Notes: generated from the letters alone by a model not told the origin. Shown: positions 1 to 64,000, counted from the first letter of the stretch. The stretch is 64,000 nt of DNA from an uncultured Thermoplasmata archaeon (GCA_963719945.1 CAVRDX010000001.1:736001-800000); one strand, 5' to 3'. Numbers and translations are program-made.

Positions 1-423
1 CTGGCTGGCAGGATAGAGGGATGGCTCAAGGAAAAGCGCACGCTTATGTTCATGTTCGTCACCATGATATTCTCGTTTGCAGTCGTGTTCTTGGTCAGAT
101 CTTCGGTAGCGGTCTCCACTCAGTACCTGATGTACATAATAACCGGGTTGCAGGCACCGATCATCAACGCGTACATAAACCGCCTTGTGGACTCATCTCA
201 TCGTTCGACAGTAATGGGCATTGCAAGCATGATGTTCACCATCATGGTCGTGATAGTCGAGGTATCAATAGGGTGGATAGCGTCCATATGGGGGCTTGAG
301 GAGAGCCTATTGATATTGGCGCTAGCGGTCACACCTGTCGGCATAATCCTGCTGTACCTCTGGAACAAAGAGGTCGATAAGTTCATGAGGAAACCGGTCA
401 GACGCGACGCGCCTCTAGAGTGA
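1..423 (+). CDS. MFS transporter, C-terminal part (truncated by window edge)
   Basis: Several hydrophobic helices and an MFS-like C-terminal loop motif (INRLVDSSHRSTVMG); frame appears open from the window start. Confidence 0.7.
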   Translation: MAGRIEGWLKEKRTLMFMFVTMIFSFAVVFLVRSSVAVSTQYLMYIITGLQAPIINAYINRLVDSSHRSTVMGIASMMFTIMVVIVEVSIGWIASIWGLEESLLILALAVTPVGIILLYLWNKEVDKFMRKPVRRDAPLE

Positions 424-577
424 GATTCCTCAACCACATGACTGCCCCTCATTCCGAGTGTAAAAAATGGGGGGAGAAGTGTAAGAAAAGGAACGGTCGC
501 ACCATAGTTAAATGTTACCATTATCAAAATTGATAAATCTAGTCTGAGAGAATCAATCCTGCCTCGAAATAGTCATT

Positions 578-3019
578 TCACTTCTTCGCTTCGAGTGCCT
601 TCTCTTTCTCGGCGACCAGGAGTCTAGTGCGTATGACCGTATCAGAGTTGAGTGACATGCTATCGATACCACACTCGACCAGGAACTCTGCGAACTCCGG
701 GAAATCGGACGGCGCCTGACCGCAGATGCCGATCTTCTTGCCCTTTGCCTTCACGGTCTTGATCACGCTGGATATCATCCTCTTCACCGCGGGGCTTCTT
801 TCATCGTAGAGTCCAGCGACCAATTCGGAGTCGCGGTCCAGCCCCAACATCAGTTGAGTGAGGTCGTTCGATCCAATCGAGAAGCCGTCGAACACCTCAG
901 CGAACTCATCTGCCAGCACGACATTGGATGGTATCTCGCACATGACGTAGACCTCGAGACCCATCTGCCCTTGCTCCAGTCCGAATTCCTTCATCGTCTT
1001 GATGACCTTGCGACCCTCGTCAGGAGTCCTGCAGAACGGAACCATCACTTTCACGTTCATCAGACCTTTCTTCTCGCGAACCTGCTTCAGGGCCATGCAC
1101 TCAAGTCTGAACGCGGCCTTGAACTTCGGGTCGTAGAACCTCGACGCACCTCGCCATCCGATCATCGGGTTCGATTCCACTGGTTCGTAGAACTTGCCGC
1201 CTATCAGGTTGGCATATTCGTTCGATTTGAAATCCGAGAGACGAACAATCACATCACGCGGGTAGAAGGTGGCAGCGATCTTGCCTATGCCCCATGCGAG
1301 CTTGTCGAGGAAGAACTCATCCTTGCGGTCATAACCGTGAGTTCTCTCCTCAATCAACTCCACCACTTTGGCAACCTCGGGTTCGTGAGCTGCACGTTCC
1401 TTGAGCTTGTCGAATTCGATTAATGCGAGAGGATGTATCCCTATGTGCGAGGCGATGATGACCTCAAGCCGAGCGAGGCCAACACCATCGCATGGTATCT
1501 GACCCTGCGTGAACACATGCTCTGGAACTGCGACGTTCATCAGGATCTTGGTGCGGGTCGTCGGCATGTCTTTGAGATTGGTGCGGTCCACACGGAATTT
1601 TAGGTCACCCTCGTAGACTCGACCTTCGCCTTCCGATGTGTCGACGGTCACGAACTGACCGTCTCGGAGTATGGATGTAGCATTTCCAGAACCGATGATG
1701 CAAGGTATTCCGAGCTCTCTCGAGACAATGGCAGCATGACAAGTACGGCCGCCGCGGTCGGTGACGATCGCGGATGCGATCCTCATTATTGGTTCCCAGT
1801 CAGGATCGGTCTTGTCTGTGACAAGCACCTCACCCTTCTTGAACTCCGAAATCTCGTAGGCGCTCTCCAGAACGTTCACCTTGCCCTTGCCGATCTTCGA
1901 ACCGACGGCCTCTCCAGTGAGAAGAAGCTTGCCGTTTCCTTCCAGAACATACGTCTCAAGGATGTTCTCTATCTTGGACGCGTGCACCGTCTCTGGCCTG
2001 GCCTGGACGATGTACAGTTCGCCGGTGAGACCGTCCTTCGCCCATTCGATGTCCATCGGCTTCTTGTAATGGGATTCGATAATGATCGCCCATTCGGCGA
2101 GCTGCACGATCTCCGCATTGTCCAGCACGAATCGCTGTCGATCCGCGACCGAGACTTCCGCATCCATCATCCCGCCCTTCGGTGCATAGATCATCTTGTG
2201 CTGCTTGCTGCCGAGCTTCTTCTCTATGATCGGGTCTTCGAATTTGCCCAGACAGGGTTTGAACACGTAGAATTGATCGGGGTTCACCGCACCCTGAACG
2301 ATCATCTCGCCCAGGCCCCAGGAACCCGTCACGTATACGACCTTGTCGAACCCACTTTCCGTGTCGAGTGTGAACATGACGCCCGAACAGGCCTTGTCGC
2401 TCCGGACCATCCTCTGGACACCGACTGAGAGAGCGTTATCCAGCTGGCTGAAACCCTTGTGAGCCCTGTAAGCGATTGCGCGGTCTGTGAATAGACTCGC
2501 GAAACACTGCTTCATGGCTTTGAGCACATTCGTCTCGCCTCGGACGTTCAGAATCGTTTCATGCTGTCCCGCGAATGATGCACCATCCAGATCCTCGGAT
2601 GTCGCACTTGAACGAATTGCCACGCTAGGATTATCCATGTGTAAGCGTCTTCCTAGCTCCCAATAACCATACTCAATCTCCCTGCGGATGTTCTCAGGGA
2701 ACTCCGCCTCGAGGAAGGCCTTGCGCACCTTGGAACCACGTGCGGCCACATCGCTGGGGTTATCGGGGTCGATCCCCTCGAGTATCGTCTTGATCTTCAC
2801 CTCAAGGTCCGCTGCTTTCACGAATTCTTTGAATGATTTAGTAGTGACTGCAAAACCTTCTGGCACTCTAATGCCGTTGCTAGTGAGGTGCCTCAACATC
2901 TCGCCCAGAGATGCGTTCTTGCCGCCCACCTTGTCGATATCCTTGAGGCCTATCTGATCCAACCATAGCAGATGCTCGTTGGTCCTTTTCTCTGAGTTAT
3001 TGGCCCCCAATGGCATCAT
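578..3019 (-). CDS. ppsA: Phosphoenolpyruvate synthase (pyruvate,water dikinase)
   Basis: VGGKNASLGEM, RSSATSED, SFAGQ, phospho-His motif GGRTCHAAIVSRE, FSIGSNDLTQ, GICGQAPSD. Start placed at ATG 3019 because a TTTAAAAG box at about 3090-3097 lies immediately upstream of the longer ORF start. Confidence 0.97.
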   Translation of the reverse strand: MMPLGANNSEKRTNEHLLWLDQIGLKDIDKVGGKNASLGEMLRHLTSNGIRVPEGFAVTTKSFKEFVKAADLEVKIKTILEGIDPDNPSDVAARGSKVRKAFLEAEFPENIRREIEYGYWELGRRLHMDNPSVAIRSSATSEDLDGASFAGQHETILNVRGETNVLKAMKQCFASLFTDRAIAYRAHKGFSQLDNALSVGVQRMVRSDKACSGVMFTLDTESGFDKVVYVTGSWGLGEMIVQGAVNPDQFYVFKPCLGKFEDPIIEKKLGSKQHKMIYAPKGGMMDAEVSVADRQRFVLDNAEIVQLAEWAIIIESHYKKPMDIEWAKDGLTGELYIVQARPETVHASKIENILETYVLEGNGKLLLTGEAVGSKIGKGKVNVLESAYEISEFKKGEVLVTDKTDPDWEPIMRIASAIVTDRGGRTCHAAIVSRELGIPCIIGSGNATSILRDGQFVTVDTSEGEGRVYEGDLKFRVDRTNLKDMPTTRTKILMNVAVPEHVFTQGQIPCDGVGLARLEVIIASHIGIHPLALIEFDKLKERAAHEPEVAKVVELIEERTHGYDRKDEFFLDKLAWGIGKIAATFYPRDVIVRLSDFKSNEYANLIGGKFYEPVESNPMIGWRGASRFYDPKFKAAFRLECMALKQVREKKGLMNVKVMVPFCRTPDEGRKVIKTMKEFGLEQGQMGLEVYVMCEIPSNVVLADEFAEVFDGFSIGSNDLTQLMLGLDRDSELVAGLYDERSPAVKRMISSVIKTVKAKGKKIGICGQAPSDFPEFAEFLVECGIDSMSLNSDTVIRTRLLVAEKEKALEAKK

Positions 3020-3386
3020 TTGCCCCGCCCGAAGCAGATTCTCGCCAGACGCTCGGTCAATATCCCGCACATACGCAACCATCATCACCTTTTAAATGCG
3101 ACCTGCGGGCTCGTCCAAACGACCCCGAATCGGTCAATCAACCCCCGGCTCAGTCGCCAGGTTCTCCACGGAGTCACTTGCGATACTGGGATAAATGCCG
3201 AGGGGTTAATAACATTTCCCAGATACATCGCGAGACCGGAAGGAAAACGGCGTGATTCGTATCATCAATGCCAGGCAAGTCATGCATAATTATGTGCAAC
3301 ACAATGACGTGGATCAAGATCGCTCTCACCTCGCTGGGGAAACAAATTATGCAACGTTCGCGTTTCCAGCATTCGGAGAATGAGCA

Positions 3387-4490
3387 GTGAGAGTCGCGAT
3401 GCTGACATACAGCACAAGAGCGAGAGGAGGCGTCGTCCACGCCATCAAATTGGCGGAGAGACTCCACAGAAGAGGTACAGATGTACGGCTCTATTCCCTT
3501 GCTCGGGATGATGATCCATCTGCGCGCGAAGGATATTTCAGAGATGTGGAAGTGCCGTTTGAAATCATCCCATATCGATGGCATCCAGACCTGATGACCA
3601 GACTGGAGAACATGATCTCTGCATATTCATCAAATCTGCCTTCGGATGCAGACATCTATCATGCCCAGGACTGCGTCGGCGGGACTGCGCTCATGAGAAT
3701 GAAGGATGAGGGCAGGATCTCAGCACCCGTCTTCAGGACCATTCATCACGTGGACGATTTTGCCGAGCCGTTGCTGTTCGAATTCGAGAAGCGAGCGGTC
3801 GCCAATGCGGATCACAGGTTCGTGGTCTCGCAATATTGGAAAGATGTGCTCAAGAGAGAATACGGATACGACTCGATCATAATCTATAATGGACTTGACG
3901 CAAAGGATTTCGCAACCATGCCGAAAAGGAGATCCACGGTACCAACAGTACTCTTCGTAGGCGGTCTCGAACCGCGCAAAGGCCTTGAGCATCTGTTCCT
4001 CGCGATGGAGCGCGTGAGCAAAGACCAGCCAACCGCAAGATTGGTGGCGGTTGCCAAAGCGGGCTTCCGCGGAGTAGACAATGCTTCATGGTTCGAGACA
4101 CTGGCAGATAGGATCGGCATCAGGGACAGGATAATCATGCTTGAGTCCGTGGAACAGCAGGATCTTATGCAACTCTATGCGGACTCAGACTTGCTGGTGC
4201 TGCCCTCGAGGAACGAAGGCTGGGGGCTTTCGTTGATGGAAGCCATGGCCTGCGGGAAGCCCGTGGTTGCGTCGAGGGTGGGAGGGATACCAGAACTTGT
4301 CAGGGACGGTATCGAGGGCATCCTTGTAGAGCAGGGTGATGTCATATCCCTCGCTGAAGCCATATCCAGAATCCTTGAGGATTCGAACCTGGCAGATAAA
4401 CTGGGACAAGCTGGAAGAGACAGGATCAAGCAGTTCACCTGGGACTCAGCCGCAGACACTGTTCTCGCCGAATATCGACGAGCGATCTAG
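3387..4490 (+). CDS. GT4 glycosyltransferase, MSMEG_0565-like
   Basis: N-terminus LTYSTRARGGVVHA, HAQDC, RTIHHVDDF, GGLEPRK, EGWGLSLMEAMACG. Confidence 0.85.
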   Translation: MRVAMLTYSTRARGGVVHAIKLAERLHRRGTDVRLYSLARDDDPSAREGYFRDVEVPFEIIPYRWHPDLMTRLENMISAYSSNLPSDADIYHAQDCVGGTALMRMKDEGRISAPVFRTIHHVDDFAEPLLFEFEKRAVANADHRFVVSQYWKDVLKREYGYDSIIIYNGLDAKDFATMPKRRSTVPTVLFVGGLEPRKGLEHLFLAMERVSKDQPTARLVAVAKAGFRGVDNASWFETLADRIGIRDRIIMLESVEQQDLMQLYADSDLLVLPSRNEGWGLSLMEAMACGKPVVASRVGGIPELVRDGIEGILVEQGDVISLAEAISRILEDSNLADKLGQAGRDRIKQFTWDSAADTVLAEYRRAI

Positions 4491-5926
4491 GATTGCGCGA
4501 AGCCGTCCATGAAATGCACCATGAACTTCTCAGCTTCTGCAAGGCCGGCGATCTTCTTGTTTCCCTCGACCACCATGTACTCGTTCGGGCTGTGAGCGAG
4601 GTCGCTATGACCGATCCCGCTCATTGTGAACGGCAATTTGAGGAACCTGTTGAATACATAGAATGGCACCGCACCTCCGCTGTTGGGCCATATATCAGGA
4701 TCCTGGCCAAATGCTTTGAATGACCGGATTATCGATTGGACGACTGGCTCCTTCACGCTTGCCCTGCAGCAATCATAGCCGGTGTCGACCTCGGTCAATT
4801 CGATGTCCTTGTAGCCATGCGCATCCAGATGCTTGCGGACGAGCGGGATCATGTCCTTCTTCTCTTGGTTCGGGACGAGTCTGATATCAATCTTGCATGT
4901 GACCTCGTGAGGTAATACCGTCTTAGATCCTCGATCCATGTAGCCGCCCCAGATACCGTCGAGGTTCAGTGTGGTGCTGTATAGGAATTTCTTTATCAAT
5001 GCCTCTTTGTCGTCCTCTGGCAACATGAAGTTCTTCACTTTCATCCCCGACTTGAAAGAGCGTGAATCGAACCTCTTCGCGAGTTCCCTTATCAGCTCAT
5101 CGTCCTCCTCAAGTGGAGGTGCCATCTTGTCATGGAAACCTTCGATTAGTATCTTGCTTCCGTTCTCAGCAGACATCGTGCCAAGCGCATCCACCAACCG
5201 CCATACGGGGCTGTCGACCCAAGCCTTATGACTGCTGTGGATTCCGAACTCCTGCGGACCTCTGCCCCACTTCTTGCCGGAGGATTTGAGCTCGAAATAG
5301 ACAACGCCTTTCACGCCAAGGTACAAATTGGAGGCGCCGTCCGAATCCTGGCCAAAGAATGGAAAATAGCAGGCATCCGCCTTCGAAAGACGCTTCTTAT
5401 CCGTCTTGACATAGGCAGGAAGGTTCGTACTTCCCAACTCCTCCTCACCTTCAGCAACGAGGATCAGGTTCACGGGCGGCCGGCCGACAGATTTGTTGCA
5501 TGCTTCAACAGAATTCAAGAAAGCAGCTAGCGGTCCCTTCGTGTTATCAGCGCCGCGGTTCACGATCGCCTTCACCTTGCCCGATGGCAGCCTCTTCTCG
5601 ACGATCTTCGCTTCCATGGGTGGATGGTCCCAACCAGGCTCGTTGAAAGGCATCGTGTCGTACATGAAGTAACCTAGCAGGGTCTTGTCGGACGAGCCTT
5701 TGCACACGCCATAGACGACCGGATTCCCTTTGGTCTCGATGACCTCGACCTTGTCACAACCGACCTCCTCATAAAGCTTGGCGACCAGTTCAGCGCATTC
5801 AACGACGCCAAGTCCCTCCTGGCTCGAGCTGGGCTGCTTCAGCAAACGCCTAGTTCGGGCAATGTGTCCCTTGATGTCCTTATCGATACGCGCATAGACT
5901 TCCTCGAGCTTCTTCCCGTCGTCCAT
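4487..5926 (-). CDS. M20/M25/M40 family metallohydrolase (dipeptidase-like)
   Basis: GNPVVYG, YDTMP, RGAxNxKG, EGEEELGS, KTVLP, IRLVPNQ, AHSPNE. Confidence 0.88.
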   Translation of the reverse strand: MDDGKKLEEVYARIDKDIKGHIARTRRLLKQPSSSQEGLGVVECAELVAKLYEEVGCDKVEVIETKGNPVVYGVCKGSSDKTLLGYFMYDTMPFNEPGWDHPPMEAKIVEKRLPSGKVKAIVNRGADNTKGPLAAFLNSVEACNKSVGRPPVNLILVAEGEEELGSTNLPAYVKTDKKRLSKADACYFPFFGQDSDGASNLYLGVKGVVYFELKSSGKKWGRGPQEFGIHSSHKAWVDSPVWRLVDALGTMSAENGSKILIEGFHDKMAPPLEEDDELIRELAKRFDSRSFKSGMKVKNFMLPEDDKEALIKKFLYSTTLNLDGIWGGYMDRGSKTVLPHEVTCKIDIRLVPNQEKKDMIPLVRKHLDAHGYKDIELTEVDTGYDCCRASVKEPVVQSIIRSFKAFGQDPDIWPNSGGAVPFYVFNRFLKLPFTMSGIGHSDLAHSPNEYMVVEGNKKIAGLAEAEKFMVHFMDGFAQS

Positions 5927-6024
5927 GTCAATCGAAGGACATTATGACATCTTTCTGTAAAAGGGTTTCCGAAAGACTACCGAGGCCAAAGCCAAGATAT
6001 ACATGAACAACATGACAGGATTTG

Positions 6025-6648
6025 ATGGCCCTCGACCTGCTAATCGTGTTCATACCGATGTTCATCGTCATAGACCCATTCGGGGTCATTCCAATCTATC
6101 TGGCATTGACGAGGAGCATGGGTGCTGCCGCGAGAGCCAAGACTCTGAAATTTGCCATGGTATTCTCCACTTCGCTTCTGGTGGCCTTCGCTCTTCTCGG
6201 AAACGCAATACTCGATTATCTTTCCGTTTCCATAGATGCTCTCAGGATAGCCGGCGGACTTCTATTGCTGGTGATCGGTGTCATGATGCTGTATGAAGGA
6301 GACACCCCCCGGTCGAGGAGAAAGGGTGCAGAGGAGGCGGACGATTCACCACATGCACCAGAGGATGTCGCATTCGTGCCCCTCGGGACGCCCATGCTCG
6401 CAGGCCCGGGCGCCATTTCAGTTGTCATAACGCTGACAGGGACTACGCACATGCCCAACGTCATAATCGCCCTGCTCGCAGTCATGGCAATCATCGCGCT
6501 CATGCTGTGGAAGGTCGACCTCGTCTTCAAACTCATAGGGAACGCAGGCACGAGGGCTTTGACGAGGGTGATGGGTCTCATCACCTCCGCATACGCGGTG
6601 CAGATGATCCTTGACGGCATAACTGGGTACGCGGCATCAATCGCATAG
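6025..6648 (+). CDS. MarC family membrane protein
   Basis: IDPFG, LRIAGGLLL, AFVPLGTPMLAGPGAIS, TRVMGLI. Confidence 0.93.
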   Translation: MALDLLIVFIPMFIVIDPFGVIPIYLALTRSMGAAARAKTLKFAMVFSTSLLVAFALLGNAILDYLSVSIDALRIAGGLLLLVIGVMMLYEGDTPRSRRKGAEEADDSPHAPEDVAFVPLGTPMLAGPGAISVVITLTGTTHMPNVIIALLAVMAIIALMLWKVDLVFKLIGNAGTRALTRVMGLITSAYAVQMILDGITGYAASIA

Positions 6649-6749
6649 TCTATCGAAGACCAACCTCAGACATCTGGATTGCGAATTTCCGACGGGCATA
6701 AAAGGTCCTGTCCCGATTTTAAGAACGGTTCGAATAGAAGATGCAGAAG

Positions 6750-6770
6750 TCGATCTCCAGCAGAGATCGA
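6750..6770. terminator. Inverted repeat between convergent marC and DMT genes
   Basis: TCGATCTC-CAGCA-GAGATCGA perfect 8-bp stem. Confidence 0.35.
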
Positions 6771-6827
6771 GCGGAGAGAATATCTATTCATGCGAACTGT
6801 ACGAAGCGGCCTGGATAGGTTCATCCA

Positions 6828-7739
6828 TCAAGTATGCACGACAGGAGATTTGTCATGGTCGCCTCCGCTCGAAGATACGAGATAGATCGATGCTAGCACC
6901 AGCGTGGCACCTATGATCGCCATCTCCATGAGGCTCTCATGGAGCAGAGTGAATGATATCAACAGAGCCGTGACGACCTCTAGAAGCATTATGGTGGCTG
7001 ACGACGTCGCAGATACCCCTTCGAGTCCCATAGCCCACAGCAAAGTAGCGACCGAAGTGCACGCTATGCCCAGATATATTATTGCAGCCCATGCGTTCGG
7101 CTCGATCGTGAAATCCGCACCGGTCCCCGCAAGGTACGCCAAAGGAAACACTAGCCATATCGTTGATGTAGTGATGGCTGCAGTGGATATCTCGATCGCC
7201 GAGTACCTTGAGAGCATCTTCTTGTTGAAGACGATGAAGAATGCCCATCCCCAACCTGCCAGAAATACCAGCATGTCGCCAAAGAACTCACTGCTAGTGA
7301 ATGACAGGCCACCCTCAGAAGTGAGGAAGATTATGCCGATCATACCTGTCAAGATACCCACGATCTGGATCTTGTTCAACCGCTCCCTGAAAACGTAGAA
7401 CGAGACTATCGCGACAGCGATGACATTGATATCCACCAGAAGCACGGTCTTGGAAGCGGTGGTCATTGTCAAGCCGACATATTGCGCCACGAACGCTCCA
7501 GCGTTGAACGCACCGATCAACCATATCCAGGGATTCCTTAGGACCGAGAATGAGAATCTGCCCATGTAGATGACGATAGCGAGTGTCACGACTGAGGCGA
7601 ATAGGAACCTCAGCCAGAGGAAAAGGACATCGTTCCCGACATAGGATAGACCCCACTTCACGCCAGGAAATGACGTGCCCCAGAGCAAGCTGGCAAGAAC
7701 GGTCAGGATTACCGCGCTGCGTCTGTCTCTGATAGGCAT
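6828..7739 (-). CDS. DMT/EamA family transporter
   Basis: About 10 TM helices in two repeats; LLWGTSF, LRF, FRERL, YLGI motifs. Confidence 0.92.
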   Translation of the reverse strand: MPIRDRRSAVILTVLASLLWGTSFPGVKWGLSYVGNDVLFLWLRFLFASVVTLAIVIYMGRFSFSVLRNPWIWLIGAFNAGAFVAQYVGLTMTTASKTVLLVDINVIAVAIVSFYVFRERLNKIQIVGILTGMIGIIFLTSEGGLSFTSSEFFGDMLVFLAGWGWAFFIVFNKKMLSRYSAIEISTAAITTSTIWLVFPLAYLAGTGADFTIEPNAWAAIIYLGIACTSVATLLWAMGLEGVSATSSATIMLLEVVTALLISFTLLHESLMEMAIIGATLVLASIYLVSSSGGDHDKSPVVHT

Positions 7740-7776
7740 GCACAATCGAGATTGCTAGGGACTATTAGAACCCTAC

Positions 7777-9435
7777 TCATGACTTCTGCGATTCCTTGGG
7801 AAGGTCGACATGGAATACACTCCCTTTGCCAACTTGACTCTCGACCCAAAGCCTTCCGCCATGTGCCTCTACTATGCCCTTCGAGATCGGAAGGCTAAGA
7901 CCGATCCTGTCGACCTGATGAGCTAGGTCATCCTTGGCGACTATGTAGAATCTGTCGAATATCTTTCCCAGATTCTCCAACGGTATGCCGATCCCGTTGT
8001 CCTTGACCCACACATGGACGAGCTTCCCCTCGTCCCTTGCACCTACCTGTATCTTCCCGCCATCCTCGGTGTACTTGATGGCGTTGTCCACCAGATTGTT
8101 GAAGACATCCCTTATGCGTCTTCTGTCAGCCATTATGAGAGGCATTGGGCCGTCCACGGCCAATGTGAGAGTCTGTCTCTTGTTCTCTGCTTCCTTGGTC
8201 CTATCCTTGATCAAGTCCTCAAGGACAGTATCAATCTTCAACGGTTCCGAATGTATCTGTAGACTGCCCTTTTCGAGTCTGCTGATATCCAGCATGCTTT
8301 CGACCAAGGCGTATAGCTTGTCGGTGTTGGCCTTTATGATTTTGAGCCTCTGACCGAACTTCGGATCGAGTTTGGGTGTGTACTCGGATTCGACCAGGTC
8401 GACATATCCTCGCATGACCGTAAGTGGGGTCCTGAGCTCATGGCTCACGACATCTATGAACTGGCTCTTCATTTGGTTCACTCGCTCCAGTTCCTGGTAG
8501 GTCTGAGTCAGCTTCTCGTACGATCTCTCAAGCTGGCTCTCCAGCCGAACCTTCGAGGTGGTGTCCAAGGCGACTAGAACGACCCCTTCCACAACCCTTC
8601 GTTCCGACATGATCGGAGTGGTCTTCACATGGAGATATGATGCCCGGTCAGGGGATGAGACATAGTGCACATCTGTCCTCTCGGCCCCGTGACCTTCCAT
8701 ACACTGCATTATCAACGCGTCGAGGCCGGATTTGTTTATCGCTGGTATCTCGAATATGCTCGTCCCTATGACCTCATCCTCGCTGTCCTTGTCAAGGAGC
8801 TTCATTATCTGCATGTTGGCAGCCCTCACGATTCCCCGAGGATCCATAGACATGATACCGATCGGAGCCATGGAGAGTACCTTCTCGGTCTCCTCGCGGC
8901 TCTTCTTCATGAGGAACTCGATTCTGACATTGTTAACGACAAGCGCGATATAGTCAGACAACCAGACCATCATGCGCTCGGCGTCCGGTCCGAATTGTTC
9001 ACGGCCGGAAACTCGTCCAATGAACAGGTGTGCGATAACAGTTCCGCGCAATACGATCGAGCTCAGCAACCCATGCGCGATCCCGAAAGACCCTGCGATC
9101 CCACGGACCGATTCTGGTATGTCATCAATCGTCACAAATCTGATCGTCCTCGAAGCATCTGCGCCGGAGAATGAAGCCTTGACTTGAGTTTCCACAGGGA
9201 ACCGCTTCATCGATATCGGGGCAAAGTCACCTTTCCCAACGATACCGGTCAGTCTGAGAAAATCGCCCTTTTCCTCGAGGAGTGCCATCGCCACGTAATC
9301 CGCATCGGTCAATTCCTTTATACTCTCAGAGACTGAAGAGAATGCGACTTCGGCATCCTTTGCGGATCTCAGCTGGGCATTGATCCGCTCGACGACATCC
9401 AGTAGAAGCAATCTCAGTTGAGGATCTTCCAGCAA
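7777..9435 (-). CDS. Cytoplasmic GAF-PAS sensor histidine kinase
   Basis: H-box SHELRTPLT, N-box NLVDNAIKYT, G1 DNGIGI, F-box IFDRFY, HGG..WVES.VGKGSVF; GAF-like and PAS-like N-terminal segments; GGAGG upstream of TTG. Confidence 0.93.
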   Translation of the reverse strand: MLEDPQLRLLLLDVVERINAQLRSAKDAEVAFSSVSESIKELTDADYVAMALLEEKGDFLRLTGIVGKGDFAPISMKRFPVETQVKASFSGADASRTIRFVTIDDIPESVRGIAGSFGIAHGLLSSIVLRGTVIAHLFIGRVSGREQFGPDAERMMVWLSDYIALVVNNVRIEFLMKKSREETEKVLSMAPIGIMSMDPRGIVRAANMQIMKLLDKDSEDEVIGTSIFEIPAINKSGLDALIMQCMEGHGAERTDVHYVSSPDRASYLHVKTTPIMSERRVVEGVVLVALDTTSKVRLESQLERSYEKLTQTYQELERVNQMKSQFIDVVSHELRTPLTVMRGYVDLVESEYTPKLDPKFGQRLKIIKANTDKLYALVESMLDISRLEKGSLQIHSEPLKIDTVLEDLIKDRTKEAENKRQTLTLAVDGPMPLIMADRRRIRDVFNNLVDNAIKYTEDGGKIQVGARDEGKLVHVWVKDNGIGIPLENLGKIFDRFYIVAKDDLAHQVDRIGLSLPISKGIVEAHGGRLWVESQVGKGSVFHVDLPKESQKS

Positions 9436-9591
9436 AACTCCGGACCTCCAAGGGAAATGTACAAATTACGTACGGGGGAGCACGTTCCTTCGCGATAACT
9501 GCATTCTCGATAGATAAGATGTTCGTAGAATTCCATTCTGAATATCAACGATGAAGCTAATATAATGAGTATCTAGCCTCATTACGGAGGC

Positions 9592-10113
9592 ATGACGATT
9601 CGGAGCATCGGCGGCAGGACCCCCAGAATCTCAGATCACGTGTTCATAGACGAATCTGCAGTGATCATTGGGGACGTGGAACTGTCGGAAAGGTGCAGCG
9701 TCTGGCCAGGAGCCGTCATCAGGGCAGATGACGACCGCATGAGCATCGGTGAGGGCAGCGCGATAATGGACATGGCATTTGCAGAAGCCCCAAAGGGCAG
9801 ACCTGTGACGATAGGACCGGGGTGTATAATCTCTCACGGCGCTCGGTTGCACGGATGCGTTCTGAAAGAATCGATCCTGGTTGGCATCGGCGCGATCGTG
9901 CTGGATGGCGTGAGTATCGGGAAGGGATCGATAATCGCCGCAGGCACAGTGCTTGCCCCTGGCACGAATGTGCTGGAAAACACGATGATGGTGGGAGTTC
10001 CTGGAAGGGTGCTTAGAAACACCACAGAGGAGGAACGCCAGGCGATTCACGCAGAAGTCAGAAAGGTGCAGGAGAAGGCGCTTCGATATGAGACGGAACT
10101 TGCATCTCGATGA
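9592..10113 (+). CDS. Gamma-carbonic anhydrase family protein (hexapeptide repeat)
   Basis: IIGDV, SVWPGAVIRAD, SHGARLHGC, GVPGR; RBS GGAGG. Confidence 0.9.
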   Translation: MTIRSIGGRTPRISDHVFIDESAVIIGDVELSERCSVWPGAVIRADDDRMSIGEGSAIMDMAFAEAPKGRPVTIGPGCIISHGARLHGCVLKESILVGIGAIVLDGVSIGKGSIIAAGTVLAPGTNVLENTMMVGVPGRVLRNTTEEERQAIHAEVRKVQEKALRYETELASR

Positions 10114-10147
10114 TTGCCGTAACAACTTGCACTGATTCGAGTACAAG

Positions 10148-10178
10148 GATGATGTGAAATCATCACTCCATTTAAATA
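10148..10178 (+). promoter_or_regulatory. Operator-like inverted repeat plus TATA box
   Basis: GATGAT-GTGAA-ATCATC (10148-10164) followed by TTTAAATA (10171-10178). Confidence 0.45.
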
Positions 10179-10262
10179 GTTCGAACATTATTGATTCTTG
10201 CCTAAGGAACCCCTGCAGTGGTGTGAAGTGGAGGAATAAGTCAAGGCAAGAGGTGCACTAGA

Positions 10263-10361
10263 TTGGAGGTTCATTTCGGAAAACCCGTTGTTGCACGCGT
10301 CAGGAAATGCCGCACTGTTGTTGTCAAGAACAAGCGGCAGCCTGAGAACGACAAGAAGTAG
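10263..10361 (+). CDS. Putative 32-aa basic microprotein MEVHFGKPVVARVRKCRTVVVKNKRQPENDKK
   Basis: GAGGTG RBS 7 nt before TTG, upstream TATA box, hairpin over the stop codon; too short for the ORF track. Confidence 0.5.
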   Translation: MEVHFGKPVVARVRKCRTVVVKNKRQPENDKK

Positions 10362-10373
10362 ATACTTCTTGTC
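10350..10373 (+). terminator. Perfect hairpin at the end of the small ORF
   Basis: GACAAGAAGT-AGAT-ACTTCTTGTC. Confidence 0.5.
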
Positions 10374-10510
10374 ATGGCAGTCAATCCATCGTTTCTATAG
10401 CAGTGGACATGATCAATTCGCGGGCGCGTGGCGCATGCGCCCACATTTATATGCGGCACCCGAAAATTATATACGGTCAGGAAGACGATATCTTGTCGGA
10501 AGGGATATAA

Positions 10511-10879
10511 ATGGCCTCTGGACAAATACCAGGCCCTCAGCCGCAGGGCCCATATCCGGGATATATGCCAGTCTATCAACCTGTGCAGAAACCGACCATA
10601 GAATACATGAGACCAATGGTCTCAGACGCAATGCTGACAATAATCTCAGTGTTGGGACTATTCCTCATGATGCTGGGATGGGTGATCTGGGGAGCCTCGA
10701 ACGACAACACAGTCGAGGACCTTGGACAATACCTCAAAGCATTCGGGATGTTCATACTGACTGCAGCAATGATGGTTGGCGGGCTGCTGAGAGTCGACAT
10801 GGACAAGTGGGTCAGGGCGGTCCTGATCTTCGGCGCAGTCCTGCTCATATCATGGGTAGGCTTCTGGTTCACCTTCTAG
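10511..10879 (+). CDS. Hypothetical membrane protein (P/Q/Y-rich N-terminus, 3 TM)
   Basis: Three hydrophobic helices; AT-rich TATA-like sequence at about 10466-10473. Confidence 0.75.
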   Translation: MASGQIPGPQPQGPYPGYMPVYQPVQKPTIEYMRPMVSDAMLTIISVLGLFLMMLGWVIWGASNDNTVEDLGQYLKAFGMFILTAAMMVGGLLRVDMDKWVRAVLIFGAVLLISWVGFWFTF

Positions 10880-10901
10880 GCACCAGAGTCCCGAAAACTC
10901 C

Positions 10902-11222
10902 TCAAACCCCATTATTTTTGATATCATGCGTCAATCGATCTTCGACGGACCGCATCTTGCTCTCTATTGTACCGGTTCGACCTCGCCTGTCATCGATCTT
11001 TATTGTGGTGATGACGCGTGTGCAATCTGCAGTCACGGATTTGTGACAACTGCGTATTACGGACATGACCTCGTCATATTCACCCTCGATTACCGTCCCC
11101 ATAGGGTTAAGCTTGAACGGGAGGTCTGAACCTTTGACTATGTCAATGCATCTGGCGACATATTCCCCAACGCTCTCTCCTTTGCCCAAGGGCACAACAC
11201 TGAATTCCACAAGCATGATCAC
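10902..11222 (-). CDS. MTH1187/YkoF family thiamine-binding protein
   Basis: EFSVVPLG, LNPMGTVIEG, RVITTIKIDDR. Confidence 0.92.
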   Translation of the reverse strand: MIMLVEFSVVPLGKGESVGEYVARCIDIVKGSDLPFKLNPMGTVIEGEYDEVMSVIRSCHKSVTADCTRVITTIKIDDRRGRTGTIESKMRSVEDRLTHDIKNNGV

Positions 11223-11449
11223 ATCTCCGCACAGATATGTTCATTCATCAGAATGGCAATCATACTAGAAAGTACGATGTTCGCCGCATCCTTATCGTTG
11301 AACACGAACATATTTATACGGGCGGCCGCTAAATGAATATTCTGTTTGCACAGGGGTCGCGTCATTCTCGGTTGCAAGGTTGGTTTGTTATGAAGGGAAG
11401 AGGGGAGAATCTGAATATTCTTACCAAGCTGAAGAAGTCTGATGATGAA

Positions 11450-11833
11450 TTGGCTGCGACAACGCTTACCGTTGAGCATCTGACGAAGGCGATCAAGAAC
11501 AGCATCGACAAGTCCGGAATGCCAGAGGAAGAGGCGAGGGCTATGGCCCAGCATGTGATGAACTTCTTCGGGTACAGCGAGCGGATAATCGACAATGTGC
11601 TGGAGCCCGAAGACAGGGACGCATTCTACATGCTTGAAGACGCAGGGATACTCGTCACCGAGCGTGAGGAGACGACGCTCTACGACGGCAGGGAGTGGAG
11701 GATCCACTACTGGATGTTCCGCAAGGACCGTATACAGGAGCTCATATCCGGCCGCGCAAGGGGTCTGGGTGCACTGGTCGAAGACGGCAATGTATATGAC
11801 GAGATACCAGATGATATCTGGAGTAGAGAATAG
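11450..11833 (+). CDS. DUF6015-like conserved Thermoplasmata protein
   Basis: VMNFFGYSERIIDNVLEPEDRDAFYMLEDAGIL..EREE.TL.DGREWRIHYW; start uncertain (11390 or 11450). Confidence 0.75.
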   Translation: MAATTLTVEHLTKAIKNSIDKSGMPEEEARAMAQHVMNFFGYSERIIDNVLEPEDRDAFYMLEDAGILVTEREETTLYDGREWRIHYWMFRKDRIQELISGRARGLGALVEDGNVYDEIPDDIWSRE

Positions 11834-11889
11834 GCGGGGAGTCTACTTTCAGGGTACCTAGGGAAAGCGATTAGTGGTACTCAGCGTTC

Positions 11890-13800
11890 ATGAGGTACTG
11901 GATGGATTACTCACAGTTCCCATACCAGCCCCGGCCAGGTCAGGAGCGGCTGATGCAAGCGGTGACCTTGGCCTGCGAGAACAGATGCCACACCGTCATC
12001 GAGAGTGGCACAGGGACTGGCAAGACCGTATGCACCCTCACGGCTGCACTCGAGTTCTCCAGGTCGAGAGGGAAGAAGATCCTCTACCTTACACGGACAA
12101 ATTCTCAGCAGAGACAGGTCATGACAGAGCTCAGGCAGCTCTCCATGAAGGCGAAGGTCTTTGGAGTCGCTCTTCAGGGTAGAAGGAACATGTGCCCGCT
12201 CGCATGCACGGATGAGGAACTCGTCCATGGCAATCCAGAGGAGCTCTCCAAGGTATGCAGCGAACGAAAGGCGCGCGTTCTCAAGGGGGATGAGGATGCC
12301 TGCAAATTCTATGCCGCAACGATCTCCCAGGACCTACAGCCCGTCCTAAGGTTCTCCAAGGATGAACTGCCGACAGCTGAGGAGTTTACCGACTACTGCA
12401 TCGAGAGGGATCTGTGCCCCTACGAAATATGCAAGATACACCTGCCAAATGCGGATGTCGTCGCGGCGCCGTACATAATGTTCTTCGACAGATTCATCAA
12501 GCACGCGCTTCTCGACTGGATGGCATGCTCACCTTCGGATCTCGTCGTCATAATTGATGAAGCCCATAACCTGCCGTCCTACGCAAGGGAGCTGGAATCC
12601 GCTGAACTCTCATCGATAGGCTTGCGCATGGCGAACAGGGAGGTAGAGGAGTTCGGTGACCCTGAGGTCGCCGAGGGAACGAGTCTCGGAGACTTCATAG
12701 GGATCCTGGAGGACATCCTCGATGCCGCCGTGCAGGAATACCTGATAGACGATGACGGGATAATCCCGCAGTCATTCGTCGAAGAGGAGCTGATGTTCAG
12801 GACCCATATGACGAGCAGAGGCCTGAAATCGCTCCTGTCGCAGACGACCAACTACGGCGAGATGGTAAGGGACAACAAGAAACTCTCCGGAAGGCTCCCC
12901 AGGTCATATGTCTTCGGCACTTCCAATTTCCTCACATTCTGGCACCTGCTGGAAGAGAGCCAATATATCAAGCTCGTATCCGAGCATGAAGCCAAGGCCA
13001 TCGAAGCGTATTGTCTTGATTCATCGATCGCATGCAAACCGCTCATGGAGTGCCATACCAGCGTGCACATGTCAGGCACCCTCAAACCCCTAGATGAATA
13101 CAAGGAGTCGATAGGCCTCCCGAACGATTCGAGGGCTGTCGATATACCGTCGCCCTTCCCACCTCAGAACAGATTGATTCTGTATTCCGACGAGGTCTCG
13201 ACCAAGCATGACGACATAAGCCGGGACGAGACGATGGTCGACAGGATCGCAGACCACATATCGGCGATGCTAAGAGGAATCCAGAGGAGCGCGATCGTGT
13301 TCTATCCATCATATGCACTCATGGAGAAGATATCTTCGAGGACGGCAGACGCTATGAACGGCAGGAAGGTGTTCTTCGAGACCAGGAAGATGGACCAGGC
13401 AGGCCTGATGGACATCGTTCGCGGGTTCAAGCATGCTTCTGGAAATGCCGTGATGCACGCGATCGCTGGCGGGAGGATAAGCGAGGGCTTGGACTTCCCT
13501 GGCGCTGAGATGGAATTGGCGATCATCGCGGGGGTACCCTACCCCAAACCGACCGCCAAGCAGAGAGCGCTCCAGCACTTCTGCGAAATCAGATTCGGAA
13601 AGGGCTGGGAGCACGCAGTCCAGGCGCCAACATGCAGAAAGCTCGAGCAGGCGATCGGCAGACTGATACGTAGCGAGACCGACCGCGGTGTCGCCGTTGT
13701 ACTCGACAAGAGGATGATCCACTTCAGGGAAGTCATCGAAGCTAAGAAGACCGAGGACCCGCTGGCCGACGTTCTCAAGTTCTTCGAAAGTTCGACATGA
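11890..13800 (+). CDS. xpd: XPD/Rad3/DinG family FeS DNA helicase
   Basis: Q motif RPGQ, Walker A ESGTGTGKT, FeS cysteines (MCPL, VC, CKFY, LCPY), DEAHN, MSGTL, EGLDF, QAIGRLIR. Confidence 0.93.
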   Translation: MRYWMDYSQFPYQPRPGQERLMQAVTLACENRCHTVIESGTGTGKTVCTLTAALEFSRSRGKKILYLTRTNSQQRQVMTELRQLSMKAKVFGVALQGRRNMCPLACTDEELVHGNPEELSKVCSERKARVLKGDEDACKFYAATISQDLQPVLRFSKDELPTAEEFTDYCIERDLCPYEICKIHLPNADVVAAPYIMFFDRFIKHALLDWMACSPSDLVVIIDEAHNLPSYARELESAELSSIGLRMANREVEEFGDPEVAEGTSLGDFIGILEDILDAAVQEYLIDDDGIIPQSFVEEELMFRTHMTSRGLKSLLSQTTNYGEMVRDNKKLSGRLPRSYVFGTSNFLTFWHLLEESQYIKLVSEHEAKAIEAYCLDSSIACKPLMECHTSVHMSGTLKPLDEYKESIGLPNDSRAVDIPSPFPPQNRLILYSDEVSTKHDDISRDETMVDRIADHISAMLRGIQRSAIVFYPSYALMEKISSRTADAMNGRKVFFETRKMDQAGLMDIVRGFKHASGNAVMHAIAGGRISEGLDFPGAEMELAIIAGVPYPKPTAKQRALQHFCEIRFGKGWEHAVQAPTCRKLEQAIGRLIRSETDRGVAVVLDKRMIHFREVIEAKKTEDPLADVLKFFESST

Positions 13801-13904
13801 ATGCCCGATTGTGACGTATCCTCACCAGCCATTCGTCTGATGGTGCAAATCAGCCTAGTCCACCCGTGTCCATTAATAAACCCCTCTACCATATGCCCTC
13901 CCGC

Positions 13905-14468
13905 ATGTCTCCTTTGGAGTATGCGCTGGCGGGCCTCCTGCTTATGCTCCCTGCGCTCGTGCCGAACTCGGCAGCCGTGCTGTTCGGGGGTGGCAGACCG
14001 ATTGATTTTGGGAAATCCTGGAGAGGCAAGAGACTCCTCGGTGATGGAAAGACCTGGAGAGGGTTCTTTGGTGGCGTGATCACTGGTTTCGCAGTGGGAA
14101 TGGTAGTGGTCGCATGGACCCTGACGGTCGACCGCCAGGACGTATGGGGATATGGCGACCTGCCGTGGGCAGCCGTGATCGTGGCTGCGCTGAGTTTCGG
14201 ATCCATGATCGGAGACAGCTGCGGGTCGTTCCTCAAGAGACGATTGGGTGTTGGCAGAGGCGGCAAGGCCCCGATCCTGGACCAATACAACTTCGTCATC
14301 GGCGCCATCATCTTGGTCCTGCTGGTGCGACCAAGCTGGTTCATGGCACACTACATCGAAGGCGATTGTATCTGGGGATTGGTGGCATTCTTTATCGCCG
14401 TACCAGTGATGCACAGGACGGCAAACATAATAGGTTATAAGATTGGCAAGAAGAATGTTCCGTGGTGA
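13905..14468 (+). CDS. carS: CDP-archaeol synthase
   Basis: PNSAAVLFGGGRPIDFG, LGDGKTWRG, GDxxGSFLKRRLG, PILDQ, C-terminal KNVPW. Confidence 0.95.
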   Translation: MSPLEYALAGLLLMLPALVPNSAAVLFGGGRPIDFGKSWRGKRLLGDGKTWRGFFGGVITGFAVGMVVVAWTLTVDRQDVWGYGDLPWAAVIVAALSFGSMIGDSCGSFLKRRLGVGRGGKAPILDQYNFVIGAIILVLLVRPSWFMAHYIEGDCIWGLVAFFIAVPVMHRTANIIGYKIGKKNVPW

Positions 14469-14480
14469 AGGTGGAAGAAA

Positions 14481-14981
14481 ATGCTGAAAAAGATGCTTGT
14501 GGAAATGAAGGTCGTGCAGACAGGGGATTTCGTGCTCGCATCAGGCAAGAAGAGCAACTTCTTCGTCAACATCAAGAAGGCTAGCACGGACCCGAAGGTG
14601 CTTCGCGAGATTGGAAGGGAGATGGCGCCTCATATCGGGGACGCAAAGATCGCGGGCATGGCTCTGGGGGCGGTTCCGATAGCTGTCGCGGTTGCTCTGG
14701 AGACCGACCAGCCGTATGTCATGGTCAGGAAGGAGGCGAAGGACCATGGAACCAAAGAGCTTATAGAAGGAGAGGTGAACAGCGGGGATACCTTCGTCGT
14801 CGTCGAGGACGTCGCCACCACCGGAGGGTCCACCATGAAGGTCGTGAATGCCCTCAGAGATAAGGGCGCGACAGTCAAGAAGGCGATCGTGGTTGTCGAC
14901 AGGGAGGAGGGCGCCACCGAAATGCTATCCCAACAAGGCATCACCCTGATATCGATATTCAAAGCAAAGGACCTCGTATGA
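14481..14981 (+). CDS. pyrE: Orotate phosphoribosyltransferase
   Basis: GDFVLASGKKS, VRKEAKDHGT, VVEDVATTGGS, VVDREEG. Confidence 0.96.
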   Translation: MLKKMLVEMKVVQTGDFVLASGKKSNFFVNIKKASTDPKVLREIGREMAPHIGDAKIAGMALGAVPIAVAVALETDQPYVMVRKEAKDHGTKELIEGEVNSGDTFVVVEDVATTGGSTMKVVNALRDKGATVKKAIVVVDREEGATEMLSQQGITLISIFKAKDLV

Positions 14982-15535
14982 TCCGAGATGCCATAGACCC
15001 TGGATGCAAGAGATGCCGTCTTCATCTGGGACGGACACAGGTGGTAACGGGGACAGGGTCTCCGTCCTCAAGATTGGTTTTCATAGGAGAAGCCCCAGGC
15101 AGGGACGAGGATCTGAAAGGGGAACCGTTCGTGGGGCGTGCTGGAATGGTGCTCAACTCCGCACTGGTGTCCGCGGGCGTCACAAGAGATGACGTCTATA
15201 TCACCAACCTCGTGAAATGCAGACCTCCCGACAACAGGAAGCCTAGAAAGGACGAGGTCGAAGCTTGTTCAATACATCTGGCGGCGGAATTCTCACACTT
15301 GAAGCCATCCGTAGTCTGCCTGCTCGGACAGTCCGTGGCCAAGGGTATTCTGGACGAGGACAGGAGCATGGCTGAGCTTGCAGGGACCGAGAGGACCGTG
15401 ACCCTCTGGGGACACGATGTACGGGCATTCATATCATATCATCCTGCGGCGTGTCTTTATACGAGGGAGAACGTCGATAAGTTCGACGAGACCATCAGGA
15501 TATGTGTCGAAGCTGCTGGTCTCTCTCGAAGGTAG
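14978..15535 (+). CDS. udg: Uracil-DNA glycosylase family 4
   Basis: CxxCxL, GEAPG, PFVGRAG, TNLVKCRPP.NR.P, YHPAA. Confidence 0.95.
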   Translation: MIRDAIDPGCKRCRLHLGRTQVVTGTGSPSSRLVFIGEAPGRDEDLKGEPFVGRAGMVLNSALVSAGVTRDDVYITNLVKCRPPDNRKPRKDEVEACSIHLAAEFSHLKPSVVCLLGQSVAKGILDEDRSMAELAGTERTVTLWGHDVRAFISYHPAACLYTRENVDKFDETIRICVEAAGLSRR

Positions 15536-15541
15536 GGCAAG

Positions 15542-17398
15542 ATGCGAATAGCGAGCATCGTGTGCATGGCGGTGATTGCCGCTTTGATATCGACAATACC
15601 CTTGCCAGCGGACAGCTCCCATGTGGAGGGTGCATCGACCGATGATATCAGCTGGACCATCATGGTCTACATGGCAGCGGATGCATACCCAGAACTACCT
15701 TGGGAGGATGATGTCAACGAGATGGAGGGGGCATCACTTCCGGATTGCATCAATGTGATAATTCTAGTGGACCCGCTAGGGGATGACAATTCGGTCATTC
15801 TGGAGTTGGCAGAGGACGACCCATGGAATGCAGAGATCGTATCTACAATCTTGCCGGACGACGGAACAGTCATACCCACGGGGGAAGCGAACATGGCCTC
15901 TCCGATGGTCTTGAGCAACTTCATCATCTATGCGAGCAACGAGTTTCCCGCAGACAGACTTGTGCTGGTGATCTGGGGTCATGGCGGTGGATGGTTCGGC
16001 ATCTGCCCGGACGGCCCTTCCGTGATGTCAATAGTCGATTTGGGTGACGCGCTACATCAGGCGACTGTCGATCTCGAACGACCTCTCGATATGATCATCA
16101 CCGATACCTGCGTCGAAGGGGTGATGGAGACCATGTATGAGGTCCGGAATTGCGCGAACATATATGTCGGCAGCGAGAAGCTCGTGCCAGCGACTGGCCT
16201 TGAGTACGACCTGGCTTTGGATTCACTCTCCGATGATCCTGCACAGACTCCCGCGGAATGGGGCAGTTCGATAGTTGAGGATTATGTATCCAGCTTATTC
16301 TTCTCAGACTTGTCTGTGGAGCTCGGAGTCTTCGACCTGGATGAGATCGAACTACTCGCCCAGGGAATGGACCGATTCTCTCACCAGGCGCTCATATACG
16401 ACTCGCTCTATGGAAACGACCTGCAGTCTGCGATCTTGTCGGCACAGAGTTCAGACTACGATGGATGGTACAAGGATATCGGTGACCTCTTCTCCCGAAT
16501 CCAGCAGGCTCCGCTCCCGATCGAACTCAGAGCACTTGCATCCAGTGTCCTGCGCACCTATGATGATTTCGTGGTGTGTTCGCAGTCATATTCGAGCCTG
16601 TTGGATGAATCGCAGACCAACTTCACAGGTGCGGCTGTGTACATCCCGACATATGACATCATGGATTACGGGTATGACGATCTTGATTTTGCGATGACCG
16701 ATTGGGATGAGATGTGTGTCGAAGCACTAGACACGGGGGATGTGCAAGACAATAATGCGCCCGCACCGTCTGTAGAATATGTCGAGACGGATGGTGTGTT
16801 GAGCACGGCGATAATAGAATGGGATGAAGGATTTGAATACTACGAGGCATGGGTTTTCATAAACACGACGAACGGGCTTGAGATGTGGGACGTGATAGGG
16901 TCAGAGGAACCTTCGATCGTCATTAATGGCGTGGGTGGAGAACTGACAATCTCAACATGGGCGGGGTCTCAGGTGCAAGCGGAGACGCACCATACCATTG
17001 ACGCACTCATGCAGTGCACGATCACCCTAAATGTAATTCTTACATCCATGAATGGACCACCACCAGATGGGATCGATGTGGTCGCGATAACTGAGAAGGG
17101 TGAATTCGAGTTCACGAACACCGGCGACGGATATGCACTGGAGATGATTGTCCCCGATGACGCCTCGATAGGCGACCTGATCACGATCGAAGTAAGGGAT
17201 CGAGAGACTGGTGCATTGATCGGATCGAATAGGACCTACATCGAGACGAACCGCTCGGTGACCGAAGTGCTCGTGTGGTCGGCTCCATCAACGGGATTGG
17301 GAATGCAATTCTATCTCCCGGCTGGGGCCTTGGTCGCAATCGCAATCATCCTGATCATGGTAGCCGCGAGCGCCAGACATAAGAAGAACAGGCTCTGA
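15542..17398 (+). CDS. Membrane-anchored clostripain-family (C11) cysteine peptidase
   Basis: Signal peptide; WTIMVYMAAD, ANM, FPADRLVLVIWGHGGG (His), DTC (Cys), VGSE; very acidic; C-terminal TM plus basic tail. Confidence 0.85.
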   Translation: MRIASIVCMAVIAALISTIPLPADSSHVEGASTDDISWTIMVYMAADAYPELPWEDDVNEMEGASLPDCINVIILVDPLGDDNSVILELAEDDPWNAEIVSTILPDDGTVIPTGEANMASPMVLSNFIIYASNEFPADRLVLVIWGHGGGWFGICPDGPSVMSIVDLGDALHQATVDLERPLDMIITDTCVEGVMETMYEVRNCANIYVGSEKLVPATGLEYDLALDSLSDDPAQTPAEWGSSIVEDYVSSLFFSDLSVELGVFDLDEIELLAQGMDRFSHQALIYDSLYGNDLQSAILSAQSSDYDGWYKDIGDLFSRIQQAPLPIELRALASSVLRTYDDFVVCSQSYSSLLDESQTNFTGAAVYIPTYDIMDYGYDDLDFAMTDWDEMCVEALDTGDVQDNNAPAPSVEYVETDGVLSTAIIEWDEGFEYYEAWVFINTTNGLEMWDVIGSEEPSIVINGVGGELTISTWAGSQVQAETHHTIDALMQCTITLNVILTSMNGPPPDGIDVVAITEKGEFEFTNTGDGYALEMIVPDDASIGDLITIEVRDRETGALIGSNRTYIETNRSVTEVLVWSAPSTGLGMQFYLPAGALVAIAIILIMVAASARHKKNRL

Positions 17399-17403
17399 AT
17401 CGC

Positions 17404-18075
17404 TCAGAATCTCTTACTGAACAGATATTTCAGATTGCTCAGACCGTCTCGCCAGCTGTTCAATTTGACCTCACCCACCCGGACACGGTATGCGATCGGA
17501 ACCTCGACAGACTTGCATCTCCTGAAGGCTTCGATCTTGATCTCCTCGGACATCGCCATGCCGTCGCTCTCGATGTCGAGGCTTGGTAATATCTCCTTTC
17601 GGAAGACCCACATCCCACTCTGAGAGTCATGGACACGCACTCTGAACAAGAGTCTCATTGAGATAGAGAGCACCTTGTTGCCGAATCTGTGCATGCCGCT
17701 CATCGCTCCAGCTTCCATATTAGCGAACCTGTCGGTAGTGATGAAGTCGAGGTTCTCCCGCTCCAACCTATCGCTCAGTCCAGGAATGTCCGACGCCGGG
17801 TAGGTCATATCTGCATCCAAAGTCGCGATGATATCACCAGAGGCCTTCTCGAACCCCGTCTTGTAAGCCCTGCCATAGCCACGCCGCGGTTCGTCGATGA
17901 CTACCGCACCCTTCTCGCATGCTATCTCCCGGGTACGATCCTTCGAGTTTGTGTCGACGACCAGGACCTCGTAGGGTCTGATGCCCTCCAGTGCCGATCG
18001 GACCTCGTCCAGAACCAATCCGATACTCCGGTCCTCGTTCATAGTTGGAATGATGACAGATATCTTTCCGGCCAT
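17404..18075 (-). CDS. GT2 glycosyltransferase (polyprenol-phosphate glycosyltransferase-like)
   Basis: ISVIIPTMNE, VVD, GYG.A, DAD, DSQSG, R.GE.KL. Confidence 0.92.
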   Translation of the reverse strand: MAGKISVIIPTMNEDRSIGLVLDEVRSALEGIRPYEVLVVDTNSKDRTREIACEKGAVVIDEPRRGYGRAYKTGFEKASGDIIATLDADMTYPASDIPGLSDRLERENLDFITTDRFANMEAGAMSGMHRFGNKVLSISMRLLFRVRVHDSQSGMWVFRKEILPSLDIESDGMAMSEEIKIEAFRRCKSVEVPIAYRVRVGEVKLNSWRDGLSNLKYLFSKRF

Positions 18076-18082
18076 GGACGGA

Positions 18083-18928
18083 TCATCTCCCCGGGAAGAT
18101 AACGCTCGACCGTTTCCGCTTCTTCCTCTCCGCCTGCAAGGCAGATATGCGCTCAGGGGGGTGCTCGAACAACTTGCACATCATGTAACCGAGCAAGGCG
18201 ACGCCCAAACGCGCGAGAGCCCAGAAAGAAATCGATGTCTCGAACAATCGCTGAGGCTTGTAACTCGACCAGAGATTGCCGTACTTCATGGTGAGTTGTT
18301 TGCGGCCCCAGCCATTCCAGAAAGCCTGTTTTAGGAAACCTATGAAGCTGCCCTTTGTTCGATGATATATGATCGCGTCGTCATTGTAGCCCAGAGTGAA
18401 TCCGGAGGAGACTGCTCTGAAGTTCAGGTCTATGTCCTCTGCCGTGATGAACCATTCATCGAATCCGTTCACTGAATCCATAACCAGCTTCTTCCAAGCC
18501 ATGTTCGCGCTCGGATAGGACACATCAAAGCCGTTGTGATAGAGTTCGACGCGCTCCAGGTCCTCGAATGCGTGATACCCGATGTTTATCGCTTTTCCCG
18601 CGACTATGTCGAATTCTGCGAGTGATCTCCTCAGCTCGGTGAGCCAGAACGGGTTGGCTATGCAATCTCCGCCAGTAGTAGCGATTGCGTCGCCTTTCGC
18701 CTGGGCAAGCCCGAAGTTGGTACTCTCGCCGCGAGTGCCAGGATGATGGAACAGGCTGATCTCGGGGTGCTTCTCCATGTATTTCCTTATAATTTCGACA
18801 GTGCCGTCACAGCTCCCCGCATCGACTATGACGATCTCGAATGGTCCTTCCTGGGTAACGAGGCTGTCAAGGAGGTCCCTTATGTGCCGCTTCTCGTTAA
18901 GCAGGTTCAGGACTACGCTTATGAGCAT
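18083..18928 (-). CDS. GT2 glycosyltransferase
   Basis: IVIVDAGSCDGT, GFDE..AED.DL, Q..WNG. Confidence 0.88.
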   Translation of the reverse strand: MLISVVLNLLNEKRHIRDLLDSLVTQEGPFEIVIVDAGSCDGTVEIIRKYMEKHPEISLFHHPGTRGESTNFGLAQAKGDAIATTGGDCIANPFWLTELRRSLAEFDIVAGKAINIGYHAFEDLERVELYHNGFDVSYPSANMAWKKLVMDSVNGFDEWFITAEDIDLNFRAVSSGFTLGYNDDAIIYHRTKGSFIGFLKQAFWNGWGRKQLTMKYGNLWSSYKPQRLFETSISFWALARLGVALLGYMMCKLFEHPPERISALQAERKKRKRSSVIFPGR

Positions 18929-18990
18929 CCTAAATCAACGCCCTCGGAAATGGCTGAGACCTTATTATGGTTTCCAGTTCGGAACCGAGG

Positions 18991-20304
18991 TCAGGCATAT
19001 CCGTACCCAATCCCCAGATACTTCGCACCGGAGGCTTTCACTTTCTTCGGGTCCAGGCATCTCCGGCCATCCACCACCACAGGGGACTTCATCTTAGAGA
19101 ACTCCTTCCGACCCAGCTTGCGGAAATCAGGCCAATCGGACTGCACTATGCACGCATCAGCTCCTGCGATGCACTCCGCAGCAGACGAGGCGTATTCGAT
19201 CGTCGGCATCACCCTGATGAAGTTGGACATAGCCATCGGATCGTACGCGACGACCCTGGCCCCTCTGGACAACAGTGATGTGATGAGCGATACTGCCCTT
19301 GTCTCCCGAATATCATCCACACCGCCTTTGAACGCCAGACCCAAAACAGCCACGCGCATCCCCCGGATAGAACCGACCTCGCGCTCCAACAACCAGATTG
19401 CCTCCACAGGCTGATGCTCATTGATTCCATCGAGTGCTGACAATAGCTTGGAGGAATATCCCTCCTGGCGGGCCTTGTCCCTCAAGGCCTTCACGTCCTT
19501 CGGCAGACAGCTCCCACCGTAGCCCAACCCTGGCGTCAGAAAGAGCGGCCCGATCCGAGGATCCTTGCCGGCGGCGACGAGGACCGTCTCGGAATCTATC
19601 CCGAACCTGACGCACATATTGGCTATCTCGTTGGCGTAGGATATTTTCGTCGCGAGGAAAGAGTTCGATGCGTACTTTATCATCTCAGCAGTCCGCAGGT
19701 CCGTGCGTATCTTATGAGTCTTGACCTTGGAATACAACCTCATGAGCATGTCGCCAGAGCGTTTGTCCATCGACCCAACGACGATCCTGGAGGGTTCCAT
19801 GCTGTCCTTCAACGCGCTGCCCTCCTGGAGGAACTCTGGGTTCATGCAGAGCCCGAAACCGGTTCCGGCCAACTTGCCAGAGCCAGATTCGAGTATGGGT
19901 TTCACCACGGAATCCGTCGTCGAGGGGACCACGGTGCTCTTCATCACGACCACCTTGAAATCATCGGATAGCCGGAGTGCTTTGGATATGGTCCTGGACG
20001 CGGACTTCACAGGCGTCATGTTGATCCGTCCAGATGGCAAAGACGGTGTCTGGACGCATATGAAAACGAATCTCGAATCTATCGCTGCCTGAAGCACGTC
20101 TGTCGTTGCACTCAACTTCCCAGACTTGACGAGCTTGCCAAGCTCCTTCTCGAGAGGAGGCTCGTAAAAAGGTGACTTGCCAGAGTTGACTGTCCTCACA
20201 CGGACTTCGTCGATATCGGCGCAGACCACATCATGACCGAGCTTGCCGAACATGACTCCAGTGGCAAGTCCCACATACCCAGCTCCGACGACGCAGATCT
20301 TCAT
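18991..20304 (-). CDS. ugd: UDP-glucose/GDP-mannose dehydrogenase family (Ugd type)
   Basis: GAGYVGL, CVQTP, KSTVVP, NPEFLQEG, KYASN.FLA.KIS, GYGGSCLPKD, GLAFK, DGR. Confidence 0.93.
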   Translation of the reverse strand: MKICVVGAGYVGLATGVMFGKLGHDVVCADIDEVRVRTVNSGKSPFYEPPLEKELGKLVKSGKLSATTDVLQAAIDSRFVFICVQTPSLPSGRINMTPVKSASRTISKALRLSDDFKVVVMKSTVVPSTTDSVVKPILESGSGKLAGTGFGLCMNPEFLQEGSALKDSMEPSRIVVGSMDKRSGDMLMRLYSKVKTHKIRTDLRTAEMIKYASNSFLATKISYANEIANMCVRFGIDSETVLVAAGKDPRIGPLFLTPGLGYGGSCLPKDVKALRDKARQEGYSSKLLSALDGINEHQPVEAIWLLEREVGSIRGMRVAVLGLAFKGGVDDIRETRAVSLITSLLSRGARVVAYDPMAMSNFIRVMPTIEYASSAAECIAGADACIVQSDWPDFRKLGRKEFSKMKSPVVVDGRRCLDPKKVKASGAKYLGIGYGYA

Positions 20305-20398
20305 CGAGCCTCGAATCGACTGTTACCGTATAAATCCTTTCAGAAAACGACCTCGAGCCCGGAAATCATTATATTGTCACCTGGCGTTCAAACGGGTG

Positions 20399-21253
20399 AT
20401 GAAGGTCGTCATACCAGCCGCAGGATTGGGGATAAGGTTCCTGCCGGCCACGAAGGTACAGCCGAAGGAGATGTTGCCGGTTGTAGACAAACCAGCCATA
20501 CAGTATGTCGTCGAGGAAGCGGTCTCTTCCGGAATGACTGATCTGATCATCATCACTGGCCGAGGGAAGAGGGCAATCGAAGATCATTTCGACAGATCAT
20601 ACGAATTGGAGCACAAGCTCAGGGACAGTGGCAACATTGAGGCCCTCGAAGAGGTAAAGAGGATCGCCTCCATGGCCGACATATTCTACATCAGGCAGAA
20701 GGAGCAGCTCGGGCTTGGCCATGCCATACTATGTGCCAAGAAGCATGTGGGGAACGAACCATTCGCTGTAATGCTCGGTGACGATATCGTGGTCAACGAC
20801 CATCCATGCATAGGCCAGTTGGCAGACATCCATGAGGAGATGGGGTCGTCAGTGGTCGGGGTCGAAAGCGTGCCCAAGTCCAAGATATCCAGATACGGAG
20901 TCATAGACGGTAAGAAGGTCCGGAAGGGGTTATACAAGGTGAGAAATCTGATCGAGAAGCCTTCGCCCGAGGAGGCGCCGTCAGATCTCGCGATAATCGG
21001 AAGATATGTCTTCGAACCGGAGATATTCACATATCTGGAAAAGATAGGTCCTGGCAAGGACGGCGAATATCAGCTCACGGACGCTATGAAGCTACTCTGT
21101 CGCAAGAAAGGGCTCTACGGGCTGAAGTTCGCGGGAAGGAGGTTCGACATCGGCAGCAAGGCGGACTGGATCAGGGCCACCGTCGAGCTCAGCAGCGAAC
21201 GGAAGGACATCGCCTCCGAGCTCGGATTCACTGTCCACAAGAAGACCAGGTAG
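20399..21253 (+). CDS. galU: UTP-glucose-1-phosphate uridylyltransferase
   Basis: KVVIPAAGLG.RFLPATK.QPKEMLP.VDKP, LGLGHA, LGDD, IEKP, GEYQLTDA. Confidence 0.95.
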   Translation: MKVVIPAAGLGIRFLPATKVQPKEMLPVVDKPAIQYVVEEAVSSGMTDLIIITGRGKRAIEDHFDRSYELEHKLRDSGNIEALEEVKRIASMADIFYIRQKEQLGLGHAILCAKKHVGNEPFAVMLGDDIVVNDHPCIGQLADIHEEMGSSVVGVESVPKSKISRYGVIDGKKVRKGLYKVRNLIEKPSPEEAPSDLAIIGRYVFEPEIFTYLEKIGPGKDGEYQLTDAMKLLCRKKGLYGLKFAGRRFDIGSKADWIRATVELSSERKDIASELGFTVHKKTR

Positions 21254-21356
21254 ATACAGGGCCAGGCAGTACTACAGTGTTTTCTGTAGGTCCACAAGGT
21301 ATTGTTCAATAATCCTTTATAGCAGCCATAGGATTTCGAATAGGGGGCAAGACCCG

Positions 21357-21851
21357 ATGAGACTCCTGGCAGAATATTACAAGGTAGACGATGCCGAGAT
21401 CGGCGAAGGCACTGTCGTACGAGATTACGTCAACCTCTATGGGTGCAGGATAGGCAGGGACTGCAAGATTGGAGCATATGCTGAGATACAGAGAGGCGTC
21501 ACGATCGGTGACAGATGCAAGATCGAGGCTTTCGCATTCATACCGTCAGGGGTCACGATAGAGGATGAGGTCTTCATCGGGCCACATGCTTGTTTCACCA
21601 ACGATCGAGTGCCAAAGGCCGTCGGGGATTGGGAGGTGACGCCCACAATCGTCAAGAAGGGGGCGTCGATAGGAGCCAATGCTACGATAGTCTGCGGCAT
21701 CACTATCGGCGAGAACGCGCTCGTGGGAGCAGGGGCCGTTGTGACGAAGAACGTTCCCGCAGGAGCAGTCGTTGTCGGATCACCGGCCAAGATTATCAAG
21801 AAGAAGACCATCGGTAAGGTCAAGAAGAGTTCGAGGAGGAGTAAGAAATGA
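21357..21851 (+). CDS. Sugar-nucleotide N-acetyltransferase (WbpD/WlbB-like)
   Basis: Hexapeptide repeats, FIGP..CFTND, GASIGANATI, VGAGAVVTK.V, GSPA. Confidence 0.85.
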   Translation: MRLLAEYYKVDDAEIGEGTVVRDYVNLYGCRIGRDCKIGAYAEIQRGVTIGDRCKIEAFAFIPSGVTIEDEVFIGPHACFTNDRVPKAVGDWEVTPTIVKKGASIGANATIVCGITIGENALVGAGAVVTKNVPAGAVVVGSPAKIIKKKTIGKVKKSSRRSKK

Positions 21852-22936
21852 AAGTACCGCAGGCGCAGCCAGTCATGACGGAGAAGATGATAGAAGCCGC
21901 CGCGACAGCCCTCAGGAACGAGAGGCTCACGCTGGGTGACAGCGTGTTCAAGTTCGAGGAGGCTTTCGCAAAGATGTGCGGCGTCGACCATGCCATCGCC
22001 CTTGGCTCAGGAACAGCAGCCCTGCAACTCGGCCTTCAGGCCGCGGGAGTGAAATCAGGCGACAAGGTCCTCACATCTGCGATGTCTTTCGTAGCCACTT
22101 CGAACTCGTTCGTCGTATTCGGCGCGAAGCCAGTGTTCTCCGATGTCGACGGAGTCGACTTCAACCTGGATCCAGCCAAGATCCACCTGGACAAGGAGAC
22201 CAAAGCGATCATACCAGTACACCTCTATGGCCATCCCGCGAAGATGGACGAGATCAACGAGATTGCGAAGAAGCATGATGCGGTCGTCGTCGAGGATGCC
22301 TGTCAAGCGCATGGCGCCAGGTACAAGGGTCGGAGGGCTGGCGCCCTCGGGCTCATGGGTTGCTTCTCATTCTACCCCACTAAGAACATGCATGTCGGCG
22401 GAGACGGTGGGATGATCACCACGAACGATGCCAGGATCGCAGAGGTCACGAAGAAGCTCAGACACTGCGGCAGGAAAGGGCAGTACGAGCATGACATCAT
22501 AGGCTACACCGCCAGGCTGAATACTGCGAACGCCGCGGTGGGAATAGAGCAATTGAAACTCCTGGACCAGTGGAACAACAAGAGGCGAGAGATAGCCAAG
22601 AAATACGACCAGATGTTGAAAGGAGTAGGCGATCTCAGGCTTCCGTTGCAGCCAAGCAAGGACTTCGAACCAGTTTACCATCAGTACTCGTTGCTCACGA
22701 AGAAGAGGAACGAGCTCAAGGCACATCTGGAATCCAATGGAATCGGCGTCGGTGTGCACTATGAGATCCCGATACACCTGCAGCCGATATACAGGGAGAT
22801 GTATGGGTTCAAGGAGGGCATGTTGCCAATCACTGAGAGGCTGTGCAAGGAAGTCCTTACCCTGCCCATGTTCGTCGACATAAAGGACGAACAGATCAAG
22901 TATGTCGTGGAGAACATCAAGGGATTCTACGGTTAG
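21848..22936 (+). CDS. DegT/DnrJ/EryC1/StrS aminotransferase (WbpE-like)
   Basis: SGTAAL, PVHLYG, EDACQAHG, FSFYPTKN, GDGG. Confidence 0.93.
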   Translation: MKVPQAQPVMTEKMIEAAATALRNERLTLGDSVFKFEEAFAKMCGVDHAIALGSGTAALQLGLQAAGVKSGDKVLTSAMSFVATSNSFVVFGAKPVFSDVDGVDFNLDPAKIHLDKETKAIIPVHLYGHPAKMDEINEIAKKHDAVVVEDACQAHGARYKGRRAGALGLMGCFSFYPTKNMHVGGDGGMITTNDARIAEVTKKLRHCGRKGQYEHDIIGYTARLNTANAAVGIEQLKLLDQWNNKRREIAKKYDQMLKGVGDLRLPLQPSKDFEPVYHQYSLLTKKRNELKAHLESNGIGVGVHYEIPIHLQPIYREMYGFKEGMLPITERLCKEVLTLPMFVDIKDEQIKYVVENIKGFYG

Positions 22937-22946
22937 GTCGAGAGAT

Positions 22947-23900
22947 ATGGCGAAGTACAATGTCGGTGTCATAGGGATAGGCTACTGGGGCAGGAAGATC
23001 CTGGACGAGTTCACGAAAGTAGAGGATGTCAGTGTGGTCGGGGTATCCGACCTTGACGAGAAGAATCTTGCTTTCGCCAGCGAGAGGTACGGCGTGAAGT
23101 CCGGGTACAAGAACTACAAGGACCTGCTCGCGGTGGATGGATTGAACGCGGTGGCCATCTGCACTCCGAACAAGTTGCATTTCCAGGTGTGCAAGGACGC
23201 ACTCGAGGCTGGCAAGCACGTACTGGTCGAGAAGCCGATAACCCTCACATCGAAGGAGGGCAGAGAATTGGTCGCGCTCGCCGAGAAGAAAGGGCTCCTG
23301 CTATCCGTCGGTCACATATTCAGATTCAACAACGCGCTGTCTGAGATAAGACGGTTGATCGAGCAGAAGTTCTTCGGCAAACTGTTCCTCATGGAGATGA
23401 CATGGGTCAATCTCGAGAAGGCGTTCCCAGACAGGGACGTTCTCTTCGACCTGGCCCCGCACATGTTCGACATACAGAACTATCTCCTCGGGGAATGGCC
23501 AGAGGAGATCATCTGCGTGGGAGGACCGTTCAGGAGGGAAGAGGGCGAGGAGACGGCCTATGTGACCACCAAGTTCAAGGACGGCGTCATCGCGACCGCG
23601 AATGTCAGCTGGCTAGTGCCCAGGAAGACCAGACAGATCATGCTAGTGGGCGAGAACAGGTCCGCCCTCATAGATGCAGTCGGCCAGGAAGTCACCGTCT
23701 ACGAAAGCGGATATACATACAAGCTCGGGGTCGATAGGAACAACACGATCGGTGACGAGCTGGTGCATTTCGTCAAATCCATCGCCAATCCGAAGACGGA
23801 GACCAAGAACAGCGGCATCGTCGGCGTGAAGACGGTGGAACTGATAGAAGCTGCAAAGACCTCGATGAGGGAGGGACGCTCCGTAAAGCTGCAGCATTGA
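22947..23900 (+). CDS. Gfo/Idh/MocA oxidoreductase (WbpB-like)
   Basis: GIGYWG Rossmann motif, HVLVEKP, GHIFRFN, DLAPH. Confidence 0.88.
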   Translation: MAKYNVGVIGIGYWGRKILDEFTKVEDVSVVGVSDLDEKNLAFASERYGVKSGYKNYKDLLAVDGLNAVAICTPNKLHFQVCKDALEAGKHVLVEKPITLTSKEGRELVALAEKKGLLLSVGHIFRFNNALSEIRRLIEQKFFGKLFLMEMTWVNLEKAFPDRDVLFDLAPHMFDIQNYLLGEWPEEIICVGGPFRREEGEETAYVTTKFKDGVIATANVSWLVPRKTRQIMLVGENRSALIDAVGQEVTVYESGYTYKLGVDRNNTIGDELVHFVKSIANPKTETKNSGIVGVKTVELIEAAKTSMREGRSVKLQH

Positions 23901-23945
23901 CCTCATAGGGGCATTTTTATAGTCTGCTCGGCGAATCACCGGGGG

Positions 23946-25079
23946 ATGGCATCCACCCTGATGCTCCTAGCGAATCCGTATAGACCCGATCCCCGAGTCA
24001 GAATCGAAGCCAAGACTCTCACTGCTGCGGGGTATCGTGTCCAGATACTCGCCTGGAGCAGGGATACGGGAAAGGCCGAGACAATCGAAGAAGAGGGCGT
24101 CGAAATCATCAGGACTGGCCCTGTATGCCCATTCAGATCCGCAGGGAGGATGGTCTCCAGCCTCCCGAGATATTGGATGGCTGCGCTGAGGGCATCTAGG
24201 AGCATGCAGTTCGACCTCATTCATAGTCATGACCTGGACACCCTGCCACTCGGATTATGCATATCACGATTGACCGGAAAACCGCTCATCTACGATGGGC
24301 ACGAATTGTATTCCGCAATGGTGAAGGACGATGTGGGACCCATGTACCGACCTCTGTCGATACTCGAGCGCTTGCTCGTGGTGCGGGCGGATTCGGTCGT
24401 CACTGTGAGCGAGACCCTCGCAGACATCCTTTCCCGAGGCAGGAGTGACAAAGCGAGGATAGTCAGGACCAGTCCAGATGTCACGCCGGCCTCGGCGGAA
24501 GAGATCGCCTCGATCCGTGCCAAGTATGGCATCGGAGGGTTCGTGCTCGGCTACCTAGGCTCTCTAGAGCCAGGAAGATTCGTAGAGGAGCTTATCGGGG
24601 CTTTCGACCCCGAGGACGGCGTTACCGTGCTCATTGCAGGGAGCGGTTCCCTACAGGAAAAGGTGAAAGACGCGGCGGCGCATAAGAGCAATGTGATCTA
24701 TGTAGGCTCCATCAGCGCGGAAGAGGCACTCAGATTGACGGCAGCCAGTGACTTGGTGACCGCCATGATGGACCCCGGGAACCCCAATAATGTCATCGGC
24801 ACCCCTGGCAAGATATTGAATTCCATGGCTTTGGGCAAGCCAGTCGTGACGAATGAAGGCCTCGAGATTGCGAAGCTCGTCGAAAGCGCCGGATGCGGGA
24901 TCATTGTTCAATACAACAGAGATGATTTCAGGCAATCCATTCTGAAATCGATGAAGAATCTCGCACAACTCAAGGACAAGGGAGAGAAGGGAAAAATCCA
25001 CTTCGACAAGCACCTATCATGGTCAAAGAGCAGGGACGAGCTCCTAGCTGCCTACCGGTTCATGCTAGGCGCTGACTAG
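23946..25079 (+). CDS. GT4 glycosyltransferase
   Basis: DPRV..EA..L, HSHDLDTL, YDGHELY, PGK...MALGKPVV. Confidence 0.88.
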   Translation: MASTLMLLANPYRPDPRVRIEAKTLTAAGYRVQILAWSRDTGKAETIEEEGVEIIRTGPVCPFRSAGRMVSSLPRYWMAALRASRSMQFDLIHSHDLDTLPLGLCISRLTGKPLIYDGHELYSAMVKDDVGPMYRPLSILERLLVVRADSVVTVSETLADILSRGRSDKARIVRTSPDVTPASAEEIASIRAKYGIGGFVLGYLGSLEPGRFVEELIGAFDPEDGVTVLIAGSGSLQEKVKDAAAHKSNVIYVGSISAEEALRLTAASDLVTAMMDPGNPNNVIGTPGKILNSMALGKPVVTNEGLEIAKLVESAGCGIIVQYNRDDFRQSILKSMKNLAQLKDKGEKGKIHFDKHLSWSKSRDELLAAYRFMLGAD

Positions 25080-25230
25080 TAATCCTGGGAAGAAGTATTA
25101 TATACCCAGCAACCCATTTTATTCCCTGTCCGACACATGTCGGACTAGATCGGATGGGATGCAGGAAACAGCTGACGTCATAGTGCGTTAGCGATGGTTG
25201 TTTTCTCGTCCTGGATGGGAGTCGATCTCG

Positions 25231-28200
25231 ATGTACCTGAAAGAGATAGAGCTCGAGAATTTCAAATCGTTCGCTCGAAAAACGCGGATTCCGCTTCTGC
25301 ATGGTTATACCTCGGTCACGGGTCCGAACGGTGCGGGCAAATCGAATGTCACTGATGCGATCCTCTTCGTTCTCGGACCAAAGAGTTCGAGGGTGATCAG
25401 GGCAGGCAAACTCACTGACCTCATATTCAATGGCGGTAAGGACAAGAAACCGGCAACCGAATGCAAGGTAAGCCTGATATTCTCCAACGAAGACAGGTTG
25501 ATACCTATCGATTCCGACAACGTGAAACTCACGAGGGTCGTGAGGACATCCGAATCCGCAGAGGGATATTACTCGTACTTCTATGTCAACGACCGGAAAT
25601 CTTCTCTGGGAGAATTCGACAGCCTGCTGGCCAATGCCAGGATAAGTGCTGACGGCTATAATTTCGTCCAGCAGGGGGACATCACTAGGATCGTCGAGAT
25701 GAGCAATCTCGAGAGAAGGAGGATCCTGGACGACATCGCGGGGATAACGAAGTTCGACCAGGACATACAGAGCGCTGATAAGGAGCGAGCAGTTGCGGAG
25801 GAGAACGTCGCTCGCCTGTCGATCATACTCGACGAGATCAGGAAGCAGATGAAGCAACTCGAGAAGGATCGCGAAGGAGCGCTCAAATACAAAGACATAC
25901 ACGAGAGGCTCGCTTTTGCCAAGGCGGCCCTGGCCACGAAACACCGCGACTCCGTAGATAGAGAGATCGCCTCCCTTCACGAGCAGGTCGAGAAGAACGC
26001 CGTTGAGAAAGCAAAGGCAGAGGAGAAGAAGGGAGAACTGCACGACGAGCATCGCCAGATCGCTGACGACCTCAACGCGATAGAGAACGAGATTGTTGAG
26101 AGAGGCGGCGAAGAGGCGAAACAGATCAAGGAGAAGATCGACAGCCTCAGGATCGAACTCGCACGTGCAAAGGATGCTCAGGATAATGCTGCCGAGATGA
26201 CCGAATCACTCGAGGAAGTGAAAGTCGCCCAGACCGAGGACATAAAGGCTGTGAAGAAGGACCTCACAGCTCTTGAGGAGAAACTCGCCCCGCTGGAAGA
26301 GGACCACAGAGCGAAATCTGGGATCCTTGAGAGCAGCAGGAACGAATTGACTTCTCACAAGGACATGGTCTCCAAGACGGACTCGGAATTGAGCAACCTC
26401 CAGAAGGATACGGTGGAACTCGCGGTCAAGGTCACTTCGATGGACGAAAAGCACCACGCGCTAAAGCTCGAGCTGGATCGACTGACCGAGCGCGAATCGC
26501 GTCTCAAACTGGACATCGCGAACCTCGAGGAGACCAAGAAGACCTATGAGTTCGAGCTCAAGGATTCCGAATGGTCGCTGAAGGAGCTGAAGGACGAGAC
26601 TTTCAACTCTGGCAAGGGGATAAAGAAGCAGCAGGAGGAGTACTACTCTCTCAGGAACAAGGAGAAGAAACTCAGCCAGCAATACCAGGACCTAGATAAC
26701 GCGATCAAGAGCCTCACCAGAGAATACAACCAGATAAAGGCGGAAGCGGAAGCCCATGACCTGATAAAGAAGGGCTACAACTCTGCCACGAGCGCACTGA
26801 TGGAATGCCGGGACAGGGGTTCCATCAAGGGCATCCACGGAACGGTCGCGGAGCTGGCGGATGTCTCTGAGGATTACGAGACCGCATTGAATGTCGCTGC
26901 GGGTCACAGGATGCAATCGATAGTCGTGGATAACGACGAGGTCGCATCGCAGTGCATAAATCACCTGAAGAAGAACAAGCTCGGAAGAGCCACATTCCTA
27001 CCGCTCAACAAGATGCTGGATGGACGTCCGAGAGGAAAGTCGATCCTGGCAGCCAACTCGGGCCTGGGATTTGCCATAGACCTCGTGAAATTCGACGAGA
27101 AATACAGGACGGCGTTCTGGTTCGTCTTCGGAGATACAGTAGTCGTCAAGACCCTGGACGATGCGCGGAAGCTCATGGGAGGCGTGAGACTCGTCACTCT
27201 GGAAGGGGAACTCGCAGAGGCTAGCGGAGCGATGGTCGGAGGTAACCTCGATAAGAACCTCCTGAAGTTCGGCGCAGCCTCGGAGAGCAAGTTGGAGAAG
27301 AAATCCACCGAGCTAAGGACCGCGATCGATTCGCAAGAGAGCATCCAGGGAGAGCTAACGGAACTCAAGACAAGATTGACGGAACTCGAAGGCCAGATAA
27401 GGGACTCGAATGCAAAGGACAGCGGAGAGAGCATCAGGATCAGCACGCTTCAGGCAAAGAAGAAGGAGTTCGATCAGAAGCTCGCATCCATCGCCAATGA
27501 ACTCGAGGTCAAGGACAAAGAACTCACAGAATGCCTCGGACTCATCGAGAAAGTCAACATAGACATAGGCAGGTTCTCTGAGGAGATCCAGAAGATAAAG
27601 GTGCGGAAGGAGGCGATGGACAAGAAGCTCATGGACGCCACGCCGCACGAGCTCTCACAGAAGCTGAAGAAGCTTGAGAGCGAGATATTCGAATTATCCA
27701 ATGAAGTGAGCGGACTGAGCTCCGAGATACAGACTATCAAGAAGCAGATAGAGCTCGTGACTGGTCGAAAGAACGAGCTCACGGCAGGACTCGATACTAC
27801 GAACCAGAGGATCGAAGAGCTCAAGGCGAAGCAGGAGGAGAGCCAGGAGAAGCAGATTCAACACGACACCGAGCTCAAGGCCCTGCAGAACATGGAGAGG
27901 TCGATGGGGGACAAGCTCAATTCCCTGAGGACAAAGCGCGACGGCCTCTACAAGAAGAAGACGGACACGGAAGCGAACATCGAAAAGCAGCTGACGAAGG
28001 CGCAGACCTGCGGAGACATAGTGCTCAGTCTTCAAACGAAGATCGCTGAGACCGATAAGAGGCTACTGGACGCCCAGACTGATTTGGCACAGTACGGATC
28101 CATCGAACTGCCTCAGGATCTGCCGACGATGGAGGACCTGAAGGCAACCGTCATCGAGAGCGAGAGGACCATCAATACCCTCGGAAACGTCAACCTGAAA

Positions 28201-28836
28201 GCCATCGACGAGTTCGACGAGAAGAGGGGCAGACACGACGAATTGAAGGAAGAGATATCCCAACTGAACAAACAGAATTCCAACCTGATGAAACTCGTGG
28301 CCGAACTCAATGACAAGAAGAAAGTCGGCTTCATGAAGATCTTTGGTGGCATAAACGAGAATTTCAAGAAGACCTTCGCCGAGCTTTCCGCAGGAGGGGA
28401 CGCTGAACTGCTCCTGGAGAACGAGGAGGACCCGCTCTCAGGTGGACTCATAATCAAAGCGAGGCCGAAGGACAAGAAGGTCGTCAGGATGCACGCGCTC
28501 TCAGGAGGCGAGAAGAGCCTCACCGCGCTCAGCTTCATATTCGCGATACAGGCGCACGAACCATCACCATTCTACCTGCTGGACGAAGTCGACATGTTCC
28601 TCGATGGCATCAACGCGGAGAATGTGGCGAAGGCGGTCAAGAGGGGTTCGAAGAACGCTCAGTTCATACAGATATCCCTGCGCAAGGTAACGCTCAAGGA
28701 ATCGGATCACATCATAGGAGTAACGATGCAACGCGATGGTATGTCCGAGGTAGTCTTCAAGCCGAACATCGGGGACATGGCGGACAACCCTGCCGAACCG
28801 GCAGACCAGCCACCAGCACAGGAGGAAGCCGCATGA
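25231..28836 (+). CDS. smc: Chromosome segregation protein SMC
   Basis: NFKSF, GPNGAGKSN, QQGD, long coiled coils, hinge GRATFLPL/GAMVGG, LSGGEK, LLDEVD. Confidence 0.98.
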   Translation: MYLKEIELENFKSFARKTRIPLLHGYTSVTGPNGAGKSNVTDAILFVLGPKSSRVIRAGKLTDLIFNGGKDKKPATECKVSLIFSNEDRLIPIDSDNVKLTRVVRTSESAEGYYSYFYVNDRKSSLGEFDSLLANARISADGYNFVQQGDITRIVEMSNLERRRILDDIAGITKFDQDIQSADKERAVAEENVARLSIILDEIRKQMKQLEKDREGALKYKDIHERLAFAKAALATKHRDSVDREIASLHEQVEKNAVEKAKAEEKKGELHDEHRQIADDLNAIENEIVERGGEEAKQIKEKIDSLRIELARAKDAQDNAAEMTESLEEVKVAQTEDIKAVKKDLTALEEKLAPLEEDHRAKSGILESSRNELTSHKDMVSKTDSELSNLQKDTVELAVKVTSMDEKHHALKLELDRLTERESRLKLDIANLEETKKTYEFELKDSEWSLKELKDETFNSGKGIKKQQEEYYSLRNKEKKLSQQYQDLDNAIKSLTREYNQIKAEAEAHDLIKKGYNSATSALMECRDRGSIKGIHGTVAELADVSEDYETALNVAAGHRMQSIVVDNDEVASQCINHLKKNKLGRATFLPLNKMLDGRPRGKSILAANSGLGFAIDLVKFDEKYRTAFWFVFGDTVVVKTLDDARKLMGGVRLVTLEGELAEASGAMVGGNLDKNLLKFGAASESKLEKKSTELRTAIDSQESIQGELTELKTRLTELEGQIRDSNAKDSGESIRISTLQAKKKEFDQKLASIANELEVKDKELTECLGLIEKVNIDIGRFSEEIQKIKVRKEAMDKKLMDATPHELSQKLKKLESEIFELSNEVSGLSSEIQTIKKQIELVTGRKNELTAGLDTTNQRIEELKAKQEESQEKQIQHDTELKALQNMERSMGDKLNSLRTKRDGLYKKKTDTEANIEKQLTKAQTCGDIVLSLQTKIAETDKRLLDAQTDLAQYGSIELPQDLPTMEDLKATVIESERTINTLGNVNLKAIDEFDEKRGRHDELKEEISQLNKQNSNLMKLVAELNDKKKVGFMKIFGGINENFKKTFAELSAGGDAELLLENEEDPLSGGLIIKARPKDKKVVRMHALSGGEKSLTALSFIFAIQAHEPSPFYLLDEVDMFLDGINAENVAKAVKRGSKNAQFIQISLRKVTLKESDHIIGVTMQRDGMSEVVFKPNIGDMADNPAEPADQPPAQEEAA

Positions 28837-29771
28837 GCATGACAGCACCGGAGATGGATTGCGCACAGGTTCTGAACCATCTGATGTTTCAGAAATCAAT
28901 AATCGATGATGGCATACAGGAGAAGCGGGAGGAGCGCATCGAGAGCTATCTCCGCACGGTCGAGGAGATCAGGGAAGGGACGCTCGTCCCATCCGAAGAC
29001 CCGTTCGAGAGAAGCGTCTCCATCCTCTTCGAGCTCGTGATCCAGCAGAAGTTCAATCCATGGGACATCAACCTGATCGAATTCTCAAAGCTCTACATGA
29101 ACAGGATCAAGAAGGCTGACGAGGTCAACCTGATAATCGCGGGCAAGCTCGTGTACATGGCATGGGAGATACTCCGCATGCAGACGGAGCTGGTTCTGCA
29201 GCGGGCGGACAAACCAGAGACTGTCGAGGTCATGTTCGATGGTTGGGAACCCGAGGGCTTCGACCTGTTCGTCGACCCGTTCGAGCTCGGCGCCGGAGAG
29301 GCTCTCCTCTACAACGATGAGATGCCGATAGACGAGAAGATCAGGCGCAAATCGGACAGGCCTGTGACACTCATCGACCTACTCGACGCATTCGAGGAGG
29401 CCAAGCAGGAGAGCGATATACGCAAGGAACTGTCGAAGTTCATGCAGAAGTACAAGAGGCCAGACTTCGACGACAAGTCGCACAAGGAGAGCCTCGAGGA
29501 TGACATCGCCAGTGTATGGGACAGGCTGCAGAAGTGCGGAAGCGGACCGATACCAGTCGGCGACCTGTTCACCACCGGAAAGGAAGATAGGATAACCGTG
29601 TTCGTCTCAGTGCTCTTCCTCGCGAAGATGGGGAAGATCAATATCTGGCAGGAAGAAGTGCCATACGGAATGATATTCGTGGAAGCGAAGGTGCCATGGG
29701 ATATCGCCCATCTCGAAGATGCGGCGACGGTACCCGAAGTCCCGGTCCAGAATGTGTCGGTGGTCAAGTGA
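28833..29771 (+). CDS. scpA: Segregation/condensation protein A (kleisin)
   Basis: NPWDINL, RPVTLIDLLDA, F.SVLFLA..G.I...QE..YG.I; overlaps the smc stop codon. Confidence 0.9.
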   Translation: MSMTAPEMDCAQVLNHLMFQKSIIDDGIQEKREERIESYLRTVEEIREGTLVPSEDPFERSVSILFELVIQQKFNPWDINLIEFSKLYMNRIKKADEVNLIIAGKLVYMAWEILRMQTELVLQRADKPETVEVMFDGWEPEGFDLFVDPFELGAGEALLYNDEMPIDEKIRRKSDRPVTLIDLLDAFEEAKQESDIRKELSKFMQKYKRPDFDDKSHKESLEDDIASVWDRLQKCGSGPIPVGDLFTTGKEDRITVFVSVLFLAKMGKINIWQEEVPYGMIFVEAKVPWDIAHLEDAATVPEVPVQNVSVVK

Positions 29772-30280
29772 AGAGTGAGAGGATCATCGAAGCCGAGCTG
29801 TTCTCCGCCGGCAAACCTGTGACAGTGACGGACCTGTCCCAGAAATCAGGCCTTGATACCAGGACTATAAGGGGCGCACTTCAGAAGCTCACCGAAGAAT
29901 ACAACGATTCGGACAGAGCGATCGAGATATCCAAGATGGGGCCAAGGTACTCCATGCAGGTCAAGAAAGACTACAAGGACTTGGCATACAGGCTGGCAGA
30001 CATGAACATACCCAAGGATGTCCTCAAGACCGCATCGCTCATCGCATATTATCAGCCAGTGCTGCAGAGCAAGCTCTTCGATCTCCTGGGCAGCAAGATA
30101 TATGATCATGTGAAGAAGCTTGAGGAACTCAAACTCGTCAAGACGAGGAAGAGGAAGAACAGCCTCGAGATCACCACGACAAAGAAGTTCATCGAGACTT
30201 TCGGAATAGACGCCCGGTCCAGGGATGAGGTCAAAGCTTGGTTCGAGGGAGAACTTGCCAAGAAGGCCAAGAAGAACTGA
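29768..30280 (+). CDS. scpB: SMC-Scp complex subunit ScpB
   Basis: IEA.LF.AG.P, IAY.QP, F..TFG; GTG overlaps the scpA stop codon. Confidence 0.92.
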   Translation: MKSERIIEAELFSAGKPVTVTDLSQKSGLDTRTIRGALQKLTEEYNDSDRAIEISKMGPRYSMQVKKDYKDLAYRLADMNIPKDVLKTASLIAYYQPVLQSKLFDLLGSKIYDHVKKLEELKLVKTRKRKNSLEITTTKKFIETFGIDARSRDEVKAWFEGELAKKAKKN

Positions 30281-30369
30281 GTTTGACCCATTCCAGTGAC
30301 ATATGTCAGGCCCTTCGGATACGCAAAGCTTTAAGTGACCTGCGTACATTGCGACTTCAGTGATTTCTG

Positions 30370-30585
30370 ATGGTCATGCCGCTCAGTTTGCTTGAGAAAT
30401 CGATGAACAAGAAAGTCTCTCTTCTGCTCAAGGACAGCAGGACGCTCGAGGGTACCCTCGTGGGATTCGACGATTACTTGAACATGGTCCTCGACGATAC
30501 CGAAGAGACGAACGGTGACCAAGTAAAGAGACTCGGCACGGTCATACTCCGCGGGAACAATGTCGTCAGCATAGCCCCGAAGTAA
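30370..30585 (+). CDS. Sm/Lsm archaeal protein (SmAP)
   Basis: G.L.GFD.YLNMVL, ILRGNNV. Confidence 0.95.
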   Translation: MVMPLSLLEKSMNKKVSLLLKDSRTLEGTLVGFDDYLNMVLDDTEETNGDQVKRLGTVILRGNNVVSIAPK

Positions 30586-30675
30586 TGGCCTGCAAGATTC
30601 TGCAGACATTGATTGCTCAGCGGATGCCCTGACACTGAAGATGATTTTATACATCCAAGTCGTTCCACGGCTGAC

Positions 30676-31650
30676 ATGAAAGCTGTACTGTTGGTGGGAG
30701 GGCTTGGAACCAGACTCCGGCCCCTGACATATCGTATTCCAAAACCACTCGTTCCTGTGATGGGGAAGCCGCTCATCATGCATGCGGTCGACTCCCTCCC
30801 AGATGAGGTTGACGAGGTGATCATCCCTGTTGGCTACAAGAAGGAGGTCATGCAGGATTATCTCGAGAGGAATAGACCGAAGCGAAAGATAACACTCGTC
30901 GACGAGCCTGAACCGCTTGGTACCGGTGGAGCGGTGAAGAACGTTGAAGAGTACATCGATGGGCCGTTCATGGTTCTGAACGGAGACATGATATCATCAT
31001 TGGACCTCAACGACTTCCTGCGATTCCACAGGACAAAAGGAGGGATCGCATCGATCTCGCTGTGGCAGGTGGAGGACCCATCCCCCTTCGGCGTCGCCTT
31101 GCTAGATGAAGACAATAGGATAACGAGATTCCAGGAGAAGCCGAAGAGGGAAGAAGCATTCTCTGATTGGATCAATGCAGGTGCATATGCGCTCGAATAC
31201 GAGGTGCTTGATCACATAGGTGAGGGCTTTGTCTCAATGGAACGAGAGGTCTTCCCGAAGCTCCTTGACCTTGGCATGTATGGACTGAAATTCGACGGAC
31301 ACTGGATCGACTGCGGAACCAGAGAGAACCTGCTGGGCGCGTTCAATATCCTGATGGGCTCCATGAGCAATGTATCACCAGAGGCGGTGATCGAAGGCGC
31401 AGTCATCAATGAGCCAGCTGTAGTCGAGAAGGGCGCAGTGATAGCCGGTGCGACGATTGGCCCGAATTCATACATATCCGAGCGCGCGGTCGTTGGTCCG
31501 CTCTCAAATGTCCAAGGTTCTATCATCTACAGTGATGCACGGATCGGGTCCAGGAGCAAGATCCGCGACTCGATAATCGATGAGGGCGTCACGATACCGG
31601 ATGGTGCAGAGATCGTTTCGAAGATCATAAGCCATGCAGCAGATGAATGA
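30676..31650 (+). CDS. NDP-sugar synthase (mannose-1-phosphate guanylyltransferase-like)
   Basis: GGLGTRLRPLT..IPKPL, EPLGTGGA, LNGD, FQEKP, W.D.G, C-terminal hexapeptide repeats; TTTTATA about 25-30 nt upstream. Confidence 0.92.
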   Translation: MKAVLLVGGLGTRLRPLTYRIPKPLVPVMGKPLIMHAVDSLPDEVDEVIIPVGYKKEVMQDYLERNRPKRKITLVDEPEPLGTGGAVKNVEEYIDGPFMVLNGDMISSLDLNDFLRFHRTKGGIASISLWQVEDPSPFGVALLDEDNRITRFQEKPKREEAFSDWINAGAYALEYEVLDHIGEGFVSMEREVFPKLLDLGMYGLKFDGHWIDCGTRENLLGAFNILMGSMSNVSPEAVIEGAVINEPAVVEKGAVIAGATIGPNSYISERAVVGPLSNVQGSIIYSDARIGSRSKIRDSIIDEGVTIPDGAEIVSKIISHAADE

Positions 31651-31668
31651 ACCGTTGTCGCATTCGTA

Positions 31669-32685
31669 TCAGAAGAACCACACATAGCTCAGGAACATTA
31701 GTCCGGATATCGTAGCCGCTGCAGGTATCGTGAGTATCCACGCAATGACTATCTTTCTTCCGACGCCCCATCTGACGGCTGAAGCGCGTTTGGTCGCGCC
31801 TACACCCATGATCGCTCCGGATGCGGTATGCGTTGTGCTGACAGGGATTCCGAATATCGCAGTGACCATCAGCATGGTGGCCGCGCCCGTCTCAGCACAG
31901 AATCCCTGGTAGGGATCGAGCTTGGTTATTCTTGAGGCCATCGTCTTGACGATCCTCCATCCGCCGAAGAAGGTGCCCAGTGCCAACATCGCACCGCAAG
32001 ATAATCTAATCCAGGTATCTACTGCAAACGTGCCGGTCGCAAATGTTCCAGCCTCAAGCATAATCACAGTGGCTATGATGCCCATGCCCTTCTGAGCGTC
32101 ATTCGTTCCATGAGTCAATGAAAGATATGCCATGGAACCGATCTGCAACTTCCTGAACCACTTGTTCACAAACGAACGAGACGCCCTTTTCGCGAGTCTC
32201 ATGACGATGACCGCGAGACCGAAGGCGATCGCAAATCCAGCCAGCGGAGATATCACAATGAACGCGATTGTTTTGAGTACGCTAGTCCATACGACTGCGT
32301 CTATGAACCATACCGCGCCTCCGGCACCGACTAGACCACCAATGAGAGCGTGGCTGCTAGATGTCGGTATCCCGAACCACCACGTGATCAAGTCCCAGAC
32401 TATCGCACCCATTATCGCGCAGAATACAAGAGGAACACCGTAGTCCACCAGGAGACCTGTGTCGATTATCCCTGTCCCCATGGTCTTTGCGACCTCCAGG
32501 CCTAGGAAGATGCCAAGGAAATTGAAGACTGCAGCAAGGCCGACCGCATATACCGGGGACAGTACTTTTGTGGCCACGACAGTCGCTATAGAATTCGCTG
32601 AATCATGGAACCCGTTGACAAATTCGAATCCCAGCGTGAGTGCGATTGTTATCAGGCCAAGGGTCGAGAGTCCCAGAAGGTCCAT
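31669..32685 (-). CDS. pit: Inorganic phosphate transporter (PiT family)
   Basis: NGFHDSANSIAT, GIPTSSSHALIGG, HGTNDAQK, PVSTTH. Confidence 0.96.
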   Translation of the reverse strand: MDLLGLSTLGLITIALTLGFEFVNGFHDSANSIATVVATKVLSPVYAVGLAAVFNFLGIFLGLEVAKTMGTGIIDTGLLVDYGVPLVFCAIMGAIVWDLITWWFGIPTSSSHALIGGLVGAGGAVWFIDAVVWTSVLKTIAFIVISPLAGFAIAFGLAVIVMRLAKRASRSFVNKWFRKLQIGSMAYLSLTHGTNDAQKGMGIIATVIMLEAGTFATGTFAVDTWIRLSCGAMLALGTFFGGWRIVKTMASRITKLDPYQGFCAETGAATMLMVTAIFGIPVSTTHTASGAIMGVGATKRASAVRWGVGRKIVIAWILTIPAAATISGLMFLSYVWFF

Positions 32686-32695
32686 GGATTCCCAC

Positions 32696-33325
32696 CTAGG
32701 AATTCTTGATAAAGATGTCCTTTATGACATCTGCAACATCTTCACATTTGTCAGTGGCCATCTCGAGATGCTCGTAAATCTCCTTCAGCTTGATTATCTC
32801 CAGGACATCCTTCGTCTTGAAAAGATTTGCGATAGCAGTGTGAGTGATATCGTCACCGACATTCTCCCAGCGGTTTATCTCGATACAGTGTTGGAGGATC
32901 TCGTTCCTACGCTTGAAGTTCTTGAGATCCTTCACAGCATGAGTTGTCTCGCGAACCGAACTCACGACGACCTCGGCGAGCTTGACCATCTCTGGGGGTA
33001 TCGTCTTGATCTCATATGACCACATTCTGTGTGAAGCGGCCTCCATATAGTCCAAGATATCGTCGAGTCTGGATGCTAGCTTCGACATATCATCATGGTC
33101 TATAGGAGTGACGAAGGTCTTGTTGAGCGCCTCGGCGATCGTATGCACAAGGTCGTCTCCTTTGTGCTCAATATCCTTCATCCGATCTCGTTTCGCAGCG
33201 ACGTTTGTGTAATCCTTGACCATGTCAAGGAGAGCTTCTGCCCCTTCAAGGACTACGTTCGCCTGTTGGTCCAGTAGGGAAAAGAAGTGCTTCTCTTGAG
33301 GAATAATCCATTCCTTAAATCCCAT
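32696..33325 (-). CDS. DUF47/PhoU-like phosphate transport regulator
   Basis: EHKGD, TFVTPID, LDDILD, EN.GD, E.ATDKCEDVA; upstream of pit. Confidence 0.93.
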   Translation of the reverse strand: MGFKEWIIPQEKHFFSLLDQQANVVLEGAEALLDMVKDYTNVAAKRDRMKDIEHKGDDLVHTIAEALNKTFVTPIDHDDMSKLASRLDDILDYMEAASHRMWSYEIKTIPPEMVKLAEVVVSSVRETTHAVKDLKNFKRRNEILQHCIEINRWENVGDDITHTAIANLFKTKDVLEIIKLKEIYEHLEMATDKCEDVADVIKDIFIKNS

Positions 33326-33470
33326 CGAGTGCGCCCCCCGATATATGTCAATATGAATCTCCATATTAAGGCTTGTGGGACTATGCAGATAGCGCCATTC
33401 AGAACTAGATTATTGCGCATTTCGTTCATAGAGGAATGTCTTTTATCCTCAACTCGAATATCGTGGGACA

Positions 33471-34850
33471 ATGATACTCCAATCCAAGGACAGTGAAGCC
33501 CCGAGATTGTTCGGAACCAATGGCGTCCGTGGTGTGGTGAACACTTCTGAGATGGATAGCACATTCGCCCTGAGACTAGGACAGGCGATCGGGACGTACA
33601 TGAAGGGTCCGGTCATGATCGGCACCGACGCCAGAGCATCTGGCCAGATGATAAAATCAGCATGCGCAGCAGGCCTCATGGCGACAGGATGCGACGTGCT
33701 CGACTGTGGGGTAGTCCCAACTCCCACGATTCAATTTGCAGTGAAGAATAATAAAGTGGCCGGAGGAATCATGATCACGGCCTCACACAACCCTCCAGAG
33801 TTCAATGGCATAAAATGCATAGACCCAGATGGGACTGAGATGGCCAGGCAGAACGAGGAGAAGATCGAACGGATCTTTCATGAAAAGAGCTTCGCGAGGG
33901 CAGATTGGAACAGTCTGGGTGTGACCAAGCCATATACGACAACGATTGACGAGTATGTGGATGCCATAATCGGACTCGTAGACGCAGAGGCCATCCGGAA
34001 GGCAGGACTGAGGGTAGCAGTGGACTGTAGCAATGGAGCTGCGTCCCATGTGACCCCCAAGATGCTGGAGAGATTGGGGGTCAAGTATGTCACTCTGAAT
34101 GCAGATCCGAACGGAGCATTCCCGGGTCATAACAGCGAACCGACACCAGAGAACACGAAGGACATCGTCGGGCTCGTCAAAGCGGGAGGATTCGATTTCG
34201 GGTTCGTTCACGATGGAGATGCTGACAGAACCATATTCATCGACGATACTGGAAGATACCTTTATGGGGACAGGAGCCTGGCGCTCTGCGCATATCATGC
34301 ATGCAGGAAGAACAAGGGAGGATTGATCGTCACATCCGTGGGATCTTCCATGTGCGTCGAAGACGCCACGAAGATGGCTGGTGGCGATATCCTTTACACG
34401 ATGGTCGGCTCCCCGATAGTGGCCAGGGAGATGATCAAGCACAATTCGGTCTTCGGTGGAGAGGAGAATGGTGGACTGATATTCCCAGAACTCCAGTACT
34501 GCAGGGACGGCGCCATGAGCGGCGCAAAGATACTGGAGATAGTTGCCCATCACGGCAGACTCTCAGAGCAGATGGACAAGATACCATCGTATTCGCAGTA
34601 CAAAGTCAAGACGAAGTGTCCCAACGACCGCAAGCAGGAGATCATGTCCAAGCTGGCAGCCTCCGCGAAAGGAGATAGATTAGACACCACGGATGGTGTC
34701 AAGATATTCTCGAAAAAGAGCTGGGTACTAGTAAGACCTTCAGGAACGGAGCCGATATTCAGGGTGTTCTCTGAAGCACCTACGATGGAAGAAGCGAAGA
34801 AGCTCGCAGAGGATTATAAGACGGAAGTTGAGAGACTCCTGAAAGAATGA
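33471..34850 (+). CDS. glmM: Phosphoglucosamine mutase / phosphohexomutase
   Basis: LFGTNGVRG, TASHNPPE.NG, DGDADR, GGEENGG, VRPSGTEP. Confidence 0.9.
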   Translation: MILQSKDSEAPRLFGTNGVRGVVNTSEMDSTFALRLGQAIGTYMKGPVMIGTDARASGQMIKSACAAGLMATGCDVLDCGVVPTPTIQFAVKNNKVAGGIMITASHNPPEFNGIKCIDPDGTEMARQNEEKIERIFHEKSFARADWNSLGVTKPYTTTIDEYVDAIIGLVDAEAIRKAGLRVAVDCSNGAASHVTPKMLERLGVKYVTLNADPNGAFPGHNSEPTPENTKDIVGLVKAGGFDFGFVHDGDADRTIFIDDTGRYLYGDRSLALCAYHACRKNKGGLIVTSVGSSMCVEDATKMAGGDILYTMVGSPIVAREMIKHNSVFGGEENGGLIFPELQYCRDGAMSGAKILEIVAHHGRLSEQMDKIPSYSQYKVKTKCPNDRKQEIMSKLAASAKGDRLDTTDGVKIFSKKSWVLVRPSGTEPIFRVFSEAPTMEEAKKLAEDYKTEVERLLKE

Positions 34851-34853
34851 GGC

Positions 34854-35720
34854 TCACTTCTTGTGCGTGGCCATCCATTTGACGGCGACGACTTCTCGGA
34901 TCAGTCTGGCCGCCAATATCGAGGTGTTTCCGTTGTCGTACGGGGGACAGACCTCCACGACATCGAAACCTATCAGGCGGTCTCCGAGCTTGTTGATGAC
35001 GTACTTGACATCCCATGGAGTAATCCCGAAAGGTTCAGGTGTTCCGGTGCCAGGAGCGAACGATGGGTCGATGCCATCTATATCGACCGATAGATACACG
35101 GGTTGATGCTTCAATTTGGCCAGCATCTCATCGAATACCTTGGCAACGCCCTCTCTGTGGATCCTGAATGCGTCCGCGTACAGTGCCTTCTCCTTCTCTT
35201 CGCTCTCAGATATGGATCGGACGCCGAATGCGAACACATTTCCCTCGCCCACGATGTCCTCAATTCGCTTATGCGCGCAGGCGTGGCTGTTCTTCAATCC
35301 CTGATATTCATTCCTATAATCGAGGTGGGCATCGATAGTGATCACGGACATCTCATCACGGTCATGCGCCCTCACTATAGGTGGGGACACTGAATGCTCT
35401 CCACCGACAGATATCAGGAACTTTCCGGAGGAGATCATCTTCCTGGCCTCTTCCTCGATAGATACGACCATATCATCGACGGTGCCCTCTTCATACAGAT
35501 CCCCGGCATCGTGGAACTTGACATTGTCGAATGAGAAGTCGTGCTCAAACATCGTCATCTCAAAATTGGATGAGGCCTCACGGATGGTAGTGGGGGCGAA
35601 ACGCGCGCCGCTCCTGAATGTGGTAGTGCGGTCAAAAGGAATCCCTAGGACAACGAATTCCGATTCATCATATCCGTCACCCGCATCCGCGAACCTAAGC
35701 ATCCCGCGGGTAGGCATCAT
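34854..35720 (-). CDS. speB: Agmatinase (ureohydrolase family)
   Basis: GGEHS, DAHLD, SHAC, DIDGIDPSFAPGTGTPEPFG, DVVEV.P.YD. Confidence 0.93.
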   Translation of the reverse strand: MMPTRGMLRFADAGDGYDESEFVVLGIPFDRTTTFRSGARFAPTTIREASSNFEMTMFEHDFSFDNVKFHDAGDLYEEGTVDDMVVSIEEEARKMISSGKFLISVGGEHSVSPPIVRAHDRDEMSVITIDAHLDYRNEYQGLKNSHACAHKRIEDIVGEGNVFAFGVRSISESEEKEKALYADAFRIHREGVAKVFDEMLAKLKHQPVYLSVDIDGIDPSFAPGTGTPEPFGITPWDVKYVINKLGDRLIGFDVVEVCPPYDNGNTSILAARLIREVVAVKWMATHKK

Positions 35721-36109
35721 CACACCTTGGTGATCTTCTTTCGTCCCATAGCGATAAGGTAAAGGATCTCCTCGCCAGGCTGCAGAGAATCCTTCAGTTC
35801 GTCTGGAATGGGGAGCGTGAACATCTCATAGGTCTCGAGGTCCATCAACTGCACCTCTGCACCACCCAAAACCGAGACTATCTGAGCTTGTCTCTTGTCG
35901 ATCAATGGCACCTGAACCTTGTGCTTGACAGGGTAGACGACTGAGCGCTTGTTACCGTCGAAGATCCCTATGGCCTCGATACGGGCCTTGGCCTCGCCGT
36001 GTTTCCCTGGCTTGGAAGTCGAGATGCTGACAATCTTACAGGGTTCGTCCTCGATGTTGAGATACCGTCCCTCTTTGAGGGTTCTGACTTCTGCTTGCTC
36101 CCATGCCAT
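35720..36109 (-). CDS. eif5a: Translation factor aIF-5A
   Basis: Hypusine-site motif [19 protein letters not shown]. Confidence 0.97.
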
Positions 36110-36160
36110 GGATACCACTTCATCTGACCGTAAACCTCGGGTATTTAAAATACTTACGCG

Positions 36161-37207
36161 TCAGCGCCGACCCCGTCGAGTTTTGGCCGGCTTCTTTTTA
36201 GGGGGCGCTGCGTGCTGTTTCCGTATCTCGGCGATCCGCTTATCCAGCTGCTCCTTGAGTATCGGCGAGATATCACTTTTTGAATATGCATCGGCTCTGG
36301 CAGCCAGGCAGGTCTTGGCTGCAATGGCCCTAGCAATGGCTCCACGTTGCCACAAGGGAGCGTTATGGACGAGGGGATGCTGGAAGAGGACACCGTGCTT
36401 TGGAGGTGGGCTTCCCTTCTTGAGATGTCTGAACATGGCTTTTTCAGCACCGAGCAGCTGGACAGTGCTCGATGGGAACGAAGCTAACCTCATAAGATTT
36501 CCCGATAGCATGATCAGCCTTGCCCCGATGACTGGACCCACCAAAGCAGATACGTTTGGAGCCACCTCTTGCATCCTAGCCTCGACATATCTCTCGATCT
36601 TCGCTCTAGCGGAATAAGACTCCACGAGCGCATTTGCGAGCACCTTCAGAGATTCCAGGTCCTGAGGCGCTATCTCTGAACCTATGGAATCCATTCCGAG
36701 TTTGAGCTCGCTCATGATATCATGTCGAGAACCGTGCTCAGCGATTGCCTTGGGGTACGCATCCCCACCCATCACTACCTCGAGTTCTGGGAAGTGGAGA
36801 CCATACCATTCTCGCAATCGCTCAGATAGAATGTTCGTTGTGAAGACCAGGTCATCGTACGCTCGCACCGCCTGTCCCAGATGCACATCTGGCCCGATGC
36901 TGCTCCTGACGGAGTCCTTGGCCAGTATTATTGTTGCCTCACGATAGATATCGATAGTGAATCCGTAGCTCTCCGGCTTTATGAAAGATGAATCGAGCTT
37001 GACGACCTTGCCGAAATCCGACAGTCTGCGGTCCGCGACCTGCTTCGCAGATGATGCTATCCCGATCTCTTCGTCGAGGAGATCCCCTTTCATTATCCTT
37101 CCGAGCCTGGAAGCAATCGCGGCAGCATCCTTGGGGAAAAGTGCGACCTTTCTCACCTTGCCATCGTCGCATATGAAGCTGCCGAACCACTTTGTGACTA
37201 GGATCAT
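36161..37207 (-). CDS. nop5: Nop5 (Nop56/58) C/D box sRNP protein
   Basis: ERLREWYGLHFPEL, APNVSALVG, PSSTVQLLGAEKA, PPKHG, basic tail. Confidence 0.94.
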   Translation of the reverse strand: MILVTKWFGSFICDDGKVRKVALFPKDAAAIASRLGRIMKGDLLDEEIGIASSAKQVADRRLSDFGKVVKLDSSFIKPESYGFTIDIYREATIILAKDSVRSSIGPDVHLGQAVRAYDDLVFTTNILSERLREWYGLHFPELEVVMGGDAYPKAIAEHGSRHDIMSELKLGMDSIGSEIAPQDLESLKVLANALVESYSARAKIERYVEARMQEVAPNVSALVGPVIGARLIMLSGNLMRLASFPSSTVQLLGAEKAMFRHLKKGSPPPKHGVLFQHPLVHNAPLWQRGAIARAIAAKTCLAARADAYSKSDISPILKEQLDKRIAEIRKQHAAPPKKKPAKTRRGRR

Positions 37208-37366
37208 CTCTGCCCATATCCGGCACTCAGCTAAAAAGCCTATTGGGGAGCGGATAATCTGGCCATAGGCCACGCTGAGAAGAATATCTAGAAAATCATT
37301 ATCAACCCAGCAGGCATCCATATTTTGGGTGTTTCGAAATTGACTAGAGAGTTCGATCATATTGGA

Positions 37367-38100
37367 ATGGATGCATGGCATACCTGCGAAAGTGAGGTCA
37401 TAAGACCGGAAATCCTCGCGAAGCCTCTAGACGTTCGGACTGCAATAATGTCATTCACGGGGACCTGTTCGAACCCCTTCTGAGCGTCCTGGATATGGAC
37501 TACGCCACCATCGCTCCGACACCTTGACGGTGCAGTAGAAGGAAGGATTGGAAACGAGATCGCTGTTTACAGATCAGCAGTCGGGGCACCTGCTGCTGGA
37601 ATGCTATTCGAGGAATTGATCGCATCAGGAATAAGATCGAATCTATGATACTGGACTTGCGGGCTCGATCACACCAAGATGTAGGATCGGGGATCTGGTT
37701 GTTCCGACCTGGGGAATTAGAGAAGAAGGAACTTCGTATCATTATCTCCCACGCGAACAATCAGTAGACCGTCGCGACGAGGCTCGCTCGGAAGCTGCAG
37801 GCAGCTCTGGGAGGGATATCCATACCAGAAGGTAGGGGTCTGGACGACCGACGCCCCCTTCAGAGAATCATGAGAAGGTTCGGGATTACAGACAAGCCGG
37901 AGCACTCGCGGTGGATATGGAGTGCACAGCACTCATGGCGATATCAATGTTCAGGAAAGACGAATTTGCGTTTCGTTGCTCGTGATATCGGACGAGACGA
38001 TCAGAGACGAATGGCTCGAAGGATTCGATACGGACCATCTGAAGAAATCCATCACCGTGCATGCGACGTATTGAAGAGATTGCCGACAGGCAATAGAGCA
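37367..38100 (+). pseudogene. Nucleoside phosphorylase (uridine/purine phosphorylase family) broken by at least 6 frameshifts (true pseudogene or assembly error)
   Basis: Collinear motifs in alternating frames: GAPAAGMLFEELIASG (~37583), GLAGS...GDLVVPTWGIREEGTSYHYLP (~37653-37751), GVWTTDAPFRE (~37835), LAVDME (~37905), LLVISDE (~37976). Confidence 0.88.
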
Positions 38101-38122
38101 AGTCGAGACGATGCATTGAATC

Positions 38123-39102
38123 TCAGAAAACACCTGGCGCAAGGATGCCTTTCTCAGTTATGAATCCTGTAACATACTTCGCGGGTGTTACATCAAAGGC
38201 AGGGTTCAACGCTCTCGCCCCCTTGGGGCGATCTCGACCCCATCAATGAGCAGAACCTCGTTCTGGGAACGCTCCTCGATGACGATGTCCCCCTCTCCCT
38301 TTAGGGCTCTATCGAAGGTGGAGATAGGGGCTGCGACATAGAACGGTATGCCGTTCTCCTTGGCGATTACCGCCTTCTCGTAGGTACCGATTTTGTTGGC
38401 AAAATCACCGTTGACAGCTATCCTGTCCGCACCAACGATGACCATGTCCACCTTTCCCTTCATCATGTAATATCCAGCAGCATTGTCTGCGATGATGGCA
38501 TGTTCGATCCCTTCATTCAAGAGTTCCCAGGAGGTGAGTTTTGCACCTTGCAGTCGAGGCCTAGTCTCATCCACATAGACGAAGAACTTCTTCCCTGCCC
38601 TGTGCGCTACCCTCATGGGTGCCAAAGCGGTGCCGAAATCAACGGTCGCGAGCGCACCCGCGTTACAGTGCGTGAGCAACCTCATCCCATCCTTGATCAG
38701 TGACGCTCCATGCTCACCTATTGTCCGGCACATGGCGATTATGCCTTCGGAATACAGCTCAGATTCCTTCACGAGGTCACCCTTGCTCTTTGAGAGCATC
38801 AAGTCGACTGCGTAGAACAGATCGAATGCAGTTGGACGCGTCGCCTTTATCGTCTTCGCTGCAACTTTCAGGTCCTCACCAGATTTCCAGGCAAGAGCCA
38901 TCCCGTATGCCGCAGCCGCACCGATCGCAGGCGCTCCTCTTACTGTCATGTTGGAGATCGCTTCGGCCATCTCGTGATAATCCTTGATCGTGATCACTTT
39001 GAGCTTCCTTGGGAGCATGCGCTGGTCGATCATCTTCACGACTTCGCCCTCCATCCAAAGAGCGCGCAGGTCCTCTCTTCCAGCCGGGGTGTTGATTCTC
39101 AT
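38123..39102 (-). CDS. mtnA: Methylthioribose-1-phosphate isomerase, with a frameshift at about 38220
   Basis: [50 protein letters not shown]. The conserved tail [22 protein letters not shown] continues in another frame after a G5 run, ending at TGA 38123. Confidence 0.92.
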
Positions 39103-39210
39103 GCAAGGTCGACAACGGTATCTCCATTAGACCCATAAAATGATGACTAGACCTGGCGCCAAAAGAATATTAAACAGATGCAGCATACATCGGCCGGAAC
39201 AGGCCATTAA

Positions 39211-39283
39211 GGGCCCATGGTCTAGCGGTTATGACGGCGCTCTCACACAGCGCAGATCACCGGTTCAAATCCGGTTGGGCCCA
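39211..39283 (+). tRNA. tRNA-Val (anticodon CAC), no intron, CCA not encoded
   Basis: Acceptor stem GGGCCCA/TGGGCCC, anticodon arm GCGCT-CTCACAC-AGCGC, T arm with GGTTCAAATCC. Confidence 0.97.
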
Positions 39284-39326
39284 CATCCATCTTTATCAAT
39301 AGGGATTTTGAAATAAAAATGATTTG

Positions 39327-39349
39327 AATGGGTGGGGGATCCACCCATT
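39327..39349 (-). terminator. Hairpin followed by a T-rich tract on the minus strand
   Basis: AATGGGTGG-GGGAT-CCACCCATT, then TTTTTATTT on the minus strand; lies between the convergent tRNA and surface-protein genes. Confidence 0.6.
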
Positions 39350-39372
39350 ACCAGATTTATTCAATGCAGGGT

Positions 39373-40710
39373 TTATTCAGCGTCTCGGTCGTCCCTTCTA
39401 CGATGCATCATGACGAAGATGGACATCGTTGCCACAACAAGGACGACGATACCAAGTGATCCGAACTCAGGAATTGCTATCGTCCCTGACGCATACATCA
39501 AATCGTTCCTTGTTGCATCGAAGTAGCAGATATGGATTCCATCAACAGAATCGATTGCGATGGAAGTACCGTAGCTGCCGACGTCTCCATCGCTCGCAAC
39601 GATTTCCGCAGTCCAAGATCCACCATTGTTCGTGGTGCACTTCAGATCCTGGTTTGTGGCGGCGTAATACGATATGTACACATTGTCCATCGAGTCCAAT
39701 GCTATCGACGAGTATGATCCGACATCGCCGACCGTGTCCAAAGAGGTGATCACCCAGGAGCCATCAGCGTTCGTCACATATCTGAGGTCGCTGCTTGAAG
39801 TGTCTTTGTAGCTGATGTGAACCTTATCGCTGGAATCGATTGCGATGGACGTGAAAGCACCTGAATAGGTCATGGTATTCAGATCGATGGACACCCACGA
39901 CCCAGTCACGTTGGTTGCGTATCTCAAACAGACGGAAGTAAGCGCATAGTAACTGATGTGTATGTGATTGCCTGAATCGACTGCGATAGAGGAGTACTGA
40001 CCCGCGGCGTCTGCATCCACCGTAGTGCATGCCCAAGATCCGCCCGCATCAGTAGCATACTTCAGATCGGAGTCGGTGCCGCCGACATAATAGCTGATAT
40101 GGACCTTGTCATTCGAATCAATAGCTATCGAAGTCTGTTGACCAACCCATGGCAAGGTATCCACGGCTGTAATTGCCCAGGAACCGCCTTTGTTAGTCGC
40201 ATACCAGAGATCGTATGTGGACAAATCAGTGTAACTGATGTGCACATATCCATTCGAATCCAAGGCAATTGAGCTGTACAAGCCTGTGAATCCCGTCACA
40301 TCCACGGTTTCCGTTGACCAAGAACCTCCTTCGTTCGTCGCATAGATCAGGTCGTAGCTCGCCGTGTCAAGATAACTAACGTGAGCAAAGCCATTTGAAT
40401 CCAATGCCATCGAAGGGTATTGCAGCTGGCTGTCTGAATCTTTCACGACTGAGTAAGACCAGCTGCCTGCATCGAATGCGACGGCCTTTTGAGATGAATC
40501 GCTCGACGAATTGAAGGCCATGACAACTGCGATTGCAGACGATGCGATCAGAATCGATGCGATCACAGACACCTTGAGCCAGGAGCGTGCCTGTCGAGTT
40601 GGTCCCTTACGGACATTCCTCGTCTTTGCACCAGGATAAAGACTGAGATGCTCGTGCATTCGTGGGTTCGTATCATTGCCGCCAAAGTGTGTTCCCTTGT
40701 CTCTGACCAT
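39373..40710 (-). CDS. Cell-surface beta-propeller protein with PEF(G)-CTERM-type sorting signal
   Basis: N-terminal hydrophobic segment; 7 repeats of about 47 aa (S.A.DS....H.SY......L.YATN..GSW); C-terminal IPEFG + TM + HRRR. Confidence 0.85.
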   Translation of the reverse strand: MVRDKGTHFGGNDTNPRMHEHLSLYPGAKTRNVRKGPTRQARSWLKVSVIASILIASSAIAVVMAFNSSSDSSQKAVAFDAGSWSYSVVKDSDSQLQYPSMALDSNGFAHVSYLDTASYDLIYATNEGGSWSTETVDVTGFTGLYSSIALDSNGYVHISYTDLSTYDLWYATNKGGSWAITAVDTLPWVGQQTSIAIDSNDKVHISYYVGGTDSDLKYATDAGGSWACTTVDADAAGQYSSIAVDSGNHIHISYYALTSVCLRYATNVTGSWVSIDLNTMTYSGAFTSIAIDSSDKVHISYKDTSSSDLRYVTNADGSWVITSLDTVGDVGSYSSIALDSMDNVYISYYAATNQDLKCTTNNGGSWTAEIVASDGDVGSYGTSIAIDSVDGIHICYFDATRNDLMYASGTIAIPEFGSLGIVVLVVATMSIFVMMHRRRDDRDAE

Positions 40711-40957
40711 TTGTATACACCGGAACCTAACTGGCGTACCATGACACTCAGGTTATATTACCCCCATGAGGCACTTAGATTTGAGTAGTGCGAAACGCAA
40801 ATTCATCGCAGTCAATCGAGACTTCAGCATGCGTGCAAGTGGAGACATCGGTCTGCGTCATTGTGCATCATCCCGCCCCGACGCGCAGCTGAACGACTCG
40901 CACAATCGTTCTTGGAAAGAATTAAGCCAATAATTGCAATAGGTGTGATGAAAAAGC

Positions 40958-41440
40958 GTGGTTGTGGACATAGTGCAGAAGAAGAGCATTTGGAGCATTG
41001 CTGCGGTCATATCGGTCATCAGCCTACTGATCATGGTAGCATATGTCCTCACATTCTCGACCGTGACCGTCCAAGGGACCGTTGATCACAAGACGATTAC
41101 CGGGACCAAGGACAACATCGAGTATACTCTGGTCGTCTTCACAATAGCCAGCTTCGAAATCAGAGACCCTGGGCTGGAGCCGCTCTTCAGCAATCACGAT
41201 GCCAATTACACGGTAACTCAAGCGATGGAGCAGGAGATGCTCAATCTCGGATACTCGGAGATAAACTACTTCGCTGACATTCGAGTTATATCTGAGGACC
41301 CTGTGAACCATGTCGAGCCTGGTGAGCTCCTGGAATACTCGGTCAAGAGGACGGACTTCAACTCATTGAGAATCGGAGAGAAGATGAGTTTCGAAGTGGA
41401 AAAGATGACATCCGCCACGATCCGGGAAGTCCATGATTAG
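40958..41440 (+). CDS. Hypothetical protein with N-terminal membrane anchor
   Basis: One N-terminal TM followed by a beta-rich domain; AGGTG upstream; fills the intergenic space. Confidence 0.7.
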   Translation: MVVDIVQKKSIWSIAAVISVISLLIMVAYVLTFSTVTVQGTVDHKTITGTKDNIEYTLVVFTIASFEIRDPGLEPLFSNHDANYTVTQAMEQEMLNLGYSEINYFADIRVISEDPVNHVEPGELLEYSVKRTDFNSLRIGEKMSFEVEKMTSATIREVHD

Positions 41441-41465
41441 AAGACAATAGTTCAGACAAGTCCAT

Positions 41466-42518
41466 TCATGGTTTCTGGGCAACGCGGTGTTTTGTCAGAT
41501 TGACGAGAAATTGCTCTATCTTCGTAACGCGTCCATTCATACGGTTCAGATTGTCCCTTATGTCAGCGACAGCAAGGACAATCTCCTTCGCGACATCAGG
41601 TTTGTCCTTCAGACCCAGGAGCGCATCCTCGAGACGTTTCAGGCGCTCTTCCAGATCTGCGGGAGCGTCCTCGATTTTCAACGAGTTGATCTGGTTCTGG
41701 AGTTCCTCGAACCCCTTGTCGATCTTCCTATCTGAAGAAGACAGTACGACCGCGAGGCCTTTCCCGACCTTCTCGTCCATCACCGTGTGAAACTCAGTGA
41801 GGCCTTTGGTTATTGCCTGTTCGAGTTGCTCGACCTTCTGGTCCTGGACTTCGACACGTCTTATGATATCGGACATGTCCCCCAGGTCCCTGCAGATAGT
41901 CTCCAGTAGTTCCTTCTCCTTTAGGTCGATATTGACTTCGACGGGGGTTGTCGGATAGTTTCTGAGAGCATCGATCATGCCGACCATATCGATCTCAGGG
42001 CCCGCGTTCCGTATGGCATTCTTGATCGGCTGCAGCTTGGACAGCTGCATATCCGCAAGCTTGAGTATGCTCTTGTTTCCCTTCTCGACGCTGCTGAGTT
42101 CCTCCAGTATCTTCTCGAGCTGGACTACTGCTTTGGCGACATTGGAATCCTCAAGGGAGCGTATGTCACGGATCGCATCCTTCTTCCCCTTGGCAATCGC
42201 ATCTGCGACTGTCGGTCCCTCATGAGCATAGACCGTCACCAGGTGAGAAACGCCAGACATGACCTTGCTCTCGACATAGTGCCAGTCCTTCTCGTGCACG
42301 ATTATGCTCTGCTTGTCTGCCCGCTCGAATAGCATGACGAACGAATGATTAGGCATCATGCATGCCTCGATCTCATAAGGAGAATTGCGAGCGAGCGATG
42401 GCACGTGCTCGGGCTTCTCTCGTTCGACGGCGTTCATATATGCGCCGATGTAGGCACTTGAATAGTTCTCAAGAGCCTTCTTTGAGGGGAGGCGGGCTTT
42501 TCCTGCTAAATCTTCCAT
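41466..42518 (-). CDS. Hypothetical coiled-coil protein
   Basis: Long uninterrupted ORF; globular N-terminus and heptad-rich C-terminal two-thirds; start uncertain (42518 or 42581). Confidence 0.8.
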   Translation of the reverse strand: MEDLAGKARLPSKKALENYSSAYIGAYMNAVEREKPEHVPSLARNSPYEIEACMMPNHSFVMLFERADKQSIIVHEKDWHYVESKVMSGVSHLVTVYAHEGPTVADAIAKGKKDAIRDIRSLEDSNVAKAVVQLEKILEELSSVEKGNKSILKLADMQLSKLQPIKNAIRNAGPEIDMVGMIDALRNYPTTPVEVNIDLKEKELLETICRDLGDMSDIIRRVEVQDQKVEQLEQAITKGLTEFHTVMDEKVGKGLAVVLSSSDRKIDKGFEELQNQINSLKIEDAPADLEERLKRLEDALLGLKDKPDVAKEIVLAVADIRDNLNRMNGRVTKIEQFLVNLTKHRVAQKP

Positions 42519-42763
42519 CTGCGTATCGCGTAAGGTAGGTAAGCCATAATGAGCTTTTTCATATCCCCGTGCCTGATTCACTCCGCTGCGAACAACGTGT
42601 GATAGGAACCTGGACCAGCGATTCGACTCACTGACGACGATGCATCATCTATCCACGATAGGAAAATCTTATGTATCGCGCTTCGCATCAGATGTCCTCA
42701 CCGGAAGGATTAGACGGAAGTCACGATTCTTCAACTGATTTGATTCCACTGGCTGGTGATCGC

Positions 42764-43579
42764 TTGAGCATAATTCAATCGAAACGATACATCAAGAAGA
42801 TAGGGCTGATCGGCGACTCAGGAGTGGGCAAGACCTCTCTGATCCGACGATTCGTGATAGATGTCTTTGATGACAAATACATCGCCACCATCGGGACCAA
42901 GGTCAGTAAGAGAGATATTGAGTTCAAACACCCTGACAAGACGGTCTATCTGACTCTCATGATATGGGACATCTTGGGCCAGAAGGACTACAAGAAGATG
43001 AGGGCTCAGGGGATGAGCGGGTCCCATGGGATAGTCATCGCCTGCGATTTGAGCAGGCCGGCGACAGTCGAGTCAGTGGAACAGTTCTGGCTGCCAGAGG
43101 TATGGGACATCCTGGGAACCATACCGATAGTGTTCGTTGGCAACAAGATCGATCTCGCAGGTCCTGATTCAACCACAAAGGAACAGCTAATCAAGATTGC
43201 CGAAAAAACGGAGATGCCAGTCATATTCAGCAGCGCGAAGACGGGCACGAGCGTCGAGGATGCTTTCAGAAAGATAGGGGAAATGATGATATCTGGCGAA
43301 TATGTCGAGAAGAAACCCCTATTCGAAGGTGGCTCCCTGGCCCAGGCGGTTGATGAGATCGTGTCCGATTTCTGCGAGCAATATGGCGATACTGGCCGTG
43401 CGATGGAGATCGTCGATAGGGAGTTCAGCAAGGCCAAGGTCAATATACAGAAGCCATCCAAGGACAGCTTATTGATGGCGATCGAGTACCTGTCCGATAT
43501 CGAGCGGGACATCCACGGACGGGACGTCTCCGAAGTGAACAAGCTCCGAAGATGGAAGATGATCGACGAGGCCGATTAG
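42764..43579 (+). CDS. Ras-superfamily (Rab-like) small GTPase with C-terminal helical extension
   Basis: G1 GDSGVGKTS, G2 YIATIG, G3 WDILGQ, G4 NKID, G5 SAKTG; GGTGA RBS before TTG. Confidence 0.92.
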   Translation: MSIIQSKRYIKKIGLIGDSGVGKTSLIRRFVIDVFDDKYIATIGTKVSKRDIEFKHPDKTVYLTLMIWDILGQKDYKKMRAQGMSGSHGIVIACDLSRPATVESVEQFWLPEVWDILGTIPIVFVGNKIDLAGPDSTTKEQLIKIAEKTEMPVIFSSAKTGTSVEDAFRKIGEMMISGEYVEKKPLFEGGSLAQAVDEIVSDFCEQYGDTGRAMEIVDREFSKAKVNIQKPSKDSLLMAIEYLSDIERDIHGRDVSEVNKLRRWKMIDEAD

Positions 43580-43601
43580 AGATAGGCTCGGTCGTGGTCA
43601 G

Positions 43602-44204
43602 ATGCTCCTCAAGAAGCGAAGGCTGGAAATCACCCTTCAGAAGCTGAAACCCCTGGAATCACGCACCCCGAGGCTTGAGCAGTACCCGACACCGGCGACA
43701 CTCGCGGCAGATATATTGTGGGAGGCCGTGTCCGCCGGTGACATCTGTGATAAGACAGTAGCCGATCTGGGTTGCGGGAACGGGATATTCTGTCTAGGTG
43801 CGAAGCTTCTCGGAGCGAAGAGGTCGGTCGGGATTGATATCGACCCCATGGCGATCAAGGTTGCCAGAGAGAATGCCGAGGCGCTCATCTTGGACATCGA
43901 ACTCACTGAGGGAGACGTGTCTACATTGTCAGGCGAATTCGACACTGTTGTACAAAATCCGCCCTTCGGGTCCCAGAACAAGCATGCCGACAGAGAATTC
44001 ATCAAGAAATCCATCGAACTGGCCCCCAGGGTGTATTCGCTGCATAACGAAGGCACTGAACCATTCGTGGCAGACATGGTCAGGAGCCTCGGGGGACGAT
44101 GCGACCCTATAAAAAGGTATAAATTCGAGATTCCATATGCGTTCGAGTTTCACAGAAAGGCTAGCGAGACGATTCCAGTCGTTCTGTTGAGGTTTGAAAG
44201 ATAG
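43602..44204 (+). CDS. METTL5-family N6-adenine RNA methyltransferase
   Basis: LEQYPTP, DLGCGNG, NPPFG, AD..F, YSLH. Confidence 0.93.
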   Translation: MLLKKRRLEITLQKLKPLESRTPRLEQYPTPATLAADILWEAVSAGDICDKTVADLGCGNGIFCLGAKLLGAKRSVGIDIDPMAIKVARENAEALILDIELTEGDVSTLSGEFDTVVQNPPFGSQNKHADREFIKKSIELAPRVYSLHNEGTEPFVADMVRSLGGRCDPIKRYKFEIPYAFEFHRKASETIPVVLLRFER

Positions 44205-44792
44205 GTGATCTATCTGTCACGAACTGGCCGAAAAGTACTACCGGGAGACGAAGTCGCTATTGCAGAGGAATACATGTCTGGTGAGGGCACCTACGAAGCT
44301 GATGGCAAGGTTTACGCGAGCGCCGTCGGCGAACTCGACCTGGACTCGAGTGAGAAGACCGCTAGAGTGATTCTTGAGAACCCTCCAGTCGTCCTCATGG
44401 AGGGGGATGTCGTATTCGCGGATGTCACTGACACCAAACCCGCGATGGCCATATGCTCCATCGTCGCACAGGAGGGCAAGAAGAGATCGGTATCCAGCGA
44501 GACGCTTGCATCAATCCATGTGTCCAAGATCGCATCGTCCTACGTCGAGGATGCAGGCGATCTTCTCAGGGCAGGGGACCTGGTCAGAGCCCAGGTGATA
44601 CAGGCAGAACCTTCAGTTCAGCTGACGACATCAGGACCTCATTTCGGGGTCATACGAGCGCTTTGCACTGTTTGCAGGAAGCCTTTGGAGCGCAAGGGCA
44701 GGGACCTGTGGTGTACCCGGTGCGAGCACGATGAGAGACGCAAGCTGGCTGACGATTACAGAGAATTCGAACTGACGAAGCCAAAACACTAA
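44205..44792 (+). CDS. csl4: Exosome complex RNA-binding protein Csl4
   Basis: VLPGD....EEY..GEGTYE, S1 domain, GD.VRA.V, Zn ribbon CTVC..CTRC..ERRK. Confidence 0.94.
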   Translation: MIYLSRTGRKVLPGDEVAIAEEYMSGEGTYEADGKVYASAVGELDLDSSEKTARVILENPPVVLMEGDVVFADVTDTKPAMAICSIVAQEGKKRSVSSETLASIHVSKIASSYVEDAGDLLRAGDLVRAQVIQAEPSVQLTTSGPHFGVIRALCTVCRKPLERKGRDLWCTRCEHDERRKLADDYREFELTKPKH

Positions 44793-44829
44793 ATCAGTGA
44801 TAGCAGATTGACTGAAGAGGGGGGCCGCA

Positions 44830-45012
44830 TTGACAAACAGTGATGAAAAACAATTGCTTGCCGAGATCGCGCACCTTAGGGATGACCTGAAACAACTTAG
44901 AGAAATTGTGAACGTGCTGGTCAACGTCGTCATGGAAGATGACTACGACGACGATGAGCAGGAATTCCCCGCATTCTCCGGGAACGACAGCAAGTTCCAG
45001 ATATACAACTGA
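44830..45012 (+). CDS. Small hypothetical protein (coiled coil, acidic linker, C-terminal IYN)
   Basis: RBS GAGGGGGG before TTG; fills the gap between csl4 and glyA. Confidence 0.75.
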   Translation: MTNSDEKQLLAEIAHLRDDLKQLREIVNVLVNVVMEDDYDDDEQEFPAFSGNDSKFQIYN

Positions 45013-45044
45013 GCAGACGACAAATCGATAAACTCGGCCCGCAT

Positions 45045-46277
45045 ATGGGAGCTCGTGTTGTCATGAAGAGTTCTTACTTTCTAGACAGGATGAGAGAGCA
45101 GGAGCACTGGCGCCTGGAAGAATCAATCAACCTACTCCCATCAGAGAACATGGCAAGCCCCCAGGTACGGGCACTCCTCTCCTCTGATTTTGGCCATAGG
45201 TACACACTACCAGTGAACGCGGAGTTTGCGGGCGCTTACGTGGAGAATTCATATCGAGGAACCAGGATCACGACCGAGGTCGAGCTGAAATGTGAGGAGG
45301 CTGCCTGCGACGTGTTCGGGTCCAGGTACGCCTGCGTGCAGCCAATGGGAGGGCATATCGCCGCAATGATTGTCATAGCGTCCACCACGAAGAGAGGGGA
45401 CACCATGTCCGCGATACCGGTCGAAGTGGGAGGATACGACGGCTACGGGCAGGGGTACATACCAGACATATTCGGCCTGAAAGCGCATTCGCTGCCATTC
45501 GACGCTGCGAAGCAGAACTTGGATTCTGCAGCTGTAGCACAGGAGATCAGGAAGGTCAAGCCCCAACTTGTCATCTTGGGAGCATCGTTCATCCTATTTC
45601 CATATGACATGAAGCCGATCAAGGAGGCCTGCAGGAGCGCTGGCTCGAAACTGGCCTATGACGGATCACATGTACTAGGATTGATAGCCGGCGGACAGTT
45701 CCAGAATCCGCTCAAGGAAGGGGCGGATGCACTCTTCGGCTCGACCCACAAGAGCTTCTTCGGGCCGCAGGGAGGGCTCATTGTGACCAACAGCAAAGAA
45801 GTGGATGCTAGTGTCCGCAAGAACCTCACATGGAGGATCGTCGATAACGTGCACTGGAACAGGGTCGCGGCACTCGGGCAGGCGCTGCTGGAGATGAAGA
45901 GGTTCGGGCCACAGTATGCCAATCAAGTGGTCAAGAACTCAAAGCGATTCGGAAAGGAACTGTACGAGAGAGGATTCCCGTTGATGTTCGAGGATCTTGG
46001 TTTTTCGGAATCACATCAGTTGCTCATAGACCAGCAGAAGACGACCGAAGTCTTTGGAATGAGCATGAATGACCTCTCGGTAACATTAGAAAGATCCAAC
46101 CTAATAATCGATTCCGTGGGAAGATTGGGTACTGCAGAGGTCACCAGGCTAGGCCTGAAGGAGAAGGACATGCCCGAACTGGCAGACATGTTCATGGATG
46201 CTGCAAAAGGCAAGAACATGAAGAAGCAGGTCAGGAGATTCAGGGATCGGTTCACGATGGCATACAGGTTCGCATGA
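45045..46277 (+). CDS. glyA: Serine hydroxymethyltransferase
   Basis: INLLPSEN, YDGSHVLGLIAGG, PLP-lysine motif GSTHKSFFGPQGG, ESHQ, GTAEVTRLG. Confidence 0.92.
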   Translation: MGARVVMKSSYFLDRMREQEHWRLEESINLLPSENMASPQVRALLSSDFGHRYTLPVNAEFAGAYVENSYRGTRITTEVELKCEEAACDVFGSRYACVQPMGGHIAAMIVIASTTKRGDTMSAIPVEVGGYDGYGQGYIPDIFGLKAHSLPFDAAKQNLDSAAVAQEIRKVKPQLVILGASFILFPYDMKPIKEACRSAGSKLAYDGSHVLGLIAGGQFQNPLKEGADALFGSTHKSFFGPQGGLIVTNSKEVDASVRKNLTWRIVDNVHWNRVAALGQALLEMKRFGPQYANQVVKNSKRFGKELYERGFPLMFEDLGFSESHQLLIDQQKTTEVFGMSMNDLSVTLERSNLIIDSVGRLGTAEVTRLGLKEKDMPELADMFMDAAKGKNMKKQVRRFRDRFTMAYRFA

Positions 46278-46348
46278 TTATGCAGCAAGAGGGGCCACCC
46301 TGGCAGTGAAAGCAATTAATACGGGTCCAGACCATCTCAGCCTGAACC

Positions 46349-47107
46349 ATGGAAGACAGATATTCTAGACAGATACTTCTCCCGGAAATAGGAGCAGAAG
46401 GTCAGAAGAGATTGGCCCATTCGAAGGCGGTTGTCATCGGTTGTGGCGCTCTCGGAACTCATTCATTGTCGTACCTTGTGAGAGCGGGTGTCGGCAGCGT
46501 GAGCGTTGTCGACAGAGATGTCGTCGATGTCACCAACCTGCAGAGGCAGACGATGTTCGAGGAAACGGATGTCGGCAGGCCAAAGGCGCATGTAGCCGTC
46601 GAGCATCTGAAGAAGATCAACTCATCCATTGAAATCACAGGTCTACATGTCGATGTCAATCCAGACAACATAGAGAACATCATCCTCGGAGCCTCAGTGG
46701 TGGTAGATGCCACTGATAACATGGAGACCAGGTTCCTGGTCAATGATGTATGCGTGAAGAATGGTATCCCATGGGTCTATGGGGGTGCTGTAGGAGTCAG
46801 CGGGATGGTCCTGGTCATCAAAGGTGATGGACCCTGCCTCAGATGCGCTTTCCCGAAACTGCCCGCTCCTGGAGAGCTACCGACTTGCGATACCGTCGGC
46901 ATAGCGAACACTCTGCCAGGAGTCGTTGCAGCCATGGAAGTCACGGAAGCGTTCAAGATAATGATGGACAAGGACCATACAAAGGAACTCATGATACTGG
47001 ACATATGGAACCAGGAGGTTCAGAAGATAAAGCTCAAGAAGAACCCTGATTGTGATTGTTGCGGAAGGCACAACTACGAATATCTAGCTGCGCCTAGTAG
47101 GAAGTAG
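46349..47107 (+). CDS. ThiF/MoeB/UbaA (E1-like) adenylyltransferase
   Basis: RYSRQ, GCGALG, DRD.V...NLQRQ, DATDN..TR, PCLRC, active-site TC, C-terminal CDCC. Confidence 0.94.
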   Translation: MEDRYSRQILLPEIGAEGQKRLAHSKAVVIGCGALGTHSLSYLVRAGVGSVSVVDRDVVDVTNLQRQTMFEETDVGRPKAHVAVEHLKKINSSIEITGLHVDVNPDNIENIILGASVVVDATDNMETRFLVNDVCVKNGIPWVYGGAVGVSGMVLVIKGDGPCLRCAFPKLPAPGELPTCDTVGIANTLPGVVAAMEVTEAFKIMMDKDHTKELMILDIWNQEVQKIKLKKNPDCDCCGRHNYEYLAAPSRK

Positions 47108-47119
47108 GTCGGTGATCCA

Positions 47120-47749
47120 TTGAAAGGCATCGTTCTGCTGTCAGGAGGAATAGATTCTCCCGTGGCGGCATATCTGATGGCAAGACAGGGGATGGACCTC
47201 ATCCTTGTGCATTTCGACAACAGACCATTCACAAGCGATGCGGAGACAGACAAGGCCAAGGCGTTGATGACACAGCTGGATAAGGCTACAGGCAAGAAGC
47301 ATACCAAGCTGATGGTCCCGCATGGCCCTACACAGTCGGAGATCGCGAGGAACTGCAGGAGCAATATCCAGTGCGTCCTCTGCAGACGAACAATGCTCAG
47401 AGTAGCCGAGAGGTTGGCCGCAAAGCACGATGCAGGTTTCATCATAACAGGAGAGTCGATGGGACAGGTAGCGTCCCAGACCCTTGCGAACATCCTCGTT
47501 GAAGAGAACGCAACCTCACTGCCAGTTCTCAGACCATTGATAGGTTATGACAAGGTGGAGATTGAGCGGATCGCCAAGGAGATCGGCACTTATGAGATAT
47601 CAATCCTCCCTGGAGCATGTTGTGCGGTCGCGCCCAACAAACCGTCCACCTACAGCAAGCTAAAGCCCACCCTCGAAGAAGAAGGAAAGGTGGACCTCGA
47701 GCAGCTAGTGGAGCTGGAGGCAGCGAATGCATATAGCATCTTGGAGTGA
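47120..47749 (+). CDS. thiI: ThiI-type thiouridine synthase catalytic domain only (no THUMP)
   Basis: PP-loop SGGIDS, CVLCRR.M, TGESMGQVASQTL.N, RPLIG.DK.EI, GTYE.S...CC; own GGTGA RBS. Confidence 0.85.
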   Translation: MKGIVLLSGGIDSPVAAYLMARQGMDLILVHFDNRPFTSDAETDKAKALMTQLDKATGKKHTKLMVPHGPTQSEIARNCRSNIQCVLCRRTMLRVAERLAAKHDAGFIITGESMGQVASQTLANILVEENATSLPVLRPLIGYDKVEIERIAKEIGTYEISILPGACCAVAPNKPSTYSKLKPTLEEEGKVDLEQLVELEAANAYSILE

Positions 47750-47755
47750 GGTGGC

Positions 47756-48247
47756 ATGAAGGGGCTAGTACTGGACTCCTCCGCGCTGTACTATGGCAAA
47801 GACCTCCCCGATGGATATGAATTGATCATCTCCCCAGGAGTCGTCAGGGAGTTGGAGAAGGAAGGAATGGGCCCGCGGCTGGAATTCCTTTTGGCGTCAA
47901 AACTGAGGGTGTATTCCCCTGAAGAGAAGCACATCGAGAAGGCAAAGCTAGCAGCCAGAGCGACTGGCGACATTTCTAGATTGTCTAATACGGACATCGA
48001 GGTGTTGGCTCTGGCACTCGAGACAGGCTATCAATTAGTGACCGATGACTATTCCATCCAGAACACTGCAGCCGAGCTCGGGGTGCCATGCAGAGGGCTC
48101 GACCAGAGAGGCATCACGAGCGTATGGCATTGGGAGGCGAGATGCATCGGCTGCGGGAAGACTTTCGAATCGAATGTCGATGTCTGCGACATATGCGGAA
48201 GCGGCACCAAATCTTCAAGGAAGAGGAAAACGCGAACGAAGGGTTGA
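47756..48247 (+). CDS. nob1: Nob1 endonuclease (PIN domain plus Zn ribbon)
   Basis: VLDSSA, TGD...LS.TD, TDDYSIQN, CIGC..CDICG. Confidence 0.93.
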   Translation: MKGLVLDSSALYYGKDLPDGYELIISPGVVRELEKEGMGPRLEFLLASKLRVYSPEEKHIEKAKLAARATGDISRLSNTDIEVLALALETGYQLVTDDYSIQNTAAELGVPCRGLDQRGITSVWHWEARCIGCGKTFESNVDVCDICGSGTKSSRKRKTRTKG

Positions 48248-48270
48248 GTTTTCGCACCCAGCTCCAGATT

Positions 48271-49347
48271 CTAGAATAATATCCCCTTGCATCGGATCAC
48301 GCGGTTGAGGCCTCTCCGCCCCAACATGCGCATGGACATCCCTAGGAGAGGGTCGCTTGGGAAGAATATGTCGGCCAATCGTCTAGTGGAGAGGGCGGTC
48401 CGCAATGGTTTCCCCATCACTTCTCGCCATCGCGTCTCGTATGCTGCAAGAGAGCACCTGCCGGCCAAGTGTTCAGCGATCGTCTTGCCGGCGATCCTGC
48501 CAGCTATCATCGCCGTCGGGATGCCCCCACCGTTCGTCGCCATCACCTGTCCCGCAGCGTCGCCAACCAACAACACATTCTCCCGTACAGTGGATGAAGC
48601 AGGGCCGGACATCGGGACCAGTCCCATCGTGATGTCCCCACATTCACAATCCAGCGTTGTCAGGAATTTGTCGAAGACCGCTCTCGGGCTACCTTTTAAG
48701 ATGCCTGGGTTGAATCCGACCCCGACATTCGCACCCCCTGACTTCGGGATTATCCAAGCATACCCACCAGGAGCGACACTGCCGAAGTACATCTTTACGA
48801 CCGGTTCGAACGAACCCTTCACCTGACAGGTCACAGCAGGGTAGTTTATGCGGGAATCACCCATCCCGATTTGTCTCATCGTCTTTGAATTGGGACCATC
48901 CGCGCCGACTATCACCTTCGCCTTGATGTCTCCAAGGGTCGTCCGTGCGATACCGTTTTCGATGGATAGCAGGGACGAATCTGTGCTAAGCCTAGACCCG
49001 GCGTTGATCGCCAGGTCGACCAGGTGCTTGTCGAAGAATCGCCGATCGAGGACATGCGATTTGAACCCACACCTGTATGCTTTTCCCCGCGGTGATATCA
49101 GGTCGATACTGTCGCAAGTCCCTTTGACAAGGTGCGATGGTAGCGTGAAGAGTTCCTGGAGATTCTGACCTTCGGGGAATATCGTATACATCTCATCGGT
49201 GTCTGGAAGGAGTTCCCCGCATTGCACAGGGTAGCCTATCTCCCGTCGTCTATCAATCATCAGAACGTCGATGCCCTCGGACGCACAGAACCTCGCGGTT
49301 GTGCTCCCTGCGGGACCTGCACCGATAATTAGGACGTCGACGTCCAA
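48271..49347 (-). CDS. Geranylgeranyl reductase family flavoprotein (MenJ-like candidate)
   Basis: GAGPAGS, PVQCGE, DR..FD, GADG, GYAWIIPK, GDAAG....NGGGI. Confidence 0.9.
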   Translation of the reverse strand: MDVDVLIIGAGPAGSTTARFCASEGIDVLMIDRRREIGYPVQCGELLPDTDEMYTIFPEGQNLQELFTLPSHLVKGTCDSIDLISPRGKAYRCGFKSHVLDRRFFDKHLVDLAINAGSRLSTDSSLLSIENGIARTTLGDIKAKVIVGADGPNSKTMRQIGMGDSRINYPAVTCQVKGSFEPVVKMYFGSVAPGGYAWIIPKSGGANVGVGFNPGILKGSPRAVFDKFLTTLDCECGDITMGLVPMSGPASSTVRENVLLVGDAAGQVMATNGGGIPTAMIAGRIAGKTIAEHLAGRCSLAAYETRWREVMGKPLRTALSTRRLADIFFPSDPLLGMSMRMLGRRGLNRVIRCKGILF

Positions 49348-50057
49348 GGTTTCTTCCCCCTGGTCATCGTGGCGCCCTTTAGCTTGAGGAACTCGGTCTT
49401 GACCTCGGAGAAGCCCTGTTGAGATAGCAGGTTCTCATAGATCGATGTGAATCCGAAGGCCTTGTAGGTATCCACGAAAGTCATGTAAGGGTCTCGCTTC
49501 AGCCGATGGTATGACGCAGGGTTCACAGCTATCCTCGCGAGCTTCGGAACGACGTGTTTGACATGTATATCCAGCAGCTTCGCGAGCGGACCTGGCGGCG
49601 GCTTTGCGACATCCACTATACGGACCTCGCCTCCATCCTTCAGGACTCTATGTATCTCGGAGATACCCTCACCCTTGTCGAAGAAATCCCTGAATGAGAA
49701 TACGCAGAACACCTTATCCACGCTCTGATCTGCCAGTGGTATCTTCTCCCCCACCGCTCTGACCAACTGTATGCGATTCTGGTCCAGCAGCTCCCTCGAA
49801 TAGTTCGCGAGTTCGCCGGATGGTTCAATGCAATATATCGATTTGGAGATGAGGTGTCTGGCGAATGAGCCTGGTCCTGAACCTACCTCGAGGACCACAT
49901 CATCGGGCTTTGCGTAAGCGGCCACCTCCTGGCGCCATCTGTCAGCAAGTCCGAATGTGATCAACTGGTTCACTCGATCATAGTCTGGGGCGATCTCCTC
50001 GAGCGCCTCGACGACCTCCGTCCAATGCTTCCCGGACATACCATTAGCATCCATCAT
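49329..50057 (-). CDS. UbiE/MenG-like demethylmenaquinone methyltransferase
   Basis: IAPDYDRVN..ITFG....WR, SAM motif EVGSGPG, IP..D.S.D, EI.RVLK.GG. Confidence 0.85.
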   Translation of the reverse strand: MMDANGMSGKHWTEVVEALEEIAPDYDRVNQLITFGLADRWRQEVAAYAKPDDVVLEVGSGPGSFARHLISKSIYCIEPSGELANYSRELLDQNRIQLVRAVGEKIPLADQSVDKVFCVFSFRDFFDKGEGISEIHRVLKDGGEVRIVDVAKPPPGPLAKLLDIHVKHVVPKLARIAVNPASYHRLKRDPYMTFVDTYKAFGFTSIYENLLSQQGFSEVKTEFLKLKGATMTRGKKPWTSTS

Positions 50058-50068
50058 AATCGAGCCAC

Positions 50069-51052
50069 CTACGAATCTCTGTTCAAGACCCTGTTGACGA
50101 GCTCTCTCAGGGATCTGCTGTATTTGGTGTCTGGCAATGAGCCAAGGTGTTGCAACGCCTCAAGGGCATAATATTCGCCCATGCCCTTCGCCTTATCTAT
50201 CGCCCCGGATTCTATGACGAGATCGATACAACGCCTGACCTTCTCTGCGGGTGGGTCATCCATCTTGACCAGTTCGAGTATCTCTTTGCGTGCAGTCTCC
50301 GAATCCTTCATAGCCAATAGGGATGGCAGAGTCAGATACCCCTCTTTCAGATCCATCCCGACCGGTTTGCCAGTGCGCTTCTCATCACCTATGAAATCCA
50401 GGATATCATCAGCGATCTGGAATGCGATTCCCATATTGAGGCCATAGCTCGCCAGATTGTTGATGTCCTCGAGAGTCCCACCGGCCAGATAGGCCCCGAC
50501 CATCGCACCCGCCCTCAAAGGTTCCGCAGTCTTGCGCTCCATCACCTTCAGGTAGGTGTCCACAGTCATGTCCTGAGTGTGCCGATATTTATTCTGGAGT
50601 ATCTCACCTTCAGCGAGCTTCGCGCAAGCATCCGCCGTTGTCTGGACGACATTCTTGTCGAAGAGTCCTCCGAGAGAGAAAGCCTTTACGAAAAGGAAAT
50701 CACCAGTCACGATCGCGCTATGTAACCCGTACTTCTTGTAGACCGTCTCGCGACCTCGTCTAGCAAGTCCGCCATCGTTTATATCGTCATGAATCAACGT
50801 CGCGGAATGTATAAGCTCGAAAGCCGCTGCGATATCAGCAATCTTCTGAATATCCTCTCCGCCTAGGCTCTTGAATGACAGTATCGTCACGGTAGGTCGG
50901 AGCCGCTTTCCGCCCGCATCGATCACGTGCAATGCGGCCTCGGTGAGATTCTTCTCGCCAGAAGCGACCATCTGACGAAGCTTCTCATCGACCAAGCTAA
51001 GCTCCTCAGAGATGCCGAAATCCCAAGGAGATGGACTCATCAATATTCGCAT
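50069..51052 (-). CDS. Long-chain polyprenyl diphosphate synthase
   Basis: GGKRLRP, FARM ATLIHDDIND..RRG with small residues upstream (long-chain type), KTA, FQIADDILD, GKP.G.D..EG..TLP. Confidence 0.92.
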   Translation of the reverse strand: MRILMSPSPWDFGISEELSLVDEKLRQMVASGEKNLTEAALHVIDAGGKRLRPTVTILSFKSLGGEDIQKIADIAAAFELIHSATLIHDDINDGGLARRGRETVYKKYGLHSAIVTGDFLFVKAFSLGGLFDKNVVQTTADACAKLAEGEILQNKYRHTQDMTVDTYLKVMERKTAEPLRAGAMVGAYLAGGTLEDINNLASYGLNMGIAFQIADDILDFIGDEKRTGKPVGMDLKEGYLTLPSLLAMKDSETARKEILELVKMDDPPAEKVRRCIDLVIESGAIDKAKGMGEYYALEALQHLGSLPDTKYSRSLRELVNRVLNRDS

Positions 51053-51173
51053 ATGCCCCAATCTCTACTTAACCCTAGTGGTTACTGGCTCTTGGCTGTA
51101 GATGATGGCCAGAAGAGGTTTGGAGGTCCGTATTATTTATATCCAAGTTCGACCAGTTGCATATTGAACTCTT

Positions 51174-52106
51174 ATGAACGAACCAAGCGAGAAGCCATCC
51201 AAACTAAAGATATGGATCGCGGAACTGAGAGTGCCGTTCTTTACAGCTGCAATTGTACCCGCGATATTTGGAACGGCCATCGCGTGGCAGTCTGAAAACA
51301 ATTTTAATGCCATACTCTTCGGTCTTGTGACTCTTGGTGTAATTCTCGCTCACGCAGCAACTAACGTCATCAATGATTACTTCGACTACAAGAGCGGGAC
51401 GGACATATCCAACAAGAACAGAACCCCGTTCAACGGAGGAAGCCCGTTCCTTGTGGAAGGTGTGCTTACACCTAGAGAGGTGTACACCGCCGCTATGCTG
51501 ATGTTTGGCGCATGCGCAGTCATCGGATTCTATCTCGCCTATGCAAGCACTTGGCTCGTAATCCCGCTTGGAATAATCGGCATAGGATTCGGATACTTCT
51601 ATACGATCCCTAAATCAGGACTGGCCGCAAAGGGGGTAGGAGAGGTAGCCCTCGGATTGGGTTTCGGTCCATTGATCGTGGAAGGCGCCTATCTCGTCCA
51701 GACCCAGACATTCAGCATTCCAGTCTTACTCGCGGGAGTCCCTGTGGGACTCTTCATCGGGCTTGTATTGTTCATAAATCAGTTCCCGGACATGGAGGCT
51801 GATGGAGCAGCGGGCAAGAATCATTGGGTCGTCAGGATGGGACTGGCCAAGGCGGCATCGTGGTACGTCGGAACAATGGTCGCGGCCTTCGCTATGATAG
51901 TTGCATTGTCCGCGCTCAATGTGTACCCGCTATACGCACTACTCGCGCTCGCACCATTGCCTCTTGCGTTCAAAGCAATCAAGATAGTACGTGAGAAGTG
52001 CGAGTCCGTAAGAGAACTGGTCCCTGCACAGGCGATGACAATACAGATACACCTCATCACAGGACTGCTGCTCTCTGCTGGGATAGTAGTTGCGGGTTTC
52101 CTGTAA
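51174..52106 (+). CDS. menA: 1,4-dihydroxy-2-naphthoate polyprenyltransferase
   Basis: N.INDYFDY.SGTD, GGS, YT, GVGE, NQFPD.EAD...GK; multiple TM helices. Confidence 0.88.
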   Translation: MNEPSEKPSKLKIWIAELRVPFFTAAIVPAIFGTAIAWQSENNFNAILFGLVTLGVILAHAATNVINDYFDYKSGTDISNKNRTPFNGGSPFLVEGVLTPREVYTAAMLMFGACAVIGFYLAYASTWLVIPLGIIGIGFGYFYTIPKSGLAAKGVGEVALGLGFGPLIVEGAYLVQTQTFSIPVLLAGVPVGLFIGLVLFINQFPDMEADGAAGKNHWVVRMGLAKAASWYVGTMVAAFAMIVALSALNVYPLYALLALAPLPLAFKAIKIVREKCESVRELVPAQAMTIQIHLITGLLLSAGIVVAGFL

Positions 52107-52123
52107 TCAATGACAGGTCAATA

Positions 52124-53626
52124 TCAGAACCCTATCGGCAGGTTGGTGAATGCCTCCGCTGCCCGCAGACACAGATCCATGACCGCGTCAAAGTATATGC
52201 CCAGCACGACCGTCATCACGAGCGATATGCCAATCGCAACTGTCGTGAATCTCGGCACCTTGACCTTCTCCTCGGAACCTTTCTCCATGTACATGTACTT
52301 GATCACGCGTGCATAATAGTACAGTGACAACGCGCTGTTCAGGACCGCAGCCACGGCCAGCCATATCAACCAGCTCGGTCCCGGGTCACTTGAGCCGTAT
52401 ACCGCAGACGAGAAGAGCACGAACTTGCTTGCGAACCCCGCCAGCGGAGGTATCCCGGCCAGAGAGAATAGGAATATCATCATCGAGATCGCAAGGAATG
52501 GAGAACGCTTGCCGAGGCCTTTGAAATCATCCAATTTCTCCCCTATGGCACATGACGCCATGCCAGCGACGACCATGAAAGCGCCAGACTTCATGAACGC
52601 ATGCGTCAGGATATGGAATAGCGCACCCGCGACCGCATACTGCGTGCCGACAGGGAGTGCGATCAGGATGTAACCAGCCTGGGCGACCGATGAATATGCC
52701 AGCATACGCTTGATGTTCGTCTGCGATACCGCGATCAGGTTGCCCACGGTCATCGTCAGGATAGCCAATATCGCAATAGCTACATCCCAATCGGATTTCG
52801 TCACTATCAGACCGATCAGAAACACTTTGAAGAACGCTGCGAAGCCCATCTTCTTGGATGCCGCTGCGAGCAGGCCAGATATAGGTGTCGGCGCACCCTC
52901 GTACACATCGGGCGCCCACATATGGAAGGGCACGAGCGCCACCTTGAAGCCGAATCCTGCCAGGACGAGCACAGTGGCCAGCAATGCGAACGATTCAGAG
53001 CCTTCGAAAGCGGTGAAGGACGCATCCATCGCAGGACCCATAGCGGAAATGTTCGTCGTGCCGGCGATGCCGTAGAACAGAGAGATCGCGAATAGAGTGA
53101 GCGCGGACGAGAATCCACCTATTATGAAATACTTCGTCGCAGCCTCAGCTGAACGCTTCTCGTGCTTTCTGAATCCTGAGAGTGCGAATGATGATATGCC
53201 GGCGATCTCCAAACCTACGAATATGACGAACAGGTCGGCGGCGCTAGCCACCAGAGTCATTCCTGCGATTGCGAGGAGAATCAATGCATAGTATTCTCCC
53301 TGGTTCCTATCAGTCTTGATGAAGTCCATCGAGGTGAGCACGACTATAATGCCAACTGCGAGGAAAACCAGCATGAACAGTCCGGAGAACAGGTTGATCT
53401 CGACGAGAGCGATGCTGCTGCCAGGAGGGATCCAAGAATCCGTGAATAGCCAGGTCACGACCGCAGCCATGATGGCAATCATCGGGATCAGTGACGCGAA
53501 AGCCACCACCCTCTTGTCCTTGAACAGGTAATCCAGCCCAGGCATCAGAGTCGCAAATAGTATCAGCAATAGCTGCGGAAGGAACGGCTCCAGGGTATTC
53601 AGTATCTCCAATTCATCCACCTCCAT
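52124..53626 (-). CDS. nuoN: Complex I-like (Fpo/Nuo) subunit N
   Basis: GEYY, EAATKYF, FKVALVPFHMWAPDVYEGAPTP, KRMLAYSS, AGIPPLAGF.SK; true start may be a few codons downstream. Confidence 0.95.
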   Translation of the reverse strand: MEVDELEILNTLEPFLPQLLLILFATLMPGLDYLFKDKRVVAFASLIPMIAIMAAVVTWLFTDSWIPPGSSIALVEINLFSGLFMLVFLAVGIIVVLTSMDFIKTDRNQGEYYALILLAIAGMTLVASAADLFVIFVGLEIAGISSFALSGFRKHEKRSAEAATKYFIIGGFSSALTLFAISLFYGIAGTTNISAMGPAMDASFTAFEGSESFALLATVLVLAGFGFKVALVPFHMWAPDVYEGAPTPISGLLAAASKKMGFAAFFKVFLIGLIVTKSDWDVAIAILAILTMTVGNLIAVSQTNIKRMLAYSSVAQAGYILIALPVGTQYAVAGALFHILTHAFMKSGAFMVVAGMASCAIGEKLDDFKGLGKRSPFLAISMMIFLFSLAGIPPLAGFASKFVLFSSAVYGSSDPGPSWLIWLAVAAVLNSALSLYYYARVIKYMYMEKGSEEKVKVPRFTTVAIGISLVMTVVLGIYFDAVMDLCLRAAEAFTNLPIGF

Positions 53627-55118
53627 ACAGCCTTAGAAGGATCTCTACAGCTGGCGTGATCTTCGAGAATATCAGCGACGGGAAGACCCCGAAGACCGCG
53701 ATGAGGACAATCAATATGGCAACGGGCACTCCTTCGTACCATGTGACATCCTTGAGGTGGGATGTATCGATCTTGTCAGTCATGGGCCCGAACATCGACT
53801 TCTGCAACGCCCACAGATAGTAAGCAGCAGTGATTGCAACAGCAATTACCGGGATGAATACCCACATGGACCATTTCAAGAAAGTCGCGTAGAACACCAT
53901 GAACTCCGCTGCAAAGCTGACCAGACCTGGTAGGCCGAGCGACGCGAGGAATCCTACGGTGATCATCGTTGCCGCGATGGGCATCCTCTTGGCCAGTCCT
54001 CCGAGCTGAGGAATCAATCTCGTGCCGCACTTGTGCTGCACAACACCGCACATCATGAACAATACCGCGGTTACCAGGCCGTGGGCGAACATCTGGAAGA
54101 CCCCGGCGACGATACCGACCTCACCCAGCGTCGCGAAGCCCAGAAGAACGAAGCCCATGTGACTTATCGACGAATATGCAACCATCTTCTTCAGGTCCTT
54201 CTGTGCCAGACACAATATGGCACCATAGAGGATGCTCACGACAGCAATGATGGCCATAAGCACGGAGAGGCTCTCGGCTCCTTGAGGCAGGGAGGTCATC
54301 GCGACCCTGATGATACCATATCCGCCCATCTTGAGCAGCAGGCCGGCCAGCAGCACGCTACCGGCAGTCGGTGCTTCTACATGTGCATCAGGAAGCCAGG
54401 TGTGGAACGGCACCATCGGGAGCTTCACACCGAAGCCGAAGAACATCGCAGCGAAGATGGCCACCTGCACACCCTTCGCGAAGCCCACGCTCACGCCTGC
54501 GATCGCTTCCATGCTGAAGGTCTGCAACCCAGCCTCGAAGTACATCGCCATGATGGAGATGAGCAGAGCCAGGCTCGCGACATGTGTGTATATGAAGAAT
54601 TTGATCGCAGCGTAGTCCTTCCTCGGACCGCCCCAGATGCCGATCATGAAGTACATCGGTATCAGGACGACCTCCCAGAACACATAGAACATGAAGTAGT
54701 CCAATGAAACGAAAACGCCAAGGACTCCGACCTCAAGAATGAGCATGAGACCGAAGTACTCCTTCGGACGCTTCTCCGTATCCCAGGAGAATATGATGGA
54801 CAGCGTGCATAGTAGGGTCGTGAGCACGAACAGTGGAAGGCTGATGCCATCCAAACCGACGATGTAGTTGATCCCGAGAGTGCTGATCCATGCATGTTCC
54901 TCGTAGAACTGATAATCGGAGTGATAGCCGGTCGCTGACGGCGATGGATCTGTCGCGAACTCGTATGCGACCAACAGCGACAGTATCAGCGCTGCGACCG
55001 AGAATGCGAGGGCGATGTATTTCGCATACTTCTCATACCTGCCCAACGAGAACGTGATGAACGCTCCGATGAGAGGAAAGAGTATTGTCAGAGAAAGCAC
55101 CGGCACACCTTCGAGCAT
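53613..55118 (-). CDS. nuoM: Complex I-like subunit M
   Basis: GLDGIS, FYVFWE..LIP, AAIKFFIYT, VKLP.VPFHTWLPDAHVEAPT, LLKMG.YG, AYSSISHMG. Confidence 0.96.
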   Translation of the reverse strand: MLEGVPVLSLTILFPLIGAFITFSLGRYEKYAKYIALAFSVAALILSLLVAYEFATDPSPSATGYHSDYQFYEEHAWISTLGINYIVGLDGISLPLFVLTTLLCTLSIIFSWDTEKRPKEYFGLMLILEVGVLGVFVSLDYFMFYVFWEVVLIPMYFMIGIWGGPRKDYAAIKFFIYTHVASLALLISIMAMYFEAGLQTFSMEAIAGVSVGFAKGVQVAIFAAMFFGFGVKLPMVPFHTWLPDAHVEAPTAGSVLLAGLLLKMGGYGIIRVAMTSLPQGAESLSVLMAIIAVVSILYGAILCLAQKDLKKMVAYSSISHMGFVLLGFATLGEVGIVAGVFQMFAHGLVTAVLFMMCGVVQHKCGTRLIPQLGGLAKRMPIAATMITVGFLASLGLPGLVSFAAEFMVFYATFLKWSMWVFIPVIAVAITAAYYLWALQKSMFGPMTDKIDTSHLKDVTWYEGVPVAILIVLIAVFGVFPSLIFSKITPAVEILLRLYGGG

Positions 55119-55124
55119 CGTCAA

Positions 55125-57083
55125 TCACCCTCCCCATGGCAATATGTACAAAACGAGTATCAACAGAAGGCAGATGCCAACCACGATGAGCCCTGCATAG
55201 CGCTGCACGTTGCCGTTCTGCAGTCTCCTTATGAAGTTCCCGGTATTGCCACCCAGGAACGAGAATCCGTTCACAATGCCATCTATGACATATCTGTCGA
55301 AAGCGTCTGCGACCAGCGACAGTCCATATACGACCTTCACGGCGAAGTCGTCATAGAACTTGCTGATATACCATCTGTTCTCAAGGGCGCGCTGGACCTT
55401 GCCGTTGAATCCGGTGGAGAACATGCTCCTATCGAATCCAGGAGTGAGGTAGATCTTCCTCGCGAGCATTATCCCGACGACTGCGAGCGTCAGCGACACA
55501 TAGGTCAGCGGATCGGAGAATATCTCGATCGCAACATCGGCCAGTGATTCGTGTGCTGCACCATGCAGCAGCCCCTCGATCGACAATTCCATGAATCCTT
55601 TGAATCCATCACCGATGAACAAGACGAATCCGGATGTCATGGCCAGCCCTGCAAGTATCATCAGCGGGACGGTCATTATCCTGGGCGACTCGTGTGCATG
55701 ATAATCGGACCTCGGCTCTCCTGCGAACGTCATGAACCACATCCGGAACATGTAGAACGCGGTCATGAACGCGGTGATTATCCCCATCAGCCACAGCAGG
55801 AAGAAGACGGAATCGAATTCCCCCGCATGCCAAACGGCTGCCAGCACCTCATCTTTGCTCCAGAAACCGGAGAACGGCGGTATGCCGGATATGGCTAACG
55901 CTCCGATCAGCATCGTGAGCGATGTGATCTTCATCTTCTTGCCTAAACCACCCATGAGTCGCATGTCGTTCGTGCCTATCGCGTGTATCACGCTTCCGGC
56001 GCAAAGGAACAGAAGAGCCTTGAAGAACGCATGGTTCATCAGATGGAATGTAGCAGCTGCATATCCTCCCGGAGAATTCGCATAGATGACCAGATAGCCG
56101 CCGGCACCCAATCCCAGAATCATGTATCCGAGCTGGCTGATCGTACTGTATGCAAGAACGCGCTTGATATCGTTCGCTGCCAATGCGACCGTCGCGGCCA
56201 ATATCGCGGTTACTCCGCCGATCACTGCAACGAACAGAAGGCTCTCAGGAGCATGAATGAGCAGTGGATACGATCTAGCTACGAGATACACTCCTGCCTT
56301 GACCATCGTTGCCGCATGAATGAGGGCCGATACCGTGGTGGGACCCTCCATCGCATCCGGCAACCATTCGTGCAGAGGGAATTGTGCGCTCTTTCCAATG
56401 GCTCCACCGAATATCAGCGCGGTAGCGAGTATCATCATATCCGTGGGTACTGCAGCGGCCCCAGATTCCGAGAAGAGTGTCTCGAAGTCGAGGCTCCCCA
56501 CATACTTGAACAGGATTATGATGCCCGCCATGAACATTATATCGCCCACACGGGTGACTATGAAAGCACGCTTGGCGGCACTGGCTGCGGACGGTTTCTC
56601 GTACCAGAAACCTATGAGAAGGTATGAACAAAGACCGACTAGCTCCCAGAATATGAACATCTGGAGATAGTTGTCGGATATCACCAGACCGAACATCACC
56701 GATATGAAGAGGGTTATCTCGGCGTAGTAGCGCCTCCTGCCCTCCCCTTCCTCGCGCATGTAGCCGCCGGAGTAGATCACTACAAGGGTGCCCACTATAG
56801 AAACGACCACTAGCATGAGCGCGGTCAACTGGTCTATCCATACGCCGAACTCGAGAGAGAAGTCCCCCACTTCCAGCCACTTGAACTTGGGGGTATCTGT
56901 CGTGAGGGTCTCACCGTTCAACACGCTCCATACGACCAATAGGGATAGCACCAACGAGCACAGGGTACCTGCGATGGCGTAGACTGCCCCTGATTCCCAC
57001 CAGAGTGTGCGTTTCGGCAGGAGCGCGATGAGTATGAACGCCACGAATGGGAAGACTGGGATCAGCCACGCGTACTCGAGCAC
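55125..57083 (-). CDS. nuoL: Complex I-like subunit L
   Basis: WELVGLCSYLLIGFW, GKSAQFPLH.WLPDAMEGPTTVSALIHAATMV, HAFFKALLFL.AG, long C-terminal helix. Confidence 0.97.
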   Translation of the reverse strand: MLEYAWLIPVFPFVAFILIALLPKRTLWWESGAVYAIAGTLCSLVLSLLVVWSVLNGETLTTDTPKFKWLEVGDFSLEFGVWIDQLTALMLVVVSIVGTLVVIYSGGYMREEGEGRRRYYAEITLFISVMFGLVISDNYLQMFIFWELVGLCSYLLIGFWYEKPSAASAAKRAFIVTRVGDIMFMAGIIILFKYVGSLDFETLFSESGAAAVPTDMMILATALIFGGAIGKSAQFPLHEWLPDAMEGPTTVSALIHAATMVKAGVYLVARSYPLLIHAPESLLFVAVIGGVTAILAATVALAANDIKRVLAYSTISQLGYMILGLGAGGYLVIYANSPGGYAAATFHLMNHAFFKALLFLCAGSVIHAIGTNDMRLMGGLGKKMKITSLTMLIGALAISGIPPFSGFWSKDEVLAAVWHAGEFDSVFFLLWLMGIITAFMTAFYMFRMWFMTFAGEPRSDYHAHESPRIMTVPLMILAGLAMTSGFVLFIGDGFKGFMELSIEGLLHGAAHESLADVAIEIFSDPLTYVSLTLAVVGIMLARKIYLTPGFDRSMFSTGFNGKVQRALENRWYISKFYDDFAVKVVYGLSLVADAFDRYVIDGIVNGFSFLGGNTGNFIRRLQNGNVQRYAGLIVVGICLLLILVLYILPWGG

Positions 57084-57084
57084 T

Positions 57085-57405
57085 CTACCACCTCAGGATG
57101 TTTATCTTGTCGACATCGATCGTCTGATATCTTCTGTAGACCGATAGTATGATAGCCAGACCCACCGCGACCTCTGCGGCGGCGATGGCTATGGAGAACA
57201 GTGTGAACACCTGACCGGTCGCGTCAGGGACTGTATGCAGGACGCTATGATAGCTGCTGAACATCACGAGGTTGATGTTCGCCGCATTGAGCATTATCTC
57301 TATGCACATGAGCACGACGATGGCGTTCTTCCTGGACACTACGCCGTAGGCGCCCACGACGAACAGGAGCGAGCTGAATACGAGCCAGTACTCGATCGGG
57401 ATCAT
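57085..57405 (-). CDS. nuoK: Complex I-like subunit K
   Basis: LMCIEIMLNAANIN, AAAEVAVGLAI, C-terminal LRW. Confidence 0.95.
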   Translation of the reverse strand: MIPIEYWLVFSSLLFVVGAYGVVSRKNAIVVLMCIEIMLNAANINLVMFSSYHSVLHTVPDATGQVFTLFSIAIAAAEVAVGLAIILSVYRRYQTIDVDKINILRW

Positions 57406-57647
57406 TCCTTCTCCTCCTTTGCGAGAAAGATCCCGCCCAGCATTGCGACGAACAGGAGCACGCCTATCATCAGGACGACAAGAGCGTATCCGCTCGAATT
57501 GTCCGTCCCAAACATCGACCATGCGACGTCCTCGTTCGTGACTGCATCCATCTCACCTTCTGGCCAGGACACGCCGGTCACGACCAGAACAAAGAGCAAC
57601 GCGAGCAGAAGCAAAGACGAGCCTTTGATGATCGAATTGAGCTTCAT
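57402..57647 (-). CDS. nuoJ: Complex I-like subunit J, C-terminal half (FpoJ2-like)
   Basis: Two TM helices, LLFVAMLGGIFLAK; lies between J1 and K. Confidence 0.85.
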   Translation of the reverse strand: MKLNSIIKGSSLLLLALLFVLVVTGVSWPEGEMDAVTNEDVAWSMFGTDNSSGYALVVLMIGVLLFVAMLGGIFLAKEEKE

Positions 57648-57907
57648 CGGTCGCCACTCCCCATTATCTCGCGCTTGGTCAGCATTATTCCGAACAGGAT
57701 GACGACTACGACTGCACCCACATACACGAGTATCTGAATTATAGCTACGAATTCGGCATTCAGCATGATATACATGCAAGCGACAGCAATGAAGCAGGTG
57801 GCCAGCGCCACTACCCCATGGATTATCTCCCTGGCTCTGACCACAAGAAGAGCAGAGACCAACGCCGACGCAGAAAGGAACAGGAATATGAACATCTCCC
57901 AGGTCAC
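57644..57907 (-). CDS. nuoJ: Complex I-like subunit J, N-terminal half (FpoJ1-like)
   Basis: LNAEFVA..QILVYVGAV....LFGIML. Confidence 0.92.
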   Translation of the reverse strand: MTWEMFIFLFLSASALVSALLVVRAREIIHGVVALATCFIAVACMYIMLNAEFVAIIQILVYVGAVVVVILFGIMLTKREIMGSGDR

Positions 57908-58815
57908 TTCTTCACCCCCGGCATCTCGATCGCTCCGAACTTACATGCTTTGAAACATCGGCCACAGCCGACACATTTCTCGAACACGAAGACCGCGCGT
58001 TTCTTTGGCTTCCCCTTCTTGCCATCCTTGAGGGTCTTCTCGCTTCCAGGTATCTCCATCATGTAAATGGCATCTGCAGGGCACGCGCGCGCACATGCTG
58101 AACAACCTGTGCATTTGGATAGCAGCAATTTCGGCTCGGGCATCTCGAAGTAGGACTCGTATACCTCAGTCGAAACGAGGGCTTTCTCAGGACATGCAAC
58201 GATGCACTTCTCGCATGATGTGCACTTGGCGAGGTTGATCTCGGGCTTCTTCTTGTCGACCTTCTCGATGGGCATCATGGCAATGCACATCTCAGGGCAC
58301 TCACCCGCGCATTTCTCGCAGCTGGTGCACTTGGACATATCCAAGTATGGCAGCTTGCGGGACTGGCGCTCCTCCTTGAATGTAGAGGCGAATGCATCAT
58401 CACGAATGTCCTTCGGGCTGAGAACGAAGCTCTCGCGCTTGCGATCGGCCAACTCATATTCGGTCGTCAAGTGCAGCGCGACAGTAGGACATACTTCGGC
58501 ACAGAATCCGCAGAACAAGCATCTGCCTATGTCGACACCCGGCCTTTCTATCTTGCCGAGCTCCGGATCCTCAATCTTCTCAAGCCACATGCATTCGTTT
58601 GGACAGATATTGAGACAGTTACCGCAACCGATGCATCTCTTGAAATCGAGAGTGTGTTTCCCCCTGTATACCTGCGGCAACACCAGTTTCTCATGAGGAT
58701 AGAGAACTGTGTTGGGCCTGCCAAGTATGAACGAGCGCACAAACTGACGACCGGTGCGCATCATCGGCCTCACGACATACCCGAAGAAGCTCACCTTGCC
58801 TCGTTCCCTAACCAC
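57904..58815 (-). CDS. nuoI: Complex I-like subunit I fused to a polyferredoxin extension (6 x [4Fe-4S] motifs)
   Basis: T..YP.E, RG.H, CIGCGNC...CP, RCLFCGFCAEVCP, plus four more CxxCxxCxxxC motifs. Confidence 0.93.
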   Translation of the reverse strand: MVRERGKVSFFGYVVRPMMRTGRQFVRSFILGRPNTVLYPHEKLVLPQVYRGKHTLDFKRCIGCGNCLNICPNECMWLEKIEDPELGKIERPGVDIGRCLFCGFCAEVCPTVALHLTTEYELADRKRESFVLSPKDIRDDAFASTFKEERQSRKLPYLDMSKCTSCEKCAGECPEMCIAMMPIEKVDKKKPEINLAKCTSCEKCIVACPEKALVSTEVYESYFEMPEPKLLLSKCTGCSACARACPADAIYMMEIPGSEKTLKDGKKGKPKKRAVFVFEKCVGCGRCFKACKFGAIEMPGVKK

Positions 58816-59941
58816 TGAACCACCCCATCGTCTTGAATGTGGCTGCTATGAGCAGGTTGAGGACGGCCAATGGCAGGAGCCGTTTCCATCCGAGCTCCAA
58901 TATCTGGTCGACACGGACCCTTGGAAGCGACCATCTCATCCATTCGATGACTACGAACACGGTGTAAGCCTTGATCAGGAACCATATCTCGTCCGGTATC
59001 AGGGATGGCCCCTGCCATCCACCAAGAAACAGCGCGGTGGCGAGCGCACCACCAGCGTATCCTCGAAGATATGATGTCATCATGAAGAATCCGAAACGCA
59101 TGCCGCTGTATTCAGTGGTCCATCCCTCGACGAGCTCGGCCTCCGCTTCGGGCAGGTCGAACGGGGTCACCTCCACCTCGGCTGCTATGCATACGATGAA
59201 TACAACCAGACCTATGAACAGGGGTATCGCGAACCATATGTCGTGCTGGGCATCGACTATCCCCACGAAACTGAAACTTCCAGAGAGCAGAATCACGCTG
59301 GCGACAGTCAACAACAGTGGTATCTCATAGCTCATCATCTGAGCGGCGGACCTCATCCCACCTATCAGAGTGAACTTGTTGTTGGAAGACCAGCCTGCGA
59401 GCAGAATGCAGAATGGCGCTATTGCGAATGCGGCGAACGCGAAAAGTACTCCAGCGGACACGAACTCTCCAGATTCGTTAGTCGCTATGCCGAAGTTGGG
59501 GCTCAACGGTATCGTCGCGAGTATCAGGAATGAAGAGCCTATGAATAGGACCGGAGCGAGAAGGAACCCGAGCCTGTCAGCCTTGGCGGGGACGATTATC
59601 TCCTTGACGAACAGCTTCATGCCGTCCGCGAGGTTCTGGAGCCAGCCACCGATCCTGTAACCCACGTAATAAGGACCATAGAAGTCGAATATCCTGCCGC
59701 TGAGTTTTCTATCCAGCCATATGAAGTTGAGGACGTTGATGAGCGCGACTATGATGACTATGAGCGATTCCAGCATTATGGTCATCACCGCGGTGTGACC
59801 GTGGGACCCTGCGAAGTCACCGACGTCGGTGAAGAAATCACCGAAGTACCAGGGAAGCACATCCCCGAGCCAGTACCATAGGTGGTTGACCAGGTCCACG
59901 AGCCACACAATTATGCCATTGCAGAATTGGAAAAGGTTCAT
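58808..59941 (-). CDS. nuoH: Complex I-like subunit H
   Basis: GP, ADGMKLFVKE, GWSSNNKF...GGMR.AAQ..SYE, PFDLPEAEAELVEG...EYSG, PRVR.DQ. Confidence 0.96.
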   Translation of the reverse strand: MNLFQFCNGIIVWLVDLVNHLWYWLGDVLPWYFGDFFTDVGDFAGSHGHTAVMTIMLESLIVIIVALINVLNFIWLDRKLSGRIFDFYGPYYVGYRIGGWLQNLADGMKLFVKEIIVPAKADRLGFLLAPVLFIGSSFLILATIPLSPNFGIATNESGEFVSAGVLFAFAAFAIAPFCILLAGWSSNNKFTLIGGMRSAAQMMSYEIPLLLTVASVILLSGSFSFVGIVDAQHDIWFAIPLFIGLVVFIVCIAAEVEVTPFDLPEAEAELVEGWTTEYSGMRFGFFMMTSYLRGYAGGALATALFLGGWQGPSLIPDEIWFLIKAYTVFVVIEWMRWSLPRVRVDQILELGWKRLLPLAVLNLLIAATFKTMGWFSG

Positions 59942-59945
59942 GGTC

Positions 59946-61028
59946 TCACCTGTCACACTCCCCGATGCACATGTCCAATCCACCCATTATGGCCACGACA
60001 TCGGCCACCTTGTAGCCTACAAGCATACGAGGGGCTGCTGATACGGTTATGAAGATGGGACTACGGATCTTGAGGCGATACGGCTTGTCTGAGCCGTCTC
60101 CGACGACATACATCATCCCTTCACCCCTGGGATCCTCGACCCTGCCCAAGCCAGTGCCGATGGGTGCGTTCCTCGGAGCGACCGTGCGCCATTTGCCTGC
60201 GGGCATGCGCTGGATCGCCTGTCGGATGATCTTACAGCACTCCCACATCTCATCCATTCTCACACGATAACGCGCAAAACAGTCACCTTCAGGTCGTGAG
60301 CAGACTTCGAAATCGAGGTCCGAGTAGACGGAATAAGGCCGGTCCTTGCGCATATCATACTTCACACCACTCGCCCTTAATGGCGGGCCAGTGACACCAA
60401 GGTCGAGAGCGTCTTCCTTCGTGAGGAGGCCTACGTCGACATTCCTCATCATGAATATCTTCGAACCCTCGTACAGATCCTCGTACTCCTTCAGACGAGT
60501 CTCGATGTAATCGCATGCACGCAACGCCTCCCGGTCCCAGTTCGGCGGCAGGTCGTGCGCGACCCCGCCTATACGAGGATAGTTGTATGTCAATCGCGAA
60601 CCCGAAAGGCTCTGGAGAAGGTCCACGAGGACCTCCCTGTCCCTCATGGAGTAGATGAATCCCGCCATCATTCCGAGGTCCACGGCATATGCCGCGAGCC
60701 ACATCAGATGGGAGGCCAGTCTCTGCATCTCAATGGCGATCACTCGGATGTACTCTGCCCGCTCAGGGACCTCTATGCCCATCAGGTCCTCCACCGTCAT
60801 GCAGTACAGGTGACTCCATGTGAGCGAAGAACCGTAGCATAGCCTGTCCGCGAGCGGAATTATCTGCGGATAGGTCCTGTTCTCGCAGATCTTCTCGATG
60901 CCGCGGTGGAGATAGCCGACCTCGGGTTCCGCATCGACGATGGTCTCGCCATCTACCTTGACGCGGAGGTTCCACAGACCATGCGTCATCGGGTGCTGCG
61001 GTCCCATGTTGATCCACATTTCGGCCAT
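59946..61028 (-). CDS. nuoD: Complex I-like subunit D (FpoD-like)
   Basis: NMGPQHPMTHG, GYLHRGIEK, DRLCY, GVTGP.LRASG, E.PRGE, PYRLKIRSP, C-terminal ECDR. Confidence 0.96.
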   Translation of the reverse strand: MAEMWINMGPQHPMTHGLWNLRVKVDGETIVDAEPEVGYLHRGIEKICENRTYPQIIPLADRLCYGSSLTWSHLYCMTVEDLMGIEVPERAEYIRVIAIEMQRLASHLMWLAAYAVDLGMMAGFIYSMRDREVLVDLLQSLSGSRLTYNYPRIGGVAHDLPPNWDREALRACDYIETRLKEYEDLYEGSKIFMMRNVDVGLLTKEDALDLGVTGPPLRASGVKYDMRKDRPYSVYSDLDFEVCSRPEGDCFARYRVRMDEMWECCKIIRQAIQRMPAGKWRTVAPRNAPIGTGLGRVEDPRGEGMMYVVGDGSDKPYRLKIRSPIFITVSAAPRMLVGYKVADVVAIMGGLDMCIGECDR

Positions 61029-61034
61029 CCATGA

Positions 61035-61544
61035 TCACATCCTGAAATCCTTGCGCAACGGGTGATACATCGTATCCTTCGGCAACAGTATCCTTTCCAG
61101 TTTAGGATGGTCCTTGAACACTATGCCCATGAGGTCATACGATTCTCTCTCGTTCCAATTCGCTCCGCCCCAGATCGATGAAATGGAATCGACTGTCGGG
61201 TCTTCCTTGGGCAGCTTCACGATGAGCTCCAGCATGATGTTGGATTGATAGGAATTGATGTGATAGACTATCTCGAACCTGTCAGGGTAGTCAACCGCGG
61301 ATATCATGGAGAGGTGCTCGAATCCAAGGTCATTTCTCAGGAGTCTGCATGCATCATGGAGACTGTCGCGAGCGATGATGGTGCGTATGAGTCCATCCCT
61401 GACCCGCTCAGACCCCTCGACCGACTTGCCGAACGCGTCGCTGATCGTCCGGAGCACATGCTCCTCAGGGTCCTCGCCTATCGTCAACGGGGCTCTTTCG
61501 ATGTTCCCCGTAGGGTCCTGGTTGCCTCTTCCCCCTCCCCTCAT
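61035..61544 (-). CDS. nuoC: Complex I-like subunit C
   Basis: ISAVDY, YH, ANWNERESYDLMGI.F.DHP.L.RILL, HPLRKDF; start uncertain. Confidence 0.95.
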   Translation of the reverse strand: MRGGGRGNQDPTGNIERAPLTIGEDPEEHVLRTISDAFGKSVEGSERVRDGLIRTIIARDSLHDACRLLRNDLGFEHLSMISAVDYPDRFEIVYHINSYQSNIMLELIVKLPKEDPTVDSISSIWGGANWNERESYDLMGIVFKDHPKLERILLPKDTMYHPLRKDFRM

Positions 61545-61569
61545 ATATGATCCCCTGCTATCTTCTCCA

Positions 61570-62142
61570 TCATCGGCCCGTAAGAAGGCCGCGTTTGTTC
61601 TCCAAGATGATTTTCTGCAATTTCAGGAACCCGTCTATCAACGCCTCTGGCCTAGCCGGGCATCCGGGTATGTAAATGTCGACTGGGATGAAAGTGTCCA
61701 CACCAGGGACTACATTGTAACTCTCCCAGAACGGTCCTCCGGATATCGCACACTCACCCATGGCGATGACCCACTTGGGTTCAGGCATCTGATCGTATAG
61801 CCGCCTGAGAGCAGGCTTCAACTTCTTGCTCACGGGACCGTTGACCAGGAGCACATCGCACTGACGGGGTGTCGATCTGTATATGACCCCCATCCTCTGA
61901 GCGTCGAACCTCGGTGCCGAGGCGACGGCCATCTCCAAGGCACAACACATGATACCGAAATGAAGCGGGTAGATGGAGTTTCTCGTAGCCCAATTGAAAA
62001 AATCCTTGAGCAATAGGTCAAGAGCGCCACCCACGGGTGTCTTCTTGAGGATGACCTCAAGTGTCTCATCGGACCATTTGAGAAAATCCTTTGAGCGGAA
62101 CATCATGACCTGGCCCGCGGAAGGCTTGTCCCCATTGTTCAA
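61570..62142 (-). CDS. nuoB: Complex I-like subunit B
   Basis: CCALEM, PRQ.D, YDQMPEPKWVIAMG.CA.SGG, PVD.YIPGCP.RPE. Confidence 0.96.
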   Translation of the reverse strand: MNNGDKPSAGQVMMFRSKDFLKWSDETLEVILKKTPVGGALDLLLKDFFNWATRNSIYPLHFGIMCCALEMAVASAPRFDAQRMGVIYRSTPRQCDVLLVNGPVSKKLKPALRRLYDQMPEPKWVIAMGECAISGGPFWESYNVVPGVDTFIPVDIYIPGCPARPEALIDGFLKLQKIILENKRGLLTGR

Positions 62143-62498
62143 ATCCAGATTATCTCCTCCTTCTTGAGGGCGTACACGACACCCACGAGAAGAATACCTA
62201 GGAAAGCCAACATCGAGAACTTGGCCATATCGCTTAGGTCAGTGAAGACGAGAGCCCACATGAGCACGAAGACCGTGACCAGGTCGAAGGCGATGAAAAG
62301 GATGGCGTACATATAATACTGGAAATGGAACTGAATCTGCGCCTCACCTATCGGGACTTCACCACATTCGTATGTGGTGGTACCTCGCGGATCGTTCTTA
62401 TCTGGTCTGAGATAGCGCGATAAGAGGAAGACTAGGGCAGGAAGCAAAACCGCTATGACCGCGAATGCAGCGACCCCCATATAGTCCTCTGCGAGCAT
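62139..62498 (-). CDS. nuoA: Complex I-like subunit A
   Basis: YECGE.P.G, FQYY.YAILF..FD, three TM helices. Confidence 0.95.
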   Translation of the reverse strand: MLAEDYMGVAAFAVIAVLLPALVFLLSRYLRPDKNDPRGTTTYECGEVPIGEAQIQFHFQYYMYAILFIAFDLVTVFVLMWALVFTDLSDMAKFSMLAFLGILLVGVVYALKKEEIIWI

Positions 62499-62662
62499 CG
62501 CCCTCGGATTCGCATCAAAGTATTAAGGGTTTTCAGTGTACGGTTCTTAGATTGTGGGCCGTCAGTATCGAATTTTCTTCAATTACTCTGCGCATTTGCA
62601 GCAGATAAGACGCGGAGAATTAGATGAAAGAGGTTTCAGCGACCGATTAGATGATGAAACGT

Positions 62663-63253
62663 CTAGCGGATGCGGATTCCACACCGCGCACAGAATGATG
62701 TATCCGAGGCAATGGTCGAGCCACATGCCGGACATGTGCCACCGACACCTCCTGGCGGAGGTATGAAAGGCGCGGGGCCAGGGGCCGTCTTCGATGCCTT
62801 GGCCTTTTCATCACCCAATATAAAGACGATAACGACGATCACGATGACCACGATTATGACAACCGTGATGATTCCGATGATGAGGACCATCGACAGGGCG
62901 TCCTCGACGTTATCAAGTATATCTATGGTATAGTTCAGATTGACCGTCGTTGTCCCTTCGTTCGCCCATGTGAATGTGTAATCTCCGCTCACTGCAGCCT
63001 CCATCGATCCTGCATCAGATACGGATACTTCATCGACCAGTGCGGTGCCAGTCGGTGAACTGAGGGTAAAATGTAGGTCGTCTTCGCAGTACCAGAGGTA
63101 GGTGATCTCGTCACCCGCACTATAATGGGCCGCGTCAGAATAGCTCGATCCAGGCTGGATGTTTCTGCTAGCATTGGCACTGACCCCCGTCGATGCGCAC
63201 AACACCATCATCAATGCCAACACGGAGCAAGCCAAAATCGGAGCATGTCTCAT
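62663..63253 (-). CDS. Single-pass membrane protein: signal peptide, beta-sandwich ectodomain, TM, Pro-rich linker, zinc ribbon
   Basis: N-terminal signal peptide, G.Y.F.W.N motif, long TM helix, PPPGG, CPACG..FCARCG. Confidence 0.8.
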   Translation of the reverse strand: MRHAPILACSVLALMMVLCASTGVSANASRNIQPGSSYSDAAHYSAGDEITYLWYCEDDLHFTLSSPTGTALVDEVSVSDAGSMEAAVSGDYTFTWANEGTTTVNLNYTIDILDNVEDALSMVLIIGIITVVIIVVIVIVVIVFILGDEKAKASKTAPGPAPFIPPPGGVGGTCPACGSTIASDTSFCARCGIRIR

Positions 63254-63370
63254 GATTTATCCCGATTGATATCGGATTCACGGATATTTAGCAGTTATAG
63301 TCCCTGCAATCCACATCTCGCGCTGTAGTTGGATATGTATTTAGTACGGCCGTCGCAATCTTCGACCGAG

Positions 63371-64000
63371 ATGTCGAGACCAGACCTCGTTTTGCTCCAT
63401 CCACCGAGCGTGATGGATTTCCGAAAGAAGACCATGTTGCTGGGTCCAGTAAGTGACCTTATACCTTCAACACCGGTGTTCGAGATGTATCCGATCGGAT
63501 TCACAACGATGGCGTCCCATCTCGAGTCGAAGGGGTACTCGGTCAGGATAGCAAACATTGCAAACAAGATGCTGTCATCCAACAGATTCAACCCGGACAG
63601 GTTCGTGAAATCCATCGATGCGGGCATGTTCGGAATCGACCTGCACTGGATGCCCCATGTGCAAGGGGCCCTGGAACTGGCGAAGATGGTGAAGAGGCAT
63701 CATCCAGACAGACCAGTTGTGATGGGTGGGTTCAGCTCATCATACTATCACGAAGAGCTCATGGCGAAGCATCCGGAGGTGGATTATGTCCTTAGAGGGG
63801 ATTCCACCGAGGTGCCGCTTGAGAAACTCATTTCCTCCCTGGAGTCGAGGAAATCACTCGAAGACGTCCCGAACCTGACATGGAGGAGAGAGGGGAGTAC
63901 GAAGGTCAACCCCATCACAAATGTGCCGGATACCCTCGACGACATTGAGATAGATTATGGGTTGATGATCCGCAAGGTGCTAAGGTATAGGGATCTGGAC
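63371..64000 (+). CDS. B12-binding/radical SAM protein (Ta0216/TIGR04190-like), N-terminal part
   Basis: Manual translation: MSRPDLVLLHPPSV.DFR...GPVSDLIPSTPVFEMYPIG...FGIDLHW..H.QG...VMGG.SSSYY...DYVLRGDSTE; open to the window end, so absent from the ORF track. Confidence 0.85.
   Translation, partial: MSRPDLVLLHPPSVMDFRKKTMLLGPVSDLIPSTPVFEMYPIGFTTMASHLESKGYSVRIANIANKMLSSNRFNPDRFVKSIDAGMFGIDLHWMPHVQGALELAKMVKRHHPDRPVVMGGFSSSYYHEELMAKHPEVDYVLRGDSTEVPLEKLISSLESRKSLEDVPNLTWRREGSTKVNPITNVPDTLDDIEIDYGLMIRKVLRYRDLD

Follow-up and report, generated by a model that had tools for sequence, protein, structure and literature searches.

The window analysed here is a stretch of 64,000 nt from the genome of an uncultured Thermoplasmata archaeon, a Ca. 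Gimiplasmatales-like organism and non-methanogenic relative of gut methanogens. On its minus strand, it carries a single operon of 12 co-directional ORFs (nuoA, B, C, D, H, I, J1, J2, K, L, M, and N; 52124–62498), identified with Pfam and NCBIfam models. The operon converges with menA on the plus strand, the stop codons of nuoN (52124) and menA (52106) leaving 17 nt between them, and menA is divergent from pps, a UbiE-family methyltransferase gene, and a geranylgeranyl reductase (GGR) gene, all on the minus strand. The features are, in window positions:

48271..49347, minus: geranylgeranyl-reductase-family flavoprotein, 358 aa, candidate side-chain reductase (ggr; TIGR02032, 207 bits, above cut-off)
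49329..50057, minus: UbiE/MenG-family methyltransferase, 242 aa, divergent (menG; PF01209, 72.6 bits, above cut-off)
50069..51061, minus: trans-polyprenyl diphosphate synthase, long-chain type, ELIHSATLIHDDIND (pps; PF00348, 230 bits)
51131..51143, plus: putative TATA-like box TATTATTTATAT, about 30–40 nt 5' of the menA ATG, read from the sequence
51174..52106, plus: MenA-type prenyltransferase, 310 aa, Asp-rich motifs NVINDYFDYKSGTD and DMEADGAAGKNHW (menA; TIGR00751)
52124..53626, minus: nuoN, 500 aa (TIGR01770, 372 bits, above cut-off)
53613..55124, minus: nuoM, 503 aa (PF00361, 254 bits)
55125..57083, minus: nuoL, 652 aa (NF005141, 656 bits, above cut-off)
57085..57522, minus: nuoK (PF00420, 106 bits, covering residues 46–145 of the longest ORF)
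57402..57779, minus: nuoJ, C-terminal half (J2; PF00499 positions 72–146)
57644..57907, minus: nuoJ, N-terminal half (J1), 87 aa (PF00499 positions 1–62)
57904..58815, minus: nuoI, 303 aa (TIGR01971, 165 bits, residues 30–136; Fer4 matches up to residue 297)
58808..59983, minus: nuoH, 391 aa, longest ORF (PF00146, 338 bits)
59946..61028, minus: nuoD, 360 aa (PF00346, 291 bits; NuoD models 418–439 bits)
61035..61544, minus: nuoC, 169 aa (PF00329, 138 bits)
61570..62142, minus: nuoB, 190 aa, carrier of cluster N2 (PF01058 and NF005012, 209 bits)
62139..62498, minus: nuoA, 119 aa (PF00507, 95 bits)
62499..62662, minus: intergenic region 5' of nuoA, 164 nt, presumed promoter region from its sequence

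The complex consists of 11 core subunits (A, B, C, D, H, I, J, K, L, M, and N), with J split over two ORFs. The real start of J2 probably lies downstream of the longest-ORF start, and that of pps is probably an ATG three codons in. The genome searched comprises 1.78 Mb in four contigs and is 87% complete. Neither NuoF (PF01512) nor FrhB/FpoF (PF04432) was found in it, no N-module gene (NuoE/F/G) lies within or adjoining the operon, and a tblastn search of the genome found no second complex I/Mbh/Mrp-type complex. A 14-subunit NADH:quinone oxidoreductase (Nuo) was rejected on the lack of NuoF in the genome and of N-module genes at the operon. A Methanosarcina-type F420H2 dehydrogenase Fpo was rejected on the lack of PF04432 and on NCBIfam scores below the cut-offs (FpoD 402/600, FpoH 267/475, FpoI 113/180, and FpoL 611/1050).

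NuoB features a tandem Cys in HFGIMCCALEM and, in addition, the motifs MGEC and PGCP, which together make up a four-Cys N2 site; two consecutive N2-ligating cysteines are a signature of complex I/NDH (PMC8165549). In NuoD, His16, Tyr65, and Asp117 align with H38, Y87, and D139 of Thermus thermophilus Nqo4 at an offset of 22 and are kept in 17/17 class sequences. MBS has no equivalents of these residues and a three-Cys proximal cluster instead (PMC7684303). The triad does not discriminate quinone use since it is equally kept in MCR-bearing relatives with no reported quinone. Among solved structures, NuoD is closest to NDH-1 and Nqo4 (E 1e-85 to 1e-93, the latter for NdhH of NDH-1), with MBS (1e-65) and MBH (1e-60) more distant. 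NuoD also carries Cys64 and Cys354, invariant in all 17 class sequences. In an end-anchored alignment, Cys354 falls on MbsL C385/MbhL C374 and Cys64 at most one residue from MbsL C85, so that both probably sit at former NiFe-ligand positions. Loss of the four NiFe-ligating cysteines that the ancestral hydrogenase had is expected of a quinone-reducing complex I-type core, whereas MBS keeps two, which are dispensable for its catalysis (PMC7684303). Membership in MBH/MBS was rejected, as at most two NiFe Cys positions are kept and the H38/Y87 equivalents and the four-Cys N2 are present. The tandem Cys of NuoB and the NuoD triad support assignment of the complex as a predicted true complex I-type quinone-reductase module.

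NuoI fuses a two-cluster core to a further pair of 2x[4Fe-4S] ferredoxin domains, amounting to six CxxCxxCxxxC motifs, and bears a Lys-rich loop. The motif cysteines are invariant in 39 homologues, and the six motifs are conserved across about 95 protein clusters. The AF2 model has a pLDDT of 80.6; its best full-length PDB matches are the FwdF-type polyferredoxins (FwdF/FmdF; 5t5i_F, 7bkb_K), with TM-scores of about 0.3, low because the domain arrangement differs. FwdF and FmdF of the formylmethanofuran dehydrogenase supercomplexes are likewise [4Fe-4S] chains that serve as wires between enzymes, but in NuoI the wire is fused to a subunit of a membrane pump. The polyferredoxin tail carries no information on the direction of electron flow.

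NuoD is 53–69% identical to its Methanomassiliicoccales Fpo-like counterpart and groups with these proteins in the tree; as judged by both, the complex is the orthologue of the Methanomassiliicoccales headless Fpo-like complex. Common to it and to the complexes of M. luminyensis and Ca. M. intestinalis are the 11 subunits, the split J (fpoJ in N and C halves; PMC4153887), the ferredoxin-extended I, and the lack of FpoF and, at the operon, of FpoO. The flanks match as well, with rSAM-B12 upstream and pps-ggr-PIN downstream, and collinearity of the block TiaS-like-UppS-rSAM-...-nuoA-N-pps-ggr-PIN extends even to Ca. Methanomassiliicoccus intestinalis and Ca. Methanogranum. The initial annotation had described the same 12 subunits, the 17-nt distance to a menA divergent from the other carrier genes, a headless complex, and its similarity to that of Methanomassiliicoccales, all of which is borne out. 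The co-location with carrier genes that it stressed is real. However, nuoN-pps-ggr is an ancestral gene order that MCR-bearing Methanomassiliicoccales also have, and menA and menG alone were inserted in this lineage; the co-location with nuo is, therefore, not independent evidence for a functional link. Nor does the supposed lack of the carrier in the methanogens hold at gene level: next to fpo, these have a GGR and a pps of the same long-chain type, and MCR-bearing relatives also have MenA-like/UbiE pairs. Differences of the host include the insertion of menA and menG at the operon end and six Fe-S motifs in NuoI compared with four in the methanogens.

Eleven-subunit complex I-like enzymes also occur in bacterial anaerobes, such as Desulfitobacterium hafniense (PMC11238625). 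These and the cyanobacterial and chloroplast NDH-1 (6hum, 7eu3) share the absence of the N-module, with ferredoxin as presumed or proven donor and menaquinone or plastoquinone as acceptor. They use free ferredoxin and accessory docking subunits, whereas in the host the docking and wire function is apparently fused to NuoI; the two NuoD cysteines at probable former NiFe-ligand positions are a further difference.

The menA product scores 107.4 bits against TIGR00751 (cut-off 102.15), its top NCBIfam matches are all DHNA polyprenyltransferases, and both UbiA-family motifs, NDxxDxxxxxxD and DxxxDxxxGK, are present. It thus falls within the MenA equivalog and is a predicted DHNA polyprenyltransferase; a separate DGGGPS-type UbiA is encoded at C1:840025. 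The best NCBIfam match of pps is HepT, below cut-off. Small residues at positions -4/-5 before the first DDxxD specify a long-chain product (C30 or longer). The window enzyme has small residues at these positions (SATLIHDDIND) and is by this rule a predicted long-chain synthase, whereas the C3 paralogue (NFTLVHDDVMD) has a Phe and would be GGPP-type, leaving the window pps free for a quinone tail. The UbiE-like protein stays under the NCBIfam cut-offs (TIGR01934, 99 versus 158; NF001244, 100 versus 216), and the GGR is one of three paralogues in the genome. In families f15 and f21, pps-ggr accompanies menA (and menG) at loci not adjoining nuo.

For the naphthoquinone ring, MqnA/D and MenB were each found in 0/41 family genomes, MenB in 0/281 genomes of the class above cut-off, and no host protein exceeds the MenD cut-off (best match 61 bits versus 244). 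Of the men and mqn genes that the initial annotation had proposed to look for, MenB, MenD, and MqnA/D thus gave no match above cut-off. The genome, 87% complete, holds no known route to the head group. This must, hence, either be taken up from outside or arise by an undescribed route. Gut and oral bacteria auxotrophic for the quinone precursor use DHNA and keep only the late menaquinone steps (PMC5738691, PMC9704088, PMC10746273). The host resembles them in having MenA and MenG with the ring pathway missing, but no uptake system was identified in it and salvage is a proposal; in the literature searched, no archaeal precursor auxotroph with late steps only was found described.

MCR (MCR_alpha) is absent from the host and from the family (0/39 genomes), while related families carry it (35/35 in f6, 4/4 in f26, also f30 and f33). 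A Methanomassiliicoccales-like role, ferredoxin re-oxidation against CoM-S-S-CoB in a methanogen, was rejected on this absence. The host encodes SdhCDAB (C1:597077–600334) and, next to an HdrD-like protein, an HdrE-like cytochrome b (C1:858151–860540); the MCR families have neither SdhCDAB nor the cytochrome (PMC7374477). Every family genome (39/39) has Sdh_cyt, as do the other MenA-bearing families, whereas none of 40 MCR-bearing genomes does; the HdrE-like protein occurs in 36/40 family genomes. The HdrE-like anchor with an HdrD paralogue is, by analogy, the usual quinol-coupled arrangement. SdhA matches both succinate-oxidising and fumarate-reductase models, so the direction of Sdh/Frd is not readable from it. 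Among terminal quinol enzymes, cytochrome bd, heme-copper oxidase, and NrfD are lacking in the genus of the host. The Methanosarcina chain from Fpo via methanophenazine to HdrDE has the same layout: a complex I-like pump, a lipid-soluble carrier whose prenyl tail is partly saturated, and an HdrD-type reductase anchored by a cytochrome b. The host differs in lacking FpoF and methanogenesis, in not reaching the FpoD/H/I/L models, and in a prenyltransferase that is MenA-type and not phenazine-linked.

Taken together, the operon probably specifies an 11-subunit complex I that lacks an NADH or F420 head and works as an ion-pumping ferredoxin:quinone oxidoreductase. This is supported by the full set of core subunits in one operon, by its being the sole complex of its type in the genome, by the lack of NuoF/FpoF, the tandem Cys, the NuoD triad, and the nearness of NuoD to NDH-1 and Nqo4, by the conserved six motifs and polyferredoxin-like fold of NuoI, by MenA, the long-chain pps, and the pps-ggr linkage to menA in f15 and f21, and by the phyletic patterns of Sdh and the HdrE-like protein. 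The missing ring route, the triad shared with MCR-bearing relatives, the inherited nuo-pps-ggr order, the sub-cut-off UbiE-like protein, the lack of a terminal oxidase or NrfD, and an HdrD gene near nuo weigh against it.

This last gene is central to a quinone-independent ferredoxin:disulfide oxidoreductase, an unlikely alternative, in which electrons would pass straight to the HdrD-like protein at the Q-module, leaving the MenA cassette to Sdh/Frd and the HdrE-like enzyme alone or to some other role. The gene (385 aa, 2x[4Fe-4S] and two CCG domains; C1:802000–803157) lies 3.5 kb upstream of nuoA, a position kept across genera g1, g3, and g4 and family f2. Its product is the best orthologue of the HdrD of methanogens (47–54% identity, full length), the complex is itself orthologous to theirs, and the scheme matches the published Fpo-like plus HdrD models for these lineages (10.1101/2020.03.09.984617; PMC7374477). 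The host, however, has its HdrE-like anchor by another HdrD paralogue, unlike the methanogens (PMC7374477). In those, hdrD is unlinked to fpo (in Ca. M. intestinalis, about 105 kb separate the two), so that the linkage in the host may be plain collinearity, and the absence of MCR means no CoM-S-S-CoB turnover. Contact between Fpo and HdrD is not known to have been demonstrated structurally. Operation in reverse, with quinol (e.g., from succinate oxidation by SdhCDAB) and the ion gradient driving the reduction of ferredoxin to be used in CO2 fixation and by 2-oxoacid synthases, is less likely still: the parts list and SdhA fit it equally and Wood–Ljungdahl and acetogenic capacities have been proposed for Ca. 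Gimiplasmatales (PMC11264602), but neither a high-potential terminal oxidase nor another strong source of pmf was found, and the NuoI tail is silent on direction. MBS-like sulfur or thiol chemistry in the NuoD pocket instead of quinone reduction, to which the two invariant cysteines at or near former NiFe ligands kept by MBS would point, is very improbable given the H38/Y87 equivalents and four-Cys N2, unlike in MBS, where both cysteines are unnecessary for catalysis (PMC7684303).

The ferredoxin:menaquinone oxidoreductase of the initial annotation is in part supported, by the core motifs, SdhCDAB, and the HdrE-like protein, and weakened by the missing ring route and the nuo-linked HdrD. Its idea of a respiratory version of the methanogen machinery agrees with the lack of MCR and the quinone-type partners. 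Gene content, motifs, orthology, and phyletic patterns are direct observations; the electron donor, quinone identity, Sdh/Frd direction, coupling ion, and head-group salvage are what we infer. In the favoured ferredoxin:quinone oxidoreductase, low-potential electrons would enter via NuoI, whose four extra [4Fe-4S] clusters and Lys-rich loop would form a built-in polyferredoxin wire, fed by free ferredoxin or by direct docking onto a ferredoxin-reducing enzyme. From there, N6a/N6b would relay them to N2, the tandem-Cys cluster of NuoB, and a naphthoquinone in the membrane would accept them at the NuoD His/Tyr/Asp site, with NuoL/M/N pumping ions. The adjoining long-chain prenyl diphosphate synthase, MenA-type prenyltransferase, UbiE-type C-methyltransferase, and GGR-type side-chain reductase would assemble this quinone on a ring precursor (DHNA or similar) that is imported or comes from an undescribed route. 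Two enzymes would re-oxidise the quinol: SdhCDAB, which is anchored in the membrane and probably works as a fumarate reductase, and the HdrE-like cytochrome b with its HdrD-like disulfide reductase.

The nuoA–N operon of the window encodes a complex I-like enzyme that, by its sequence, is the orthologue of the headless Fpo-like complex of methanogens and most likely works as a ferredoxin:naphthoquinone oxidoreductase that pumps ions and receives its electrons through a fused polyferredoxin. Twelve minus-strand ORFs run from 62498 to 52124 and encode NuoA, B, C, D, H, I, J (as N- and C-terminal halves), K, L, M, and N. The stop of nuoN at 52124 is separated by 17 nt from that of the plus-strand menA at 52106, and menA is divergent from pps, a UbiE-family methyltransferase gene (menG), and a GGR-family flavoprotein gene (ggr) across a 112-nt spacer that carries a TATA-like box. 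The description of the operon in the initial annotation—its subunits, the 17-nt gap to menA, and the divergent genes—is right in all details tested. Its statement that NuoF and FpoF are lacking agrees with a search of the whole genome (1.78 Mb in 4 contigs, 87% complete), which found neither NuoF nor FrhB/FpoF; tblastn of the genome with every subunit yielded no second complex of the complex I, Mbh, Ech, or Mrp type. Complex I-like enzymes of 11 subunits are an already known kind, and the window complex forms no new category. Between a radical SAM gene and nuoA lies a gene (62663-63253, minus strand) whose small product crosses the membrane once and ends in a zinc ribbon at its C-terminus; it is poorly conserved (34–57% identity) and missing in genus g3 of the family.

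NuoB features an N2 motif with consecutive cysteines (HFGIMCCALEM), a signature of complex I/NDH (PMC8165549). NuoD aligns to Nqo4 of T. thermophilus at an offset of 22, His16, Tyr65, and Asp117 corresponding to H38, Y87, and D139; the quinone ligands H38 and Y87 are missing from MBS (PMC7684303). The nearest solved relatives of NuoD are NDH-1 NdhH and Nqo4 (E 1e-85 to 1e-93), with MBS (1e-65), MBH (1e-60), and FHL all ranking behind. The Q-module thereby appears to have all the sequence features that mark quinone reductases. The His/Tyr/Asp triad is required by the quinone reading, yet it is not discriminating, since all 17 NuoD sequences of the class keep it, methanogens included. The relationships of the complex were judged from a within-class NuoD tree, NCBIfam scores, and PDB rankings. 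NuoD shares 62–69% identity with its counterparts in f33, f30, and f26 and 53% with those in f6, all of them MCR-bearing families, and in the maximum-likelihood tree it groups with these families, apart from a clade of f15, f21, f23, f25, f27, and f29. The class samples for NuoD identity and for the MenB survey include the unpublished genomes G098 and G212 (both f11); no statement depends on either. A split fpoJ is on record for Methanomassiliicoccales (PMC4153887). The separate clade (99/99 support) has a second operon type with two nuoM copies (loci L073, L075-L078, and L081); nuoB and/or nuoI is undetected in several of these loci, and in one genome (G047) nuoA and nuoB are on the opposite strand.

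The subunit at the input end carries an extension, as follows.

Window 57904-58815, minus strand: nuoI, 303 aa, six CxxCxxCxxxC motifs (six [4Fe-4S]) and a Lys-rich loop, KTLKDGKKGKPKKR

Among 39 homologues, 22 of the 24 NuoI cysteines are invariant; the other two are consensus residues with variable spacing in some homologues. The six-motif architecture is common to about 95 protein clusters. The motif count is six in the window's own family (f1) and in f2, which both have the Lys-rich loop, and four in MCR-bearing and most other Thermoplasmata families; on this count, one extra FpoI ferredoxin domain occurs in every class family examined, and a second is specific to the window's order. In an AlphaFold model (pLDDT 80.6), the N-terminal half matches NuoI of solved complex I, and the best full-length matches are the polyferredoxins FwdF and FmdF (5t5i_F and 7bkb_K). 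Such polyferredoxins connect enzymes as wires. The extension is probably a dock and wire for ferredoxin, fused to the subunit in place of the missing N-module; electrons would enter at NuoI from free ferredoxin or from a ferredoxin-reducing enzyme docked directly. NuoD, in turn, carries two cysteines that are invariant in 17 of 17 class sequences: Cys64 (in RLCY), which takes the place of the usual Asp preceding Tyr87, and Cys354 (in DxCxGExDR). MBS retains two former NiFe-ligand positions (MbsL C85 and C385). By end-anchored offsets rather than residue-level alignment, Cys354 corresponds to MbsL C385 and MbhL C374, and Cys64 is at most one residue from MbsL C85. NuoD of the clade thus probably combines MBS-like cysteine remnants with the quinone ligands of complex I and is a possible evolutionary intermediate.

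The window's NuoI shares 73% identity with a protein from "Euryarchaeota archaeon RBG_16_62_10", a MAG assigned to order UBA10834 by Zinke et al. (10.1101/2020.03.09.984617); this order is Ca. Gimiplasmatales (PMC11264602). MCR_alpha was detected neither in the window genome nor in any of 39 family genomes, and it is present in every sampled genome of f6 (35/35), f26 (4/4), f30, and f33. By exact-sequence match, these MCR-bearing families are Methanomethylophilaceae (Ca. Methanogranum, f6), Methanomassiliicoccales MAGs, and Ca. Methanomassiliicoccus intestinalis (f30). The crotonase/enoyl-CoA hydratase family has no match at E ≤ 1e-20 in 35 f1 genomes or in f2, f6, f26, and f30, while in most of the remaining Thermoplasmata families it has several; the clade of f1 with f2, f6, f26, and f30 appears to be without any beta-oxidation enzymes. 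On contig C3 of a relative (G288, 4 contigs, 68% complete; loci L054 and L065), nuoH, nuoL, PIN, and HdrD-like genes are each found as several tblastn pieces, which could be assembly-error frameshifts or real decay.

The cassette beside nuoN encodes candidate enzymes for a quinone tail. On TIGR00751 (cut-off 102.15), MenA reaches 107.4 bits; its best models are all DHNA polyprenyltransferases, and both Asp-rich motifs are present. The window's pps has Ala/Thr at −5/−4 ahead of the first DDxxD; small residues at this place mark long-chain synthases. The UbiE-family methyltransferase is above the Pfam UbiE cut-off and below the NCBIfam cut-offs. The cassette as a set of lipid genes (GGPP synthase, DGGGP synthase, and lipid GGR) was rejected, the lipid pathway having its own copies elsewhere in the genome—a second pps on contig C3 (Phe at −5, top scores on IdsA/GGPP models), the only other UbiA protein (C1:840025, DGGGP-synthase type), and two further GGRs of the three paralogues—which leaves the cassette available to serve a quinone tail. 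In genus g2 of the family, no close orthologue of the window's MenA occurs in most genomes, which have MenA-like matches only (1e-22 to 1e-30), E-values of this query not separating orthologues from MenA-like paralogues in g2, f6, and f19; g2 may use another prenyltransferase. NrfD-type quinol-interacting subunits occur in 10 of 14 g2 genomes, and SdhCD in all.

Gene order bears on the cassette and the complex differently. About 30 kb is collinear across genera g1, g3, and g4, with a shared block of DUF2797 ... UppS, Lrp, AlkD, divergent HdrD-like/MobB-FeS/rSAM-B12, nuoA–N, menA, pps-menG-ggr, and PIN. As unrelated genes of this region are conserved too, within-family synteny is ruled out as proof of a functional link. 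Beyond the family, nuoN is immediately followed by pps-ggr in f2, f33, and f30 (Ca. M. intestinalis) as well as in f26 and f6 (Ca. Methanogranum), and for this reason the adjacency is ancestral and common to methanogens; f11 has the pair reversed (ggr-pps). In f1, menA and menG are insertions into this order, and one f2 genome has the menG insertion only, without menA. Since f15 and f21 keep a unit ggr-(menG)-pps<>menA apart from nuo, pps-ggr is tied in function to menA/menG, and its position beside nuo is an old one whose meaning is uncertain.

Two candidate partners of a reduced quinone are encoded on contig C1 of the window's genome (G000).

C1:597077-600334 (L103:5077-8334), minus strand: sdhC-sdhD-sdhA-sdhB operon, complete, with two Sdh_cyt anchors
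C1:858151-860540 (L102:5151-7540), minus strand: HdrE/NarI-like six-helix membrane protein and HdrD/DsrK-like CCG protein (449 aa)

The HdrE/NarI-like protein probably starts at MATDGY..., and the CCG gene is directly next; an HdrED/DsrMK-type pair is thus found here in a non-methanogen. SdhCDAB and HdrE-type enzymes are normally quinol- or phenazine-coupled. Sdh_cyt occurs in 39 of 39 family genomes, in f2 (3/3), and in the further families that bear MenA, namely f15 (6/7), f21 (4/5), f23 (7/7), and f29 (2/2), and in none of 40 MCR-bearing genomes of the class sample. The HdrE-like protein is present in 36 of 40 family genomes; Methanomassiliicoccales are reported to be without HdrE (PMC7374477). 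Among terminal enzymes, cytochrome bd was found in 0 of 41 genomes, COX1 not in the window genome, and NrfD not in the window's genus. This partner set is consistent with a short anaerobic chain that has fumarate and/or a disulfide at its end.

The head group of the carrier is a different matter. MqnA/D is found in 0 of 41 family genomes, its occurrence in the class being limited to f19 (30/31), f20, f17, and f31. MenB reaches the cut-off in none of 281 class genomes, f1 being without any crotonase-family match, and the MenD model has a single 61-bit match in the window genome, probably acetolactate synthase. With MqnA/D, MenB, and MenD not found, neither known route can yield the naphthoquinone ring; most likely, the organism tailors a quinone while being unable to build the ring along known routes. 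Documented cases exist of bacteria that have the late steps only and take up DHNA or quinones (PMC5738691, PMC9704088, and PMC10746273). Salvage of a ring precursor would be the simplest reading. It is possible, alternatively, that the ring comes from an unknown pathway or that the cassette acts on a different aromatic substrate.

As an ion-pumping ferredoxin:naphthoquinone oxidoreductase, the complex would feed a short anaerobic chain leading from ferredoxin via this complex I-like enzyme, then naphthoquinone, to fumarate reductase or the HdrED-like enzyme. The initial annotation had proposed a ferredoxin:menaquinone function. This proposal is supported in part: the hallmarks of the Q-module and the Sdh and HdrE-like partners speak for it; the ring pathway was not found, however, and the nuo adjacency that it had cited is ancestral. 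The published reconstructions consulted, Zinke et al. among them (10.1101/2020.03.09.984617), model energy conservation as an Fpo-like complex with HdrD, and neither that study nor PMC11264602 mentions a quinone. A candidate for such an HdrD is encoded in a cluster divergent from nuoA.

Window 63329-64000 and onward (C1:799329-803157; L058:1330-5158), divergent from nuoA: B12-binding radical SAM (582 aa), MobB-FeS (245 aa), and HdrD-like (385 aa)

The HdrD-like gene follows the other two at 3.5 kb upstream of nuoA, beyond the end of the window, and its product is the best orthologue (47–54% identity) of the methanogens' HdrD. However, the methanogens' HdrD gene does not adjoin fpo, and HdrD as acceptor is unlikely because the window organism is without heterodisulfide metabolism and has quinone-type partners. 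The radical SAM gene is also just upstream of nuoA in methanogen families (L069, L070, and L079); its role could, as a guess, be to methylate lipids or a quinone.

Much of the cassette recurs in the methanogens.

Ca. Methanogranum (G079, MCR-positive), C1:784134-785805 (L105:3134-4805): MenA-like and UbiE pair
L070:15393-19426 (Ca. Methanomassiliicoccus intestinalis), L079:15641-19216, L072:15276-18875, and L069:15203-19302: fpoN-pps-ggr

The Ca. Methanogranum MenA-like gene exceeds the TIGR00751 cut-off (108.4 bits), and the UbiE gene (PF01209, 183 bits) follows after 14 nt; a similar pair occurs in an f26 methanogen (G180, L051:8429-10025). The window's MenA query has matches, be they orthologues or MenA-like paralogues, in 34 of 35 f6 genomes. 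Directly behind fpoN, all four MCR families examined carry a pps of the long-chain type (small residues ahead of DDxxD) together with a GGR paralogue, a layout equal to the window's minus menA and menG. Like the window genome, MCR-bearing genomes are without MqnA/D and MenB. The initial annotation saw in the window a respiratory version of the methanogens' machinery: the orthology holds, but the contrast may be smaller than proposed, as methanogens carry the same tail-building genes. MCR-bearing Methanomassiliicoccales have been described as without a membrane electron carrier, and no paper linking the energy metabolism of Methanomethylophilaceae to menaquinone was found in the literature searched. 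Because methanogens keep pps and GGR behind fpoN, the MenA-like/UbiE pair, and the full triad, it is conceivable, if doubtful, that the whole clade (Ca. Gimiplasmatales and Methanomassiliicoccales, including the gut Methanomethylophilaceae) makes a prenylated, partly saturated naphthoquinone from a head group obtained by salvage or through some undescribed pathway, and that this carrier, not bound HdrD, is the real acceptor.

The gene evidence favors, for the non-methanogenic sisters of the seventh methanogen order, a short respiratory chain that works anaerobically, and such a chain gives a concrete view of what is lost or rewired upon gain or loss of methanogenesis. It raises three testable points: quinone-ring auxotrophy in archaea, that is, DHNA-like cross-feeding; a complex I with a ferredoxin wire fused to NuoI; and a NuoD with probable MBS-like cysteine remnants next to quinone ligands. 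Should methanogens rely on a carrier of this kind too, the accepted view of how they conserve energy would have to be revised.
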